Shown here piece after piece: positions 1 to 64,000 of a stretch of 64,000 nucleotides of DNA; the first letter of the stretch is position 1, and each line of letters begins with the position of its first letter. Location of the stretch: NCBI GenBank assembly GCA_964016885.1, contig OZ024741.1, positions 236,902,001-236,966,000 on the forward strand. Reading direction: 5' to 3'. The notes beneath the pieces were generated by a model. It saw only the letters and a list, made by a program, of their open reading frames with translations, ran no database searches and was not told where the DNA came from. This stretch comes from Eledone cirrhosa. Lineage: Eukaryota. Made by a program: the position numbers and the translations under genes.

Positions 1-16
1 AGTGTATATAAATATG

Positions 17-47
<31 letters not shown>

Positions 48-258
48 TTTAAGATGCCAGTCATAGTTACAGCCATTTATATATCTACGTGCACTCACGC
101 ATCTCTGGCAGGTTTTCTACGGCTGGATGCCCTTCTTAACACCAACCACTTTTACAGTGTATATACATATGTATATGTATATATATACACACACACACAC
201 ACTTTAAGATGCCACTCATAGTTACAGCCATTTATATATCTATGTGCTCTCACGCATG
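1..258. repeat. ~155-bp local tandem duplication containing (TA)n/(CA)n and a SINE/RTE-tail fragment
   Basis: ctttaagatgcca.tcatagttacagccatttatatatcta occurs at ~47 and ~202; ggatgcccttcttaacaccaaccac lies between the copies. Confidence 0.75.
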
Positions 259-689
259 TTCTCTTGGCATCTGTTATATTCACTGTAAACAACAATACTT
301 TCTCTAATATGTATTGCTGCTGATGAAAAACATTTAAGTAATTTTTTTAAAAAGAGCTATTTCCATATCTTTGTATCATCATGGTTCTACTTTATATTTG
401 CCTTAGCCTGCAAGAAATACAACCATTTCCAATCTGGCCCATCTCCAAAAATGTTTTTCCAACCCCTGTTATAAAATACTCTCACTAAAATGTAATAGTG
501 TGTTTGTATTATCATAAATTTTTTCGTTATAGTCTGTATTTGTGTTGTAATTATTGTAATATAAAATGAAATAATTGTAAGCAAAATTTAGAAAGAAAAA
601 AGTCAAAATATATTGTTGGTCACCTATTTGAACATTGAATTCCTCATTTATTACCTCGTCTTACTTTACTGACAGCGATGTGTACATGA

Positions 690-2105
690 CTTGCACTGCT
701 CTCACAAGCTACTCATCTACACTCAGTTTCCTGAAAAACCACCAGATAACAGATCGTGGTACTCTGTCAAAGGCCTTTTCCAGATTTACAAAAGCTAGAT
801 AAAGCAGCTTGCAGTTAATGAAGAACTTCTCTTGTCATTGTCTCACTAAGAAGAGAGCATCTGTGGTGCTCCTCCCTGTCACAAAACCAAACAGCATCTC
901 ATCTAATTTGACTCTTTCTCTAATTAGTTGCACTAACACTGTCTGTTACTTTCACACAGATTACCTATCAGTTTTATGCTTCTGTAGTTGCTCCTTTCTC
1001 AAGCATTTCCTTTTCCCGAGTAACAATAATTATACTACTACACCGGTCATTGGATATGACATCATCAAATATTACCTTATTGATTATGTGAGTGACTAGC
1101 TCAACTTCTATATATTCAGATGATTTCAGTATTTCAGCATCTATTCCCTTCTAGTCCAGTAGCTTTTCCATTTTTCATCTCTGTTTTGATCCTGTAATTG
1201 TCAACTTCAATAGCTGGTCCCTCTGTTGAATACACTGAGTGTTGTCCCTCTTTCAATTCATTCTCCTTGTTCGCCAACCTCTCAAAATATTTCCAGGCTC
1301 CTTTCTTCTAAATGTCAGTGAGGCTGGCTAAGTGTGTTAGTGCCAACATCCTGATTCAGACTGACACACTGTTTCACAATACAGAACACCTCATGCTTCA
1401 CATTGCAGAAAATTGGCAAACCTTTGGCATTCAGTTTCTCTATGTGCTATGTAAACCTATCATCTAGCTTCTCTTTTAGCTACTTGATATTGTTCTTTGT
1501 TGCCCATATTTTTTTAATTTCCCATGCCTGTCTTATTGGCTTTAATAGCTCTATCAACAATGCTACTCTACCACCAGATCACTCTTCCTCTAGCTGATAC
1601 CTTGTCAGTAGCCTGTAGTAGGTTGTCATGTAGAAACTTCCAATTGTCCTCTATGTCATGCGTCTGTCTTCTCCCCACTCTCATTGTGTGCCATATAGAG
1701 CTTTTTTTAATCAATATTTAACAGCAAGGTCCTTTAGCTTCCATACCCTCTTCCAGATTTTCATGCATTTCTGATTTTTGTCTAGTTTTTATACTAACAT
1801 CACTAGTATCTAAGTAATGTTGGGTGGTGCATTCTTCTCTGTGAAAAGACTCAGCATTCATCTGGTGATCCCATTTTCTAGTGAGTATGAAGCCAATCTG
1901 GCTTGTGTGTTTACTTGATTGGTAGGTGATCATGTAGCTAGCTGGTTTCCTGATATAAATAGTTAAATCATTTGCATCAAAGAATTCTGATCCCTCTTCA
2001 TTTCTTGAGCCATATCCAGAGCCACCATGCAGTCCAAAGTAGCTATCCTAATGTTGACCAACAAGTCCATTGAAGTCACAAGCCAGGATGAAGAAGTTGT
2101 GTGAT
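690..2105 (-). mobile_element. Degraded RTE-clade LINE fragment (APE endonuclease end to RT)
   Basis: Reverse strand encodes FILACDFNGLVGQH and ITYQSSKHTSQIGFILTRK (APE), and LAFVNLEKAFDRVPRSVIW (RT), with many stops and frameshifts; related to the RTE copies at 7500, 19880 and 60095. Confidence 0.8.
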
Positions 2106-2483
2106 TTCTAAATAATTAAAGTATGGCAGTTATTATAATTGCTTTCATGTATGCTGTATGTGTGTTAATATTTTATATATATTCTGATATAAATGTTTGC
2201 CTTGTTTTGTGTAGAATTCAATATAGAATTGTAGTATTATCAACTAATTTCTTTTTGCATGTACAATATGTGGTTCTTAGTTGTAAGTGTATAGTTAAGC
2301 AATGAGAAAGTGTACTGTTTGTGTGACTGATATAACAATTTTGGTCATGAAGTTCACAATTTTGTGGCTTACATTGAAATTCATGTATGAAAATGGTTAT
2401 TTGCAGTACAATTTGTGGTTTACCAGTGTGTTAATGGGTAGGGTTTTTTCCTATTTTTGTATTATTTGAGTTTGTAGTTATAT

Positions 2484-2554
2484 ACAGGGTTATATTCTAA
2501 TAAATATTGTCTGTACATGTAATCAAAGTGTGTATATATTTTGGGGGAACATCC

Positions 2555-2557
<3 letters not shown>
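2484..2557. mobile_element. Degenerate small Tc1/mariner-type MITE (same family as 21530-21630)
   Basis: Ends in aagtgtgtatatattttgggggaacatcctg; internal part is the reverse complement of the 21530 MITE interior. Confidence 0.5.
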
Positions 2558-2588
<31 letters not shown>

Positions 2589-3519
2589 GCAAAGGCAAAA
2601 ACACATAAAAACTCAGACACAGAGAAAACAAAGCTTGTTTCTTCAGCCACCAACCGTAGGTTACGTAACAATCTGGTTTCGGTCCACATATATTTATATA
2701 TGTGAGTGTGAAATTACGTATTAGATGTCATTTACACTTAAATGTAACCCCTTGCTCTTCTTAATAAATAGCTATACTAGACTCTCCAGCCATGGCCACC
2801 ACTCACAAGAACACCATCTTGTCTACATATTAATGTCTAACATAAGACACAAAAAGTGGCACAAATTAAGTGAGTACAATTGATTAAATCGACCCAGTAC
2901 TTGAATAGTAGTTTATATAACGATTCGATTGCGTGTTAAAAGGGGGAAGGAGTGTGGTGTGGTTAGTGGGTAAAGTATATGGGTAGAGTGTGTGTGAGAC
3001 AGCAACAGAGGGAGTGTGGTGGTTAACAGGATAGAGAAGATGATGTTTTGTGAGTGGTAGTGATGGTGAAAGAGGGAATGTGGCGGTTAGAAGGGCAGAA
3101 ATGGGCTAGTGACTGTTAGTGAGGGAGAAAGGGAAGAAAATGCATTTATAGCATTGATCAAACAAATCTATGATCAAAATCATTTCAACCGTGACCACAT
3201 CTTTTTAATAACTCCGTTCCATATTCAAAAGACTGCAAGGAGTGATTTCAGGGAGATTTGGGCTACTATTTCTAGAGTTGAAAGTGACATCTTAGTGGCC
3301 GGGAAAGGTTGTGTGTGTGAGTGATAGTGAGGTGTTAAAAGAAGGAAAGTGGTGGTTTGTGATATCGATCTGTGTTGAAAAGACACAAAGACTGTATGGT
3401 GTAGAAGTGAGGGGAAATTAGAAGGAGTAACAAAGAACTATAGTGGGCGTGAAGAAGAGTGGCGGTATGAGATAGTGTGTGTTAGGGAGAGAGAAAGGAG
3501 GAGTGTATAAGAACTGGTG

Positions 3520-5165
3520 GACCAAAGAGGTAGTTTCGACCTGCTAGAAATAGCAACCCAATCTCCATGAAATCACATCCTGCTTCTTTTAAAAAGTAGG
3601 ACATATTGGATAACTATCAGAGACGACATAAGACTAAACAACGATGGAAGTTCTACATGGTCACTCGATCTGCTAGAAATAGTAGCCACATCTTCAAATC
3701 ACTCGCTACCGTGTTTAAATAAAAGAAAGAATTAACTGTGTGTGAATGGACGGAATAGCCACGGCTAGGATGGCTTTGATCATAGGTTTGTTCGATTAGG
3801 CTGACCTGGGTCTAACTGTGATAGGAGGTATGGGGGGTGCTACTGTGATAAGCTACGTATGTGGGAGAGAATGTTAAGATAGAATTGTCGTAGGAGAGAG
3901 TGGTGGTCGGGGGGGGGGGGGTGTAAGAAGAACGGTGATAGATGGAGTTGGAGAGAGGAAGACACAAAAAGGGGAATTAAGACATGAGCATTGTGGGAGA
4001 GGGATAAGAATAACGTTGGATTGTTATATAGCCTCAAAGCAGCATTGATCGGCGTCCCAGCCGTGACCATACTGATTTATTGTACATCGGGGACTCATTG
4101 GGTAGTGAAGATGGTGTGTCGGACAGAAAAAGTGAGAGAGAGATGTAAATAAAAGAAAGAGTGATAGCATAGAAGGTGGCAACTGTGGTGGGAGAAGCGG
4201 GGAGGAAAAAAAGAAGGTGACCAGATAGAGGGAACCAAAGATGTGTAAAAAAGAAAGCAGTGAGAGGAAGGGGTGAAACAAATCATGTTGAGTGAGGGAA
4301 GGAAATTATAGTGTAAGATAATGTGAGACGAAAAGACAAGTGTATTAAGTGAGAGAGAGAGAGGGAGATCGTATGTAAGGCGGCGGTGGGGTGGAGAAAT
4401 GATAATGAAAGGGATGGTGGGAAAGACAATAGCAAATAGGAGTGGAATGATGGGAGGAGATGGAATGAGTTAGGAAACCGATATTGGTAGTGGTGGTAGG
4501 AAATATGACGATATGAGGGTGGTGGTGAAGGTGGGAGGTATGATGACTTATAGAGCAAAGGTGACGAGAAGGTTACGGCAATGAATGGGGAGGGGATTGT
4601 TGGTGTTGTATGGTCCCAAGTTAACCGATTCAGCATACCTTTGATCAAAGGTATATCAGCCATAACCATCCCATCTTTTCTAGGGGTAGTTAGGATTACA
4701 TTATCCAATGTCCTTTCCTTTACCAAGATGGCTGGTATATAATCTAAGGGAGATTTGACTGCTATTTCTAGCATAGTGGTGAAAGGAGAGGAAAGAATTA
4801 CTAAAAGAGAATGAGGAGAAGAGGTGATATCAGTGTGTGCCTTCCTGTTTATGTCAAGTATTTGAACGGTGGGAGGGAGGGCCGTATTGTTGTGATATTT
4901 CTCTCAATTGTTTCTTGTTTATGTATGTTTACTATGTCATGCGCTGTGTGCGTATATGCATTCGATATTTTTTATTGATTGATGTGTTTATACAATCTAT
5001 TTGATTTAGTGTTTTGCGTGTATGCTGTTGTTGTTTAGCCATAGGTCAGTCCTGTGATCACCCCGTCCTTTTTGGACAGTGTATCTAGGACTATTGACTA
5101 AATGTTCTTCTAAAAAAACACTGTAGATCGTTATTTGAAGATTTGGTTGCTAGCAAAATTTCGCC
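3520..5165. mobile_element. Several fragments of one dispersed repeat family embedded in a purine-rich degenerate simple-sequence tract
   Basis: ctgctagaaatagca...atctcc at 3541 and 3671, inverted at 4750-4773; related pieces at 5030-5165 and 50820-51500. Confidence 0.5.
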
Positions 5166-6534
5166 TTCTGATAAAGAGGTCTAAAAACATTATAAAACGG
5201 TTTGAGCCTGAACAGAAGAACAGTATATATGAGTATAAGAATCGCGCCTCCATTTTACATACATTTACAATCATCATTTTTACGTACACTTTTCCGTATT
5301 TTGAGACAATATTTTACAGTTGGATGCCCTTCCTGACGCCAACCGTTTTAGTTACTTCATACGATACGTAAGGATACGGTATACCTATTCTAAAAACCGG
5401 GATACATACGGCAAATGTATTGTATATTTTGAATTGAAGTCTGATATGTCCAATAGACATGTTGACTTTTGAGCAACTTATACACATATATATACAGATA
5501 TATATACAGTAAATTACACACTATCAGGTCACCACATCCTAACACCCACATTTTATCTGGGTTCATCACTCTACACAGAATCACTCCCACCCCCTAAAAT
5601 CTTAACACACCCGTCTTAACCTTTCCCCAATCCTAATACACCAATAGAAGGGCTCTTCACTTGAGTCACCTAGTCATGATGCCATGTCAAATGCACCCAG
5701 TACACCATATATGGTGGCAGGCAATAGGAAGGGAATCTCACTGTAGAAACCATACCAATGGGTTGAAAGGACTTTCCAGTTGTGTCAAAGGCACAACTAC
5801 CTCACTAGTGTTGGAGGTTTGCTTGATAAACGCACCCAGTACTCTCTATTAAGTGGTTGGTGGTAGGAAGGACATCCAGCTTGAGAACCTAGCCAAAGAA
5901 AGTGTTGGGAGGACTTTTTAACTATCTCAAAAACATGGCAATCTCCATAGTACTTATGCCACAATAAAATGCATTTGGTAGCACATGGGAGCATTTTGTA
6001 AGCGAGTTCTGGGCTGCCGGCCTGACCAAACACCTGATATAGTGAAAGAACATAAGCAAGTTGCAAGCCCCGGGCCAATCTAAGAGGTCTGTAGCTCTGC
6101 TTGAGTACTGACCATTAGCAGGAAAAATAGGTGGTTGTTTTGGTGCCACAATTAAACCACCCAGTTGGGTGGCATTAGGAAAGGCATCTAGCCATAGAAA
6201 CCTATGAGCAAAACATAGTCACCTGACCTAACTAGTCTAACACATAATCATCATCATCATTGCTATTTTAGGTTCATTTTTCATTGCTTGGATTGTCAGG
6301 TCTTTTCCAGCACAGCTGCAGTCACTCATTGCAGTCCTTTGTCATCTCTACTGTGAGCTTCAGTGATTTTTTATTGCCACCCACAACCTCTGTCTAAGTT
6401 TTTTTTGGCATTTCTTCACCCAACAATCATCATCCATATGCATATATATTCATATGATTTATAATCAAATCATATTTTCATTTGTTTGTACCTGCACTTG
6501 TGTATATGTATGTGTGTACATATATATATATATT

Positions 6535-6593
<59 letters not shown>

Positions 6594-7410
6594 AGGGTTG
6601 ACGGACCCAGCATATTTATCAATGCCAGTACCGGTTGTATCTCAGCGCACTCAATGGGCAATGTAAGATACATTACCAGAGTATACACATAGTTATTTGC
6701 CTCAACACAACACACGTAAAACGGGTGCCTATAAGGTTCCCGGACTCGAGTTTCTGCCGCACTAATGCAGCAGTAAGGTGCACTGCACCATCTGTCTGCA
6801 TATATTATGCAACAATGCACAATCGGCTTATGCGGCTTCATCAGTGGGTATCGCCTAATCAATAACCAATCGATCGACAGAATCCAAACACCGGCCCATG
6901 CCTGTCATGACTGTTTCTGGCAACCGATTGGACTCTATCTCTCAACTAGCCACTGATTTACACTGATTTACGTGGGGACGGGAAGCTAAAAAGAATCAAT
7001 CTTTTAGTTCCTGTCAGAAGCTCTCAGCCAACGTGTCTCACACACAAATTATCAAGGGGTGAAAAGATGGCTATTAGAAATAGCATTTCACATTGATATA
7101 AAATAGAATGGTAGCATTCGGTTCATGTCTCCAAGCCCCATGGCTAGAGGAAAGCGATGATAACAATGGTAGTGCCAAGAACCTTTAACAGACTTTAAAT
7201 GCGATCATCCATTATATAGCAATATAGTAGCGAGCTGAAATGTGTCAGCCACGTGCGTAGATAACCAGTCTAATTCACAACTTAAAAGAGTGAGAGACAA
7301 AATTAGTAGCAGGAAAAAGAGTGCATATCAAAACAAAAACAATAAAAAGTGAAAAATTGTTTAACTTACTCTCAATATTCCGCTAGTTTAACCTACTCTC
7401 AATATTCCGC

Positions 7411-7442
<32 letters not shown>

Positions 7443-7499
7443 ACAACTGAAAATTCTTATGTGACATAAAGGACAATGGGAAATTCTTACATGACAACC

Positions 7500-9460
7500 T
7501 TTTGCAAACTACTGACTTGCAACCGGAGTAAAGTGCTAGCCAGACAGGGTGACCTGGTGGTGGAACAGCACAGTGGATAGAGCTATTAAAACCAAGAGAC
7601 AGACATGGAAAGTCTGAGTAGCAGAGACCGGTACCAGGTAGTTAAGAAAGAAGCTAGACAACAGCTATACACAGCTCAGAGAGAGGCTGAAGAAAGTAAA
7701 TTTTCCAATGTCTTGAGACATGAAGTGTTCCGTATTGCAAAGCAGTGTGTTGGTATAAATTGAGATGTTGTTGGGAAAAAATGTGTTAGTAATGAAGCTG
7801 GTTCACTTAGCACCACTGATGCCTAAAATAAAGAAGCTTGGAAATGTTACAACTTACCCAAAGGAAGGACCAGTTATTGAAGTTGATAGTTTTAGGGTCG
7901 AAGATGCAATCAAAGAAATAAAGAATGGTAAAGCTGCGTTGTGCGACTGTCGGAGATAATTGCTGCGATGCTAAAAGCATTGAGAGAGGTAGAAGTCAAA
8001 CTAGTAACCTGCATAGTCAATCAAGTGATACAAGACAGAGTCATAGCCAATGACTGGTGTAGCAGTACAAGGATAAAGGTGATGCTCTAGAAAGGAGCAA
8101 CTATAGAGGAATAAAACTAATGAATGAAGTTATGAAAATGATAGAAAGATTTATAGCACAGCTAATTAGGGAAAGAGTAAAAATAGATGAGATGCAGTTT
8201 GGTTTCATGGCTGGTAAAAATACTACAGATGCCCTCTTCTTAGTGAGGCAACTACAAAAGAAGTTCCTAGCCAAAGATAAGTTGCTATATTTAGCATTTG
8301 TTGATTTAGAAAAGGCCTTTGACAGATCTATATATTGACTAGATCTATTATTTAGTGATCCTTAAGGAAATTAGTTGTAGAAGAGTGGCTTATGAGAACA
8401 ATGCAAGCTATGTAGAAAGGAACTGTCAGTAAAGTGAGACTAAGAAGTGAGTTCAGTGAGGAATTCAAGGTACAGTTAGGAGTTCATCAAGGTTTGGTTC
8501 TTAGCTCACTGCTGTTCATCATAGTTCTCCAGAACATAACTAATTCCATAAAAGAACTAGAAAATAAGTTCCAACTATGGAAACAGAACTTGGAATCAAA
8601 AGGTCTGAGAGTAAACTTAGCCAAAACTAAAGTGTTACTGAGTAGGAAAGAAGATAGGGCCCTGATTCCTTCAGGTAAATGGCCCTGCTCAATATAGAGA
8701 AAGGGAGTAGGCATAAACTCCATATGATGTACACAATGTAAATCTTGTATACACAAGAGATGTAGTGAGATAAGGGGTAGACTGACAAGAAGGAAAGACT
8801 TTGTATGGAGAAGGTGCACAGGGGTAATCAAGGGGAAGAGTGTTTGAACCTTTTCCAGCCAGGGTCCATAGAAGTGGTTGATAGCTTCTGCTATCTAGGT
8901 AACTTAATTAGCAGTGGAGGAGGGTGCTCTGAGAGCATAATAGCTAGAATAAGAATAGGATGGAAGAAGTTTAGGGTGCTACTTCCTCTTGACTACAAAA
9001 GGTTTCTCTCTATGTACAAAAGCACGACTGCATGATACCTGTATGCGAAGTGTGATGCTGCATGATAGAGAAACATGGGCTGTGACTGGGGAGAAATGAA
9101 GCAGCCATGCTTTATTGGATGTGTAATGAAGTGTGAGAGAAAAGCAGAGCTTGGACGAGCTGAGAGAGAATCTGGGTTTAGGAGGAATCTTAGGTGGTGT
9201 GCAGGAGAGAAGACTGCGGTAGTATAGACATGACTGCTTTGTGAAGAAATGTCAGCAAATGCCAGTGGAAGGAAGCTGCAGTAGAGGTAGACCAAGAAAG
9301 ACCTGGGCAGAGGTTGTGAAAGCTGACCTAAAATCGCTAAGACTCGCAGAGGAAATGACAAAAGAACATCACTAGTAGAGAGATGGCGTGCTGAGAAGAA
9401 CCCATCCAACCCATGCAAGCCTGGAAAAACAGACATAAAAACGATGATAATGATAATGAT
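7500..9460 (+). mobile_element. Degraded 5'-truncated RTE LINE (RT, PHD-like insert, 3' end with (ATG)n tail)
   Basis: ORF fragments DEMQFGFMAGKNTTDALFLVRQLQKKFLAKDKLLYLAFVDLEKAFDR, GVHQGLVLSSLLF and FCYLGNLISSGGGCSE; 3' end aacccatgcaagcctggaaaaacagacataaaaacgatgataatgat. Confidence 0.9.
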
Positions 9461-9845
9461 ATATATATATATGACAATTTAACTGCTTGGGGGTGGGGGG
9501 TTATTTCAACTTCCTTGAAGTTGAGTTTTGTTTTTTATAATGAACAGATACATATTTGTCAGAAATAATTTCTTTTGTATTTAATATATACACTGAAAAT
9601 ACAGTTAGACATACTTAGACACCATTACAAACAATTTATAGACCATTCCATCAATAAAAAAACAAGACACACACACTCACATGTCCCCCTTTTTTCTATT
9701 TTTTATTTTCTAGTCTCTGAACTATTGTACTCTCCTGACGAAGGACGTTTGATACGTCAACCTTTTTTTCTATTTTTCATCCAAAGCATGAAACTATTAA
9801 GACTAATTGTATCTCTGTGTTTGTCATTTTTATTATATATATAAT

Positions 9846-9937
9846 TATTTAATATAGAAATGGCTTCTACATGACTAGAACTGTTTCATATGTATGAAAT
9901 AGTTCTAATCCTGTAGAAGCCATTTCGACATTAAATA
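9846..9937. repeat. ~45-bp-arm imperfect inverted repeat (hairpin)
   Basis: tatttaatatagaaatggcttctacatgactagaactgtttcata / tatgaaatagttctaatcctgtagaagccatttcgacattaaata. Confidence 0.85.
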
Positions 9938-10127
9938 GTGATGTTTACACTCTACTAATGTTTTGAGTACCTTTTTTAACTATGGTTAACCCCCAATTTT
10001 ACTCAGGATCTACATGTGTGTGTATATATATATATATATATATTATTTAACAGCACTCACTACACACGTACATACTGGTATAGCCAAAGATATGATATTT
10101 TATGCGTTCCAAAATAAATGTCTAATT

Positions 10128-10150
10128 TATTTCCTTTCATTTATTTTCAG
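10128..10150 (+). promoter_or_regulatory. Putative splice acceptor of the ZNF-A coding exon
   Basis: Pyrimidine tract ttcctttcatttattttcag|g, 143 nt upstream of the ATG. Confidence 0.6.
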
Positions 10151-10293
10151 GTTACCTTTTATCTGCAAAGCCTTTTCATGGAGCCTCACAATATAACAGC
10201 CATTGTTTAGACTAAACCAAGTAGTTTTAACAGCAGACTGACCTTACATCTCACAAACCTCTTCATCAAAAACAACGAAAACCCATTATATCA

Positions 10294-11808
10294 ATGATGG
10301 AAACCCTGCCTAGCGATGCCTCGATTCATAGCGCTATTGCGTCTAAACCTCAATTCTCACCTCTTCCCAACAGCATGGCACCTCATAGGATGCCACACAT
10401 GACAGACAAATCCTTCCATAATGAGATATACGGCAACCAATTCATGCAGGGCTATTATTTACAGACACACGGTTTGGTACATTCAAGCCAGAAGTTGTTC
10501 CATCCTGAAGTGTACGGCAAGCAATTTGCACAAAATTGTTATGTTCAAAACCATGAACGGATGCATAACATTGAGAAACAACCCCCAGCTGCACCACCCA
10601 CACCTCCAGTCTGTCCCAAACCACCAGTCACTCCAAATAAAATTGCACCAATAATTCCTAAAATTGAGGCACCGCCAGTTAAGCAGTTTCAGTGTGATTC
10701 TTGTCCCAAACAGTTTGCACGTAGAAATACATTGCAGCTGCATCAAAGACTGCACACTGGCGAGAAATTGTTCCATTGTGGTTTCTGCGATAAGCAGTTT
10801 ATTCATCGAGACAAGCTGCAAATCCATGAGAGGATACACACAGGAGAGAAACCTTTCCATTGTGAGTTTTGTCCAAAGCAGTTCTCTCGGAAGGACAAAC
10901 TGAAAATCCATCGGAGCACACATACGGGTGAGAAGCCGTTCCATTGCAATCTTTGCGATAAGCAATTTGTTCAGCGAAATAAGTTAAAAATTCATCAAAG
11001 AATCCATACAGGTGAAAAGCCGTTCCATTGTGAATTTTGTCCCAAACAGTTTTCTCGTGGTGACAAGCTGCAGTTGCATAGAAGGACACACACAGGTGAG
11101 AAGTTATTTCACTGTAACTACTGTCCGAAGCAATTTGTTCAGAAAGACAAACTGTTGATACATGAAAGGACGCATACTGGGGAGAAGCCTTTCCATTGCG
11201 AGATCTGCTCAAAGCAGTTTGCTCGTAGTGACCGTCTGCAAATCCATCGAAGAACACACACTGGGGAGAAGCCATTCCACTGCGACCTCTGTCCTAAGCA
11301 GTTTGTTCAACGATGTTATCTAAAAATTCACCGTCGTATACACACGGGTGAGAAACCTTTCCAGTGTGATGTTTGTTCCAAGCAGTTTGCTCGGAAAGAC
11401 AAACTCCAGATACATACTCGCACTCATACAGGGGAGAAACCTTTCCACTGCGACATCTGTAGGGAGCAGTTTGTGAGGAAAGCACAGCTGCTTGCACATA
11501 AGAAACACATGCATGCTGCTGTTGTTGATAAACCATTTCAGTGTGAGATTTGCTTGCAACAGTTCGCAGAGCGAGATGCAATGTTGATTCACCAGCGATC
11601 ACATTTGCAGGCCACATCGCCACCGCAGTGTGACATATGTACAAAGCAGTTTGCCACCATGGAGGAAATGCAAAATCACAAAAGAATACATAAACCTGTC
11701 CGGAACAATTTCTTGAAGCCAACTTCATGCAAGAATATCAAGGAGTACACACCAATGAGTACTCTGTTATGGCAGACTCTCTACCCAGGATTACAAAATC
11801 CTGTATAA
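10294..11808 (+). CDS. C2H2 zinc-finger protein ZNF-A (504 aa, 12 fingers, single coding exon)
   Basis: Intact ORF with 12 CxxC-x12-HxxxH units, TGEKPF/TGEKLF linkers and a Pro-rich pre-array segment; no KRAB/SCAN/BTB/ZAD domain recognisable. Confidence 0.95.
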   Translation: MMETLPSDASIHSAIASKPQFSPLPNSMAPHRMPHMTDKSFHNEIYGNQFMQGYYLQTHGLVHSSQKLFHPEVYGKQFAQNCYVQNHERMHNIEKQPPAAPPTPPVCPKPPVTPNKIAPIIPKIEAPPVKQFQCDSCPKQFARRNTLQLHQRLHTGEKLFHCGFCDKQFIHRDKLQIHERIHTGEKPFHCEFCPKQFSRKDKLKIHRSTHTGEKPFHCNLCDKQFVQRNKLKIHQRIHTGEKPFHCEFCPKQFSRGDKLQLHRRTHTGEKLFHCNYCPKQFVQKDKLLIHERTHTGEKPFHCEICSKQFARSDRLQIHRRTHTGEKPFHCDLCPKQFVQRCYLKIHRRIHTGEKPFQCDVCSKQFARKDKLQIHTRTHTGEKPFHCDICREQFVRKAQLLAHKKHMHAAVVDKPFQCEICLQQFAERDAMLIHQRSHLQATSPPQCDICTKQFATMEEMQNHKRIHKPVRNNFLKPTSCKNIKEYTPMSTLLWQTLYPGLQNPV

Positions 11809-13057
11809 ACCGACCTTCATGTTCATTTTAACAGAATTCTAAGATTCTACTTACAACCTATAGAACCTTCATATTTTAACTCTGCTCCAGAAAAACCTTG
11901 CAGACAACAGCTTCAGAAATCATAATTTTTGAGTTGGGGAGGCAGGAGGTGCAGGAATTTCTTTAAACCTGGAATTATTTCTCCTTAGTTTTACATCGAC
12001 CCAGGACACATTTACCATTTCTAGAAAAAGAAAACAAAAAATAAAAAATAATGAAAATAAAAAAGGAAAAATAAAGAAAGCAAAAAAAAACAAACGAACG
12101 AATGAAGAAGAAAAATAAGAATTCTTTAATACTTGTTGCTCATGTCTCTTCTACAGGAATTTTACACATTTCATATATTTTTCACCCTATTTTGTAGAAA
12201 TATTTTACCAATTTACATCAGTGTCAACATAATGTTTTTTTTTTTAAAAACATAAGACATTTGCAGAAACAGGACATAAAGAAGTCAACTGTAATAATTT
12301 GATATTCTATCTCTGGTGCAAACATTTTGGTAGCTTTGGAAGAAGGAACAGTGGGTGGGTTGGGTGTTATTTTTTTAAGAATCTTTCTGAAAAATTTACT
12401 ATTTATATGGAGACCTTTTGCCATTTTATTTTCACCATCAAATTGTGTTGAGAAGTTCTAAGTATAAATTGACAGATGTTTTAGATTGTTAGTTAAAAAA
12501 ATCATGGAATTAAAACCAAATCCTTCTTCAATATATATATATATATATATAGATGTGCGTTGATGTGTATAATGGATCAAATATATATATACACACACAG
12601 ACATGTATACATTCATAGGATATTCAGAGTTACAAAACCAGGACGTCAACCAATGAGTGAACTACATAATACATTTTGATATGTCGGGTGGATATATTTT
12701 ATGCATAGATACATACATACAGATGTGTGTATCAATATATATATATACACGCGCACACATACATAGAAAATTGTGATTTATGGAGTGCTCAGAGAATTTG
12801 AAACTTCAAAATGTAAGCATCCCAAAATGCAGAAAATTGCTATAACAGTCAATTACTATAAATAACAGTTGAAAATCAGATAAAAAAAACCTTAGAGGCA
12901 GAAAAAAGTGGACAAAATTGTTGACAAAGAATCACACATTATTCGTGGTTTGATTCCTTTTAGGTACTTTTGTCCACTTTTTCCTGATTTTTTTCAACTA
13001 TTATTTATAGGGATTGACTTATATTGTTTTCTGCATTTGGAACGGTCACATTTTCAC

Positions 13058-13114
<57 letters not shown>

Positions 13115-13273
13115 TATATGTATACATTTATATATATATATATGTGTGTGTGTGTTTGTATATATATATATATATATATATTTATGTGTGTGTGTATATA
13201 CACACACACACTTGTAAAGCATACAAACATACTTTTGTTTATTAATCTATCAAAGGAGTCAAAAGATCCAGTG

Positions 13274-13310
<37 letters not shown>

Positions 13311-13711
13311 CAGTTGGTCACTATAGCCAAGGGTTTTTCCCCCATTGGGACTGACCCCACAACACTGCCATCCACCATCTGTATTTATTTCAGTGTAGTT
13401 TCTATTTGTCCCCTGCTTCCAATGTATCCCATTGTCACCCAGTGGGACTTCCTCTAAAACTCTATGCAAACTTCCAGAAGATGCTTCAAGGAGAAACAGG
13501 GTTGATGCTGGTGGTAGGGAGTAGTGGGGCTTATTTTTATATCCATCACTACTACACCCTCCACATATCGCCAGATGTGTAAGCTAATGAATAGTATTGT
13601 TGTTTTATTTAGGGGTGTCTTTTTTTTGTTGCTTATTGAAAAGAGAAAAGATGTTGTGTCATAATTGTAATATTCTCTCTTCTCTTCACTAACATTTTGG
13701 GAAATTTGTTG

Positions 13712-13759
<48 letters not shown>

Positions 13760-13760
<1 letters not shown>

Positions 13761-16700
13761 GGGGCGGTGGATTGGCAGTATCGGTAGAGGTGTCGGACGC
13801 CAGGCTTTGACGCATAGAGTTACGGCTCTTGCCATTCCGTGTTCAAATCACGCTGAGGTTAACTTTGCCTTTCATCCTTACGGGGTCGATAAAATAAAGT
13901 ACCAGTAATGCACTGGGTAATTTCTGGCCTTGTGCCAAAAGTGGAAACAATTATTATGGGGTTGATAAAATAAAGCACCAGTAATGCACTGCTGGCCTTG
14001 TGCCAAAAGTAGAAACATTATTATTATTGAGGGCAGTGGGTTGGCAGAATTGCATCAGTTAAGTGTATAGCAGTATTTGTCCCTGATTTATACATTCTTA
14101 GTTTAAATACCACCAAGAACAACTTTGCTTTTCATTCTTTGGAGGTTAATCAAATAAAGTACCAGTCAAGTTCTAGGGTTAATATAATCGACTCTCCCCT
14201 TCCCACAAATGTCTATCCTTGTGTCTAAATTATTATTATTATTATTATCATTATTATTATTATATTAATAATAATAACATTATTATTGGGTAGTGGGGTG
14301 ACAGAATTGCTAGAGCATCAAAATTGCTTTGCAATCTTTAGTTACAACTGAACTGATATCCTGCCTAGGTCAACTTTGCCTTTCATCTTTCCGGATTTGT
14401 TAAAATACAGTACAAGTCAAGTACTTGGAGGGATTGATATCAACTGTTTCTTTTCCATATCCCTGGTCATGTGCCTAAATTAGAAACAGTTCTTATAATT
14501 ATTACTATTAATAATAATTATGATTTGGCAGAATCTTTAGAGTGTCAAACAAAATTAATCTTAGTTACAGTGCTTTATGTTCTAAGTTCAAATCCTAGTA
14601 TGGTTGATATACTGGGACTAGTTCACTTTACAGTACATCCCATACAAATTTGGTGCCTTGTACCAAATTTAGACATTGTTGGCAAATTCGGGAGAGGGTT
14701 GGATACAAAATACTATATTGTTTAGTTACAGCCCTTTATGCACTGTTTTCAGTCCTATTTCTATAACTCTGATCTTGATAAGATATGTACCAGTGTTAGT
14801 AGCTTTAGAGATGGAGGTAAATTTAATTGACTCCATGTCTTCTCCTCCTCTCCTACCATCAAAGTGAGAGAGTGAGAGAATTTGTGGCTTTGAACCAATG
14901 TGGCAGTAGACTTAATTTGTTATCCAGTTTAACACTATCATTGGGTGGCTTTTAGTTGAGCTCACCCAGTTGCAAGCATTCAGACCAGTTCTGTTTAAGA
15001 CTAACTTTTCTTCTTCCTCTCACTATTCTTAGAGGCTCTAAAAAAACTTCATAGATACTGCCTCATCTTTCCTAAGTGGTAAAAAAAAAATGAAATTATT
15101 TTTTCTCATTTCTATGTAAACACCCACCTCCATGTTGTAACTTGTCTTTGTAATGTTTCCTTCATCCAATGCCCTTGTGGCAAATAAAAGAAATAATCAT
15201 CATCATCATAATTGTGGTGGATTGGCAGTATTGTTAGATCATCAGGTTCTTTATGTTTTGAGTTCAAATCGTGCTGTCAACTTTACCTTTCATCCTTCCG
15301 GAGTCAATTAAAATAAAGTACCAGTTAAATATTGGAATCAATATAATCAATTTCCCCTACCCTGAACTTACTGGCCATGTGTCTAAAGTAGAAATCATGA
15401 TTATTATTATTACTACTACCACTACTACTATTATTATTATTATGGTGGATTAGCAGTATCGGGAGAGGGTTTGCAGCATAGAGTTACGTCTCTTTGCTGT
15501 CTGAGTTCAAATCCTGCCGAGGTTAACTTTGCCTTTCATCATTACGGGGTCAATAAAATAAAGTACCAGTAATGCACTGGGATAATTGCTGGCTTTGTGC
15601 CAAAAAGTAGAAACAATTATCATTATTATTATTAGGATGAAAGGCAAAGAGATTAGCTTTGACTTTTTACCTTACAGGATCGAGAAAATAAAGTACCAGT
15701 GATGCACTGGGGTCGATTTAATTGACTTTCTCCTCCCCTTCAAATTGCTGGCCTTGTGCCAAAAGTAGAAACAATTATTATTCAGTGGTAAAAATTGGTA
15801 ATTGGCAGATGTGGTAACTAATTATGTCCTCTGTTTTTGAGTTCAAATCCTGCCAGGGTCAACTTTGCCTTTCATCTTTCTGGGGTTGATAAAATATAGT
15901 ACCATCATACAATGGGATCAATTTGAACAATTGTAGCCCAACCTTTGACCTTGTGCCTATCATTAGTGACAGAAACAGATAAAATATACATTTCACTAAA
16001 TGCCTTAAAGTATTTAGTTTCATCCTGCTATATTCTGAGTTCAATTCCTATTGGATTTGAACTTTTTTTTTTATGTATATCTTTGGGGTCAATAAAATAA
16101 GTACCAGTTATACTCTGGGTTCAGTGTCAATTCACTGTGTTCCTCTCCCCACCAATTTTGTGGCCTTTGTTGCAATGTAAAGAATGGTAATTATTATTAT
16201 TGTTGTTGGTGGTTTTCACAATAAATATGATTATTACAGGACCTTCTTCTGCCTGCTAGGTCCCAACAAGGACCTTAGACAGACAGTATTTTTCTGAATA
16301 TATGTACAGTGCCTAGTAGGGCAATCTTTTGTAGGAGAGTAATATATGTTTCAAGGTCTATTTGCTCAAGATAACCTCTCAGTTTTAGTGTCATCGAGCC
16401 CAAAGCTCTGATGAAAACTGGAATTATCTTGATGTTCGATGGTATTATTGAGCATAGTTGTGCAATTTCAATCAAGACTGTGTTGTGGTCTCCTAGGATG
16501 GTAAGATCAATAATCTGGCATTCATTATTATTATTATCTTAAAAACAATGTTATTATTATTAAGGTGGTAAGTTGGTGGATTGATGGAATCATTAGAGCA
16601 GCAGAAAAAATGCTTTGCAGTATTTAGTTACAGCCCATTGAGTTCTGAATCCAAATGCTGATGTGGTCAGCTTCACCTTCCATCCTTCCAGGGTCAATAA

Positions 16701-17160
16701 AATAAAGTAGCAGTTAAGTATTGGAGTCAATTTAATCGACTTTACTCTCCTATTAAAATTGCTGACCTTGTGCTTAAATTAGACATCATCATTATTAATG
16801 TTAGGGCGGTGGATTGGTAGAGGGTCAGACGCCATGCTTTTGACACATAGAGTTACGGCCCTTTCCATTCTGAGTTCAAATCCTGCCAAGGTTAACTTTG
16901 CCTTTTATCCTTACGGGGTCAATAAAATAAAGTACCAGTAATGCACTGGGTAATTGCTGGCCTTGTGCCAAATGTAGAAACAATTATTATAAGTGTGGTG
17001 GATTGGCAGAATTGTTAGAGTGTCAGATAAAATACTTTGCACTCTTTGTTTTAAGTTCAAACCCTGCCAAGGTCATTTTGCCTTTCATCTTTACTGGATT
17101 TATAAAATTGAGTACCAATGAAGTACTGGGATTGATATGATTGTCTTTCCCTTCCTCCAA
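13760..17160 (+). mobile_element. Chain of ~14 same-orientation tRNA-headed SINE copies separated by (ATT)n
   Basis: Recurrent head ggcggtggattggcag...gagttcaaatcc (B-box-like), core aactttgcctttcatccttacggggtcgataaaataaagtaccag and tail ggccttgtgccaaaagtagaaacaattattat. Confidence 0.9.
16190..16520 (-). mobile_element. 3' fragment of an R4/Dong-clade RLE LINE
   Basis: IIPVFIRALGSM...LLQKIALLGTVHIFRKILSV* is a typical R4/Dong C-terminus; followed by a short UTR and (TAA)n. Confidence 0.7.
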
Positions 17161-17179
17161 ATAACCAGTCTCAAAACAA

Positions 17180-17490
17180 TCAACAATTGGTAAAAAATCA
17201 TTATGTAATGGAGTTGTGAAACAAAAACTATACTCTAAATAACATTTAAAACATTTCAAATATCAAAATATAACTTTATAAATATATTCTCCACTTAAAA
17301 GAATTTCAAAACTGCATCATCTAAAGTTTAATTCAAACCCAGTGTATAAATGAAGGCAGCTAATCAACATGATGTTTAGATTCTAAACATCATGTTGATT
17401 AGCTGCCTTCATTTATACATTGGGTTTGAATTTTTGCCCATTTCTCAGGCATAAAATAGGGGGACGGCTTATATTCAATTACATACGGTA
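17180..17490. mobile_element. pogo/Tigger-like MITE end containing a 103-bp palindrome
   Basis: Terminus ggcttatattcaattacatacggta resembles the reverse complement of tactgcatatactcgaatataagc at 54366; 17205-17290 matches 54900-54990. Confidence 0.6.
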
Positions 17491-18219
17491 TATATATATA
17501 TATAGTATCAGCAGTAAAATGCACAAAGAGAAACAGACAACTGCATCTCTATCTCTTCAACCACCTTCTTGCATGCAATTTTGTGTATGTATCCACAGGA
17601 GGTGCAGTTGGGTCACATGTTGACTAAGAAGAAAGACGTTTTACATAACTGTAAGATCTCCCATAAGGTGAATTCATTCAAAGGTGCAAAACACTCTAGA
17701 GACACTTGTCAGCTTATGTTACCTAGCTGATCAAATTAGCAAAAAAATGTGGACTGCATGTTTTATCATATCACCAGTGCTACATTATTATGACAGTGTG
17801 GTGCAGTGATGAAGATAGGATGAGAGCAAGCATTCTAAGAAATTTGCAGAAGATGAAAATATAGAAAGAAATGGGGAAAGATGATCTCAAGTGATGAGAA
17901 TGAGCTGAAAAAAAATCTGTCCAAACTATGCAAGCATGGAAAAACATGTAAGATGATGATAATGATATATATGTGTATAATATATATAATTAAAAGTGGT
18001 TTTCAGAAGAAAACCAGTTAAATAAGGTACTAATAGAGAAGTTTCATATTTATTTCTACTTGACTAGATTCATTTCATTAGTTTGAAATCATAAAGGCAT
18101 ATATATATTATAAGAGACGAGATCACTTAACAGGTTTGTAGAGTTTAATGTAATACAATAAACAGCTACAAATTGTTTAAATATGCCATAATCACATAAA
18201 ACACTTGTAGAGTAGTATT

Positions 18220-19560
18220 GTTAATGTATGAGAGCCCACAATATAAGGATGGTGGATGGGGATATGATTTGAAGTGAAGGCTGGAGTGCCACATAGATTA
18301 GTATTAGCCCATTGTTATTTATCGTTGTGATGGAGCTACTGCCCCAAAGTATTAAGGAGGGTTTACCATAGGAGTTGCTGTACACACATGAGGTTTTAAT
18401 AGCAGTGGGTATGGATGGACTGAGAGGGGTTAATAGGGGAAGGAATGTACAGAGATAAAATGTTTGAAGGTGATCATATGCAGGAAGAATGGAGTGAACT
18501 TCCTTAAATGTACAATATGCACTGGGTAGATCCATTGAAAAAACAAGAGTGAAGGTGACTCAGTGATGAAGTATACATACACTGAGAAAATAGATTGGTG
18601 AAGAATAACCAATTTTGAGTCATCTCTTTGCTCAGTGTAGAGAATAAGATTTTCTTCAGTATTGTATCCAAAATGCTCCAGCTTTCTGCTAAGTAACACG
18701 TACATCAGTGAAACACAGTGTCATACTTGAGAGTCTGGCATAGCACAAAGCTGGACTTGGGAGCTCAACGTCAAACTGATAAGTGAAAGACATCTACTGC
18801 AGTCCAGGAAGCAAAGGTGTGGCTGAAATATAATGCCATTCTTGAGAGTCCAGCATAGGGCAAGGCTGGACTGAGGAGCTCAACATCTAACTGATATGAC
18901 TCAATAAGCAGGAAGGAGAGGTAGAAGCTAATGCAGGAAAAGGCACACACTTCAGTAAGCAAATAGAGTTGTAGAAATGAGAAAATAAGCTGCTTAGATG
19001 AAGTGGGAACAGATAATAGATTGGAGGTGTACATGGTAATAATCTGGAAATGGAACACTCAGAGGATCAAGTTCTTGATTTGAACCATGATGTTCTCCCT
19101 ACCTCATCCAAACTAAAGTGTCCTCTCTAAATCATACAACCTATTTTCATGTAACATAATGCAAAGAAAGCCCCTCAAATACATCTTGAGTAGCTGCTCC
19201 AAGGCACTGGGAAAGAGTTGTTATCACTGGAAACATGGCCAGATTCTCAAAACCATTGCTGAAGCAATCAGCGACAGCAGCCACTCATGATACAACTTGA
19301 AAAATCGTCTTTATTAAGAGAGTAAAGTGGCTGACAAAAAGACTCGAGAACTGTTTGGTTGATTTGCTTTTTTGCAATATGAAGCTGAATAACAGTTGAC
19401 CTGAAGAGGTGAATGGGAGTATATAATTCAGTCCTTACAGAGGCCAGATATCATCTTGATTTCTGTGAGCTCATTTTGCTGTAGCTAACTGTTGTCTTGA
19501 TGGGGCTGCAGAACAGGAAGAGGGCGAAGTGCCAGGAGTAGATGGGGATCCAGGTTGTCA
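18220..19560 (+). mobile_element. Highly degraded Hero-like (RLE-type) non-LTR retrotransposon
   Basis: LKYILSSCSKALGKSCYHWKHGQILKTIAEAIS (zinc knuckle/RHD region) at ~19175-19272 and RPDIILIS at ~19441. Confidence 0.6.
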
Positions 19561-19849
19561 TCAATTACAGGCTCACAGGTAATTAGATTAGTAAGGCCCA
19601 TGGAATCCAGAATGTTATGGGAGCGAACAAGAAGAATGTATGGGAGTAAAGATGAAGTGCATAGTAAGATGTCGTAGAGAATGCATCTAGATGGCTCAGC
19701 TAAAAAGAGGTAACTGATAAGGTGAGTAAAATGCCAATTGAACACAGTCCAAGGCTAACTTGATCAACATCAATCAGGTCATCTGGACGAGAGTGTATGT
19801 TGAAGCACAGGAAACACATTATATATATGTGTGTGCGTATGTATGTATA

Positions 19850-19879
<30 letters not shown>

Positions 19880-19880
<1 letters not shown>

Positions 19881-21175
19881 CATCATCATTTTCATCATCA
19901 TCATTTTACATCCGCTTTTCCCTGCTTGCAAGGGTGGGACGGGTCTTATTCAGCACAGCATCTCTCCACTCGTCACGGTCCTTCGTCATCTCTACCGTGA
20001 GCTTCAATGATCTGAGGTCTGTTCTCATGACCTCTGCCCATGTTTTTCGTGGTCTATCTCTACCACGTCTTCATTCAACTGGTATTTCCTGGCACTTCTT
20101 CACCCATCGGTCATCCTCCATGCGCATCACATGTCCATACCACCTCAGTCTCCTCTCCCGTACACTACATTCTATCCCGCTCAGACACAGTTTCTTTCTC
20201 AACACATTCATGCTGGGTCGTTCACGCACATTGACATTGCACATCCAACGAAACATGCTTACCTCATTTCTCTCCAACCGTCGCATATCCTCTGCAGTTG
20301 CTGCCCGTGTCCCACTACCATGCAGCATCGCGCTCCTCACACAGGCATCATACAACCGGCCTTTCTTACGCAGGGAGAAACCCTTCTTCGTCAACAGAGG
20401 AAGCAGCTCCCTAAACTTCTTCCAACCCGTCCTTATTCTAGATACTATGGCCTCGGAACACCCTCTTCCCATGCTAATCTGATCTCCTAGGTACCGGAAG
20501 CTGTCCACCACTTCTATAGCGCCCTCCTGCATTTGAAAAATGTGTCTATCAATGCGACTTCTACTGTCTAATTTCCCTGTACATCTACTGCATACATATT
20601 TCTCCCTACCTGTTAGTTTGCCTGCTATCCTGATACATCTCTTGTGTACCCAGGATCTGCATTGTGTGCATTTTATAGAATTTATGCCAGTTCCTTTTCT
20701 GCATATCGAACATGGCCATTTCCCTGACGGAATCAGGGTTTTGTCCTCTTTTCTACTCATCAACACTTTTGTCTTAGCCAGGTTCACTCTCAGTTCTCTT
20801 GCTTCCAACTGCTGTTTCCATAGCCAGAATTTATTTTCTAGCTCCTCTACTGATTCTGCTATAAGAACCATATCGTCAGCATAGAGAACTTCCCATGGAC
20901 AGCCAGTCTTAAACTCCTCTATTATGGCTTGGAGGACTATAATGAACAAGAGTGGGCTGAGGACCGAGCCCTGATGTACTCCTACTTGTATCTGGAATTC
21001 CTCACTAAACTCCATTCCTATCCTGACTTTACTGAGAGTACCTCTGTACAAAGTTTGCACTGTCCTCACAAGCCATTCCTCAACACCTAGCTTCCTTAGG
21101 GACCACCAGATGACAGATCGGGGTACCCTATCAAAGGCCTTCTCTAGGTCAACAAAGGCTAAATATAGTGGCTTA
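19880..21175 (-). mobile_element. 5'-truncated RTE LINE, near-intact RT C-terminal ORF (20071-21069) with (GAT)n tail
   Basis: VGVHQGSVLSPLLF, LYADDMVL, FRYLGD and RRLRWYGHVMRM; 3' end cccgtcccacccttgcaagcagggaaaagcggatgtaaaatgatgatg. Confidence 0.95.
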
Positions 21176-21529
21176 TTTATATATATATTTATTAAAATAA
21201 CAGATTAAAGTTTAAGCAAAAAATCGCTGCTTTCTTTGGATTTTAATCTTTACATTTATTATTATTACTATATATATATACATAGGAAAATGTTCAAGAC
21301 CCCGACGGCAGAACTCAAGCCGTTTCAACGGCTATTTCTGGACATTTTCCTATTACCCACTCTACAACCCTAAGTACTGAGTACTCTGGTGCATTATGGT
21401 CAATCTGGTTCCTTACCACACTTTCTTCGTTATATATATATATATATAAAATAAAAAGTAAGCAAACCAATCAAAAAGGAAAAATTGGTGATTAGTTACG
21501 CATATTACAATATAGATTGCGTATATATA

Positions 21530-21630
21530 CAGGGTGTCACAAAAAATGTATACACACTTTGATTACCTGTATAGGCAATATTTATTAAAATGTTGTTGAA
21601 GTGTGTATGCATTTTTGGGGGGACACCCTG
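21530..21630. mobile_element. 101-bp Tc1/mariner-type MITE
   Basis: TIRs cagggtgtcacaaaaaatgtatacacactt / aagtgtgtatgcatttttggggggacaccctg, flanked by TA on both sides. Confidence 0.8.
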
Positions 21631-21836
21631 TACATACATATATACATACAGCGTCCGCTGTTATATATATATATATATATGATGGGTGCCCCCTCATTAT
21701 CGAGTATGGCCATTGCACGAGAACCCCCCCCCCCCAAAAAAAAACCCATAATAATAACAATAATAATAACGACAACAACAACAATAATAATATAGATATA
21801 TATACACACAGGCACATATATATATGTATATATATA

Positions 21837-23057
21837 TGGTGGCTGCCAACTCGTTTTCGAGTATGGCCATTACTTTATATCCATGTAGGAGAACCCCTAC
21901 CGATGCACTGAACGAATGTGACTTTTTAGTCCAGCCAGCGACTTGAAAACTCTGCTACAAGCACTACACTTGTGACAATTATTGACACATAGTGCTGGGC
22001 CCATGGTACCATGTGACGACAAGTACAGAGAGATCTCCAGATATAAAGCAATGCCTGTGCCGTGAAGCTTTTATAGTGAGCAAAGGCACTGCACAAAGCC
22101 AGTCCCACTCGCTTAACCAGGATGATATTTACCAAAAAGAAGAACAAGTCAACATCATTGGATACCATCAGGGTTGCAGGTGTTATATCAGAGTTTTCCT
22201 TCTTCTAGAATTCTGCCTCATGGTCGGGTCGTTGGCGACTAAACTGGCAACCCCACCAAGGTTTCTTGGTGAGGAGGGTGACTTTGGACATCCTGCAGGA
22301 CTAAAAACAAAACCTGTCAAAGAGCAAAGGAGCTCTTAAGAGTCAATGGCCATCCAAAATCACTGGGAGAGATGACCCCTTAGCCTTTGTATATATATAT
22401 ACATACATACTTACATACATGGTGGCTGTCAACTCGTTTTCGAGTATGGCCACTACTTTATATCCATGTAGGAGAACCCCTACCGATACGCTGAACAAGT
22501 GTGACTTTTTAGTCCAGCCAGCGACTTGAAAACTCTGCTACAAACACTACACTTGTGACAATTACTGACACATAGTGCTGGGCCCATGGTACCATGTGAC
22601 GACAAGTGCAGAGAGATCTCCAGATATAAAGTAATGCCTGTGCCGTGAAGCTTTTATAGTGAGCAAAGGCACTGCACAAAGCCAGTTCCACTCTCTTAAC
22701 CAAGATGATATTTACCAAAAAGAAGAACAAGTCAACATCATTGGATACCATCAGAGTTGCAGGTGTTATATCAGTTTTCCTTCTCCTAGAATTCTGCCTT
22801 GACAAAAGCTAAGGGGTCATCTCTCCCATACATACATACATACATAAATACATGGTGGCTGCCAACTCGTTTTCGAGTACGGCCACTACTTTATATCCAT
22901 GTAGGAGAATCCCTACCGATGCGCTGAACGAGTGTGACTTTTAAGTCCAGCCAGCGACTTGAAAACTCTGGTACAAACACTACACTTATGACAATTATTG
23001 ACACAGTGCAGGGCCCATGGTACCATGTGACGACAAGTGCAGAGAGATCTCCAGATA
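21837..23057 (-). mobile_element. Three adjacent copies of a short RTE-derived non-autonomous element (5' UTR piece + 3' C2H2-finger end)
   Basis: Copies at 21837-22390, 22420-22828 and 22853-23057; minus strand encodes CSVCTRVFKSLAGLKSHTRSAH and carries the RTE 5'UTR-like motif ctaggagaaggaaaact. Confidence 0.75.
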
Positions 23058-23111
23058 CAAACATACATACATACATACATACATACATACATACATACAT
23101 ACATACATACA

Positions 23112-23560
23112 TTAAAAGCTACAGCAATGTGGAAGACATCCATGTACATAATATGAAAGAGGACTGGTGGAATGTTCCAGTAAAAACCCTAATAAAATGC
23201 AGGCATAACAGACCAGATATTATGATATGGGACAGGGAGAAGAAAGCATGCACAGTAGTGGAAATTAGCTGCCCAGCAGATGCCAATATAATATCAAAGA
23301 TTAATGAAAAGGAGAACATTTATGCAGAACTGATGAGAAATCTGCAGATACTCCACCCTGATTACACCTTCAGATTTATGTCTGTGATTATTGGGACACT
23401 GGAATATGTTAGTAACTGCCTCAATACAAATCTTGAGAAGCTAGGCTTCACAAGAACAGAAAGAACACAACTAGTTAGGAAATTACAAGTACAATCCATG
23501 AATGGAACAGTAAAAATATGTAAGACATTCCAAAAATGTTGCATCTAATAACTGCATATA
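23112..23560 (+). mobile_element. 3' fragment of an R4-clade RLE LINE (restriction-like endonuclease)
   Basis: HNRPDIMIWDREKKACTVVEISCPADANIISKINEKENIYAEL...VIIGTL, a PD-(D/E)xK-type RLE; flanked by (TACA)n. Confidence 0.8.
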
Positions 23561-23756
23561 CACATATACACATGCACACATACAACTCAAAACATACACA
23601 TCCACACATACAATAACATCCATATCTACACATGCATGCATACATACATATCTACCTAGTTGATGTTGTGTAAATTCCAATGAGAGAGTATTGTGTCTAT
23701 GTTAGAAACCGACTCTCTCTCTATTGGTAAAACTTTGTGAAATTATAAAACCAGAA

Positions 23757-23878
23757 CATACATACATACATACATACATACATACATACATACATACATA
23801 CATACATACATACATACATACATACATACATACATACATACATACATACATACATACATACATACATACATACATACA

Positions 23879-23907
<29 letters not shown>
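23757..23907. repeat. Perfect (CATA)n microsatellite, ~150 bp
   Basis: Directly visible. Confidence 0.98.
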
Positions 23908-23910
<3 letters not shown>

Positions 23911-25029
23911 ACGTCAGCTTATTGTACTAAGGGAGGTAATTCTGTAACGCTATTTTTCTCTTTTGCTTTTTTACCTTGTAATTTAAATAGGTTTTCATTA
24001 TGTGTTCTTTTTATAGTCGACAAATACCCAATCAAGAAAGATCCGTTTACTCAGTGTTAGGAACATAATTGAAATGTTTATAATTTCAAGTCACATCGAT
24101 GAATTGTAAACATTTGTCGGCTAATAATTATGGTTCTTCGCCTATAGATAGCAGATGAAGACGACTTGATTAATCAATTAGGTTTTATGTGTCCGTAGAT
24201 GCCTTGTGCATCTGATTCTAGCACGTACGTAACGACCACATCTAAGGCACATATGTTTTGTGACTTTTTCGGAGCTCACGTTTAGTTTTCGATGACTGGA
24301 TGCAAGGCTTTTGATGTGACTGATTTAACAGTTTGGTATGTCTGCTGTAAACAATACATATCTTGCAGACATAAAGAAGTGCTGAAAGTACGCCTGTTTG
24401 GTAAATGTTCAGCTAAGTAGTGATGTTAATAAGCTCTACGACCCTAGAATATGGGGTATTGTCTTCTTAAAGCTAAGCTTGCTTTAGCTATCCTGAAATT
24501 TGCCTCATCATCAGGGTTTGCTTATCTAAAAAAAAAGTCTACCAAAAATAGGTGAACTTCTCTACTGCTCTGGGACAGGTAATTTTTACACTGTTATTTT
24601 CGAGTCAGTGTCTTCATAGCTTGACGAGGGTTGGTACATCATTTTAATATGTGTATGTGTGCGTGCGTGTTGAGATGTTGATGGTCAAACTTAAGTTGTC
24701 ACTGGCTGCAGAGAGTTTGTCTGTGGTTTAGTGCATGTTGCTGGCAGTGCTGCAATTCAGAGCACAGCTGTCAGCAAAGAGAACGTCACGATTATTTGTG
24801 GCTTTGACTTTAGTAATGCATGCAGTTGTGTAAAGTCGTGAAATCTATCCAACCCATGACAGTGCGTGTGTGTATCTATTTATACACATATATATATCGT
24901 TTAACGTCTGTTTTCCCAGCTACCAAAGGGTGGACATGTCACAGACTAGTCAGTACTCAAGCAAAGCCCCTGATCTCCAGGTAGGCCGGGTGCTCGACAT
25001 ACCATTTCATGCTCTAACAATGCTGGGCG

Positions 25030-26360
25030 AGGAGCTCAGCCCGGTGCAATTGGGTGTCGGCATGTCCAGTGGCTATGAGGGGGCCGCACATGCAACCAGG
25101 TAGTTCTTCAATAGCTGCTCCATCCGAACCGGCATCCAGAGACTTCAAGCACCTCATTGTCAAGCTTGACACGATGAATGCCTTTAACTGCCTATGCCGT
25201 GACCATCTGCTCGATGCCTGCCTCAGCCGAGCCCCCTCTGCCTACCTGTCATATAGAGCCCTGAGCATGCTCCTTGCTGCTGATACAGTAATACCTTCAA
25301 CCAGTGGGATCCAACAGGGTGACCCTTTGGGCCTCCACCTATTTGCTCTTGGTATAGACCACATTTCTCAGAGTATCACGACCCCTCTCAATGTTTGGTA
25401 CCTGGATGATGCTACGTTGGGCAGACCCGTGGAGACTGTCTGTCACGACCTGCAATCAGTGGTTCTTGCTCCGGCGGGAATCAGCCTCCAGGTCAACTCG
25501 TCCAAGTCGGAGGTGGTGAATGTCAACCACGATGCTGAGAGCGTTGCAGCCTCCGTCTCGGACATGCAGTCTATTCTCCTCCAGGTAACGGTTACCCCTA
25601 AAGAGGATGTCCTCATCCTCGGGTCACCGATCGACCCGCTCCACCATCAGGTCCAGGCTCCAGCAACTCAAGATGCTCACGAGCCGACTGGGCTTGATTG
25701 ACACTCCAGAAAGGTTAGTGCGCCGTCAGCTCGACCAGCACCACCTTGCATGTTTCCGCACTGCCTCACAACCCCACAGAGGGTGACTGGCTCCATGCCT
25801 TACCCTCCTTCTCCACTGGCACGCAGCTGGACAATGATAGCCTGCGCATCGAGGTTTCCCTGAGGCTTGGCCTCAGGATCTGTGAGCCACACAAATGTCG
25901 CTGTGGATCCACCGTGGACTCTTTCAGCCTCCACCCACTTTCCTGTCGCTATAGTGCTGGCCGCCTTTCACACCATGCTGCCCTCAACGAGGTCATAAAG
26001 CATGGCTTGGATGCTACAGGCTTCCCCTCACAGGTTGAGCCTCGTCTGGAATGCCACTTGCAGCGACACATTCTCCAACCGCAACCTGGTGCAGTCTGCG
26101 ACTAACCCAGGTTCTGCTGCACTTCGGGCTAAGGAGGATAAACTCTCCAAGTATTAGTCGCTCTCCGACAGCTTTGCAGTCGAGCCCCTAGCAGTGGAGA
26201 CTTCTGGTATCTTTGGCCCACCCCCCCTACTTACCACCATAGGTGCTGAGCTGGCTAGCCACAGGTGTGAGCCTCGCAAGGTGGAATGGCTCTTCCAGTG
26301 CATCTTGCTTACCATCCTCTGAGGAAACGCCTTCTCCATTCTGTCTGCCAGGGCCATGGG
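25030..26360 (+). mobile_element. CRE-clade RLE non-LTR retrotransposon remnant (RT, zinc knuckle, RLE)
   Basis: KLDTMNAFN, GIQQGDPLG, WYLDDATL; GDWLHALP...[14 protein letters not shown]...HPLSC...HAALNEVI; PLAVETSGIFG; GC-rich compared with flanks. Confidence 0.8.
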
Positions 26361-26764
26361 GCAGCCAGCACGTGGGACCCCATTTGCTCATAATACAGAG
26401 AGATGGGGATGGTGAGAGAGCTGGAGGCGATGACAGTAGGAGTTTGGCTTTTCTGTGTTCGGCGTCAGTTGTCCGTAAGGAGGTAAAAGTGGAATAGGAA
26501 CTTATCCACTTGTTTTTGTTGTTTTAATTTTCTTTCTTCTATATATATATATGTATAAGTAACCAGACAGTCCACCATTTATATTCCAAATGATATTTAC
26601 TAAAATTATAGTCATACATTACGAAATTTTAAATACATCAAACACTACTATCTCTAAAAATGTAAACTCTTAATAACTTTTCTTCTCGGACACGAAATCT
26701 GCAGTTCTCATAGGGAAGTTGTCATATACTTGACACATCGGAAGATTCCTCCCAACCCTTTATT

Positions 26765-27945
26765 TAGCAGGTTTTATGGCAAAACTCTCTGCAATGGTTG
26801 TGAAGGATGATCTTTTTAACTGGTTGAAGTCCTTCGTTCTCAGTCGAAGAGAGGCAGTCATGGTTCTAGGACAGCATTCTTCACCCTATGAGATGTCATC
26901 TGGTGTACCACAGGGATCTGTTCTTGGCTCCCTTTTGTTTGATGCATGTATTAATAATATAGATGCCAACTTAAAGAATGCCACAGTACTGAAATATGCA
27001 GATGACATCAAGCTGTACCTTGAGATAAAAAGGACAGATCCTGTATATTATAGATCTTTCCTGCAATCAGACCTGGACACAATGCAGCAATGGATCACAG
27101 ACTGGCAACTCAAGCTGGTTGTGGACAAGTGCACCACCTTCATTTTGGAAGGAAAACCCAGCGTTCACATACTCCCTCCACAACACTACTATCAAGAAGT
27201 CTTCTTGTGAACATGACCTGGGCATTACAGTCAGCAGTGATTTGCGTTGGACAAAGCACATCTCTAAAATTGTCAAGAAAGCTGAAGGTGTCTTGACATC
27301 ACTCTACAAGACCTTTGTCAGCCGCTCTCCAGCTATCTATTTAAAGCTGTATATAGCTATGGTACGGCCACACTTAGAGTTTGCATCACCAGTCTGGAAA
27401 CCCTATCTTGCTCAGAATTGACCTCCTGGAAACTGTTCAGAGACGTGCAACCAAGAGAATACCCTCCATCAGGCATCTACCATACTCTGAACACCTTGCT
27501 TCCCTGGGCATGGATACATTGAAACTCCGACGCCTGGCAACTGACTTGGTAAACAACCACAAAATTATTAACTATTTTGCCAACAACAACCCTGAGCACA
27601 TTTTTGAATTCTATGTGTCTAACACATGTGGGCATGCCTACAAATTGAGAAAACAGCACAGCTCCCATGACTTTCGGAAACATTTTTTCATGCTCTGAGT
27701 TGCTGAAGCATGAAACAAACTATCTTGTTAGCTGTCGAGATACTGCATCCTTTAAAACATGCTTCCTGAAATTCGCCAACACTACACTTGATATCCCCCC
27801 CCCCCTCCATACACATGCATGCAGACATGTATATCATGATTCATAAACTGTTCACTTTCCTAACATTTGTACATTATTCTATGCACCTTTGATGAGTTGT
27901 AGTGCACTTGAGTACTGTACACAATAATTTCATTATTATTATTAT
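26765..27945 (+). mobile_element. CR1-clade LINE, 5'-truncated, frameshifted, (ATT)n tail
   Basis: SGVPQGSVLGSLLF, KYADDIKLY, MVRPHLEFASPVW and LETVQRRATKRIP. Confidence 0.9.
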
Positions 27946-28479
27946 AATATATGGGTGGATATTTCGGACACGGAACTTTGTCAACCCTGCCACATTATCT
28001 GTTATACCCTGAATGATTGACAAATTATTTGATCAATTTTCTACCGTTTCCATTTTCTTTCATGAGATACATCGACATAAAGGTATGTTACATTAGTCTT
28101 TTCACCAATTATTTAGAAACATTTCTAACAATAATGAACTTTTTTGTTTTCTGCCGTAATAAAATAAAAAATAAAATAAAATATGTGAGAAATAAGCAAA
28201 ATATTGTCAGAGTTGTATTATTTTAGTCTATCCCTCTACCCACCATTGTATAAACTATAAATAACTACAAACTTATCCAGTGAAATAGATACGACTTCAG
28301 ATGAGATAACTACAAAAACATCCTATGACTCCATTGTTTAGTTCCCCAGTTTTTCTACTACCTCCCCACCACACTTTTTAAAATATTTCTGTTATATAAA
28401 ATCACAGGAGAGTTACAGAAAAAAGACAGAAACGGGTATTGAAGGGAAGTAACTGCAGTAGCTTTCGGCTTGTTAAAGA

Positions 28480-30540
28480 ATTTGTGGATGACAAAGCTGG
28501 AATTGAACAAGCGGGATAGGAAAAGCTCTGTGGAAAGTGAGAAGGGACAAATTCTTTAAATTTTCACTGCATGGAAAGTCGTTTAGCCATTTAAAAACAC
28601 ACACACGTGACATAGAATAGACAAATAGACAGGAACCCGGTTACTGAAAGCTGAACACATCTTACTTGGTACAAAGAGAGTTCAGATTAGCGAACTAGTC
28701 AAGCAGAAACTGACAGGAATTATAATCAACAGATGGTGGGTCTTGCAAAAGATAACTAGAGAGAACAGTAGAGTGGAGATGGAACTAGTAGATTGCTAAG
28801 AAGAGGCATTGCAAATGACATGCTAGCTGCAATAACCCTTGACCATTTTGGGGACAAGAAGTATATTGAATGCATTGTTTATGCTGAAACATCAAAAGCC
28901 ATCTGATGTGCTCAAGTAGTGCAAGTACAATGGGGAAACACAACCATAATTTTATCTCTAACAGGTTACAGTTGGCAACTACTAGTTGACCACAGACAAA
29001 TGTGTAGCTTTCCAGCAGCTGAACTCTTTGCAAAGAGCAACAAACTTGAGACAAATGGACTTTGATTCCTGCCTCGACAGTATGCTGTGACTGTTGATCA
29101 GGGAGGTGGAGTGCTGCGAAAAACTGATCTCTCACCAGATAAATCGCCCATTGCCCTTCGAGCTCTATTTTCACATGCCAGATTTGTTTACTGTTGTTTT
29201 AGCAGCTATCTACTGCAGCTGAAAACAAACCAAGAGCATTCCCAGTCATGTGAGCCAGAAAGTGGTGATGTTGCTAAGAAAATACCTTAATGGAGACATA
29301 ATAGAAAATGTTTCAGCCAGTAACTCTACTATACAGTGTAAAAGATTTTGGTAAAGGTGTTCACCAAGAGGTTGGCACTTGTCATCAGTGTAGTTGCAGA
29401 TGTGCATACCTATGCAATCACAGGTAGATCTATCTACAACAACCTCCATCTTATGAGATACATTGAGGGACGGGCTGGGGTTAGACCTGACTGTGGCAGG
29501 TTAATCTAAACCAGTTCAGAGCTTTTGATATAGATAACCATTGCTACCTAGAGGTTGTCCTAAGAGCAGTTGATTTCACTCATGTTATACGGGGTTGGAT
29601 TATCACAATATAGTGGCATCTGTTCAGTGGTTGAACTAAATCATCACCTCTCAGAACCCTTCAACAGTGCATACTCTGTCCATCAGGGATGACCTCCTCC
29701 CTCTATGTATTGGTGCTAGAGCCATTATTACAGAAGATGGAAACTTTGAAGGACATCCCACTCAAACTAGACCACTGGAAAACCATGAATGCCTATGCCA
29801 ATGATGACAGGCACCTCTGATGTGGAGGTGGTAGACACCATATTGGAAAAATGCCAACATGTGACTGGTAAAACAAGATAAGTCACTAGGCTTGGAACTT
29901 GACTTGTGGAAAGGCAAGTTCATGTTGCCCAGCAGCAACTTGTCATTGGACTGAGGGCTCAGTTAAGTGTTCAGGGTCTAATTTGAACCAGATCTCCAGG
30001 TGGACAAGAACAGGGGAAGAGGTGGGCAGTTTCATTCAGAAATGGGTTGAGAGAAAGCTGGTTTGAAGTTGGGAACACCTACATTACCTCAGTAGCATAA
30101 TATTACTTGACTGTCATCTTCTCTTGAGAAACATCTGACCAGTTTTGTATGCATACTGTTTCATTTTATGTGGAAAGAACAAGTTCTGCTGGTCAAAAAA
30201 TCCCTCTGCTGGCTTCACCCAGTCTGTGGCAATCACAGGATGCTGTCACTGATGATGCACTGGCAGAAATAACCTGACAGGAAAACCAGTGTAAGACATT
30301 TCTGTAGCTTCTCTCCTCAACTAAGCAAGTCCTGGGTTATGCACAGATCAAAGTTGGACATCTAGGGTGTTGGTGGGCAGCCATGTCACTCTATCAGCTG
30401 AATATAGTTGGATATCTAGGGTGTTGCCAGGCAGTCATGTCATTCTATCAGAGAGTTAATGGAGAAAATAAGTGCCGATGGTCTAGGAACCACTCTGGCA
30501 TTGATGATGGCAATCTGAGTAGACTCTTCTGGAAGGCATC
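28480..30540 (+). mobile_element. Old L1/Tx1-clade LINE remnant
   Basis: KILVKVFTKRLALVISVVADVHTYAITGRSIYNNLHLMRYIE (~29340-29467) and SVHQG...PLYVLVLEPL (~29675-29728) resemble Tx1 RT motifs. Confidence 0.65.
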
Positions 30541-31395
30541 TGTATATATATATTTATATATACACACATAATATATATATATATGTGTATGCATGTATGT
30601 AGTCTAACTCATGCCAGAGAGATACAAATACACTCACACATGTGCAGCATGATTAATTTGTTGATTAGCTTAATTGGCCACACAACCCACCTTCTTCTCA
30701 ATAAGTCTCGTGATTTATCCTTTTTTTTTTACTGAGTGTGTGTATTATATATGTGTGTGTGTGTGTGTGTGTGTAGGCAGTTGGTGAGTCAAAATATATT
30801 ACTATAGGTAGCACCTTGAGAGAGGATTATATTCCAATTCTGATTTCCACTGTGTTTGACAAGTAAACCGATCCCAGAGTTGAAGCTGATTCTAACTGAT
30901 TAAGGCTCTGAACTGGCCATTTGCAAAACATGTGATTATGAATAAAATATGTTAAATTGGACCTTCAATCTCACATTCTTAATATATATATATAATACAA
31001 GATTTATATGAACACCAGTCTAGGACAATACATTATACTGAAAATTTTAACTAATATATAGTCAGTTTTTGTACATCTCTATATATATATACACACATAT
31101 ATATATGTGTATATATAATTGCCACTTCTTTACAGAGGACAGCCATTTCTTCAACAAATTCCTTGCTATTATGAAACCACCACCAACTGCTGGCCAGTTT
31201 GATGAGTGAACAGGCTTTGTTTTGGTTACCTTTTCTGGACCCTTCCCATGTGGTATAGGTAAGCAGTGCGTCCTCAAAAAGGGCTGCTCAAGACTCCATT
31301 GAAGCATGTTGCTGTTCAGGTTTACAAGGTCTGGCAAGGAGAGTAAGAGGAAACCCAGCAGCACAAAAACATATATATATATGTGTGTGTGTTTG

Positions 31396-31426
<31 letters not shown>

Positions 31427-31477
31427 TCATACATAAATAGATGTATGTGTGTGTGTATATATATATATATATAAATA

Positions 31478-31915
31478 TTGGCTGCAAACGTGTTTGAGCA
31501 TTGCCATCACCCGATAAAATGCTAAAAAATGTGAGGCACGAATGTGGCTCTTTAAACCAGCCAAAGACTTGCACCCTCTGGCACATACATGGCAACTGTA
31601 GGCTCTTCTGGGACTTTCCATTGCTTTGTTCTGGTTGTGTGTTCCCATGAGTCTTTTAAGACCTCCCATGCTAACACATTCCTTACACCTTTTCAGATCA
31701 TAATCTACATGAGGTCTACTGATTTGACTTTGTACATGTCTAATCAAACCAGCTTTGCTCAGGCAGACTTGATCACACTGCTGGGAAACCAGATGATATT
31801 CAACAGCAGGCAGTTCAGAACAGTCTCTTTTCCTCACCTTCCTTTTCAGTGTTAGGTGTTCTCTTCGACGAGTTTCAAAGTGTTCACTACTCGACTTGAT
31901 CATACAATCATACAT
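31478..31915 (-). mobile_element. 3' end of an RTE-type LINE with three tandem C2H2-like fingers
   Basis: EHFETRRREHLTLKRKVRK followed by CDQVCLSKAGLIRH, CKECVSMGGLKRLMGTH and CHVCARGCKSLAGLKSHIRASH; (TA)n tail. Confidence 0.7.
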
Positions 31916-33795
31916 GTATGTGTTTTATTTAAGATATTTCTATATTTATAAGTTTCTCTAAATTAGATTCTAAGCAATCTTGTTTATCTAGATGTAAAGT
32001 ATATTATTGACAAATTTTACATATACATATGATACATATATTATACATGCATCTATACACATATAAGTATATACACCTAACACAAACACTCTCCTCTAAT
32101 CCTCTGTTCATACCAATCAATATATAATAAACACCAAATATTCAGAAATATTTTGTACCCCCATCATTGTGCAGCAATTGACAAGTTAGAAAGTTCAAAT
32201 ATGGTCCCTAAAATGAGAATCATAGCAACAACATATAATGAGTGATACCTTTAGCCAGCTGGACATAAGATGCCATTAGGAGGGTTATCATTGGTAACAA
32301 CCTCCAAGTGGACACCTGAAGCCAGTAAAAGGCCCTTTATTAGTTTTCATTCAACACAACACAACTCACATGTACAAAACTGAGAAGCGTTAAAGGTGTC
32401 ATTTGTTAGCAGGTCCCTTGTTTTTTTGTGTTTTGGTCTTTATTGGTTTCATGAAGATTAATAAAGATTTCTCTTGTATTGTTGCTGTCTGTTTGTAGAG
32501 TCCATAGTGGTAGTATGCTTGTTTTAAAGGTTGATAATATCTATAGTATCAACAGGAGTCTTTTGCTGTTTGGTAAGAGTCATGTGTTGACTATATAGTT
32601 TAAAAGGGGTTAGTTGCTGTCAGAGGGAATCACAAGGGTCCACAAGTACCTTGTTCATAACATTTAAAAGCTTTCTTGCACTTTGTTTTGTACAACATTC
32701 ATAAACTTCATCAACATGTGGCTGTCTAACATCCACATGATCCATGTTTTATAATGAGGATCAAAATGCTCCATGTTGGAAGGGCCATATGTTCCATGTT
32801 ACACATGAGAATCACATGCTCCATGTTTGGCTATCTGTGGTATCTACATGTTTCATGTTTAACTCTGATGTCCACATACTTCAAATCAAGTTATCTTTCG
32901 CACTAATTATAAGCTCCAAGTCTTTTTTTATCTATGAAGTTTACATTACATACTGAGTTGGTTGCCTCATGAAGCCAACATGTTCCATGTTCCAATTGAC
33001 TGGTTGTCTGAGATTCATAGTCTCCATATATAAATATATATATATATTAATTGTGTGTTTACTGCCTTTCTGTTTTTCAATTCTTTCTTCAACATGTATA
33101 ACTGCTCATTAGAAACTGTGTATCTCATCAGCCAGCAATGAATGGACATCACCATGTACACTTCCATCCAGCCCTGTTGTCATAGTTATAGTTTTTTTTT
33201 CTCTTCTAAATTTTAGAAAAAATATCATGGATTTTTGCTTTTTACAAAATGGTTTTGAATTTATAAAGCAGATATAAAGTTGTAGAGACCTCCATTGGAG
33301 CTCTAAGTCGAGAATACCAACCTTAATCTAAATGACTGTAATACCAGTAATGTATGGACAGTTGACTTAGTTGACATGAGAGTGACATTGAAGATATATC
33401 TACTGAAAAATGTGGCTTTCAGAAGTTCTTAGGAAATATTCTGTCAGTATAATCATATAAGTTATTTGTATGTTTATCAATATTTATCAATCAAAATATT
33501 TATCTCTGGCAGACTGAGTTTGAGTTTAGCAGTGAAATTATAGTCTTAGTAAGCAGATGTTCTTTGAAAATACAAATATAAGTTTGTAGTAAATTCTAAA
33601 TATTGATGAATCATTTTGATATCCAGCATACAATGATGATGAGGAGGACTGCCTAGTGTGGAATTTCTACAAAAGATGTGAATAAATGATCAAAAGACCA
33701 ACATATTGTCTCTGAAGACACCCACAAAAAAACAAAACCGCTTTTTTTCAACAGTTGACTTTTTAGATATTGTAACCATTATATGTTGTGTTTCC

Positions 33796-33833
<38 letters not shown>

Positions 33834-34262
33834 AAGAGGGAGGGGGGGGGGGTAACATTTTTAGAATATTTATACATATTTCCTTGAAAAGTAACAATCA
33901 CCAATTGGATAAAAAAAATCTCTTTTGTGATGCCGAAGGACTTGTCAGTTTTTAATTGTATTGAGACAATCTTAAGAAAGAAAAGAAACGTAAAGAAAAA
34001 AAAAACAACCAATACACAAACTTCCTTTCAAAACGGGACAACAGTAGTTCTAATCACTGGGGCAGTCTGTATCCTATCTTTGGGCAAGACAACTTTTAAA
34101 TATAATTCCTTTAGTTGTCTCAAAGCAACACTGATGTCAACAGGTTGGGATGATGACTTGATAATTGATCGTCACAGAACTGATTGGAAATTGATGAAGG
34201 GGAGGAGTATGGTGCTTTATAGATTCAAGATCAAAATGTCTTGAATGAAGGAGAGGAAGAGA

Positions 34263-34309
<47 letters not shown>

Positions 34310-34634
34310 GACAAAGAAGAGAGGGACAGAAAGTAGGAGAAAACAAATTGTACTGAGCTGTAAAAGTAGTGTTGAAGAGAGAAAGAAAGTGTAATGAAAG
34401 ATTTTCAGTTCAAATCGTACAGACTCAAGCTCTTCACATCAGCCACGAGGAGGGCATCCTTGCTCTGATAACTGATTGCATTCTGAAACCACTTCAGTTG
34501 GCTCATATTCCACTTGGGATAATAAACAATGTGAATTGCTCTTTGAAGACATACACAACTGCAAGTATACACACATATATACACATACAATCAATATGTA
34601 ACATGTATGTACATAAGTATAGTTGCGATATTGG

Positions 34635-34723
<89 letters not shown>

Positions 34724-34867
34724 TACATATATACATACATACAGGAGTAACCAAATATCTAATATATATGCATATAAGTATTTACAAATGTGTCAGAGTG
34801 TTTTGTGTGTATGTTTGTATGGGCAATATTTGTTGAACTGAATATGTTTATGTACATAAATACACAC

Positions 34868-34936
<69 letters not shown>

Positions 34937-34987
34937 TGTGAATGAAATGAGTTTTTAATATCTTGACATGAGGCTATGTAAAAGATA

Positions 34988-35135
34988 TTGCTGCTGTTTG
35001 ACACAGTGAACATCTATGTTCAGTATTGCTGTTAAAACAGTGAACACATATGTTCTACAATGCTGCTAAAACAGTGACCATATGTTCAGCAGTGCTGTTA
35101 AACAGTGAACACATATGTTCAGCAATGATGTTGAC
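34988..35135. repeat. ~30-35-bp minisatellite (about 4 copies) just 3' of ZNF-B
   Basis: Unit gctgttaaacagtgaacacatatgttcagcaat. Confidence 0.8.
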
Positions 35136-35353
35136 AAAATTAACAGACATGTCTAGTAATCAAAGCAAGCTAACAGTGAAACTCATACACTGATTGTCAG
35201 AAAAATTGACTTCTAATTTCAATAGCAGTCCTCCCCCCACACACATACAGAAATTATAACGAATGGGGGGAAAACACACATACACACACACACATATTTA
35301 CAAATACATACATTCACATGGAAAAAAAAATGAAAAAAAAACACTTTCTTTTT

Positions 35354-38300
35354 TTACTGGCTTTTTGGTGAAGAATTGCCACTTTGATGAATACTTTCTT
35401 CTTCTTCTTGTTTATTGTTTTTGTTCCAGTCATAATTCATCGTATTGGGAACGTTGGTCCAGCCAGAACTCAACATAGGGGGCAGAGGAAACTCTCTCAG
35501 CCAAATATAGTTGTTCTCCCAACTGGGGGGCATTTCATGTAAGAATGTTGTGGGAGCAGGTGAGGGGACAATTATTGGGGTCAACGAGTCTTTGCTGGAG
35601 TCGGATTTGATAGAAGCTGAAGAGTTTGAGTCTGTTCGACACGGCCCTTTTGGCAGTTCTGTGATGGGTTCTTGAATAGAATTAGTGTTTGATTTGTTAT
35701 TGATGCTGCTGTTGCTGTTGCTGTTGTGGTTGTTACTGCTGTTGTACATATTGCTATTATTACTGTTGTTGTTGCTGTTAGTGGTAGATGGGGTGGAAGT
35801 TGTGGTGCTGTTGTTGGTGCTGATGGTATTGTTGTTTGTTCGAATATTTGGTGGTGGTGGGGACTTAACTGAAAGCTGGTGTTTTGGAAAGTCTGAATGG
35901 TTATTCTGAAAGCAGTTGTGTTTCGTAAAGTTGTTGCGGTCCGTAAAATATTTGTTACAACCATCACAGTAAAACACCTGCTTCTTACCTATCTCTGTGT
36001 GTGTTTTCGTATGGGCTTTCAGAGCAGAACTGTGAGAGAATACTTCTCCACATAACTCACAATGATATGGGATGTCTCCAGTATGCAGTCGTTCATGGTT
36101 ACGGTGAAAGAAGCGGTTTGAGAACTCCTTGCCACAGAAGCGGCACAGGAGTAATTCTCCTGTGTGCATACGCATGTGATCATTTAGACAGTTCTTCTGA
36201 GAATATGACTTCCCACATATATCACAATGAAATGGTTTCTCACCAGTGTGTTTGCGTAGATGTGTCTTTAGGTTACCTCGCTGAGCAAATGCTTTATCAC
36301 AAAATGTACACTGGAATGGTTTCTCTCCTGTGTGTGTGCGCTCATGATTGCGAAGGAAAAACTGGTTAGCAAAAGATCTCTTGCAATAGCTACAATAAAA
36401 TAAGTCTCCTGTGTGTATCCTTTTGTGGTCATTTAGGCAATTTTTCTGGGCAAATGCCTTCCCGCAAATGTCACATATGTAATCCTTTTCCCCAGTATGT
36501 GTTTTCATGTGCATTTTTAAGTTACCTTGTAACGTAAATCGTTTTTGGCAGAATTCACATTCGTAAGACTTTTGGCCTGAGTGACTTAGTTCATGGCTTT
36601 TGAGGAAAAAGCGATTGGAAAATCCTTTGTTGCAAACAGGGCAGTAGAATAGCTGTCCAGTGTGGATTCTTTTATGATCGTTCAGGGTATTTTTCTGTGT
36701 AAATGCTTTATCACAGATGTCACATTGAAAGGGTTTCTCCCCAGTGTGTATTCTTAAATGTGTTTTGAGGTTTGTCCGGTGAGTGAAGGACTTGTCACAA
36801 ATTTCACAGGTAAATGGTTTCTCACCAGAGTGAATCATTTCATGATTTTTTAAGAAGAACCTGTTGTTAAATGTTTTATCGCACACTCCGCACGTATAGA
36901 CTTCATCCGAATTCTTATGGACTTGCTGATGACTTTTGAGAAAAAATTCATTAGAAAACTCTTTTTGACAAATGGAGCAGTAATACATGTTGCCTGTATG
37001 TATTCTTTTGTGGTCATTAAGGCAGTTTCTCTGAGCAAATCCTTTTCCACAAACATTACATATAAATGGTTTTTCTCCAGTGTGTATTCTCAAATGGATT
37101 TTTAAATTGCCTCTCTGGGAAAACTGCTTATCGCAAATATCACATTTGAATGGTTTCTCACCTGAATGGATTCTTGAATGGTTTTTCAGAAAGAATTTAT
37201 TTGAAAAGTTCTTGCCACAAATGCTGCAGTTAAAAGTCTCACCAGTATGTATCTGTTCATGACTTTTTAGAAAAAATTGGTTTGAGAAGCTTTTGCTGCA
37301 CAATTCACACTTGAACGTTTCACCTGTGTGTAGGTTTTTATGATCATTCAGACAGTTTCTTTGTGCAAATGCCTTACCACAAATGTCACAGACAAATGGC
37401 TTCTCCCCTGTGTGAATTCTAAGATGCGTCTTTAAATTCCCATTTTGTGAGAATTTCTTGTCGCAGAATTCACAAGCATATGGCTTTTCCCCACTATGAA
37501 TTCTGGAATGATTTTTCAAAAAGAACTTGTTGGAAAATGTCTTTCCACAGATTGTACATTTGAAAATCTCTCCTGACTTGTGGGTTTGTTCATGGCTTTT
37601 CAAGAAGAATTGGTTTGAAAATTCTCTTTTACAAATACCACACACGTAGGTGTCTCCTGTGTGAAGCCGTCTGTGGTCATTTAGACAATTCAACTGCGCA
37701 AAAGATTTGTCACACAGATCACATTGAAATGGTTTCTCACCTGTGTGAGTCCTGAGGTGAGTTTTAAGATTTGTACGCTGACCGAAAGCTTTGCCGCAAA
37801 AATCACATTTAAATGGCTTTTCTCCTGTATGGCTACGTTCATGATTTTGGAGAAAGAAGCGGTTTGCAAACGGTTTTTTGCAATAGCTGCAAAAAAACAA
37901 ATCTCCTGTATGTAGGCGCTTATGATCTTTGAGACTGCTCTTCTGAGCAAAGGATTTCCCGCATTCATCACAGCTAAACGGTTTCTCACCAGAATGTGTG
38001 CGAAGGTGAAGTTTTAGGTTAGTTAGATGACTAAATGTCTTTGAGCAAATACTACATCGGAACGGTTTGTCAACAGTAGATCCAGAAGAATTGATGTTCC
38101 CAGCATTGTAGTGTGGGGGCATATGAAGTGGTTTCACAGGTGACGGTGCTTGGAAACAAGAATCACTCTTGCCACCTCCAATCTGAGTACCTGTAATATT
38201 ATTGTTATTATGGTTGTGGCCATTGTTGTTGGTGTTGTTATTATGATTATTGTTATTAGTATTATTATTAATATTATTGTTGTTGTTGTTGTTATTATTA

Positions 38301-39121
38301 TTATTATTAATATGACTGTTGTTATTGATAGTATTATTGTGGCTATTGTTGTTGAGATGGAGATGATTGCTGTTGTTGCCAATGTTGTTGGGAGGGGTGT
38401 GGTTGGGAGGGGTGTGGTTGGGAGGGGTGTGGTTAGGAGGGGTGTGGTTGGGAGGGGTGTGGTTGGGAGGTGTGTGGTTGGGATGTGGGTGAGGGGGAGG
38501 AGGGGGAGGATGAGGTGGAGGGGGAGGAGGAGGGGAAGCTTCTTCTAAATGAATACGAGTGTGAATCTTCAAGAAGAACTCACAAGAAAATACCTTCCCA
38601 CAATATTTGCATGGGAAGTCACCCTTTTGTGTTTTTGCAGAAGTGTCTATGCGGTTATTAGAGACTGGCTCTGGAGAAGAAAAGCTTTTACCTGGTATAT
38701 TAAGGACTCGATAGTTTTTTGGTTCTCCCTCATTGTGTATTCGTGGAGATTCAGAGGAGGAGGCAGCTCCTGCCCCTTGGTAAACACTTTTCCTAGAGAC
38801 ATCAGGAATACGCAAATTCCTGTCTGTATTGACATTGTCAGAACTGGCAAACCTGATTGTATTGGTGTTATTTTTATAGCTAGGGCTGGGCGACGGACTT
38901 GCAGATGGCATAGTGACCCGGTTTGGAGTTATATTTTGGATATTGTTAGAGATACTGAGTCCTTGGTATTGGTCTTTCCAAAGAAGATTCGGGAAATACC
39001 CTGTGTCATTTACAGGTGTTCGTTCAGGTATTTTCAGCTGGTTTATCTGGTAAATAGGCTGCCCATATATAGTACACTGGGTATTTTCAAGGGTGGGGAA
39101 GGTTGGCTGACCTGGATACAT
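35354..39121 (-). CDS. C2H2 zinc-finger protein ZNF-B (1255 aa; 1 isolated + 25 arrayed C2H2 fingers + terminal C2HC-like finger; Pro/His/Asn low-complexity regions)
   Basis: Intact ORF; ACCATG context with an in-frame stop 16 codons upstream; fingers counted from the translation. Confidence 0.95.
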   Translation of the reverse strand: MYPGQPTFPTLENTQCTIYGQPIYQINQLKIPERTPVNDTGYFPNLLWKDQYQGLSISNNIQNITPNRVTMPSASPSPSPSYKNNTNTIRFASSDNVNTDRNLRIPDVSRKSVYQGAGAASSSESPRIHNEGEPKNYRVLNIPGKSFSSPEPVSNNRIDTSAKTQKGDFPCKYCGKVFSCEFFLKIHTRIHLEEASPPPPPPPHPPPPPPHPHPNHTPPNHTPPNHTPPNHTPPNHTPPNHTPPNNIGNNSNHLHLNNNSHNNTINNNSHINNNNNNNNNNNNINNNTNNNNHNNNTNNNGHNHNNNNITGTQIGGGKSDSCFQAPSPVKPLHMPPHYNAGNINSSGSTVDKPFRCSICSKTFSHLTNLKLHLRTHSGEKPFSCDECGKSFAQKSSLKDHKRLHTGDLFFCSYCKKPFANRFFLQNHERSHTGEKPFKCDFCGKAFGQRTNLKTHLRTHTGEKPFQCDLCDKSFAQLNCLNDHRRLHTGDTYVCGICKREFSNQFFLKSHEQTHKSGEIFKCTICGKTFSNKFFLKNHSRIHSGEKPYACEFCDKKFSQNGNLKTHLRIHTGEKPFVCDICGKAFAQRNCLNDHKNLHTGETFKCELCSKSFSNQFFLKSHEQIHTGETFNCSICGKNFSNKFFLKNHSRIHSGEKPFKCDICDKQFSQRGNLKIHLRIHTGEKPFICNVCGKGFAQRNCLNDHKRIHTGNMYYCSICQKEFSNEFFLKSHQQVHKNSDEVYTCGVCDKTFNNRFFLKNHEMIHSGEKPFTCEICDKSFTHRTNLKTHLRIHTGEKPFQCDICDKAFTQKNTLNDHKRIHTGQLFYCPVCNKGFSNRFFLKSHELSHSGQKSYECEFCQKRFTLQGNLKMHMKTHTGEKDYICDICGKAFAQKNCLNDHKRIHTGDLFYCSYCKRSFANQFFLRNHERTHTGEKPFQCTFCDKAFAQRGNLKTHLRKHTGEKPFHCDICGKSYSQKNCLNDHMRMHTGELLLCRFCGKEFSNRFFHRNHERLHTGDIPYHCELCGEVFSHSSALKAHTKTHTEIGKKQVFYCDGCNKYFTDRNNFTKHNCFQNNHSDFPKHQLSVKSPPPPNIRTNNNTISTNNSTTTSTPSTTNSNNNSNNSNMYNSSNNHNSNSNSSINNKSNTNSIQEPITELPKGPCRTDSNSSASIKSDSSKDSLTPIIVPSPAPTTFLHEMPPSWENNYIWLREFPLPPMLSSGWTNVPNTMNYDWNKNNKQEEEESIHQSGNSSPKSQ
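38390..38482 (-). repeat. Coding 15-bp minisatellite encoding (NHTPP)x6, next to poly-Pro and poly-Asn tracts
   Basis: ggaggggtgtggttg repeated on the + strand. Confidence 0.9.
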
Positions 39122-40149
39122 GGTTATTGTTGGGTGGATTGCAAAGAGAGACCTGGACTGAATATATCAATACAACTGCACTGTTGCTGGTGTCGTTTAT
39201 CACATGCTGCAGTTGTGTTTACTAGTTGTTCTAACTGCAAAATAACTTGCTTTTGTTAGTTCTTCTAAGTTTATTACAGTCATTATAGAGAAATATTATA
39301 ATTGTCGTTGTAAGTGGCTTACTTGAATTTTACATATTTTTCTGTTGTGTTTGTAACTCTTATACAACCTGTTAATGGCTGTATGACTCGTTCACTGTTA
39401 CACAACTTGTTAATTGTTGTATGATTTCTTTACTCTTATATGACTTGTTACCTGCAGTGGTTGTTGTGTGATGTCTTTAATTTTTGTACAGCTAGTTACC
39501 TGTTAGTTAACTGATGTGGTTAGTGTCGAGTGTATTGTGAAATATTGACTTCGTCACTGTTCACACCAAGTCCTCTCTCTCCTTTCTAACCTACAGTTAA
39601 CTTCACAACCAGCTATAAAATATATCTTGTAGGGACTTTTTCTTTTGTTTAAATTCTATTTGTTATACTTCGTTTCTTTCCTCTGGCTTTAACATCCAAA
39701 TATGTTGAAGTAATATTTTAGTTGATACTGCTATTGTTTGTGTTGATACTGCTGTTATGTTGATATCACCACTGTTTATGTTGATATTGATGTTGTTTAT
39801 GCTTGATATCACCACTGTTATATTAATAGTGCTATTGTTTAGTTTGATGCTGCTGATATTTATGTTGATTGTATCACTTGTTATAACTGTGTCACAGCCT
39901 ATGTTGATTTTTGTCCCTATTTGTGTTAATATTGTCACAACTATATGAACTCAGCCTCTGTTATGTTGACTGTGCCACTGTTATGCTGAGTCTGTCGTTC
40001 TGTGTTCCCAATATTTAAACCAGTATACTTCACCCAGTGTTATGCCGTCTTGCTATGGTTACTGTTTAGATGACCAATTTTTTTTTTCAGTTAGCGTACA
40101 ATGACTAAAGTATTTTGATCAATGCTCTATTGATGAATATCTTCAGACA

Positions 40150-40415
40150 CTGCAAATTTTTGATCGATACTAATCAGTCACTGCTAAGATTTTAATCTAT
40201 ACTATTCAATCACTTCTAAGTTTTGTTTAATACTTTCGTCACTGCTAAGTTTAGATCAATATTATTCAGCCACTGCTAAGTTTTGATTGATACTATTTAA
40301 TCACTGCTAAGGTTTGATTGATACTGTTCAATCACTGCTAAGTTTTCATCTATTCTAATCAGTCACTGCTAAGTTTTGATTAATACTGTTCAATTGCTGC
40401 CAGGTTTTGATTAAT
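40150..40415. repeat. 31-bp minisatellite, ~8 diverged copies
   Basis: Consensus ttttgattgatactattcaatcactgctaag. Confidence 0.85.
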
Positions 40416-40735
40416 GTTGATAAGTCCAAACAAGACACAGCAGAAAATCAGATTTAGGAATCCTGGTTGACTATATCCAGAGAGAGAGATTGTTGTTCCA
40501 AGTTGTTGTACAGTAGCTGTTACAGTTTATACATAAAATATACATATATACAACTGTAATATGTTGGCACATACACACACTATATATATATGTATTTACA
40601 AGCAGATGTATCAGTCTTTTAGTACTATCACATTATATATGACCAGTGTATCTACGTCTGGAGGTCATAACAATGTAAACAATACCAGATTCACACCAAG
40701 TTGATGAAAAAATTCTTCACAGAAATACAGTTTCT

Positions 40736-40775
40736 CTGAAAAAAGATAGGAAAATAGGTGAAAGTATGAATAAAA
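40736..40775 (-). promoter_or_regulatory. Putative splice acceptor upstream of ZNF-B
   Basis: Minus strand ctttcacctattttcctatcttttttcag|a; TE-free sequence downstream, SINEs immediately upstream. Confidence 0.45.
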
Positions 40776-40789
40776 TACAAAATAATAAT

Positions 40790-41110
40790 AATTGTTTCTA
40801 ATTTAGGCACAAGGCCAGCAATTTGAAGGGAAGGGGAAAGTCAATTAAATCGACCACAGTGCCTACTGGTACTTTATTCTATCGACCCCGTAAGGATGAA
40901 AGGCAAAGCTAACCTCAGCAAGATTTGAAATCAGAACATAAATGCTATGAAGCATGGTGGCCGGCGTTCTACTGATACTGCCAATCCACCACCCTCATAA
41001 TGCATAATAATAATAATTGTTTCTACTTTTGGTACAAGGCCAGCAATTGCCCAGTACATTACTGGTGCTTTATTTTATCGACCCCATAAGGATGAAAGGC
41101 AAAGTTATAA
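40790..41110 (-). mobile_element. Two tandem copies of the (ATT)-tailed tRNA-SINE
   Basis: Reverse complement of the 13760 family (ctggtactttattctatcgaccccgtaaggatgaaaggcaaag). Confidence 0.85.
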
Positions 41111-41987
41111 TAATAATCCTCATATACACTATTTAACATCTATTTTCCAAGCTTTCATGGATGAGACAGTTTGTAGTGTGGTGTAGTAGCATCAGTATGG
41201 TATAGTAGTGTCAGTGTAGTGGTGTAGTGTGGTGAAATAGTTATAGTATATTTCTGGTGTCACAGGGAAGTATACAAAAGCTCTTCTATGACATCCTCAA
41301 CATTGATACAAGAGTCTTACTAACACAAGCAATTAATTAACATGGCATTTAACAACTATTATTTATCATTATTATGGGGCCCTAACAAATTGCACCCAGC
41401 TGTAGACACTACACTAAAAATATGACATGAACAATGTATGGTTCTTCAACCTAACTACTCTCTAAGCATGATGACCTGTACAACCCATGCATGTATGAAA
41501 ATCATTATCATCCTCACCCTTCAATGTTGATTTTCCATGCTTGCATTGTTTAAGCCAGGCTGACATAATATGAGGCTAGACAGGTCAGACGACCATATCT
41601 TGCACATACTGGATAAGTTTTCAATGGATGGATGCCTTTCCTAACACCAACCACCTTATTGGATAGATTGGTTGCTTTTTGACTACTTTACAGAGTGGAC
41701 TGGGAGTTTTTTGTCATGCCACCAGCAAGAACACCTTACAGGATGGTCTGGGGATATTTTTTGACATGCCACCAGCACAACAGGTAATGGAAGTGAAATG
41801 TCAATGATGACTATTATCAATATTATGCTATTCATACACTGAACTACTGTTTCAGGCAGTTAAAATATATCTATCGAGTATTATTGCAGAATTTCTCCAC
41901 TATGCAAACATTATTGTTTTGACGATTTAGACATAGGAACAAATGCCAAGACCATAACATGTTCCTAAGTAGGGGAGCTTCTGTAAT

Positions 41988-42086
41988 GATGTTGACTGTG
42001 CCACTGTATATGTTGACAGTGCCAGTGCCACTGTATATGTTGACAGTGCCAATGCCACTGTATATGTTGACTGTGCCACTGTGTAT
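41988..42086. repeat. 20-26-bp minisatellite (tgttgactgtgccactgtata) abutting the large satellite
   Basis: About 4 copies visible; a similar motif occurs at ~39960. Confidence 0.8.
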
Positions 42087-42134
42087 TTTAACAAAATAGC
42101 AACAGGGTGTTATAACAGTGTGTCAATATGGTGT

Positions 42135-45100
42135 CAGTTATGGTGATAATGACAGTGTACAGTGTAGTTGGTGGTGATGGTGGTGATAATGACAGTGTAC
42201 AGTGTAGTTGGTGGTGATGGTGGTGATAATGACCAGTGTACAGTGGTGGTTGTGATGGTGGTGATAATGACAGTGTACAGTGGTGGTTGTGATGGTGGTG
42301 ATAATGACCAGTGTACAGTGTAGTTGGTGGTGATGGTGGTGATAATGACCAGTGTACAGTGGTGGTTGTGATGGTGGTGATAATGACAGTGTACAGTGTA
42401 GTTGGTGGTGATGGTGGTGATAATGACCAGTGTACAGTGGTGGTGGTGATGGTGGTGATAATGACCAGTGTACAGTGGTGGTTGTGATGGTGGTGATAAT
42501 GACAGTGTACAGTGTAGTTGGTGGTGATGGTGGTGATAATGACCAGTGTACAGTGGTGGTGGTGATGGTGGTGATAATGACCAGTGTACAGTGGTGGTTG
42601 TGATGGTGGTGATAATGACCAGTGTACAGTGGTGGTTGTGATGGTGGTGATAATGACCAGTATACAGTGGTGGTTGTGATGGTGGTGATAATGACCAGTG
42701 TACAGTGGTGGTTGTGATGGTGGTGATAATGACCAGTATACAGTGGTGGTTGTGATGGTGGTGATAATGACCAGTGTACAGTGGTGGTTGTGATGGTGGT
42801 GATAATGACCAGTGTACAGTGGTGGTTGTGATGGTGGTGAGAATGGCCAGTGTACAGTGGTGGTTGTGATGGTGGTGAGAATGGCCAGTGTACAGTGGTG
42901 GTTGTGATGGTGGTGATAATGACAGTGTACAGTGGTGGTTGTGATGGTGGTGATAATGACCAGTGTACAGTGGTGGTTGTGATGGTGGTGAGAATGGCCA
43001 GTGTACAGTGGTGGTTGTGATGGTGGTGATAATGACCAGTGTACAGTGGTGGTTGTGATGGTGGTGATAATGACCAGTGTACAGTGGTGGTTGTGATGGT
43101 GGTGATAATGACCAGTGTACAGTGGTGGTTGTGATGGTGGTGAGAATGGCCAGTGTACAGTGGTGGTTGTGATGGTGGTGATAATGACAGTGTACAGTGG
43201 TGGTTGTGATGGTGGTGATAATGACCAGTGTACAGTGGTGGTTGTGATGGTGGTGATAATGACCAGTGTACAGTGGTGGTTGTGATGGTGGTGAGAATGG
43301 CCAGTGTACAGTGGTGGTTGTGATGGTGGTGATAATGACCAGTGTACAGTGGTGGTTGTGATGGTGGTGATAATGACCAGTGTACAGTGGTGGTTGTGAT
43401 GGTGGTGATAATGACAGTGTACAGTGTAGTTGGTGGTGATGGTGGTGATAATGACCAGTATACAGTGGTGGTTGTGATGGTGGTGATAATGACCAGTGTA
43501 CAGTGGTGGTTGTGATGGTGGTGATAATGACAGTGTACAGTGTAGTTGGTGGTGATGGTGGTGATAATGACCAGTGTACAGTGGTGGTTGTGATGGTGGT
43601 GATAATGACAGTGTACAGTGTAGTTGGTGGTGATGGTGGTGATAATGACCAGTATACAGTGGTGGTTGTGATGGTGGTGATAATGACCAGTATACAGTGG
43701 TGGTTGTGATGGTGGTGATAATGACCAGTGTACAGTGGTGGTTGTGATGGTGGTGATAATGACCAGTGTACAGTGGTGGTTGTGATGGTGGTGAGAATGG
43801 CCAGTGTACAGTGGTGGTTGTGATGGTGGTGATAATGGCCAGTGTACAGTGGTGGTTGTGATGGTGGTGATAATGACCAGTGTACAGTGGTGGTTGTGAT
43901 GGTGGTGAGAATGGCCAGTGTACAGTGGTGGTTGTGATGGTGGTGAGAATGGCCAGTGTACAGTGGTGGTTGTGATGGTGGTGAGAATGGCCAGTGTACA
44001 GTGGTGGTTGTGATGGTGGTGATAATGACCAGTGTACAGTGGTGGTTGTGATGGTGGTGATAATGACCAGTGTACAGTGGTGGTGGTGATGGTGGTGATA
44101 ATGACCAGTATACAGTGGTGGTTGTGATGGTGGTGATAATGACCAGTATACAGTGGTGGTTGTGATGGTGGTGATAATGACCAGTGTACAGTGGTGGTTG
44201 TGATGGTGGTGATAATGACCAGTGTACAGTGGTGGTTGTGATGGTGGTGATAATGACCAGTGTACAGTGGTGGTTGTGATGGTGGTGATAATGACCAGTG
44301 TACAGTGGTGGTTGTGATGGTGGTGATAATGACCAGTGTACAGTGGTGGTTGTGATGGTGGTGATAATGACCAGTATACAGTGGTGGTTGTGATGGTGGT
44401 GATAATGACCAGTATACAGTGGTGGTTGTGATGGTGGTGATAATGACCAGTGTACAGTGGTGGTTGTGATGGTGGTGATAATGACCAGTATACAGTGGTG
44501 GTTGTGATGGTGGTGATAATGACCAGTGTACAGTGGTGGTTGTGATGGTGGTGATAATGACCAGTGTACAGTGGTGGTTGTGATGGTGGTGATAATGACC
44601 AGTGTACAGTGGTGGTTGTGATGGTGGTGATAATGACCAGTGTACAGTGGTGGTTGTGATGGTGGTGATAATGACCAGTATACAGTGGTGGTTGTGATGG
44701 TGGTGATAATGACCAGTGTACAGTGGTGGTTGTGATGGTGGTGATAATGACCAGTATACAGTGGTGGTTGTGATGGTGGTGATAATGACCAGTGTACAGT
44801 GGTGGTGGTGATGGTGGTGATAATGACCAGTGTACAGTGGTGGTTGTGATGGTGGTGATAATGACCAGTGTACAGTGGTGGTTGTGATGGTGGTGAGAAT
44901 GGCCAGTGTACAGTGGTGGTTGTGATGGTGGTGATAATGACCAGTGTACAGTGGTGGTTGTGATGGTGGTGATAATGACCAGTGTACAGTGGTGGTTGTG
45001 ATGGTGGTGATAATGACCAGTGTACAGTGGTGGTTGTGATGGTGGTGATAATGACCAGTGTACAGTGGTGGTTGTGATGGTGGTGATAATGACCAGTGTA

Positions 45101-48100
45101 CAGTGGTGGTTGTGATGGTGGTGATAATGACCAGTGTACAGTGGTGGTTGTGATGGTGGTGAGAATGGCCAGTGTACAGTGGTGGTTGTGATGGTGGTGA
45201 TAATGACCAGTGTACAGTGGTGGTTGTGATGGTGGTGATAATGACCAGTGTACAGTGGTGGTTGTGATGGTGGTGATAATGACCAGTGTACAGTGGTGGT
45301 TGTGATGGTGGTGATAATGACCAGTATACAGTGGTGGTTGTGATGGTGGTGATAATGACCAGTGTACAGTGGTGGTTGTGATGGTGGTGATAATGACCAG
45401 TGTACAGTGGTGGTTGTGATGGTGGTGATAATGACCAGTGTACAGTGGTGGTTGTGATGGTGGTGATAATGACCAGTATACAGTGGTGGTTGTGATGGTG
45501 GTGATAATGACCAGTGTACAGTGGTGGTTGTGATGGTGGTGATAATGACCAGTATACAGTGGTGGTTGTGATGGTGGTGATAATGACCAGTGTACAGTGG
45601 TGGTTGTGATGGTGGTGATAATGACCAGTGTACAGTGGTGGTTGTGATGGTGGTGAGAATGACCAGTATACAGTGGTGGTTGTGATGGTGGTGATAATGA
45701 CCAGTGTACAGTGGTGGTTGTGATGGTGGTGATAATGACCAGTGTACAGTGGTGGTTGTGATGGTGGTGAGAATGGCCAGTGTACAGTGGTGGTTGTGAT
45801 GGTGGTGATAATGACCAGTGTACAGTGGTGGTTGTGATGGTGGTGATAATGACCAGTATACAGTGGTGGTTGTGATGGTGGTGATAATGACCAGTATACA
45901 GTGGTGGTTGTGATGGTGGTGATAATGACCAGTGTACAGTGGTGGTTGTGATGGTGGTGATAATGACCAGTATACAGTGGTGGTTGTGATGGTGGTGATA
46001 ATGACCAGTGTACAGTGGTGGTTGTGATGGTGGTGATAATGACCAGTATACAGTGGTGGTTGTGATGGTGGTGATAATGACCAGTGTACAGTGGTGGTTG
46101 TGATGGTGGTGATAATGACCAGTGTACAGTGGTGGTTGTGATGGTGGTGATAATGACCAGTATACAGTGGTGGTTGTGATGGTGGTGATAATGACCAGTG
46201 TACAGTGGTGGTTGTGATGGTGGTGATAATGACCAGTGTACAGTGGTGGTTGTGATGATGGTGAGAATGACCAGTGTACAGTGGTGGTTGTGATGGTGGT
46301 GATAATGACCAGTATACAGTGGTGGTTGTGATGGTGGTGATAATGACCAGTATACAGTGGTGGTTGTGATGGTGGTGATAATGACCAGTGTACAGTGGTG
46401 GTTGTGATGGTGGTGATAATGACCAGTGTACAGTGGTGGTTGTGATGATGGTGAGAATGACCAGTGTACAGTGGTGGTTGTGATGGTGGTGATAATGACC
46501 AGTATACAGTGGTGGTTGTGATGGTGGTGATAATGACCAGTATACAGTGGTGGTTGTGATGGTGGTGATAATGACCAGTGTACAGTGGTGGTTGTGATGG
46601 TGGTGATAATGACCAGTGTACAGTGGTGGTTGTGATGGTGGTGAGAATGGCCAGTGTACAGTGGTGGTTGTGATGGTGGTGATAATGACCAGTGTACAGT
46701 GGTGGTTGTGATGGTGGTGATAATGACCAGTGTACAGTGGTGGTTGTGATGGTGGTGATAATGACCAGTGTACAGTGGTGGTTGTGATGGTGGTGATAAT
46801 GACCAGTATACAGTGGTGGTTGTGATGGTGGTGATAATGACCAGTATACAGTGGTGGTTGTGATGGTGGTGATAATGACCAGTGTACAGTGGTGGTTGTG
46901 ATGGTGGTGATAATGACCAGTGTACAGTGGTGGTTGTGATGGTGGTGATAATGACCAGTATACAGTGGTGGTTGTGATGGTGGTGATAATGACCAGTATA
47001 CAGTGGTGGTTGTGATGGTGGTGATAATGACCAGTGTACAGTGGTGGTTGTGATGGTGGTGATAATGACCAGTGTACAGTGGTGGTTGTGATGGTGGTGA
47101 GAATGGCCAGTGTACAGTGGTGGTTGTGATGGTGGTGATAATGACCAGTGTACAGTGGTGGTTGTGATGGTGGTGATAATGACCAGTGTACAGTGGTGGT
47201 TGTGATGGTGGTGATAATGACCAGTGTACAGTGGTGGTTGTGATGGTGGTGATAATGACCAGTATACAGTGGTGGTTGTGATGGTGGTGATAATGACCAG
47301 TATACAGTGGTGGTTGTGATGGTGGTGATAATGACCAGTGTACAGTGGTGGTTGTGATGGTGGTGATAATGACCAGTGTACAGTGGTGGTTGTGATGGTG
47401 GTGAGAATGGCCAGTGTACAGTGGTGGTTGTGATGGTGGTGATAATGACCAGTGTACAGTGGTGGTTGTGATGGTGGTGATAATGACCAGTGTACAGTGG
47501 TGGTTGTGATGATGGTGAGAATGGCCAGTGTACAGTGGTGGTTGTGATGGTGGTGATAATGACCAGTGTACAGTGGTGGTTGTGATGGTGGTGATAATGA
47601 CCAGTGTACAGTGGTGGTTGTGATGGTGGTGAGAATGACCAGTGTACAGTGGTGGTTGTGATGGTGGTGATAATGGCCAGTGTACAGTGGTGGTTGTGGT
47701 AATGACAAGTGTACAGTGGTGGTTGTGGTGGTATGGCAAGTGTATAGTGGAGGTTGTGGTGGTGGTATGGCAAGTGTATAGTGGAGGTTGTGGTGGTGGT
47801 ATGGCAAGTGTATAGTGGAGGTTGTGGTGGTGGTATGGCAAGTGTATAGTGGAGGTTGTGGTGGTGGTATGGCAAGTGTACAGTGGTGGTTGTGGTGGTG
47901 GTATGGCAAGTGTATAGTGGTGGTGGTGGTATGGCAAGTGTACAGTGGTGGTTGTGGTGGTGGTATGGCAAGTGTACAGTGGTGGTGGTGGTATGGTAAG
48001 CATGTGGTGGTGGTGACACGTGTACAGTGGTAGTAGTGGTAAGTGCATAGTGGTGACAAGCGTACAGTGGTGGTGGTGGTGACAGGTCTACAGTGGTAGT

Positions 48101-48545
48101 GACAAGTGTTCAGTGGTGGTTGTGGTAGTATGGCAAATGTACAGTGGTTGTGGTGGTATAGCAAGTGTACAGTGGTGGTGGTGATGTTAACAAGTGTACA
48201 GTGGTGGTGGTATGGTAAGCATGTGGTGGTGGGGTAAGTGTACAGTGGTTGTGGTGGTGTGGCAAGAGTACATTTTGTGGTGGTGGTTATGGTGGTATGG
48301 CAAGAGTACAGTGGTTGTGGTGGTATGGCAAGTGTACAGTGGTGGTTATGATGGTATAGCAAGTGTACAGTGGTGGTGGTGGTGGTGGTAGTGGTATGGT
48401 AAGCGTGTGGTGGTGGTGGTGATGGTAAGTGTACAGTGGTTGTGGTGGTGTGCAAGTGTACAGTGGTGGTGGTAATGGCAAATATACAGTGGTTGTGGTG
48501 GTATGGTAAGTGTAGTGTGGTGGTGGTGTTGGTATGGTAAGTGAA
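42135..48545. repeat. 38-bp satellite array (~145 homogeneous copies, 42135-47700) grading into degenerate GT-rich units
   Basis: Unit agtgtacagtggtggttgtgatggtggtgataatgacc; the translation repeats every 38 aa (3 units). Confidence 0.98.
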
Positions 48546-48779
48546 TAATGGAGTCATAGCATGAAGAAGTGTCCTGGGTCGATGGGTTGTTTTTTGAGAG
48601 GAGGTTAATGTTCATTTCTTTCATTGGCCCCGGAGAAGCTATAAATTTTTGGGAAAGTTGATTATCTCATTCCACTAATGCCTAAATGGCACTAAAGGAC
48701 ATTTAATCTAGCCCTTTACCATTTTCATCACTCTACCACCCTTATTCCATTTCGCCATGTTATGTTCACTTCTCTCTGC

Positions 48780-48985
48780 TTCTCAGTCCCCGCACTAACC
48801 ACCATACCCAGAATGTCGACTCGCTGGAACTCCCTTCTCAGTCCCCACACTAACCACTATACCCAGAATGTCGACTCTCTGGAACTCCCTTTTCAGACCC
48901 CACACTAACTACTATACCCAGAATGTCAACTCACTGGACCCATCCACCCCTGCCCAGGCCCTACACTAACCACTATGCTCAGAAC
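48780..48985. repeat. ~55-bp tandem repeat (3+ copies)
   Basis: tctcagtccccacactaaccactatacccagaatgtcgactcgctggaactccct. Confidence 0.85.
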
Positions 48986-49365
48986 ATTAGTCCTCAAGAT
49001 CTCCCTTATGTCTTTCCAAAAGCTCTAAAATATCAATGGTATTGATCTCTCTAATCCTGGAGGCCCTGTACACTAACCCTCTTTCCAGATCTAACAAGTA
49101 TACAAAAAAAAAAGAAAACCTCTTTTTAATGCTAGATGATGTCACAGCACATCATTGCCAATTGATAATGTAGTCCTAAAAACACCTTACACAAATATAA
49201 GAGTGGATGGTCAGTGCTGGAACCTTTTCAGTCATTGCGAATTGGTGATGTAGTCCTAAATATACCATATACAAATATAAGAGTGGATGGTCAGGGTTGG
49301 GCTCCCATTGACCAGAACTAACCAATGAGGATATTAAACGACAACAACATAGACAAGCTACAAAC

Positions 49366-49641
49366 CTTTTTTTCTTTTCTCAACGTTTCTTTTTGTTTTT
49401 CTTCTTCCTCTTTATAACAAGCCACATTCTCGTGTGTAGTTGCTGGTCATAGGTGGGCTTTGAACCCCCAGACATGCCACAACATTAGTCATACATTTTC
49501 ACACTTGTTGCTACTGTAGTTGGTTTGCTGCAGAAAACTCCCAGACTTCTGGTACATTCTTCATGGAAGAAAACGCAGCTGACCTGTCTCTGCTGCTGTG
49601 TGTTAAGCTTTCTTGTCTCTCTTAGGTGCTCAGCTTTCAAC
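49366..49641 (-). other. Possible non-coding upstream exon of ZNF-B
   Basis: Unique-looking sequence bounded on the minus strand by ttgttgtattccag| and AG|gtttgt; prediction only. Confidence 0.25.
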
Positions 49642-52433
49642 CTGGAATACAACAAGGATAATGTCAACATGAGGTTGGATCCAGAATCCAAGGAAACTGG
49701 TGGTGCTGGTGGTTTGTGTTATCATCATCATCATCATCATCATCACCAACATTTAACATACGTTTCCCTAGCTAGCAAGGATTGAATATGTTGTCACAGA
49801 ATGATCAATACTCAAGCTGAGACATTGACATCCAGATGGACCAAAGGCATGCATCCAGTTTACATATATTCCCATACACTATAGATTACACTGATGGGCC
49901 GGGGAGTCAACATATGATCCAGTGGTCTATTGAGTGTATTTTATCATTAGTAAATTTTTCATGTCTTTGGCACAACTGAAGAGTTCAAGCAACCCTGTGT
50001 TTTCAGGTTTCTATAGCTGGATGCCCTGCCTATTACCAACCACTTTACAGAGTGTACTGGGTGTGTTTATCATGTAGATCACCAACACTAGAGAGGTTGT
50101 CATGTCTAAGCACAACCGAAGAGTCTTCCTAACCCTATGTTTGGAATGTTTTTTTATGGTTGGATGCCCTTCCTATCACCAACCACTTTACAGATTGTAC
50201 TAGATGCATTTATTGTGTAGATCACCAACACTAAGGAGGTTGCCATGTCAGCAAAAATTAATCCCTAAAACCTCGATCATTGGCTTCTATAATTCCTAGA
50301 GAGACCAAATGTCTAAAATTTTAGATTTTTTTTTCACTCGTCAAAGCAAATTAATTCTCTCTAATTTATTAACAACAACAACAACAGTGTTATTAAAAAG
50401 CCAATTAGCGAGACTCTATGCAATGCCATACCACAATCTTTAAACTCCTCGTTGAGTTGTAGGGGTGCCATCATTATATATGGCATGTCTTGGGTATTTT
50501 AAACCTTGTGGGCCCTCTCCAGGTTGGAATGCATTCCATTTCTTATATAAAATATAAATATAGATACATAAGTGAGAAAGACATATAGAGGAAGAATTAA
50601 ACCCAGTATTGAACTGAACTGGTGCTTTAGTTATTAACCTTAAAAAAATAAAAGGTAAAGTTGACTTTGGCAAGATTTGAACTCAGAGTAACGAATACCG
50701 CAAAGCATTCTTTCTGATGCTCTAATGACCCCACCAATTTGCCACCTTTTGGTGAGTCTTTATATGGTTCACCAAAAAAAGTAGAAATAGAAGGAAAATT
50801 TCCTTTCAGTAATATCTTGTCATCTTGAAAACAGAAGTGGGTATTTGATAATGGAGTCTTAGATACACTCTGTCTGAAACTTAGATGGAATATATTTCAT
50901 CATAGATCTGCTGGATCAGGAGTGACCTGGGGTTAAAAATAACACCAAACAAAGAATGAGATAGATAATGTAGTCTTCGATACACTATGTTCAAATAAAA
51001 GATAAGATGGTTATAGCTGGATTAACTCTGATCATGTCTTGTAGTTGAATATCAACAACACTAACATTAGATAATCTGGTCCTAGATACACTGTCTAAAT
51101 AAATGGATGCAGCATTGCCAAAAAGTTAAGGAGTTTGCTTCACAATCATTAGATCCTGAGTTTCATTCAACTGCATGGTATTTTGGTCAAGTGTCATTGA
51201 CCAAAATATGAGTGAAATTGGGTAGGTAGAAACTGCTTGAAAGCCAGTTGAATAAACTGTACCTATATTTGAAAGGGCCAACCTTGCCATATACTGTGTG
51301 ACCCTGAAGATTACAATATGGGTACACATCTCAGCCACTTACACTTTAATTTCATGAGCAAGCTTTTCTGTTGACTAAACAACTGTAATACTCATCATTA
51401 AAACCAACAGAAGTCCATTCCATATCGGAATAAAAGACAGGATGGTAATGGTTGGAACACTTATAGGTCTGTTGGATCAAGGCAAATCTGGGGCTAACTA
51501 GCAATGTTAATAATACTAATATACTAGAGTTACTGTATTGTTATCCTTTGACCCTTTTGATACCAACCTACCTGAAACTGCTTCTGGTTCTATGAAACAA
51601 AACCACTCATGTTAACCCTTTCATTACCATATATTGCATGAAAGTCACAGTCTATGATTTACAAGTCATTTGAAAATAATCAAGAATTTGGAGGGATTTA
51701 ATAATATAATAAATTTTGCCATTATTAAGCTAGTGTTTGGAACATGACTTAAAGATTCTTATATAAAATTAAGATGAAAGAATTTTAGATAAATATATAC
51801 ACTTTAAAACAGGGGCAGTTTCATTAATTCTCTCTAAATAGGTTACTATTAACCAGTGGGTTTCTCAATAATAATAAATACAAGGCCTTAAATTTAGGGG
51901 AAGAGTAGAGTAAATAAGATCAACCCTATTATTCAAGTGGCACCTTGTATACTCGCATATAAGTCACAACTTTATTTTACACACAACATTTACAATATTT
52001 TCAATTGAGGTTCTGTATATCCAACAGATAAGTTGCATGTTGGTTGTTCATGCTTTTGGTAGAGAACCGTGGAACTGATACACAAGTATATACAGTACTT
52101 TATTTTAGTGACCCAGGAGTGAATGTTAGCAAAATTTGAACTCAGATGTCTAAATTGCCATGAATTTATAGCTAATACCATCTCACTGAGAATTGGTAAA
52201 GTGTTTTCATAGAAAGATTATGCTCTTTTGTATCCATAAATATATGGTTTCTGTCTGTACCTAGATAAAAATATGTACACCATATTCCTGTGTTTCGTAA
52301 GAGGCAACTAAAAGAGTTGGTGCTAAGAAGGGCATCTGATGATAAAATAGTGTCTCAAAAAGAACCCATTGATTAATATGAAAAATGTCATGGACAAACT
52401 GCTTTAAAATGCTAGGTGTTTGTTGTGTATGCA

Positions 52434-52493
<60 letters not shown>

Positions 52494-53734
52494 TATGTAT
52501 GAATATATATATAGAGAAAGATAGGGGGGGAATGGACCTCAGTTAGTTTCAAGGATGAGTGTTCCAATTGTTCAAGCAGCGGAAGAGCCTGCCCATGCAT
52601 GTGTACACTTGACATACTTTTCAGGGAGATTCAGCGTGAATTACAAACAGTTTCCATCTCCTTAATTTTACACACATGGTCTGGGTTGACTAGAGGCTAC
52701 GGTAAATGGCACATGCTCAAGATTTCATGCAGTGGAATCAAACCCAGGACGTTATGATTGCGAAGTGAACATATTAAACGTTTAGTCATGCAGAAACACC
52801 ATCATCACTTTATATTCATTTTACATGTTGGTATGGACTGAATGGGTCATCATTGTCCAAGACAAGACATGGTTAAATAACCACATCTTGCTTATACATT
52901 TCAGGCACAGGCATGGCTGAGTGATTAAGAAGTTCACTTCACAGCATGTTTTTTATGCTAACCTTGGTTGATAAATACTTTGAGTAAATTTGGTAGATGT
53001 AAACTGTAAGGAAGTCCACTTTATACACATATATATACCTGTCTTTATTTCATATTAATTAATCAGTGATTAGTTTTACAGTCACAAATACCCATCAATA
53101 AATACTGGTATAAGCAGGATTAAGCACTTGACGTCAGTATACGTTTCCTAATATGATATGAGATCATGCAGATCTGTGTATGATGGAGTATTGATATAAT
53201 AATGAAGTAGAAGCCAATGGGTTACCAACTGGATAGTGTAGAATCAACATTGAAAACCATCTGGTAGATATATCACTTAAATACATCACTAAAGGCAAGA
53301 GCTGTCTGATGAAATCGTATCTAAAAGTTTACAATTATGTAACATATGTCATGGAAATATGTATAACAGTTATTACGTAATAAATAAAATATGGTGAAGC
53401 ATATATATAAATGTGTGTGCATGTATGTGTCTTCTTTCTCACAATTGATGTTGCAGCCAGTGATATTTATTAAGTTCCATGTAGAGAGCCTGCTGCCTAG
53501 CAGCTATAATGCAAAGATCATCCATAGCTTATTTTAAAAATAAAGCAAAAAACAAGTGACGATTGATATCAGCATGGGTATTCTGCCATGAGATTCCACT
53601 GTAAAATGTTTGTCCAACCCATGCTAACATTAAAAAACTGATGTAAAACTGATATATAATGATAAATATCTAGTTTTTAATTTTTTTAATGCTATGTTTA
53701 TGTTTTAGTAATTTCTTGATATTTATTAAGTGTT

Positions 53735-53905
53735 TGAATGGCAGACAAAATGTTTTGTAGCATTTAGTTACAGCTCTTCGCATTCTAAGTAAAATCCTGC
53801 TGAGGTCAACTTTGCTTTTCATCTTTCCTGGGTCAATAAAATAAAGTACCAGTCAAGCACTGGGGTTGATTTAGTCGACCTCCCCCTTCCAAAAGTAGAA
53901 ACAAT
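53735..53905 (+). mobile_element. tRNA-SINE copy (13760 family)
   Basis: aactttgcttttcatctttcctgggtcaataaaataaagtaccag. Confidence 0.8.
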
Positions 53906-54365
53906 TTTTTACACTACTGTTTTGTTAAGACTAGGTTGTTGGACTAACATGAGTTAATGGCTGAATGGTTAAGAAGTTTGCTTTATAATCACAAAGTCAT
54001 GGGTTTGGTCCCAATGCGTAACATCATCGGTGTCTTTTACCATAGCATCAGATTTATCAAAGACGTGCATGAAACTGGGTACACATGTTTGTGAATACTC
54101 AACCACTTATGTGTTAATTAAAAATTGTACTGTGCGTACATGGTTTTGAATAGGTACACCGTATCCTTGTGGCATGAGAGGTGACTAAAAGGGCTGGTGC
54201 CAAGAAGGGCATCTGGCAGCAAGATATTGTCTCAAAAAGGACCCAATAATGAGTATAAATGAAGCCTATCATAGGGCCTGCAAGGCTAACCTAACCCCTG
54301 CTTCAGCAGTGAAAATGGCCTCAACTTTTCATGACCATATTTCTAATGGAATATACTATTTAAAT

Positions 54366-54990
54366 TACTGCATATACTCGAATATAAGCTGAGAAATATT
54401 TGACAAAAAACTTGATGGTAAAATGGCAGGTTGGTTTATATTCTAAGTCAATATTTTGCCAATTTTCACCAACTTCAAGTTCTACATAAATAGGGTGGTG
54501 AAATATCTAGAGTGATTATTTTTCAATGGAACACCATTTTTTGACATTTATGTCGTTATTTTATTATTTATGCATTGCCTTGAAAATATTTCCAACAAAT
54601 TTTTATAATTTGAACTTTTTAATACATAAATATCGCACACGCAAGCATACACACATACATGTTTTTCTCTGACTTAATAATACTTTTTCTTTCAATCTTA
54701 TGTAAGATTGAAATTTTGCTACTGATTTGATTTCATTTCTCTCGCTTGCTGTTTCTCCCTCCCTCTTCTACTGTATGAATCCCTATACAAAGTTCTCTTA
54801 TTCGATCTCTTACTTTCAAAGTACTCCCAGCATATGAGTGACCAGAAGTAAACAAAAATTCGAGAAACTTGTTGCAACTTAACATAATAGAAACTAATTA
54901 TATAATGGAATTGTGAAACAAAAACTATATTCTAAATGACACTCAAAACATTTTAAACATCAAAATATTAAAACTTCATAAATATATTTT
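54366..54990. mobile_element. pogo/Tigger-like MITE interrupted by the Helitron at 54991
   Basis: Start tactgcatatactcgaatataagc; shares interior sequence with 17205-17290. Confidence 0.55.
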
Positions 54991-54991
54991 A

Positions 54992-57705
54992 CTAGCTGGC
55001 CCGTCCGGCTGGTGCCCGGCTACCATTGGCATGTTCTACGGCATCCAGATATATAGCTGACGTACCTAGCTTCGCTTGGATAAACAGACGATAAGCCGTC
55101 TGTGAAGTATAGTATTGCTGTTGAATACATATAGTATAGTATTACTGTTGAAAATATATAGTATAGTATTACTGTTGAAAATATATAGTATAGTATAACT
55201 GTTGAAAACATAGTATAGTATTACTGTTGAAAATGTATAGTATAGTATTACCGTTGAAAATATATAGTATAGTATAGTATTACTGTTGAAAACATATAGT
55301 ATAGTATAGTATTACTGTTGAAAATATATAGTATAGTATAGTATTACCATTGAAAATATATAGTATGAGTGTTGAAAACGTATAGTATAGTATTACTGTT
55401 GAAAATATATAGTATTACTGTTGAAAATGTATAGCATAGTATTACTGTTGAAAATATATAGTATAATATTATTGTTGAAAACATAGTATAGTATTACTGT
55501 TGAAAATATATGGTACAGTATTACTGTTGAAAATATATAGTACAGTATTACTGTTGAAAACAGTATAGTATTACTGTTGAAAATATATAGTACAGTATTA
55601 CTGTTGAAAATATATAGTACAGTATTACTGTTGAAAATATATAGTATAGTATAACTGTTGAAAATATATAGTATAGTATCACTGATGAAAATATATAGTA
55701 TAGTATTACTGTTGAAAATATATAGTATAGTATCACTGATGAAAATATATAGTACAGTATTACTGTTGAAAATATATAGTATAGTATAGTATTACTGTTG
55801 AAAATATATAGTATAGTATCACTGTTGAAAATATATAGTACTAGCTGGCCCATCTGGCTGGTGCTCGGCTAGGTATCCCAACATTTTATCTTTTCAGGAA
55901 TCCCCCCTACACTCCAGTGCAAAGATACAGCACGCCCTCTCAAGTCAGTGAGGGGGGGGGGGGGGGTTAACGTGCTCTGATGTTGGGTTTTAATAGTTTT
56001 TAGGATTCCCCATTTAAGCAGCCAGTAATTTAAAGAAAATTGATAGTTACAACAATAAAGGCTGAACAGAGAACAAATTTTTTAACAAACAATAATTTGT
56101 ACAACCATAATGGAAATTCCAAGTAACAGAAAATATTTAAATTACATTGTTAGAGCCTCAGAGTATACAATATTTTTGTTCGGCCCTCCGGAGCAAAGAT
56201 CAAGAGATTGTTTGGCAAGCTCACCCTAGAGCATCCTACATACAACTGACCATGGGAGAATCACTGATTTCGTAGCTCGTCTTGTGGCGAAGCTCTGTAG
56301 ATGTTGACCTCTGGACACTCCTATCAGGAGCAGGTAAGCTGTAGTGACTTAGAGGTCTACCACCAATCTCCAGGACACTGTTTTCAAGACAAATGAAAAC
56401 GACATCGTATGTTACGTTTGGATTGTGTCTGCGTGTGCGGTGGAGGATGTCCTCAGCTAGACTTTCGCGGTGGTTGTTCCACAGTGCAAGAGGGTCGGCG
56501 AAATCGCAGTTGTGCAACATAATAGCAAAAAGTTTTCGCAACTGAAAAGGGACTTTAGAAGTTACTGCTTCTTGCAGGGTGAGGTGCCAATGGCTGCCAT
56601 CGTGTAACATACCAAGCATCTGGCAAGCCAAACGGTAAGTGAAACATTGATGGCCATTGATGGTTGTCATATCTTGGAAAGACTGTGGTCCTCTAACCTC
56701 GAACAATAACAATGATAATAAGCCATCTGTGCTTTCATGAAATAAATAGGTTTTTGTTTTTAAGTATGCAAAAATATTTGTACACGAATATATATATTAA
56801 AATAACAGATTAAAGTTTAAGCAAAGAATCGCTGCTTTCACCCTTAACGGGATCTTCTGAAACTAAAAAAATCCATCTGTGAACGCAGAAGTAAATATTT
56901 CGAAAAACGTTATCTAATGCAGACAGACATACATACAGAGACATATTATAAGGGTGCTACGTTATAGTTATGCAGACTAAAAAAAAGAGGGGAATGTTGT
57001 GCGACGCCATAAGAAAAAGTGAGGAATGACGTATAACCGGAAGTGTTGACATTTGAAATTTTAAAGAAGTGAATATTTAAATAATTGTTTCTATTTTTGG
57101 CACAAGGCCAGCAATTACCCAGTGCATTACTGGTACTTTATTTTATCAACCCCGTAAGGATGAAAGGCAAAGTTAACCTCGGCAGGATTTGAACTCAGAA
57201 TGGCAAGGGCCGTAACTCTATACGTCAAAGCATGGCGTCCGACCCTCTACCTATACTGCCAATCCATCGTCTTTAATCTTTTAACAAAATTCAGTAGACA
57301 AAAATACCCTCACTTTTTTACTTGGAAAAAGTTACATCTATGGTGGAAATTTGGTGCTGTTTGGTCCAGCCGTTTGGCGGAAAGTATGTTACCTACACAC
57401 AGCCGTCAGCTTTATAGTATAGATAGTATTAATGTTGAAAATATATAGTACAGTATTACTGTTGAAAATATATAGTACAGTACAGTATTACTGTTGAAAA
57501 TATATCGTACAGTACAGTATCACTGTTGAAAATATATAGTATAGTATTACTGTTGAAAATATGTACACGAATATATAATTAATTAAAAGTTGGTTAGAAG
57601 CAAAGTCAATGAAGACAGGCAGACATACAGACAGATATTACAAGGGCACGACGTTATAGCTATGTAACTATCTAAAAAGACAGAATAAGAAAGAGAGAGG
57701 AATGT
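54992..57705 (-). mobile_element. Outer non-autonomous Helitron carrying a ~23-30-bp satellite
   Basis: Minus-strand 3' end gccgggcaccagccggacgggccagCTAG|T; satellite tagtatagtattactgttgaaaatata at 55105-55840 and 57424-57562; 57563-57700 resembles the inner copy at 56780-56990. Confidence 0.7.
55841..57423 (-). mobile_element. Inner Helitron, internally deleted, with Rep-Hel fragments and a SINE insertion (57085-57270)
   Basis: 5' A|TCTATACTATAAAG at 57423 and 3' CTAG|T at 55841; ORF 56236-56712 (VRGPQSFQD...ACQMLGMLHD...QLRKLFAIML) and the helicase tail VGCSRV...TKNIVYSEAL. Confidence 0.85.
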
Positions 57706-57929
57706 CATATTATATATAATAAAATACCAGTAATAATAATGTACTGAGATAATTGCTGGCCTTGTGCCAAAAGTAGAAGCAATTATACTTCTTTTTTATA
57801 CAACTGTAAATAACATGTTTATGTATGTATATATACGTATAAAGGAAGGCTGTAATAAAATGTACAAATTAATATGTACAAATTAAAATGTTTATGATAC
57901 TAACATTATATATATATATATATATATAT

Positions 57930-58630
57930 CTTGGTTGTCCATCGTAAACGATGATATCTTCTTTATTGTTGTTCCCGTCTGCTGTGGGCACGAATGTGGC
58001 TGTGGAGGCCGATCCTTGACTTGCAGGTCCGGGGACAGTGGGGGCAGGGGAAGAGACCGGAGTCAGACTGCCAACTCCCAGAGGTTACCTCCACCTGTTA
58101 CATCCGCCTCTTGCCTATCGCCGCAGGGCTTTTGGAGTGCACGCTAAAGAAACCTGTGCGGGAAAGGTTTATAGTGGGAGGCCCAGTGCACAGAGACGGT
58201 CCCACTCACTCGGCCGCAGAAGCCAGAATCCGGTGGTACAGAGGACCTTCACGACCAGGGACTTCCTTGGCTGCAGTGGATGGCCACGACGTCTGTAGTG
58301 CTTTACCATGCCCTAGCGCTCCACACCGCTTGCTGTCACTGCCTTCGTGACCGTTGGGATGATGTTTTCCTCCTCCACTCACTCTGCCGGGTCCAGTCTT
58401 CGCATGCAAGGGCAGGAATCCCCTATCTAACTCACCGGGGTTTCAGACCCGTCCGGCTACCCTCAACTTGGTTCAGCCTGCCAGCCAAGGCAGTTTACCG
58501 GGGTGTGGCCACTGTCGCATGCTACGGCTTCTCTCTACAGGTGAGAGCTGAGTGTCAGGTGGGACCCAATACAGGACGAGCTGTCCTGAAAAGGGCATGG
58601 CTAGCCCCCTCCACCCCTATAGAGGTACAA
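57930..58630 (-). mobile_element. GC-rich bipartite RTE-derived element (structured 5' UTR fused to a 3' end with one C2H2 finger)
   Basis: Minus strand encodes FPCPHCPRTCKSRIGLHSHIRAH*, then atcatcgtttacgatggacaaccaaga(TA)n; no RT in between. Confidence 0.7.
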
Positions 58631-58649
58631 TGCTCTAACCACTAGAGCA

Positions 58650-60080
58650 AGAGCTAGAAAAAGATGACCTACCACTGCAGAACTGTCGATCGCAGTGCTA
58701 GGTCAATGCTGCCATAATGGCTGGGCACCGCAGTGGGGTTCAGCAGAGAATGAGAGAGAAGAAGAATTTGATTCACTTCGTTAATTGCGATAACCATTCA
58801 CTTAATCTAGCTGGTCTTCGTGCAGCCAAAAACGATTCTGCTATGATGAACTTTTTCAGTTGCATTGACTCGTTACTCAACTTTTTTCTCATTCAACACA
58901 ACGATGGGAAGCCCTTAAAGAAGTTGCTCCAGTGGTTGTTAAATATCCTTCCAACACGCGGTGGAGTGCTAGATGTACCGCAGTCAGACTGGTGGCGAAT
59001 TATTTGACGCTGATTGTTCAAGTTCTCGAAAAAATTAGTGATGATGAAACAGAGACATGCGAGAGTAGAAATGATGCCAGTAATCTCCATAATCGGATAC
59101 TGAGTTATGAATTCCTGAACTTGATTGGATTCTGGAACACGATTCTCTCATGAATTGACAGGGCTCAAAAGAGACTTCAAGATCCAAGAATGAATTTTCA
59201 CGATGCTGCAGCTGATATAGGAGCCCTTCAACTTTATTTTAAAGAAGAAGGAACCTTCTTAATCCATGAGTCTCTTGAAATGGGCTTCGACCTCTGCCAG
59301 AAATGGAATGGCGATTTTCCGAGGAGGCGAGGAAGACGACAAACCAATACCGAAATTACTGAGGACGTCGAGGTGGCTGTCAGAAAAGAGATAGAGAGAG
59401 CAATGCAAAGTTCACTCAATCGTCTTCAAACAGAAATAGAAGAACGGTTTATCCGACTTAAGGAAACCGACTCGTTTTTGCTTTCTTCTTGATGTCAACT
59501 ATCTGTTTTATTTGGCTGCTCCTGATAACCTTGTCCTTAAACAAAGGTGCAACAGTCTTGCGGAACTATACAACTCCGACATCGACGGAGAGCAATTGTA
59601 TGAGGAAATCTTGGACTGCCGATCTTTGCTGGCTACTAGGACAGCTGACCCAATTTTAAAGCCGGAGGCACTTCTCCAATTCATCATACAATATGGCGAT
59701 GAATGTGTTTTTCCCAATTTGCGAATCAGCATTCAAATAATGTTGACGATTTCTATTTCAATTGCCAGTTATGAGAGGTCGTTCAGCAAGCTTAAGCTAA
59801 TACATTCGTATTTGCGAACCTCAATGGGCCAAAAACGGCTGACTGACCTCGCCCTTTTGAGTGTAGAAATCGAAGAGTTTGAACGAACTGATTTCGAGGA
59901 AATTATCAATCAGTTTGCCTCATTAAAAGCCCGAAAAATCAAATTGTAACCGGTTTTTGTTTTTTTATTATAAATTCTACCGCAATTTTGTCTTTGTGGA
60001 TCTTGACTTTTTGATTGGAGGAGGGGGGGGGGGGCAATTTTGATGCTTACCCTGGGCGCCGTTTACCCTAGCTACACCAC
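58650..60080 (+). mobile_element. hAT DNA transposon, 3' half (ZMYM1-like transposase pseudogene)
   Basis: NAAIMAGHRSGVQQR, CDNHSLNL, TRWSAR and the hATC dimerisation motif ERSFSKLKLIHSYLRTSMGQKRLTDLALLSVE; TIR-like end ccctagctacaccac. Confidence 0.9.
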
Positions 60081-60094
60081 ATATATATGACTAC

Positions 60095-62225
60095 TAAATG
60101 AGGAGAATAAATGGGAAAAAGATAGTCTCCCCAAATCAATCCAATAGAGGGACCAGCAGTGCAAGTTGAAGGTAATATAATAAGTAAGGCAATCAAAGAT
60201 ATGAAGACAAGCAAGGCAGCTGGGCCTTTGGAGATAGTTGCTGAGATGTTGAAAGCATCTGGAATGGTAGGACACACTATGGTCACCCGGATAGTGAACC
60301 AAGTAATACAGAATGGGACCATACCAAATGACTGGCGTAGCAGCATCATTAACTGCTACAAGGGTAAAGGAGATGCCCTAGATAGGGGAAACTATAGAGG
60401 CATTAAATTGATTGACCAGGTCATGAAGGTCACAGAAAGAGTTATAGCGCAACTAATCAGAGAGCGAATTGATCTAGATGAAATGCAGTTTGAGTTTGTG
60501 TCAGGTAAAAGTACCACAGACGCTCTTTTCCTTGTACGACAACTACGAGAGAAGTACCTAGCTAAAAGTAAACCCCTATACTTAGCTTTTGTTGACTTGG
60601 AGAAAGCCTTTGACAGTCCCCTGCTCCATTATCTGGTGGGCTCTTAGAAAACTAGGTGTTGATGAATGGCTTGTGAGAGCTATACAAGCCATGTATAAAG
60701 AAACAGTCAGTAAGGTTAGAATTAACAATGAATATAGTGAAGAATTTAGTGTAAAAGTTGGTGTTCATCAAGACTCTGTTCTTAGCCCCCTCCTATTTAT
60801 TATTGCCCTTCATGCTATAACAGAGGAGTTCAAGACCAGCTACCCATGGGAACTTCTATACACAGATGATCTAACTCTCATAGCTGAATCAATGGTTGAA
60901 CTAGAGAAGAAATTCCAAACATGGAAGCATGGCCTAGAATCAAAAGGCCTTAAAGTTAACTTGTCTAAGACTAAAGTTCTAGTTTGTAGAAAGGAAAATA
61001 GGGTACAGGTACCCTCTGGCAAAAGGCCATGCTCAGTGTGTAGGAAAGGAGTAGGCAGAAATTCCATATTATGTCCCAAATGCAAACTATGGGTACATAA
61101 AAGATGTAGTGGGATCACAGGTAAGCTATCTAAGAACGTGGATTTTATATGTGGCCGATGCTCAAGTGCAATAAGTAGCAAGTGCCCACAGGATACTAGC
61201 TCCTTCTATTGCCCAGATGGTTCTATAGAAATAGTGGACACCTTCCGTTACCTGGGTGACAAAATCAGCAGTGGTGGAGGGTGCTCTGAAAGTACAGTAG
61301 TCAGAGTCAGAACGGGATGGAAAAAGTTCAGAGAGCTTATACCACTATTGACCACTAAAGGTTTCTCTCTAAAAATGAAAGGCAGATTGTATGATGCCTG
61401 CATACGAACAGTAATGTTACATGGCAGTGAGACATAGGTTTGTGTGCAGAGGATCTGCGCAGACTGGAGAGGAACGAAGCATTCATACTCCGTTGGATGT
61501 GTAATAGTAATATACGCAAACGGCAAAGCATAAATGAACTAAGTGAGAAATTAGGAATAAGAGGGATCAGATGCGGTTTACTCGAAAGAAGACTACGTTG
61601 GTATGGTCACGTGATGCGCATGAAAGACGACAGTTGTATAAAAAAGTGTAGGGCGATCAAAATTGATGCAAGTTATGGAGTAGGTAGACCCAGAAAAACC
61701 TGGAAGATTTGATAAATTCCGACCTCACACACTTACACTTCTCTAAGACAATGTCACTGGACCGAGAGCTTTGGTGCTACGCAGTAATACAGAAGACCCG
61801 CCTTGCCTATGTACAAAGCGAAACCTACAGTCAGTAGGCACCTCCTAACCAAATATATACCCCATCCCACTACTCCTACTCCACCCTACCCCCACTCCCA
61901 CCAACACCACCCTTTCTCTGTAAAGTTATGTTGGTACCACAACATCCAGTCCAAAATAAATGAGGTCGTGTAGGTGTCACAACAAAAAAACACAGTCTAC
62001 GCCGTAATGTGGCCGTGTAGGTAACACGGTAAAAACCTTCCGGTTCCACACTGTAAACGTGGTTGGTGTTAGGAAGGGCATCCAGACGTAGAAAACCTGC
62101 CAGACAGCCCTATACGTGCGAGACATGGTCACCCGACCAACCTTGCCTCAAGTAGGACAAATTCCCGTCTAAACCCATGCTAGCGTGGAAGATAGATGTT
62201 AAACGCTGATGATGATGATGATGAA
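60095..62225 (+). mobile_element. RTE LINE, 5'-truncated, few disablements, with 3' UTR and (GAT)n tail
   Basis: ORFs 60159-60647, 60589-61437 and 61440-61712 give RT motifs (YKGKGDALDRGNYRGIKL, FVDLEKAFD, LYTDDL, RRLRWYGHVMR); tail aaacgctgatgatgatg. Confidence 0.95.
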
Positions 62226-63650
62226 TTGACAAGCACTTCCCTAAACTTCACAAATACCATAAAATCTTTAATAGAAATACTATCAAACTATCTTACTCTA
62301 CTGCAACCAACATAGAATCACACATACAGAAAATTAACTATAAAAGAATCTCTAATACAAATAGCCTTCAAACAAGCACCATAATACCAAATACAAAACA
62401 CATACACATAATGACATCACAACCATACACACATCAGAATACATCACAACAATACATCAACAAACCCAAATCTCAGCCCATACATAACAACATACAAAAC
62501 CGCATCGCTGAACCGGCACATAGGAAGGCCTCAAAATGTAACTGTTACTTACCCGATAAGTGCCCACTACAAAATAAATGCCTTGAATCTAATATAGTGT
62601 ACCTATGTATTATAAATTCAGGCAACTTAGCATGGCACTACATAAGTTCTACGGCGGCGGAGTTCAAAAAACGTTGGTACATCCACAGACATTCTATAAA
62701 GAACCGTATACTAATGAATACAACAATACTCGCCAATAAAATCTGGCAGCTTAAAGATACAAACCAAGAATACAGGATTAACTCGTCTAAATTGTCAGGG
62801 GCAATGGCCTACAAAATTGGTATGTCCCACTGTAGACTTTGTAATATGGAATTATTCCATATTTCAAAATATGACAAAATGCTGCTTAACAGCAAAATTG
62901 AACTGTCAATTTTCTGTAGACATAAGGCAGCAAATAAATTTGATAATTTCAAACCAACTTGATTCGACGCAACAATTCCATAATTCAAATTATACCACCT
63001 GAGTCTATTATCATCATTGTTGTTATTATCGTTATTAACTGTCAATGAATCAACATCATAACTTACTATATTTTCTCTTTCAACTTCTTTCCCTAAATTT
63101 ATTTCATCTCTTACATTATAACCTATCATATTATCTTCACTTCTAATATAACTTCCAATTTATTAATTTAAATAATACATATATGAATATATTTAATACT
63201 TTCATGTTTATACCATCATATCTTTATATTTTAACCACCAACACCACAACTATTTTCAACAATCATATTATGTTCATTTTTTTCACACACACATAAAAAA
63301 TTTTTATTTATTTTTTATCATCTTCGCTATAACTTATTTATTATTATTCATTTATTATCACTACTTTTATTTTTTCACTCTACTTTTCTTTTTCTTTATT
63401 CTTTTTTTATTTTTTCTTTCTTTCTCTTTTTTCTCTCTATCTTTTTCACTCTCTATTAATGATGTAATTTGAATTTATAAACGCTGTGTATAATTTTTTT
63501 CAGTTATCTGATGATTTGGTTAAGCATATATCGTATTTAAAATTGAGTGACACAACTTCAAGTGATTAGCAATTTTAAGACAACTTAACCAATGAAACAA
63601 TTGTTAATACTGTAAATAAAACCCTTTTGGTACTGTTGACCATGTTATTT
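62226..63650 (+). mobile_element. Penelope-like element, 3' part (GIY-YIG endonuclease, AT-rich UTR/pLTR)
   Basis: KIFNRNTIKLSYS...CNCYLPDKCPLQNKCLESNIVY...YISSTAAEFKKRWYIH...CRLCNME...CRH. Confidence 0.85.
63501..63612 (+). ncRNA. Candidate type I hammerhead ribozyme in the Penelope terminal region
   Basis: CTGATGA, 9-bp stem ttggttaag/cttaaccaa, GAAA, palindromic caattg, and an imperfect stem I cagttat/aatactg. Confidence 0.5.
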
Positions 63651-63674
63651 TTCACTCTTTCACTATATATACAT

Positions 63675-64000
63675 GGAGGCACATGGCTTAGTGGTTAGAG
63701 CATTGGCCTTGCAATCAAAAGGTTGTGAGTTCAATTCTCAGACCGGGTGATGTGTTGTTTCCTTGAGCAAGACACTTTATTTCACATTGCTCCCATTTAC
63801 TCAGCTGTAGAAATGAGATGATAGGGACTGGGATCCTTATCATTCCACTGCAAAGTGGTCGTGGAGGTGCCACGGCAAAAAAGCACCCAGCACTCACCGT
63901 AAATGAGGTTGGTGTTAGGAAGGGCATCCAGCTGTAGAAATCAAGCCAGAATCAGTTCCCGTCCCACCCTTGCAAGCAGGGAAAAAGCGGACATAAAATG
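63675..64000 (+). mobile_element. tRNA-derived SINE with an RTE-derived 3' tail (runs off the window)
   Basis: A box tggcttagtggttagagc, B box gagttcaattc, central ccttgagcaagacactt, tail almost identical to the RTE 3' end at 19904-19943. Confidence 0.85.

What the first reader, a model, noticed from the sequence alone, without database searches (positions are those of the whole stretch)
10687..11428. ZNF-A has a period-2 recognition code that may read the neighbouring TGG/TGA satellite
Seen: helix positions -1/2/3/6 of fingers 1-9 are RNTL, HDKI, RDKI, QNKI, RDKL, QDKI, RDRI, QCYI, RDKI, so Arg alternates with Gln/His at -1 on a near-constant D-K-I background. Established C2H2 code: R-1 reads G, Q-1 reads A, K3 reads G or T, and D2 favours a following G/T. 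Inference: the target is a 6-bp-periodic repeat such as (TGG TGA)n. The 38-bp satellite 30 kb away is built from those triplets (tgatggtggtgataatga), and local RTE/SINE tails are (TGA)n. This suggests a linked ZNF-repeat reader/target system without KRAB.
Basis: inference. Interest (0 to 1): 0.7.

Follow-up and report, generated by a model that had tools for sequence, protein, structure and literature searches.

The report
Old alternating zinc-finger family, satellite unrelated
This octopus zinc-finger gene does alternate two kinds of DNA-reading finger, a pattern shared with a family of sister genes that carry the same conserved tail, and it likely reads G-rich repeated sites scattered through the genome rather than the young satellite that happens to lie next to it.

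Summary
Observation right, link to the satellite not supported. The nine fingerprints are exactly as listed. ZBTB7A's R-D-K-V finger reads GG, so a (KGG KGA)n-type site (K = G/T) is a fair prediction. The satellite is not that sequence: (TGGTGA)2 is absent from the window, and on my rule-based matrix the real finger order fits the unit no better than shuffled orders (p 0.92-0.96 for nine fingers, 0.3-0.8 for sub-arrays). It beats letter shuffles only as a six-finger sub-array (p 0.002-0.01). The satellite is single-locus and homogeneous and absent beside 6 of 6 paralogues. The code is old and frozen: it is shared by a paralogue family, and one paralogue keeps 44/44 contact residues in Argonauta. 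The alternation extends to non-contact positions, as a duplicated two-finger module would give. New: the family shares a C-terminal motif (CKNIKEYTPMSTLLW) with no Pfam match. Best-fitting repeats occur genome-wide: (TGGTGA)n, or (TTAGGG)n if K3 can read T. No binding was tested.

The parts
10149..10150 (+). Likely splice acceptor (polypyrimidine tract + AG) of the single coding exon
   Evidence: Sequence. An in-frame stop precedes 10231, so an exon joined at this acceptor could not add an N-terminal domain.
10294..11808 (+). ZNF-A coding sequence, 504 aa from the first ATG, 12 C2H2 fingers
   Evidence: AlphaFold model gives 12 finger helices, pLDDT 70-90 over the array
10414..10566 (+). Two finger-like repeats without the Cys pair, 28 aa apart (likely decayed fingers)
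   Evidence: Read by eye from the translation; no Pfam match; pLDDT under 50
10687..11442 (+). F1-F9, canonical TGEKP/L-linked array; Arg alternates with Gln/His at -1 on a D-K-I background
11449..11691 (+). F10-F12 (RAQA, EDAI, TEEN); F11 and F12 follow non-canonical linkers and have acidic contact residues, likely not DNA-reading
   Evidence: role inferred
11704..11772 (+). Conserved family tail NNFLKPTSCKNIKEYTPMSTLLW
   Evidence: 10 places in the genome at E<=0.1, 8 at E<0.001, this gene included; alignments; also in Argonauta and Octopus proteins; no Pfam match
42141..47902 (+). 38-bp minisatellite, single locus, homogeneous; not the predicted period-6 target
62207..62224 (+). (TGA)6 run downstream of an RT frame, likely a LINE tail; poor fit to the finger code

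Best explanation
ZNF-A is a conserved member of a clustered family of octopod zinc-finger genes whose Arg/Gln alternation likely arose by old duplication of a two-finger unit, and it is predicted to bind G-rich sites of the form (G/T)GG-(G/T)GA repeated at 6-bp steps, likely scattered through the genome and not specifically the neighbouring satellite. Shown: the alternation, the paralogue family, the frozen contact residues, the shared tail, the lack of a Pfam effector domain. Inferred: Arg fingers read GG as ZBTB7A ZF2 does; Gln fingers read GA; Asp+2 asks for G/T at the next base; Ile/Leu+6 reads nothing; the protein acts in trans as a transcription or chromatin factor; the tail is the docking site for a cofactor in place of KRAB.
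For: Fingerprints. ZBTB7A ZF2 Arg421/Asp423/Lys424/Val427 reads two G plus a cross-strand C (PMC8553545). Among F2-F9, identity at non-contact positions is 0.76 within parity against 0.69 between (p 0.029, the best of the 70 splits and its mirror), while silent-site identity shows no parity signal (0.48 vs 0.51), as expected if the duplication is old. In 10 family genes, transitions are R to Q/H 34, Q/H to R 33, R to R 13, Q/H to Q/H 2 (one of the 2 is an artefact of a skipped finger); with contact positions ignored, 62 of 69 fingers have a nearest neighbour of the same class in another gene. Paralogue L049 keeps 44/44 contact residues in Argonauta and in O. bimaculoides. A 91%-identical contig from another organism shows 27 silent and 2 replacement changes among the 29 of 35 differences listed for F3-F7. 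A 27-mer of (TGGTGA)n has 2,261 overlapping matches in the genome, the first 100 listed spread along C1.
Against: No binding data. The matrix is my own, with weights I chose. In one published test only 11 of 236 measured KRAB-ZNF motifs matched their predictions. Gln at -1 favoured T in KLF4 K409Q, and four hexamer repeats tie at the top, so the site is loosely defined. F8 (QCY) has no clear reading. L049 and L051 break the alternation, and L053 is nearly all Arg. The one contact change seen in an orthologue is F5 Lys+3 to Arg. No function of the tail was shown.
Confidence: 0.55

Rival explanations
1. The family reads the telomeric hexamer: Arg fingers on GGG, Gln fingers on TTA, at chromosome ends and interstitial arrays.
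For: TTA/GGG is the one register of this repeat whose triplets end alternately in A and G, and both triplets start with G/T. If Lys+3 may read T, it scores 19.0 against a best of 20.1 (rank 6 of 366) and the real finger order beats shuffled orders (p 0.003). It is by far the more abundant candidate: 87,188 overlapping 27-mer matches, including interstitial arrays on C1. A frozen code fits an unchanging target.
Against: With Lys+3 reading G only, it drops to 15.5 of 27.3 (rank 24). The solved Lys+3 contacts in ZBTB7A are to G. Q/H fingers have Lys at +3 in 26 of 37 cases, as Arg fingers do, so the same residue would have to read G and T in turn. No finger has the RxxHxxR motif of ZNF524, ZBTB48 and ZBTB10.
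Confidence: 0.12
2. One reading: ZNF-A and the neighbouring 38-bp satellite, or (TGA)n LINE tails, form a linked reader/target pair.
For: Each unit has nine in-frame TG(G/A)-rich triplets. It holds a perfect predicted site for F2-F4, and a fair one for F2-F7 (13.6 of 16.2 if Lys reads G/T; only 4 equal or better sites per 200 kb of control DNA; best of several sub-arrays). Six-finger sub-arrays beat letter shuffles (p 0.002-0.01). About 150 copies could give avidity.
Against: No (TGGTGA)2 or (KKGKKA)3 in the window. Finger-order shuffles fit as well or better (p 0.92-0.96 for nine fingers in four model variants; 0.32-0.79 for sub-arrays), as do triplet-order shuffles (p 0.31-0.86). 10 of 20 and 16 of 20 control 10-kb pieces hold a better nine-finger site than any in the array. 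All 79 and 86 exact matches of two satellite words lie in this one array. None of 6 paralogues has it within 30 kb either side (1 shared 18-mer in 360 kb). (TGA)n scores 8.0 of 27.3.
Confidence: 0.06
3. The period-2 pattern is a relic of duplication; only two to four fingers contact DNA at ordinary non-periodic GG-rich regulatory sites, or the array binds RNA or protein.
For: Long arrays often use only some fingers (PMC12264921). Periodic fingerprints are common in this genome (10 of 35). Several family members break the alternation.
Against: Contact residues are unchanged over whole arrays between Argonauta and Octopus (44/44 for L049; all 15 fingerprints of L057 identical in P0173 and P0190), which is hard to explain if most fingers were idle.
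Confidence: 0.27

Closest known systems
Cephalopod C2H2 expansions (PMC12513265; sections 8 and 16 read)
   Same: Clustered tandem C2H2 genes in an octopod genome; binding sites unknown
   Different: The sections I read define clusters by tree only and leave binding sites as an open question; which cluster this family belongs to was not tested
ZBTB7A ZF2 (PMC8553545; passages)
   Same: Arg-1, Asp+2, Lys+3, hydrophobic +6: the same contact set as F3, F5 and F9
   Different: One such finger in a four-finger BTB protein; here repeated in alternation with Gln/His fingers, and no BTB domain
Telomeric zinc-finger proteins ZNF524, ZBTB48, ZBTB10 (PMC10716145; passages)
   Same: C2H2 arrays that read a 6-bp repeat; the rival reading would work like this
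   Different: They share an RxxHxxR finger that ZNF-A lacks
KRAB-ZNFs and cyprinid FiNZ-ZNFs (PMC10547256; passages and section 6)
   Same: Lineage-specific clustered ZNF family with a short conserved accessory sequence
   Different: Their accessory domain is N-terminal on its own exon and contact residues evolve fast; here the motif is C-terminal in the finger exon and contact residues are frozen

Membership tests
Tandem Krueppel-type C2H2 zinc-finger proteins | CX2CX12HX3H repeats with TGEKP linkers | tested here: met
Tandem Krueppel-type C2H2 zinc-finger proteins | Sequence-specific DNA binding | not testable with these tools
   Prediction only
KRAB-ZNF / transposon-silencing ZNFs | N-terminal KRAB (or SCAN, BTB, ZAD) domain | tested here: not met
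   No such Pfam hit in the ORF; in-frame stop inside the exon before the ATG; upstream exon itself not identified
KRAB-ZNF / transposon-silencing ZNFs | Fast change at base-contact residues | tested here: not met
   44/44 contact residues kept in L049 orthologues; 1 conservative contact change in F3-F7 of a ZNF-A orthologue
Telomere-binding C2H2 proteins (ZNF524, ZBTB48, ZBTB10) | RxxHxxR recognition helix | tested here: not met
   None of 12 fingers; motif
Telomere-binding C2H2 proteins (ZNF524, ZBTB48, ZBTB10) | Direct binding to duplex TTAGGG | not testable with these tools
   Matrix fit depends on what Lys+3 reads
FiNZ-ZNF | N-terminal acidic 28-aa domain on its own exon | tested here: not met
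   The shared motif is C-terminal and in the finger exon; no FiNZ profile was searched
Linked ZNF-satellite pair | Target carries the code's period and co-occurs with the gene family | tested here: not met
   orthologous loci in other species could not be read
Cephalopod C2H2 expansion clusters (PMC12513265) | Placement in one of the 19 published clusters | not tested
   The paper's tree data were not available here

The most novel reading that the evidence does not exclude
An octopod-specific, KRAB-less zinc-finger family with a frozen two-finger code reads 6-bp simple repeats genome-wide, the telomeric TTAGGG or (TGGTGA)n, and recruits a cofactor through an undescribed C-terminal motif (E[YF][TP]P[MV]SxxLW), the first defined accessory module of the cephalopod C2H2 expansion.
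Probability: 0.2. Interest if true: 0.7.

Novelty: new variant of a known kind. Interest (0 to 1): 0.33.

Why it matters
Cephalopods have over a thousand C2H2 genes, and their targets are an open question (PMC12513265, sections 8 and 16). This family offers an unusually simple, testable prediction (a 6-bp periodic G-rich site) and a conserved tail that could be the missing non-KRAB accessory motif. Its frozen contact residues argue that at least this part of the expansion is not in an arms race with young repeats. The specific claim of a gene reading the satellite next door would not add to this, and it fails the tests run here.

Tried and rejected
Satellite as period-6 target: rejected. (TGA)n tails: rejected. 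(GA)n: poor fit in all four model variants; (GT)n comes close only if both Lys and Gln read T (17.5 against a best of 18.7 among the ten repeats compared). Word search with the tail alone found no candidates. Two whole-array searches were swamped by unrelated long ZNF arrays; only octopod or unnamed records carried the D-K code (10 of 238 proteins with 4 or more fingers had it in at least a quarter of fingers), so no squid or cuttlefish member was named and the age beyond octopods stays open. The tail profile against 1.84 billion representatives gave 6 hits: 3 family members and 3 short unrelated proteins that I set aside by eye. Homodimer of F11-F12-tail: no answer, score 0.00, alignment not used; no evidence either way. 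No RNA holder on record was listed; the runs laid are guesses or of unknown kind. The PDB search showed ZBTB7A among hits but printed no alignment for it; its residues come from the paper. The B1H survey PMC4330361 gave no usable passage on Lys+3, and its supplements were listed but not read; they may bear on what Lys+3 reads. The ESM Atlas gave no result for the tail.

Full report
The observation. The window lies at G000:C2:236,902,001-236,966,000 in a 3.0-Gb genome whose closest named proteins come from Argonauta and Octopus. An ORF at 10231-11808 (+) encodes 12 C2H2 fingers. Strict alternation of Arg has chance 1/126, post hoc. The whole fingerprint over 12 fingers is not significantly periodic (p 0.146), and 10 of 35 arrays from this genome are periodic at some lag (these arrays were fetched by likeness to ZNF-A, not at random). 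The satellite (42141-47902, 38 bp, 152 copies) and a (TGA)6 run behind an RT frame are real.

Where the period comes from. The DNA repeats better at 168 than at 84 bp. Non-contact residues co-alternate (0.76 within parity, 0.69 between; p 0.029) while silent sites carry no parity signal. Across 10 family genes, Q/H fingers are almost never adjacent, position -2 is Ala/Ser in Arg fingers and mostly Val/Ile in Q/H fingers, and 62 of 69 fingers find a same-class nearest neighbour in another gene with contact positions ignored. This is what an old duplicated two-finger unit would leave. That it is still selected is inferred from conservation.

The family. A search with the last 42 residues finds 10 places in the genome, 8 of them within C2:234.0-237.6 Mb, this gene included. 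L045, L046, L047, L048 and L050 start with RNT/RSA-HDK-RDK and alternate much as ZNF-A does; L049, L051 and L053 are less regular. All end in a tail of the type NNFLKPTSCKNIKEYTPMSTLLW; six more cluster genes carry a shorter E/H-F/L-P-P/A-M/V-S/T-x-Y-L-W/C form and L059 has none. L049 has orthologues in Argonauta hians and O. bimaculoides with 44 of 44 contact residues identical; L057 shares all 15 fingerprints with Argonauta and O. vulgaris proteins. Unnamed records P0122, P0131 and P0132 show a strict R/Q alternation over nine fingers plus the tail. For ZNF-A itself, contigs of three other coded organisms cover parts of the ORF. One is 91% identical over F3-F7, against 79% for the best paralogue; of its 35 differences 29 were listed, 27 silent and 2 replacements, one of them F5 Lys+3 to Arg by an A-to-G change. 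In the N-terminal part, the 34 listed changes touch 26 codons silently and replace 5 residues (these come from the 40 rows shown, 312 were not shown). That Argonauta and Octopus split tens of millions of years ago is recalled, not from a call.

What the code predicts. ZBTB7A ZF2 has Arg421, Asp423, Lys424 and Val427 at -1, +2, +3 and +6; Arg and Lys each read a guanine, the finger reads only two bases, and Asp contacts the cytosine of the next pair. Gln to adenine is the general rule, though Gln favoured T in KLF4 K409Q. I built a rule-based matrix with my own weights, in four variants. (TGGTGA)n ties with (GGGTGA)n, (TGGGGA)n and (GGGGGA)n at the top of 366 repeat classes; (TTAGGG)n ranks 24th if Lys reads G only and 6th if it reads G or T; (TGA)n ranks 106th or 235th. 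For true period-6 targets the real finger order beats shuffled orders (p 0.003-0.014), so the test can detect a period match. Such predictions are unreliable in general: 11 of 236 matched measured motifs in one test.

The satellite fails. Its in-frame triplets are TGG TGG TTG TGA TGG TGG TGA TAA TGA. With nine fingers the unit scores 9.7 of 27.3 or 8.3 of 23.5, no better than letter shuffles (p 0.11, 0.35) and worse than most shuffled finger orders (p 0.92-0.96). In its favour: F2-F4 find a perfect predicted site once per unit, F2-F7 reach 13.6 of 16.2 in one variant, and six-finger sub-arrays beat letter shuffles. That signal comes from in-frame TG(G/A) triplets meeting the constant Asp-Lys background; shuffling finger order or triplet order does not lower it (p 0.31-0.86), and the F2-F4 site occurs 33 times per 200 kb of control DNA. 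All exact matches of two satellite words lie in this one array (79 and 86); 76 of 143 split units are identical, so it is likely young. It is absent from 60 kb around each of 6 paralogues, and 10 of 20 or 16 of 20 control pieces (places I picked by round coordinates) hold a better nine-finger site. A diffusible protein has no need to sit beside its target (general knowledge).

Candidate targets elsewhere. A 27-mer of (TGGTGA)n has 2,261 overlapping matches and one of (GGGTTA)n 87,188, with interstitial arrays among the first 100 listed. Neither occurred as three or more units in the 560 kb I sampled. Abundance shows availability, not binding.

The tail. It has no Pfam match, is predicted as a short low-confidence helix, and among 1.84 billion representatives finds only three family members plus three short unrelated proteins. 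It fits none of six recalled motif patterns; TPxxS/T fits 6 of 15. Its role as a cofactor dock is inference from conservation and position. I found no description of this motif or of targets for this family in the listings of searches; the library lacks most subscription papers.

Papers seen: PMC8553545, PMC10716145, PMC9391581 (passages); PMC12264921 (parts 1-2 of 6); PMC12513265 (abstract, sections 8 and 16); PMC10547256 (passages, section 6); PMC4330361 (one passage, supplement list only). Others only as search listings.

Verdict. A correct observation with a reasonable code reading, but the link to the neighbouring satellite is not supported. What remains is an old, conserved, KRAB-less octopod ZNF family with a simple predicted site and an undescribed tail. 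Interest 0.33.

Noticed in passing
window 35354-39166 (-): Second ZNF gene, 26 fingers, with a period-3/4 code (NFFN/NFFS, QGNT/QTNT, QNCD) and mostly 27-residue spacing after the QNCD fingers; Phe-Phe at +2/+3 is unusual.
   Followed up: no
G000:C2:234.0-237.7 Mb (L045-L051, L054-L059): Cluster of related ZNF genes, 12 of the 13 fetched here with a form of the C-terminal motif; a second subfamily mixes Q-x-Y-I and R-D-T-I fingers.
   Followed up: partly
window 11066: An orthologue contig reads G for A, giving Lys to Arg at F5 +3, the only contact change seen; could be a species difference or A-to-I editing.
   Followed up: no
window 55106-55840 and L065:7057-7576: A 27-bp AT-rich minisatellite recurs near the paralogue at C2:234.02 Mb.
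   Followed up: no
window 8487-8894, 20071-21204, 60586-61437: LINE reverse-transcriptase fragments with a Cys-rich PHD-like insert; earlier scan notes describe the same in RTE elements.
   Followed up: no
L049:2220-5045: This paralogue's frame is 942 aa against 653-678 in relatives and overlaps a 63-bp tandem repeat (14 copies, 93%) in L094.
   Followed up: no
G000:C1:208.56-208.59 Mb: A long interstitial array of degenerate telomere-type repeats.
   Followed up: no
window 59154-59949 and 56236-56796: Frames that look like a hAT transposase C-terminus and a Helitron-like fragment, judged by eye from the translation.
   Followed up: no

What the first reader, a model, noticed from the sequence alone, without database searches (positions are those of the whole stretch)
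35912..38068. ZNF-B finger array is a higher-order repeat (ABC/ABCC) with atypical double-Phe fingers and programmed short linkers
Seen: 24 consecutive fingers fall into three classes. A is (Q/H/L)x(G/T)NLK, B is Qx(N/S)(C/S/T)L(N/K)D, and C is NxFF(L/H)x(S/N). The order is ABC-ABCC-ABCC-ABCC-ABC-ABC-ABC. Every B-to-C linker is one residue short (TGDLF, TGDTY, TGETF, TGNMY, TGQLF, TGELL), whereas A-B and C-A linkers have canonical length. Framework residues have diverged but the helix codes have not, which implies selection. Phe at both +2 and +3 is outside the usual DNA code, and the isolated N-terminal finger (CEFFLKIH) has it too. Inference: a modular reader in which AB pairs (roughly CnA-nAA) are spaced by C fingers that stack on RNA or modified bases, or bind protein, tuned to a periodic target.
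Basis: partly seen in the sequence, partly recalled or inferred. Interest (0 to 1): 0.75.

Follow-up and report, generated by a model that had tools for sequence, protein, structure and literature searches.

The report
Ancient patterned zinc-finger array in octopods
An octopod gene-regulator gene carries 24 zinc fingers in a strict three-type repeating order, including a rare finger with two phenylalanines behind a shortened linker; the pattern is old, shared with nine neighbouring gene copies and held fixed by selection, so the protein likely reads adenine-rich DNA through a finger-junction design not found in our literature searches.

Summary
Confirmed. A 1255-aa reading frame (35354-39121, minus strand) holds 24 C2H2 fingers ordered ABC-ABCC-ABCC-ABCC-ABC-ABC-ABC; 7 of 7 B-to-C linkers are one residue short. 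Phe-Phe at +2/+3 occurs in 1 of 3347 background fingers. Both refutation tests fail: silent sites between modules are saturated (pS 0.69-1.08), and orthologues in other species are collinear with 74 of 80 listed differences silent. The FF finger marks ten loci in one 3.5-Mb cluster, inside a wider coleoid subfamily with a shared Trp-rich tail. The deeper rule is a junction: all 52 short linkers precede a finger with Phe/Ile/Val at +2, usually after Asp at +5/+6, the residues that meet at the shared base pair on DNA. B-C keeps DNA-docking boundary pairs and models like DNA-bound pairs; C-C is the loose joint. Most likely an A/T-rich DNA reader in which C stays docked; RNA, modified-base or protein binding has no support here but is not excluded. 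No target identified. New variant of a known kind; the scan's earlier notes hold no look-alike.

The parts
35354..39121 (-). Uninterrupted coding frame, 1255 aa (P0001), 27 zinc fingers with no intron needed
   Evidence: start Met matches the MYP/MYS starts of paralogues
38549..38611 (-). Isolated N-terminal C2H2 finger with Phe-Phe at +2/+3
   Evidence: five paralogues (L024-L027, L031) also begin with an FF finger
38198..38536 (-). Pro/His/Asn low-complexity spacer, likely disordered
   Evidence: disorder inferred from composition
36083..38056 (-). 24-finger higher-order array ABC-ABCC-ABCC-ABCC-ABC-ABC-ABC with eight 6-residue linkers (seven B-to-C, one C-to-C)
35999..36061 (-). 25th array finger, ordinary helix outside the three classes
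   Evidence: only silent changes listed in orthologues
35912..35968 (-). Terminal CCHC-type finger
   Evidence: similar terminal fingers in L021-L023, L025, L029
35486..35542 (-). Trp-rich C-terminal motif (W-E-x-N-Y-x-W-x-R) that defines the subfamily; candidate cofactor-binding motif (inferred)
   Evidence: no Pfam family other than zinc-finger-type models hit the protein

Best explanation
This is an old, selectively frozen C2H2 zinc-finger gene of a coleoid subfamily whose protein likely binds A/T-rich double-stranded DNA in repeated A-B-C units, with the two-Phe finger likely staying docked beside finger B through a co-adapted short-linker junction. Shown: the order, the short linkers, saturation of silent sites, purifying selection across species, and the coupling of short linker, preceding +6 residue and following bulky +2 residue. 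Inferred: A (Gln-1, Asn+3) reads nAA and B (Gln-1, Asp+6) reads C-n-A by the standard code; Asp+6 of B and Phe+2 of C meet at the overlap base pair, and the linker that lacks one residue sets the geometry that lets the bulky +2 fit; C then contributes van der Waals contact to thymine methyls or DNA shape rather than hydrogen-bond readout. C-to-C joints (Gln at +9, linker 6-14 residues) likely act as hinges that divide the array into separately docking blocks. The Trp-rich tail would recruit a cofactor.
For: Age and selection: modules 58-68% identical, pS 0.69-1.08; same in six paralogues (pS 0.83-1.05, code more conserved than framework), the reverse of four unrelated ZNF genes of this genome (pS 0.19-0.39, code more variable). 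One contig of organism F spans 35892-38107 with 158 differences and no gap; 37 of 40 listed rows silent in each and 55/56, including silent changes in two FF codons; none at -1/+2/+3/+6; dN/dS at most 0.13 for the 861-nt stretch even if all 17 unseen differences were replacements. The 325-aa array of paralogue L024 is identical in Octopus vulgaris/sinensis and O. bimaculoides records. Junction rule: 52 of 52 fingers after a 6-residue linker have Phe/Ile/Val at +2 versus 23 of 148 after 7; 35 of 52 short linkers follow Asp at +5/+6, 13 follow an FF finger. +6 and next +2 share the overlap base pair, and 9/-2 pairs RS/RA are the main DNA-binding mode (PMC7293014 passages); RS/RA at 6 of 7 B-C and 5 of 7 A-B junctions, 0 of 3 C-C, background 703 of 2743. 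Lys/Arg kept at the phosphate position in 44 of 44 C fingers; net charge 2.1 versus 2.3 background. AlphaFold2 B-C pair (pLDDT 89, pTM 0.56) superposes on DNA-bound pairs of PRDM9, ZBTB24, SALL4 at 2.0-2.4 A over 53-55 residues, Z 7.6-8.1. No Arg at -1/+6 in 223 family fingers versus 29% in background; Gln-1 in 148, Asn+3 in 125. Precedents for hydrophobic or aromatic residues in DNA-bound fingers (PMC12264921).
Against: No binding data. The junction counts come from related genes and are not independent events. AlphaFold2 is trained on DNA-bound pairs and pTM is modest, so the pose may be memorised; the five-finger model has pTM 0.45 and no reliable overall shape. An aromatic at +2 can push a finger off the bases (ZBTB7A F3, TFIIIA F1), which favours a passive C. 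No solved FF finger was seen among the PDB hits whose alignments were printed. The code-predicted 9-bp-period site is not enriched over its reversed control (9964 versus 30028). Expression is not shown: the RNA label of runs X16 and X19 is a guess.
Confidence: 0.6

Rival explanations
1. A-B pairs read DNA while C fingers sit off the bases as groove-spanning spacers whose exposed Phe pair binds a protein partner or another copy of the protein.
For: Spacer fingers are common in long arrays and TFIIIA F6 has short linkers (PMC12264921). The lone N-terminal finger also has FF and cannot dock in tandem. C framework in the window gene has drifted (framework-only call wrong for 6 of 10 C fingers) while N-x-F-F is fixed. 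Hydrophobic helix faces in dimerising fingers of the Ikaros/Hunchback type are recalled, from no call.
Against: Mode-1 boundary pairs and basic residues are kept at B-C; in paralogues a Gln/Leu-x-Ile-Asn finger, which has an adenine-reading Asn+3, takes the same slot after the short linker, suggesting the slot contacts DNA.
Confidence: 0.22
2. The array binds RNA, or DNA or RNA with modified adenine, with the Phe pair stacking on unpaired or modified bases.
For: Two adjacent exposed aromatics next to adenine-reading fingers; strict conservation; some C2H2 arrays bind RNA (a WT1-RNA structure appears among fold matches).
Against: Nothing specific: 15 of 23 array linkers are canonical length, boundary pairs are DNA-type, and best structural matches are DNA complexes. 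No test of RNA binding was possible.
Confidence: 0.13
3. The periodicity is a neutral by-product of recent internal duplication or gene conversion.
For: The order did arise by module duplication, and paralogues show other orders of the same finger types.
Against: Silent sites saturated in 7 of 7 genes tested; no indel and almost only silent change between species.
Confidence: 0.02

Closest known systems
Coleoid-wide C2H2 expansion clusters (Holzinger et al. 2025, PMC12513265; parts 1-2 of 7 read, whole text term-searched)
   Same: Clustered multi-finger genes shared by octopus and cuttlefish; this subfamily has members in Octopus, Argonauta and Acanthosepion records.
   Different: That paper has no occurrence of 'linker', 'motif' or 'phenylalanine'; finger classes and periodicity are not described. 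Which of its four coleoid clusters this is was not tested; its supplements and Dryad files were not seen.
ZFY/ZFX/ZNF711 two-finger repeat (PMC11030341, passages seen)
   Same: Old, conserved higher-order periodicity of finger types with class-specific signatures; 'jumping-linker' recognition was proposed (reference title seen).
   Different: Period two with alternating His spacing, versus period three or four here with constant His spacing, a shortened linker and an FF helix; no homology implied.
Snail family finger with Trp+2/Leu+3 after a 5-residue linker (sequence printed in PMC7293014)
   Same: Short linker directly before a finger with aromatic +2 and hydrophobic +3 in a protein assayed as a DNA binder.
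   Different: Occurs once, has Arg at -1, and is not repeated; here the junction recurs 8 times per gene and has no Arg.
SALL4 and Zfp568 A/T-rich readers; spacer fingers of CTCF, TFIIIA, ZBTB24, HIC2 (PMC12264921, parts 1-3 of 6 read)
   Same: Small and hydrophobic residues contact thymine methyls; Gly+2/Asn+3 helix resembles class A; some fingers only span grooves.
   Different: Those use non-aromatic residues or one aromatic at +2; the parts read describe no Phe pair at +2/+3.
Young, diversifying ZNF arrays (KRAB-ZNF, FiNZ-ZNF, PMC10547256 passages; other clusters of this genome)
   Same: Clustered poly-finger genes with internal duplication.
   Different: Opposite evolution: here contact residues are frozen and silent sites saturated, so an arms race with young transposons is unlikely.

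Membership tests
Classical C2H2 (Kruppel-type) poly-zinc-finger protein | CX2CX12HX3H fingers with core Phe and +4 Leu, beta-beta-alpha fold | tested here: met
   (PF00096, PF13465)
Classical C2H2 (Kruppel-type) poly-zinc-finger protein | Canonical 7-residue TGEKP-type linkers throughout | tested here: not met
   8 of 23 linkers in the 24-finger array have 6 residues, one has 8
Classical C2H2 (Kruppel-type) poly-zinc-finger protein | Sequence-specific DNA binding | not testable with these tools
   only indirect signs
Coleoid-wide C2H2 expansion | Relatives in both octopods and decapodiforms, none outside | tested here: met
   Trp-tail profile: 10 hits among 1.84 billion representatives, 9 genuine; all those with names are Octopus, Argonauta or Acanthosepion. 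Some hits are unnamed.
Coleoid-wide C2H2 expansion | FF fingers themselves present in squid or cuttlefish | tested here: inconclusive
   short linkers are present in the cuttlefish record P0124; the cuttlefish-cluster fragment most like FF-bearing L024/L027 (P0123) lacks the part where FF fingers would lie
ZFY/ZFX two-finger repeat family | Odd/even fingers with alternating HX3H/HX4H spacing | tested here: not met
   all 24 fingers HX3H, period 3-4 (definition)
Tandem CWCH2 two-finger unit (Zic/Gli/Zap1) | Trp between the two Cys of adjacent fingers sharing one core | tested here: not met
   no Trp in any CX2C of the array; definition from abstract listing of PMC2837044
KRAB/SCAN/BTB/ZAD effector-domain ZNFs | N-terminal effector domain | tested here: not met
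   Pfam scan found only zinc-finger-type models; an unseen upstream coding exon is not excluded
RNA-binding C2H2 proteins (TFIIIA F4-6, JAZ type) | RNA binding | not testable with these tools
   PF12171 scores on the whole protein but no single stretch passes

The most novel reading that the evidence does not exclude
Coleoids evolved a new zinc-finger recognition unit, a shortened linker plus a Phe-Phe helix, that departs from the triplet code: it stacks on unpaired, modified or edited adenines (RNA or DNA) or shifts the reading register, and a small conserved gene family combines it with adenine-reading fingers in different periods to read A-rich repeats.
Probability: 0.15. Interest if true: 0.8.

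Novelty: new variant of a known kind. Interest (0 to 1): 0.52.

Why it matters
How linkers, aromatic helix residues and neighbouring fingers alter C2H2 readout, and which fingers act as spacers, is stated as unresolved in a 2024 review (PMC12264921). This family offers 52 natural copies of one non-standard junction in several finger orders, so the question can be tested with three- or four-finger constructs. It also marks out, among more than a thousand cephalopod C2H2 genes, a small old set with frozen contact residues and its own tail motif: good candidates for conserved coleoid regulators rather than transposon trackers.

Tried and rejected
Homologue search with the finger array returned only generic long ZNFs in the 120 listed of 7912; these served as background. 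Search with the N-terminal 195 residues found nothing at E<=0.001 among 722 candidates, so no named record of this exact gene was found. A loose genome pattern for the FF helix was swamped by T-runs (562 versus 303 control); a tighter one worked but requires Lys and misses some C fingers. ESM Atlas on the O. vulgaris paralogue gave generic zinc-finger clusters only. Complex prediction of two copies of the C-C pair with zinc gave no verdict (score 0.00); it is not evidence either way. Target hunt: period-9 pattern 9964 matches versus 30028 for the reversed control, the listed hits being degenerate CAA/CCA/CTA repeats; period-8 pattern 1084 versus 711, listed hits mostly CCACAACA-type repeats; neither identifies a target. 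The five-finger model has no confident global shape. Framework-only classification recovered just 16 of 24 classes. Literature searches without relevant result: (FF helix strings with 'zinc finger': 0 papers); some searches gave the papers cited. The library lacks most subscription papers. No finger-level tree was built, so the origin of C from the Ile-Asn finger is untested.

Full report
The observation. The interval lies in one open frame on the minus strand, 1255 residues from the Met at 39121. Parsing gives a lone finger, a Pro/His/Asn-rich spacer, 24 fingers in the order ABC-ABCC-ABCC-ABCC-ABC-ABC-ABC, one ordinary finger and a terminal CCHC finger. All seven B-to-C linkers have six residues between His and Cys; all A-to-B and C-to-A linkers have seven; the three C-to-C linkers have 7, 6 and 8. 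The order has probability 1.8e-8 under shuffling. In 120 non-cephalopod poly-finger proteins FF at +2/+3 occurs in 1 of 3347 fingers and six-residue linkers in 30 of 2786 junctions. Pfam finds only zinc-finger-type models.

Age and selection. The seven ABC cores are 58-68% identical in DNA with pS 0.69-1.08, that is saturated; the Phe codons are a mix of TTT and TTC; in C fingers pN is 0.05 at -1/+2/+3/+6 and 0.51 in the framework. Because classes are named by the helix this contrast is partly circular, so I sought outside tests. Contigs of other organisms were laid on the array. One contig of organism F covers 35892-38107 with 158 differences and no gap; organisms B, C and H cover it in pieces. 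Of the 40 difference rows listed (276 more not shown) 37 are silent, and the rest are two framework replacements. A second laying on 36800-37660 with organisms F and J listed 40 rows (43 not shown), again 37 silent, with silent changes inside two FF codons and one Asn-1 codon and three framework replacements. For organism F, 33 of 50 differences were seen, 31 silent; dN/dS is about 0.014, at most 0.13. No listed change hits -1, +2, +3 or +6.

The family. A search of the own genome found close relatives at C2:233.7-237.2 Mb and C7:8.8-9.1 Mb. Of 20 regions fetched, nine carry FF fingers: seven intact genes (L023-L027, L029, L031) and two broken copies 99% identical to L023 (L021, L022). A tight pattern gave 64 genome matches, 44 in this cluster and 20 elsewhere against 21 for the control, so FF fingers of this form are confined to the cluster. 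Paralogues use the same finger types in other orders (for example ABC-ABCC, or D-A-B-C with an Ile-Asn finger D). Fifteen genes were treated as the wider family; 13 of them show a Trp-rich tail motif. A profile of that motif hit 10 of 1.84 billion representatives, one a spurious repeat; the named ones are Octopus, Argonauta and the cuttlefish Acanthosepion. The 325-residue array of L024 is identical in O. vulgaris/sinensis and O. bimaculoides records while its N-terminus differs at 9 of 87 sites; this makes the genome likely an octopod's (inference). A cuttlefish record has the short linker; FF fingers in decapodiforms were not seen because the relevant record is a fragment. In all seven FF genes tested silent sites are saturated and code positions are more conserved than framework, the reverse of four unrelated ZNF genes of the same genome. 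Earlier scan notes on other clusters of this genome describe young, diversifying arrays, which fits that contrast; none resembles this locus.

The junction rule. Defined by linker alone, 52 of 52 fingers after a six-residue linker have Phe (35), Ile (16) or Val (1) at +2, against 23 of 148 after seven residues. Of the 52 short linkers 35 follow a finger with Asp at +5 or +6 and 13 follow an FF finger; FF fingers with Ile at +6 are followed by a short linker in 12 of 17 cases, those with Asn in 0 of 21. These are related copies, not independent events, but the coupling has outlasted silent-site saturation and reshuffling. Position +6 of one finger and +2 of the next contact the same base pair, and positions 9 and -2 set inter-finger geometry, RS and RA being the most plastic mode (PMC7293014, passages). 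In the window gene RS/RA stands at 6 of 7 B-C, 5 of 7 A-B, 3 of 6 C-A and 0 of 3 C-C junctions, against 703 of 2743 in background. So B-C looks like an engaged joint and C-C like a hinge.

What it binds. No finger of 223 in the family has Arg at -1 or +6 (29% in background); Gln-1 (148) and Asn+3 (125) dominate. By the standard code (PMC12264921, parts 1-3 read) that means adenine-rich, guanine-poor sites; A would read nAA and B C-n-A (inference). C fingers keep Lys/Arg at the phosphate-contact position in 44 of 44 and an ordinary charge. AlphaFold2 folds every finger normally, placing the Phe pair at the start of the helix. The B-C pair superposes on DNA-bound pairs of PRDM9, ZBTB24, SALL4, Kaiso and Gfi-1 at about 2-2.5 A; this may reflect training bias and pTM is only 0.56. 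The review shows three outcomes for an aromatic at +2, including displacement of the finger from the bases, and several spacer fingers with no predictive signature. Snail carries a five-residue linker before a Trp+2/Leu+3 finger, the nearest precedent for the junction. A search for the code-predicted periodic site gave about 10,000 matches, the listed ones in degenerate CAA/CCA/CTA repeats, but fewer than the reversed control; no target is established.

Verdict. The feature is real, old and selected. It works most likely as an A/T-rich DNA reader with a non-standard junction (0.6); a spacer or protein-binding role for C (0.22) and RNA or modified-base binding (0.13) remain open and untested. 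It is a C2H2 poly-finger gene of a coleoid expansion (PMC12513265), and higher-order finger repeats are known from ZFY, but the FF finger, the short-linker rule and the tail motif were not found in ten literature searches of an incomplete library; supplements of the cephalopod papers were not read and may list these genes. Novelty: new variant of a known kind. Interest 0.52.

Noticed in passing
P0127, P0138, P0139, P0141, P0142 (unnamed Logan proteins, 99% identical to cuttlefish record P0124), alignment A3: Five positions vary among five otherwise identical records, all compatible with A-to-G change (Ser/Gly, Gln/Arg at helix +1, Asn/Ser at helix +3 of an A-type finger, His/Arg at a zinc ligand, Lys/Glu); the genome-derived record and the octopus orthologue keep the first residue. 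Possible A-to-I recoding of a recognition helix in this subfamily; codons not seen.
   Followed up: partly
window 10231-11808 (+): A second intronless ZNF gene whose first nine parsed fingers alternate Arg and His/Gln at -1 (a two-finger period) with Leu-Gln/Lys-Ile/Leu helix ends and canonical linkers; no Trp tail.
   Followed up: no
L021, L022, L023 (G000:C2:233.72-233.86 Mb): Three 99% identical copies about 60 kb apart; two carry shared in-frame stops and damaged fingers, so recent duplicates of this family decay while the parent stays intact.
   Followed up: partly
L034, L039 (G000:C766 and C7:9.13 Mb): Relatives with 10-11 near-uniform Gln-x-Ala-Asn-Leu helices and canonical linkers, which by the code would read a monotone nAA repeat.
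   Followed up: no
window 35486-35542 (-) and 12 paralogues: Conserved Trp-rich tail motif with no Pfam match and only coleoid named hits; candidate new effector motif.
   Followed up: partly
window 42088-48600: A 6.5-kb tandem repeat, open in three frames of the minus strand for about 2000 codons, about 3 kb upstream of the gene's start.
   Followed up: no
window 20071-21204 (-), 60126-61437 (-), 26734-27698 (+), 56236-56796 (-), 58702-59949 (+): Fragments that look like LINE reverse transcriptases, a Helitron piece and a hAT-type transposase; labels from recall of the translations, not from a family scan.
   Followed up: no
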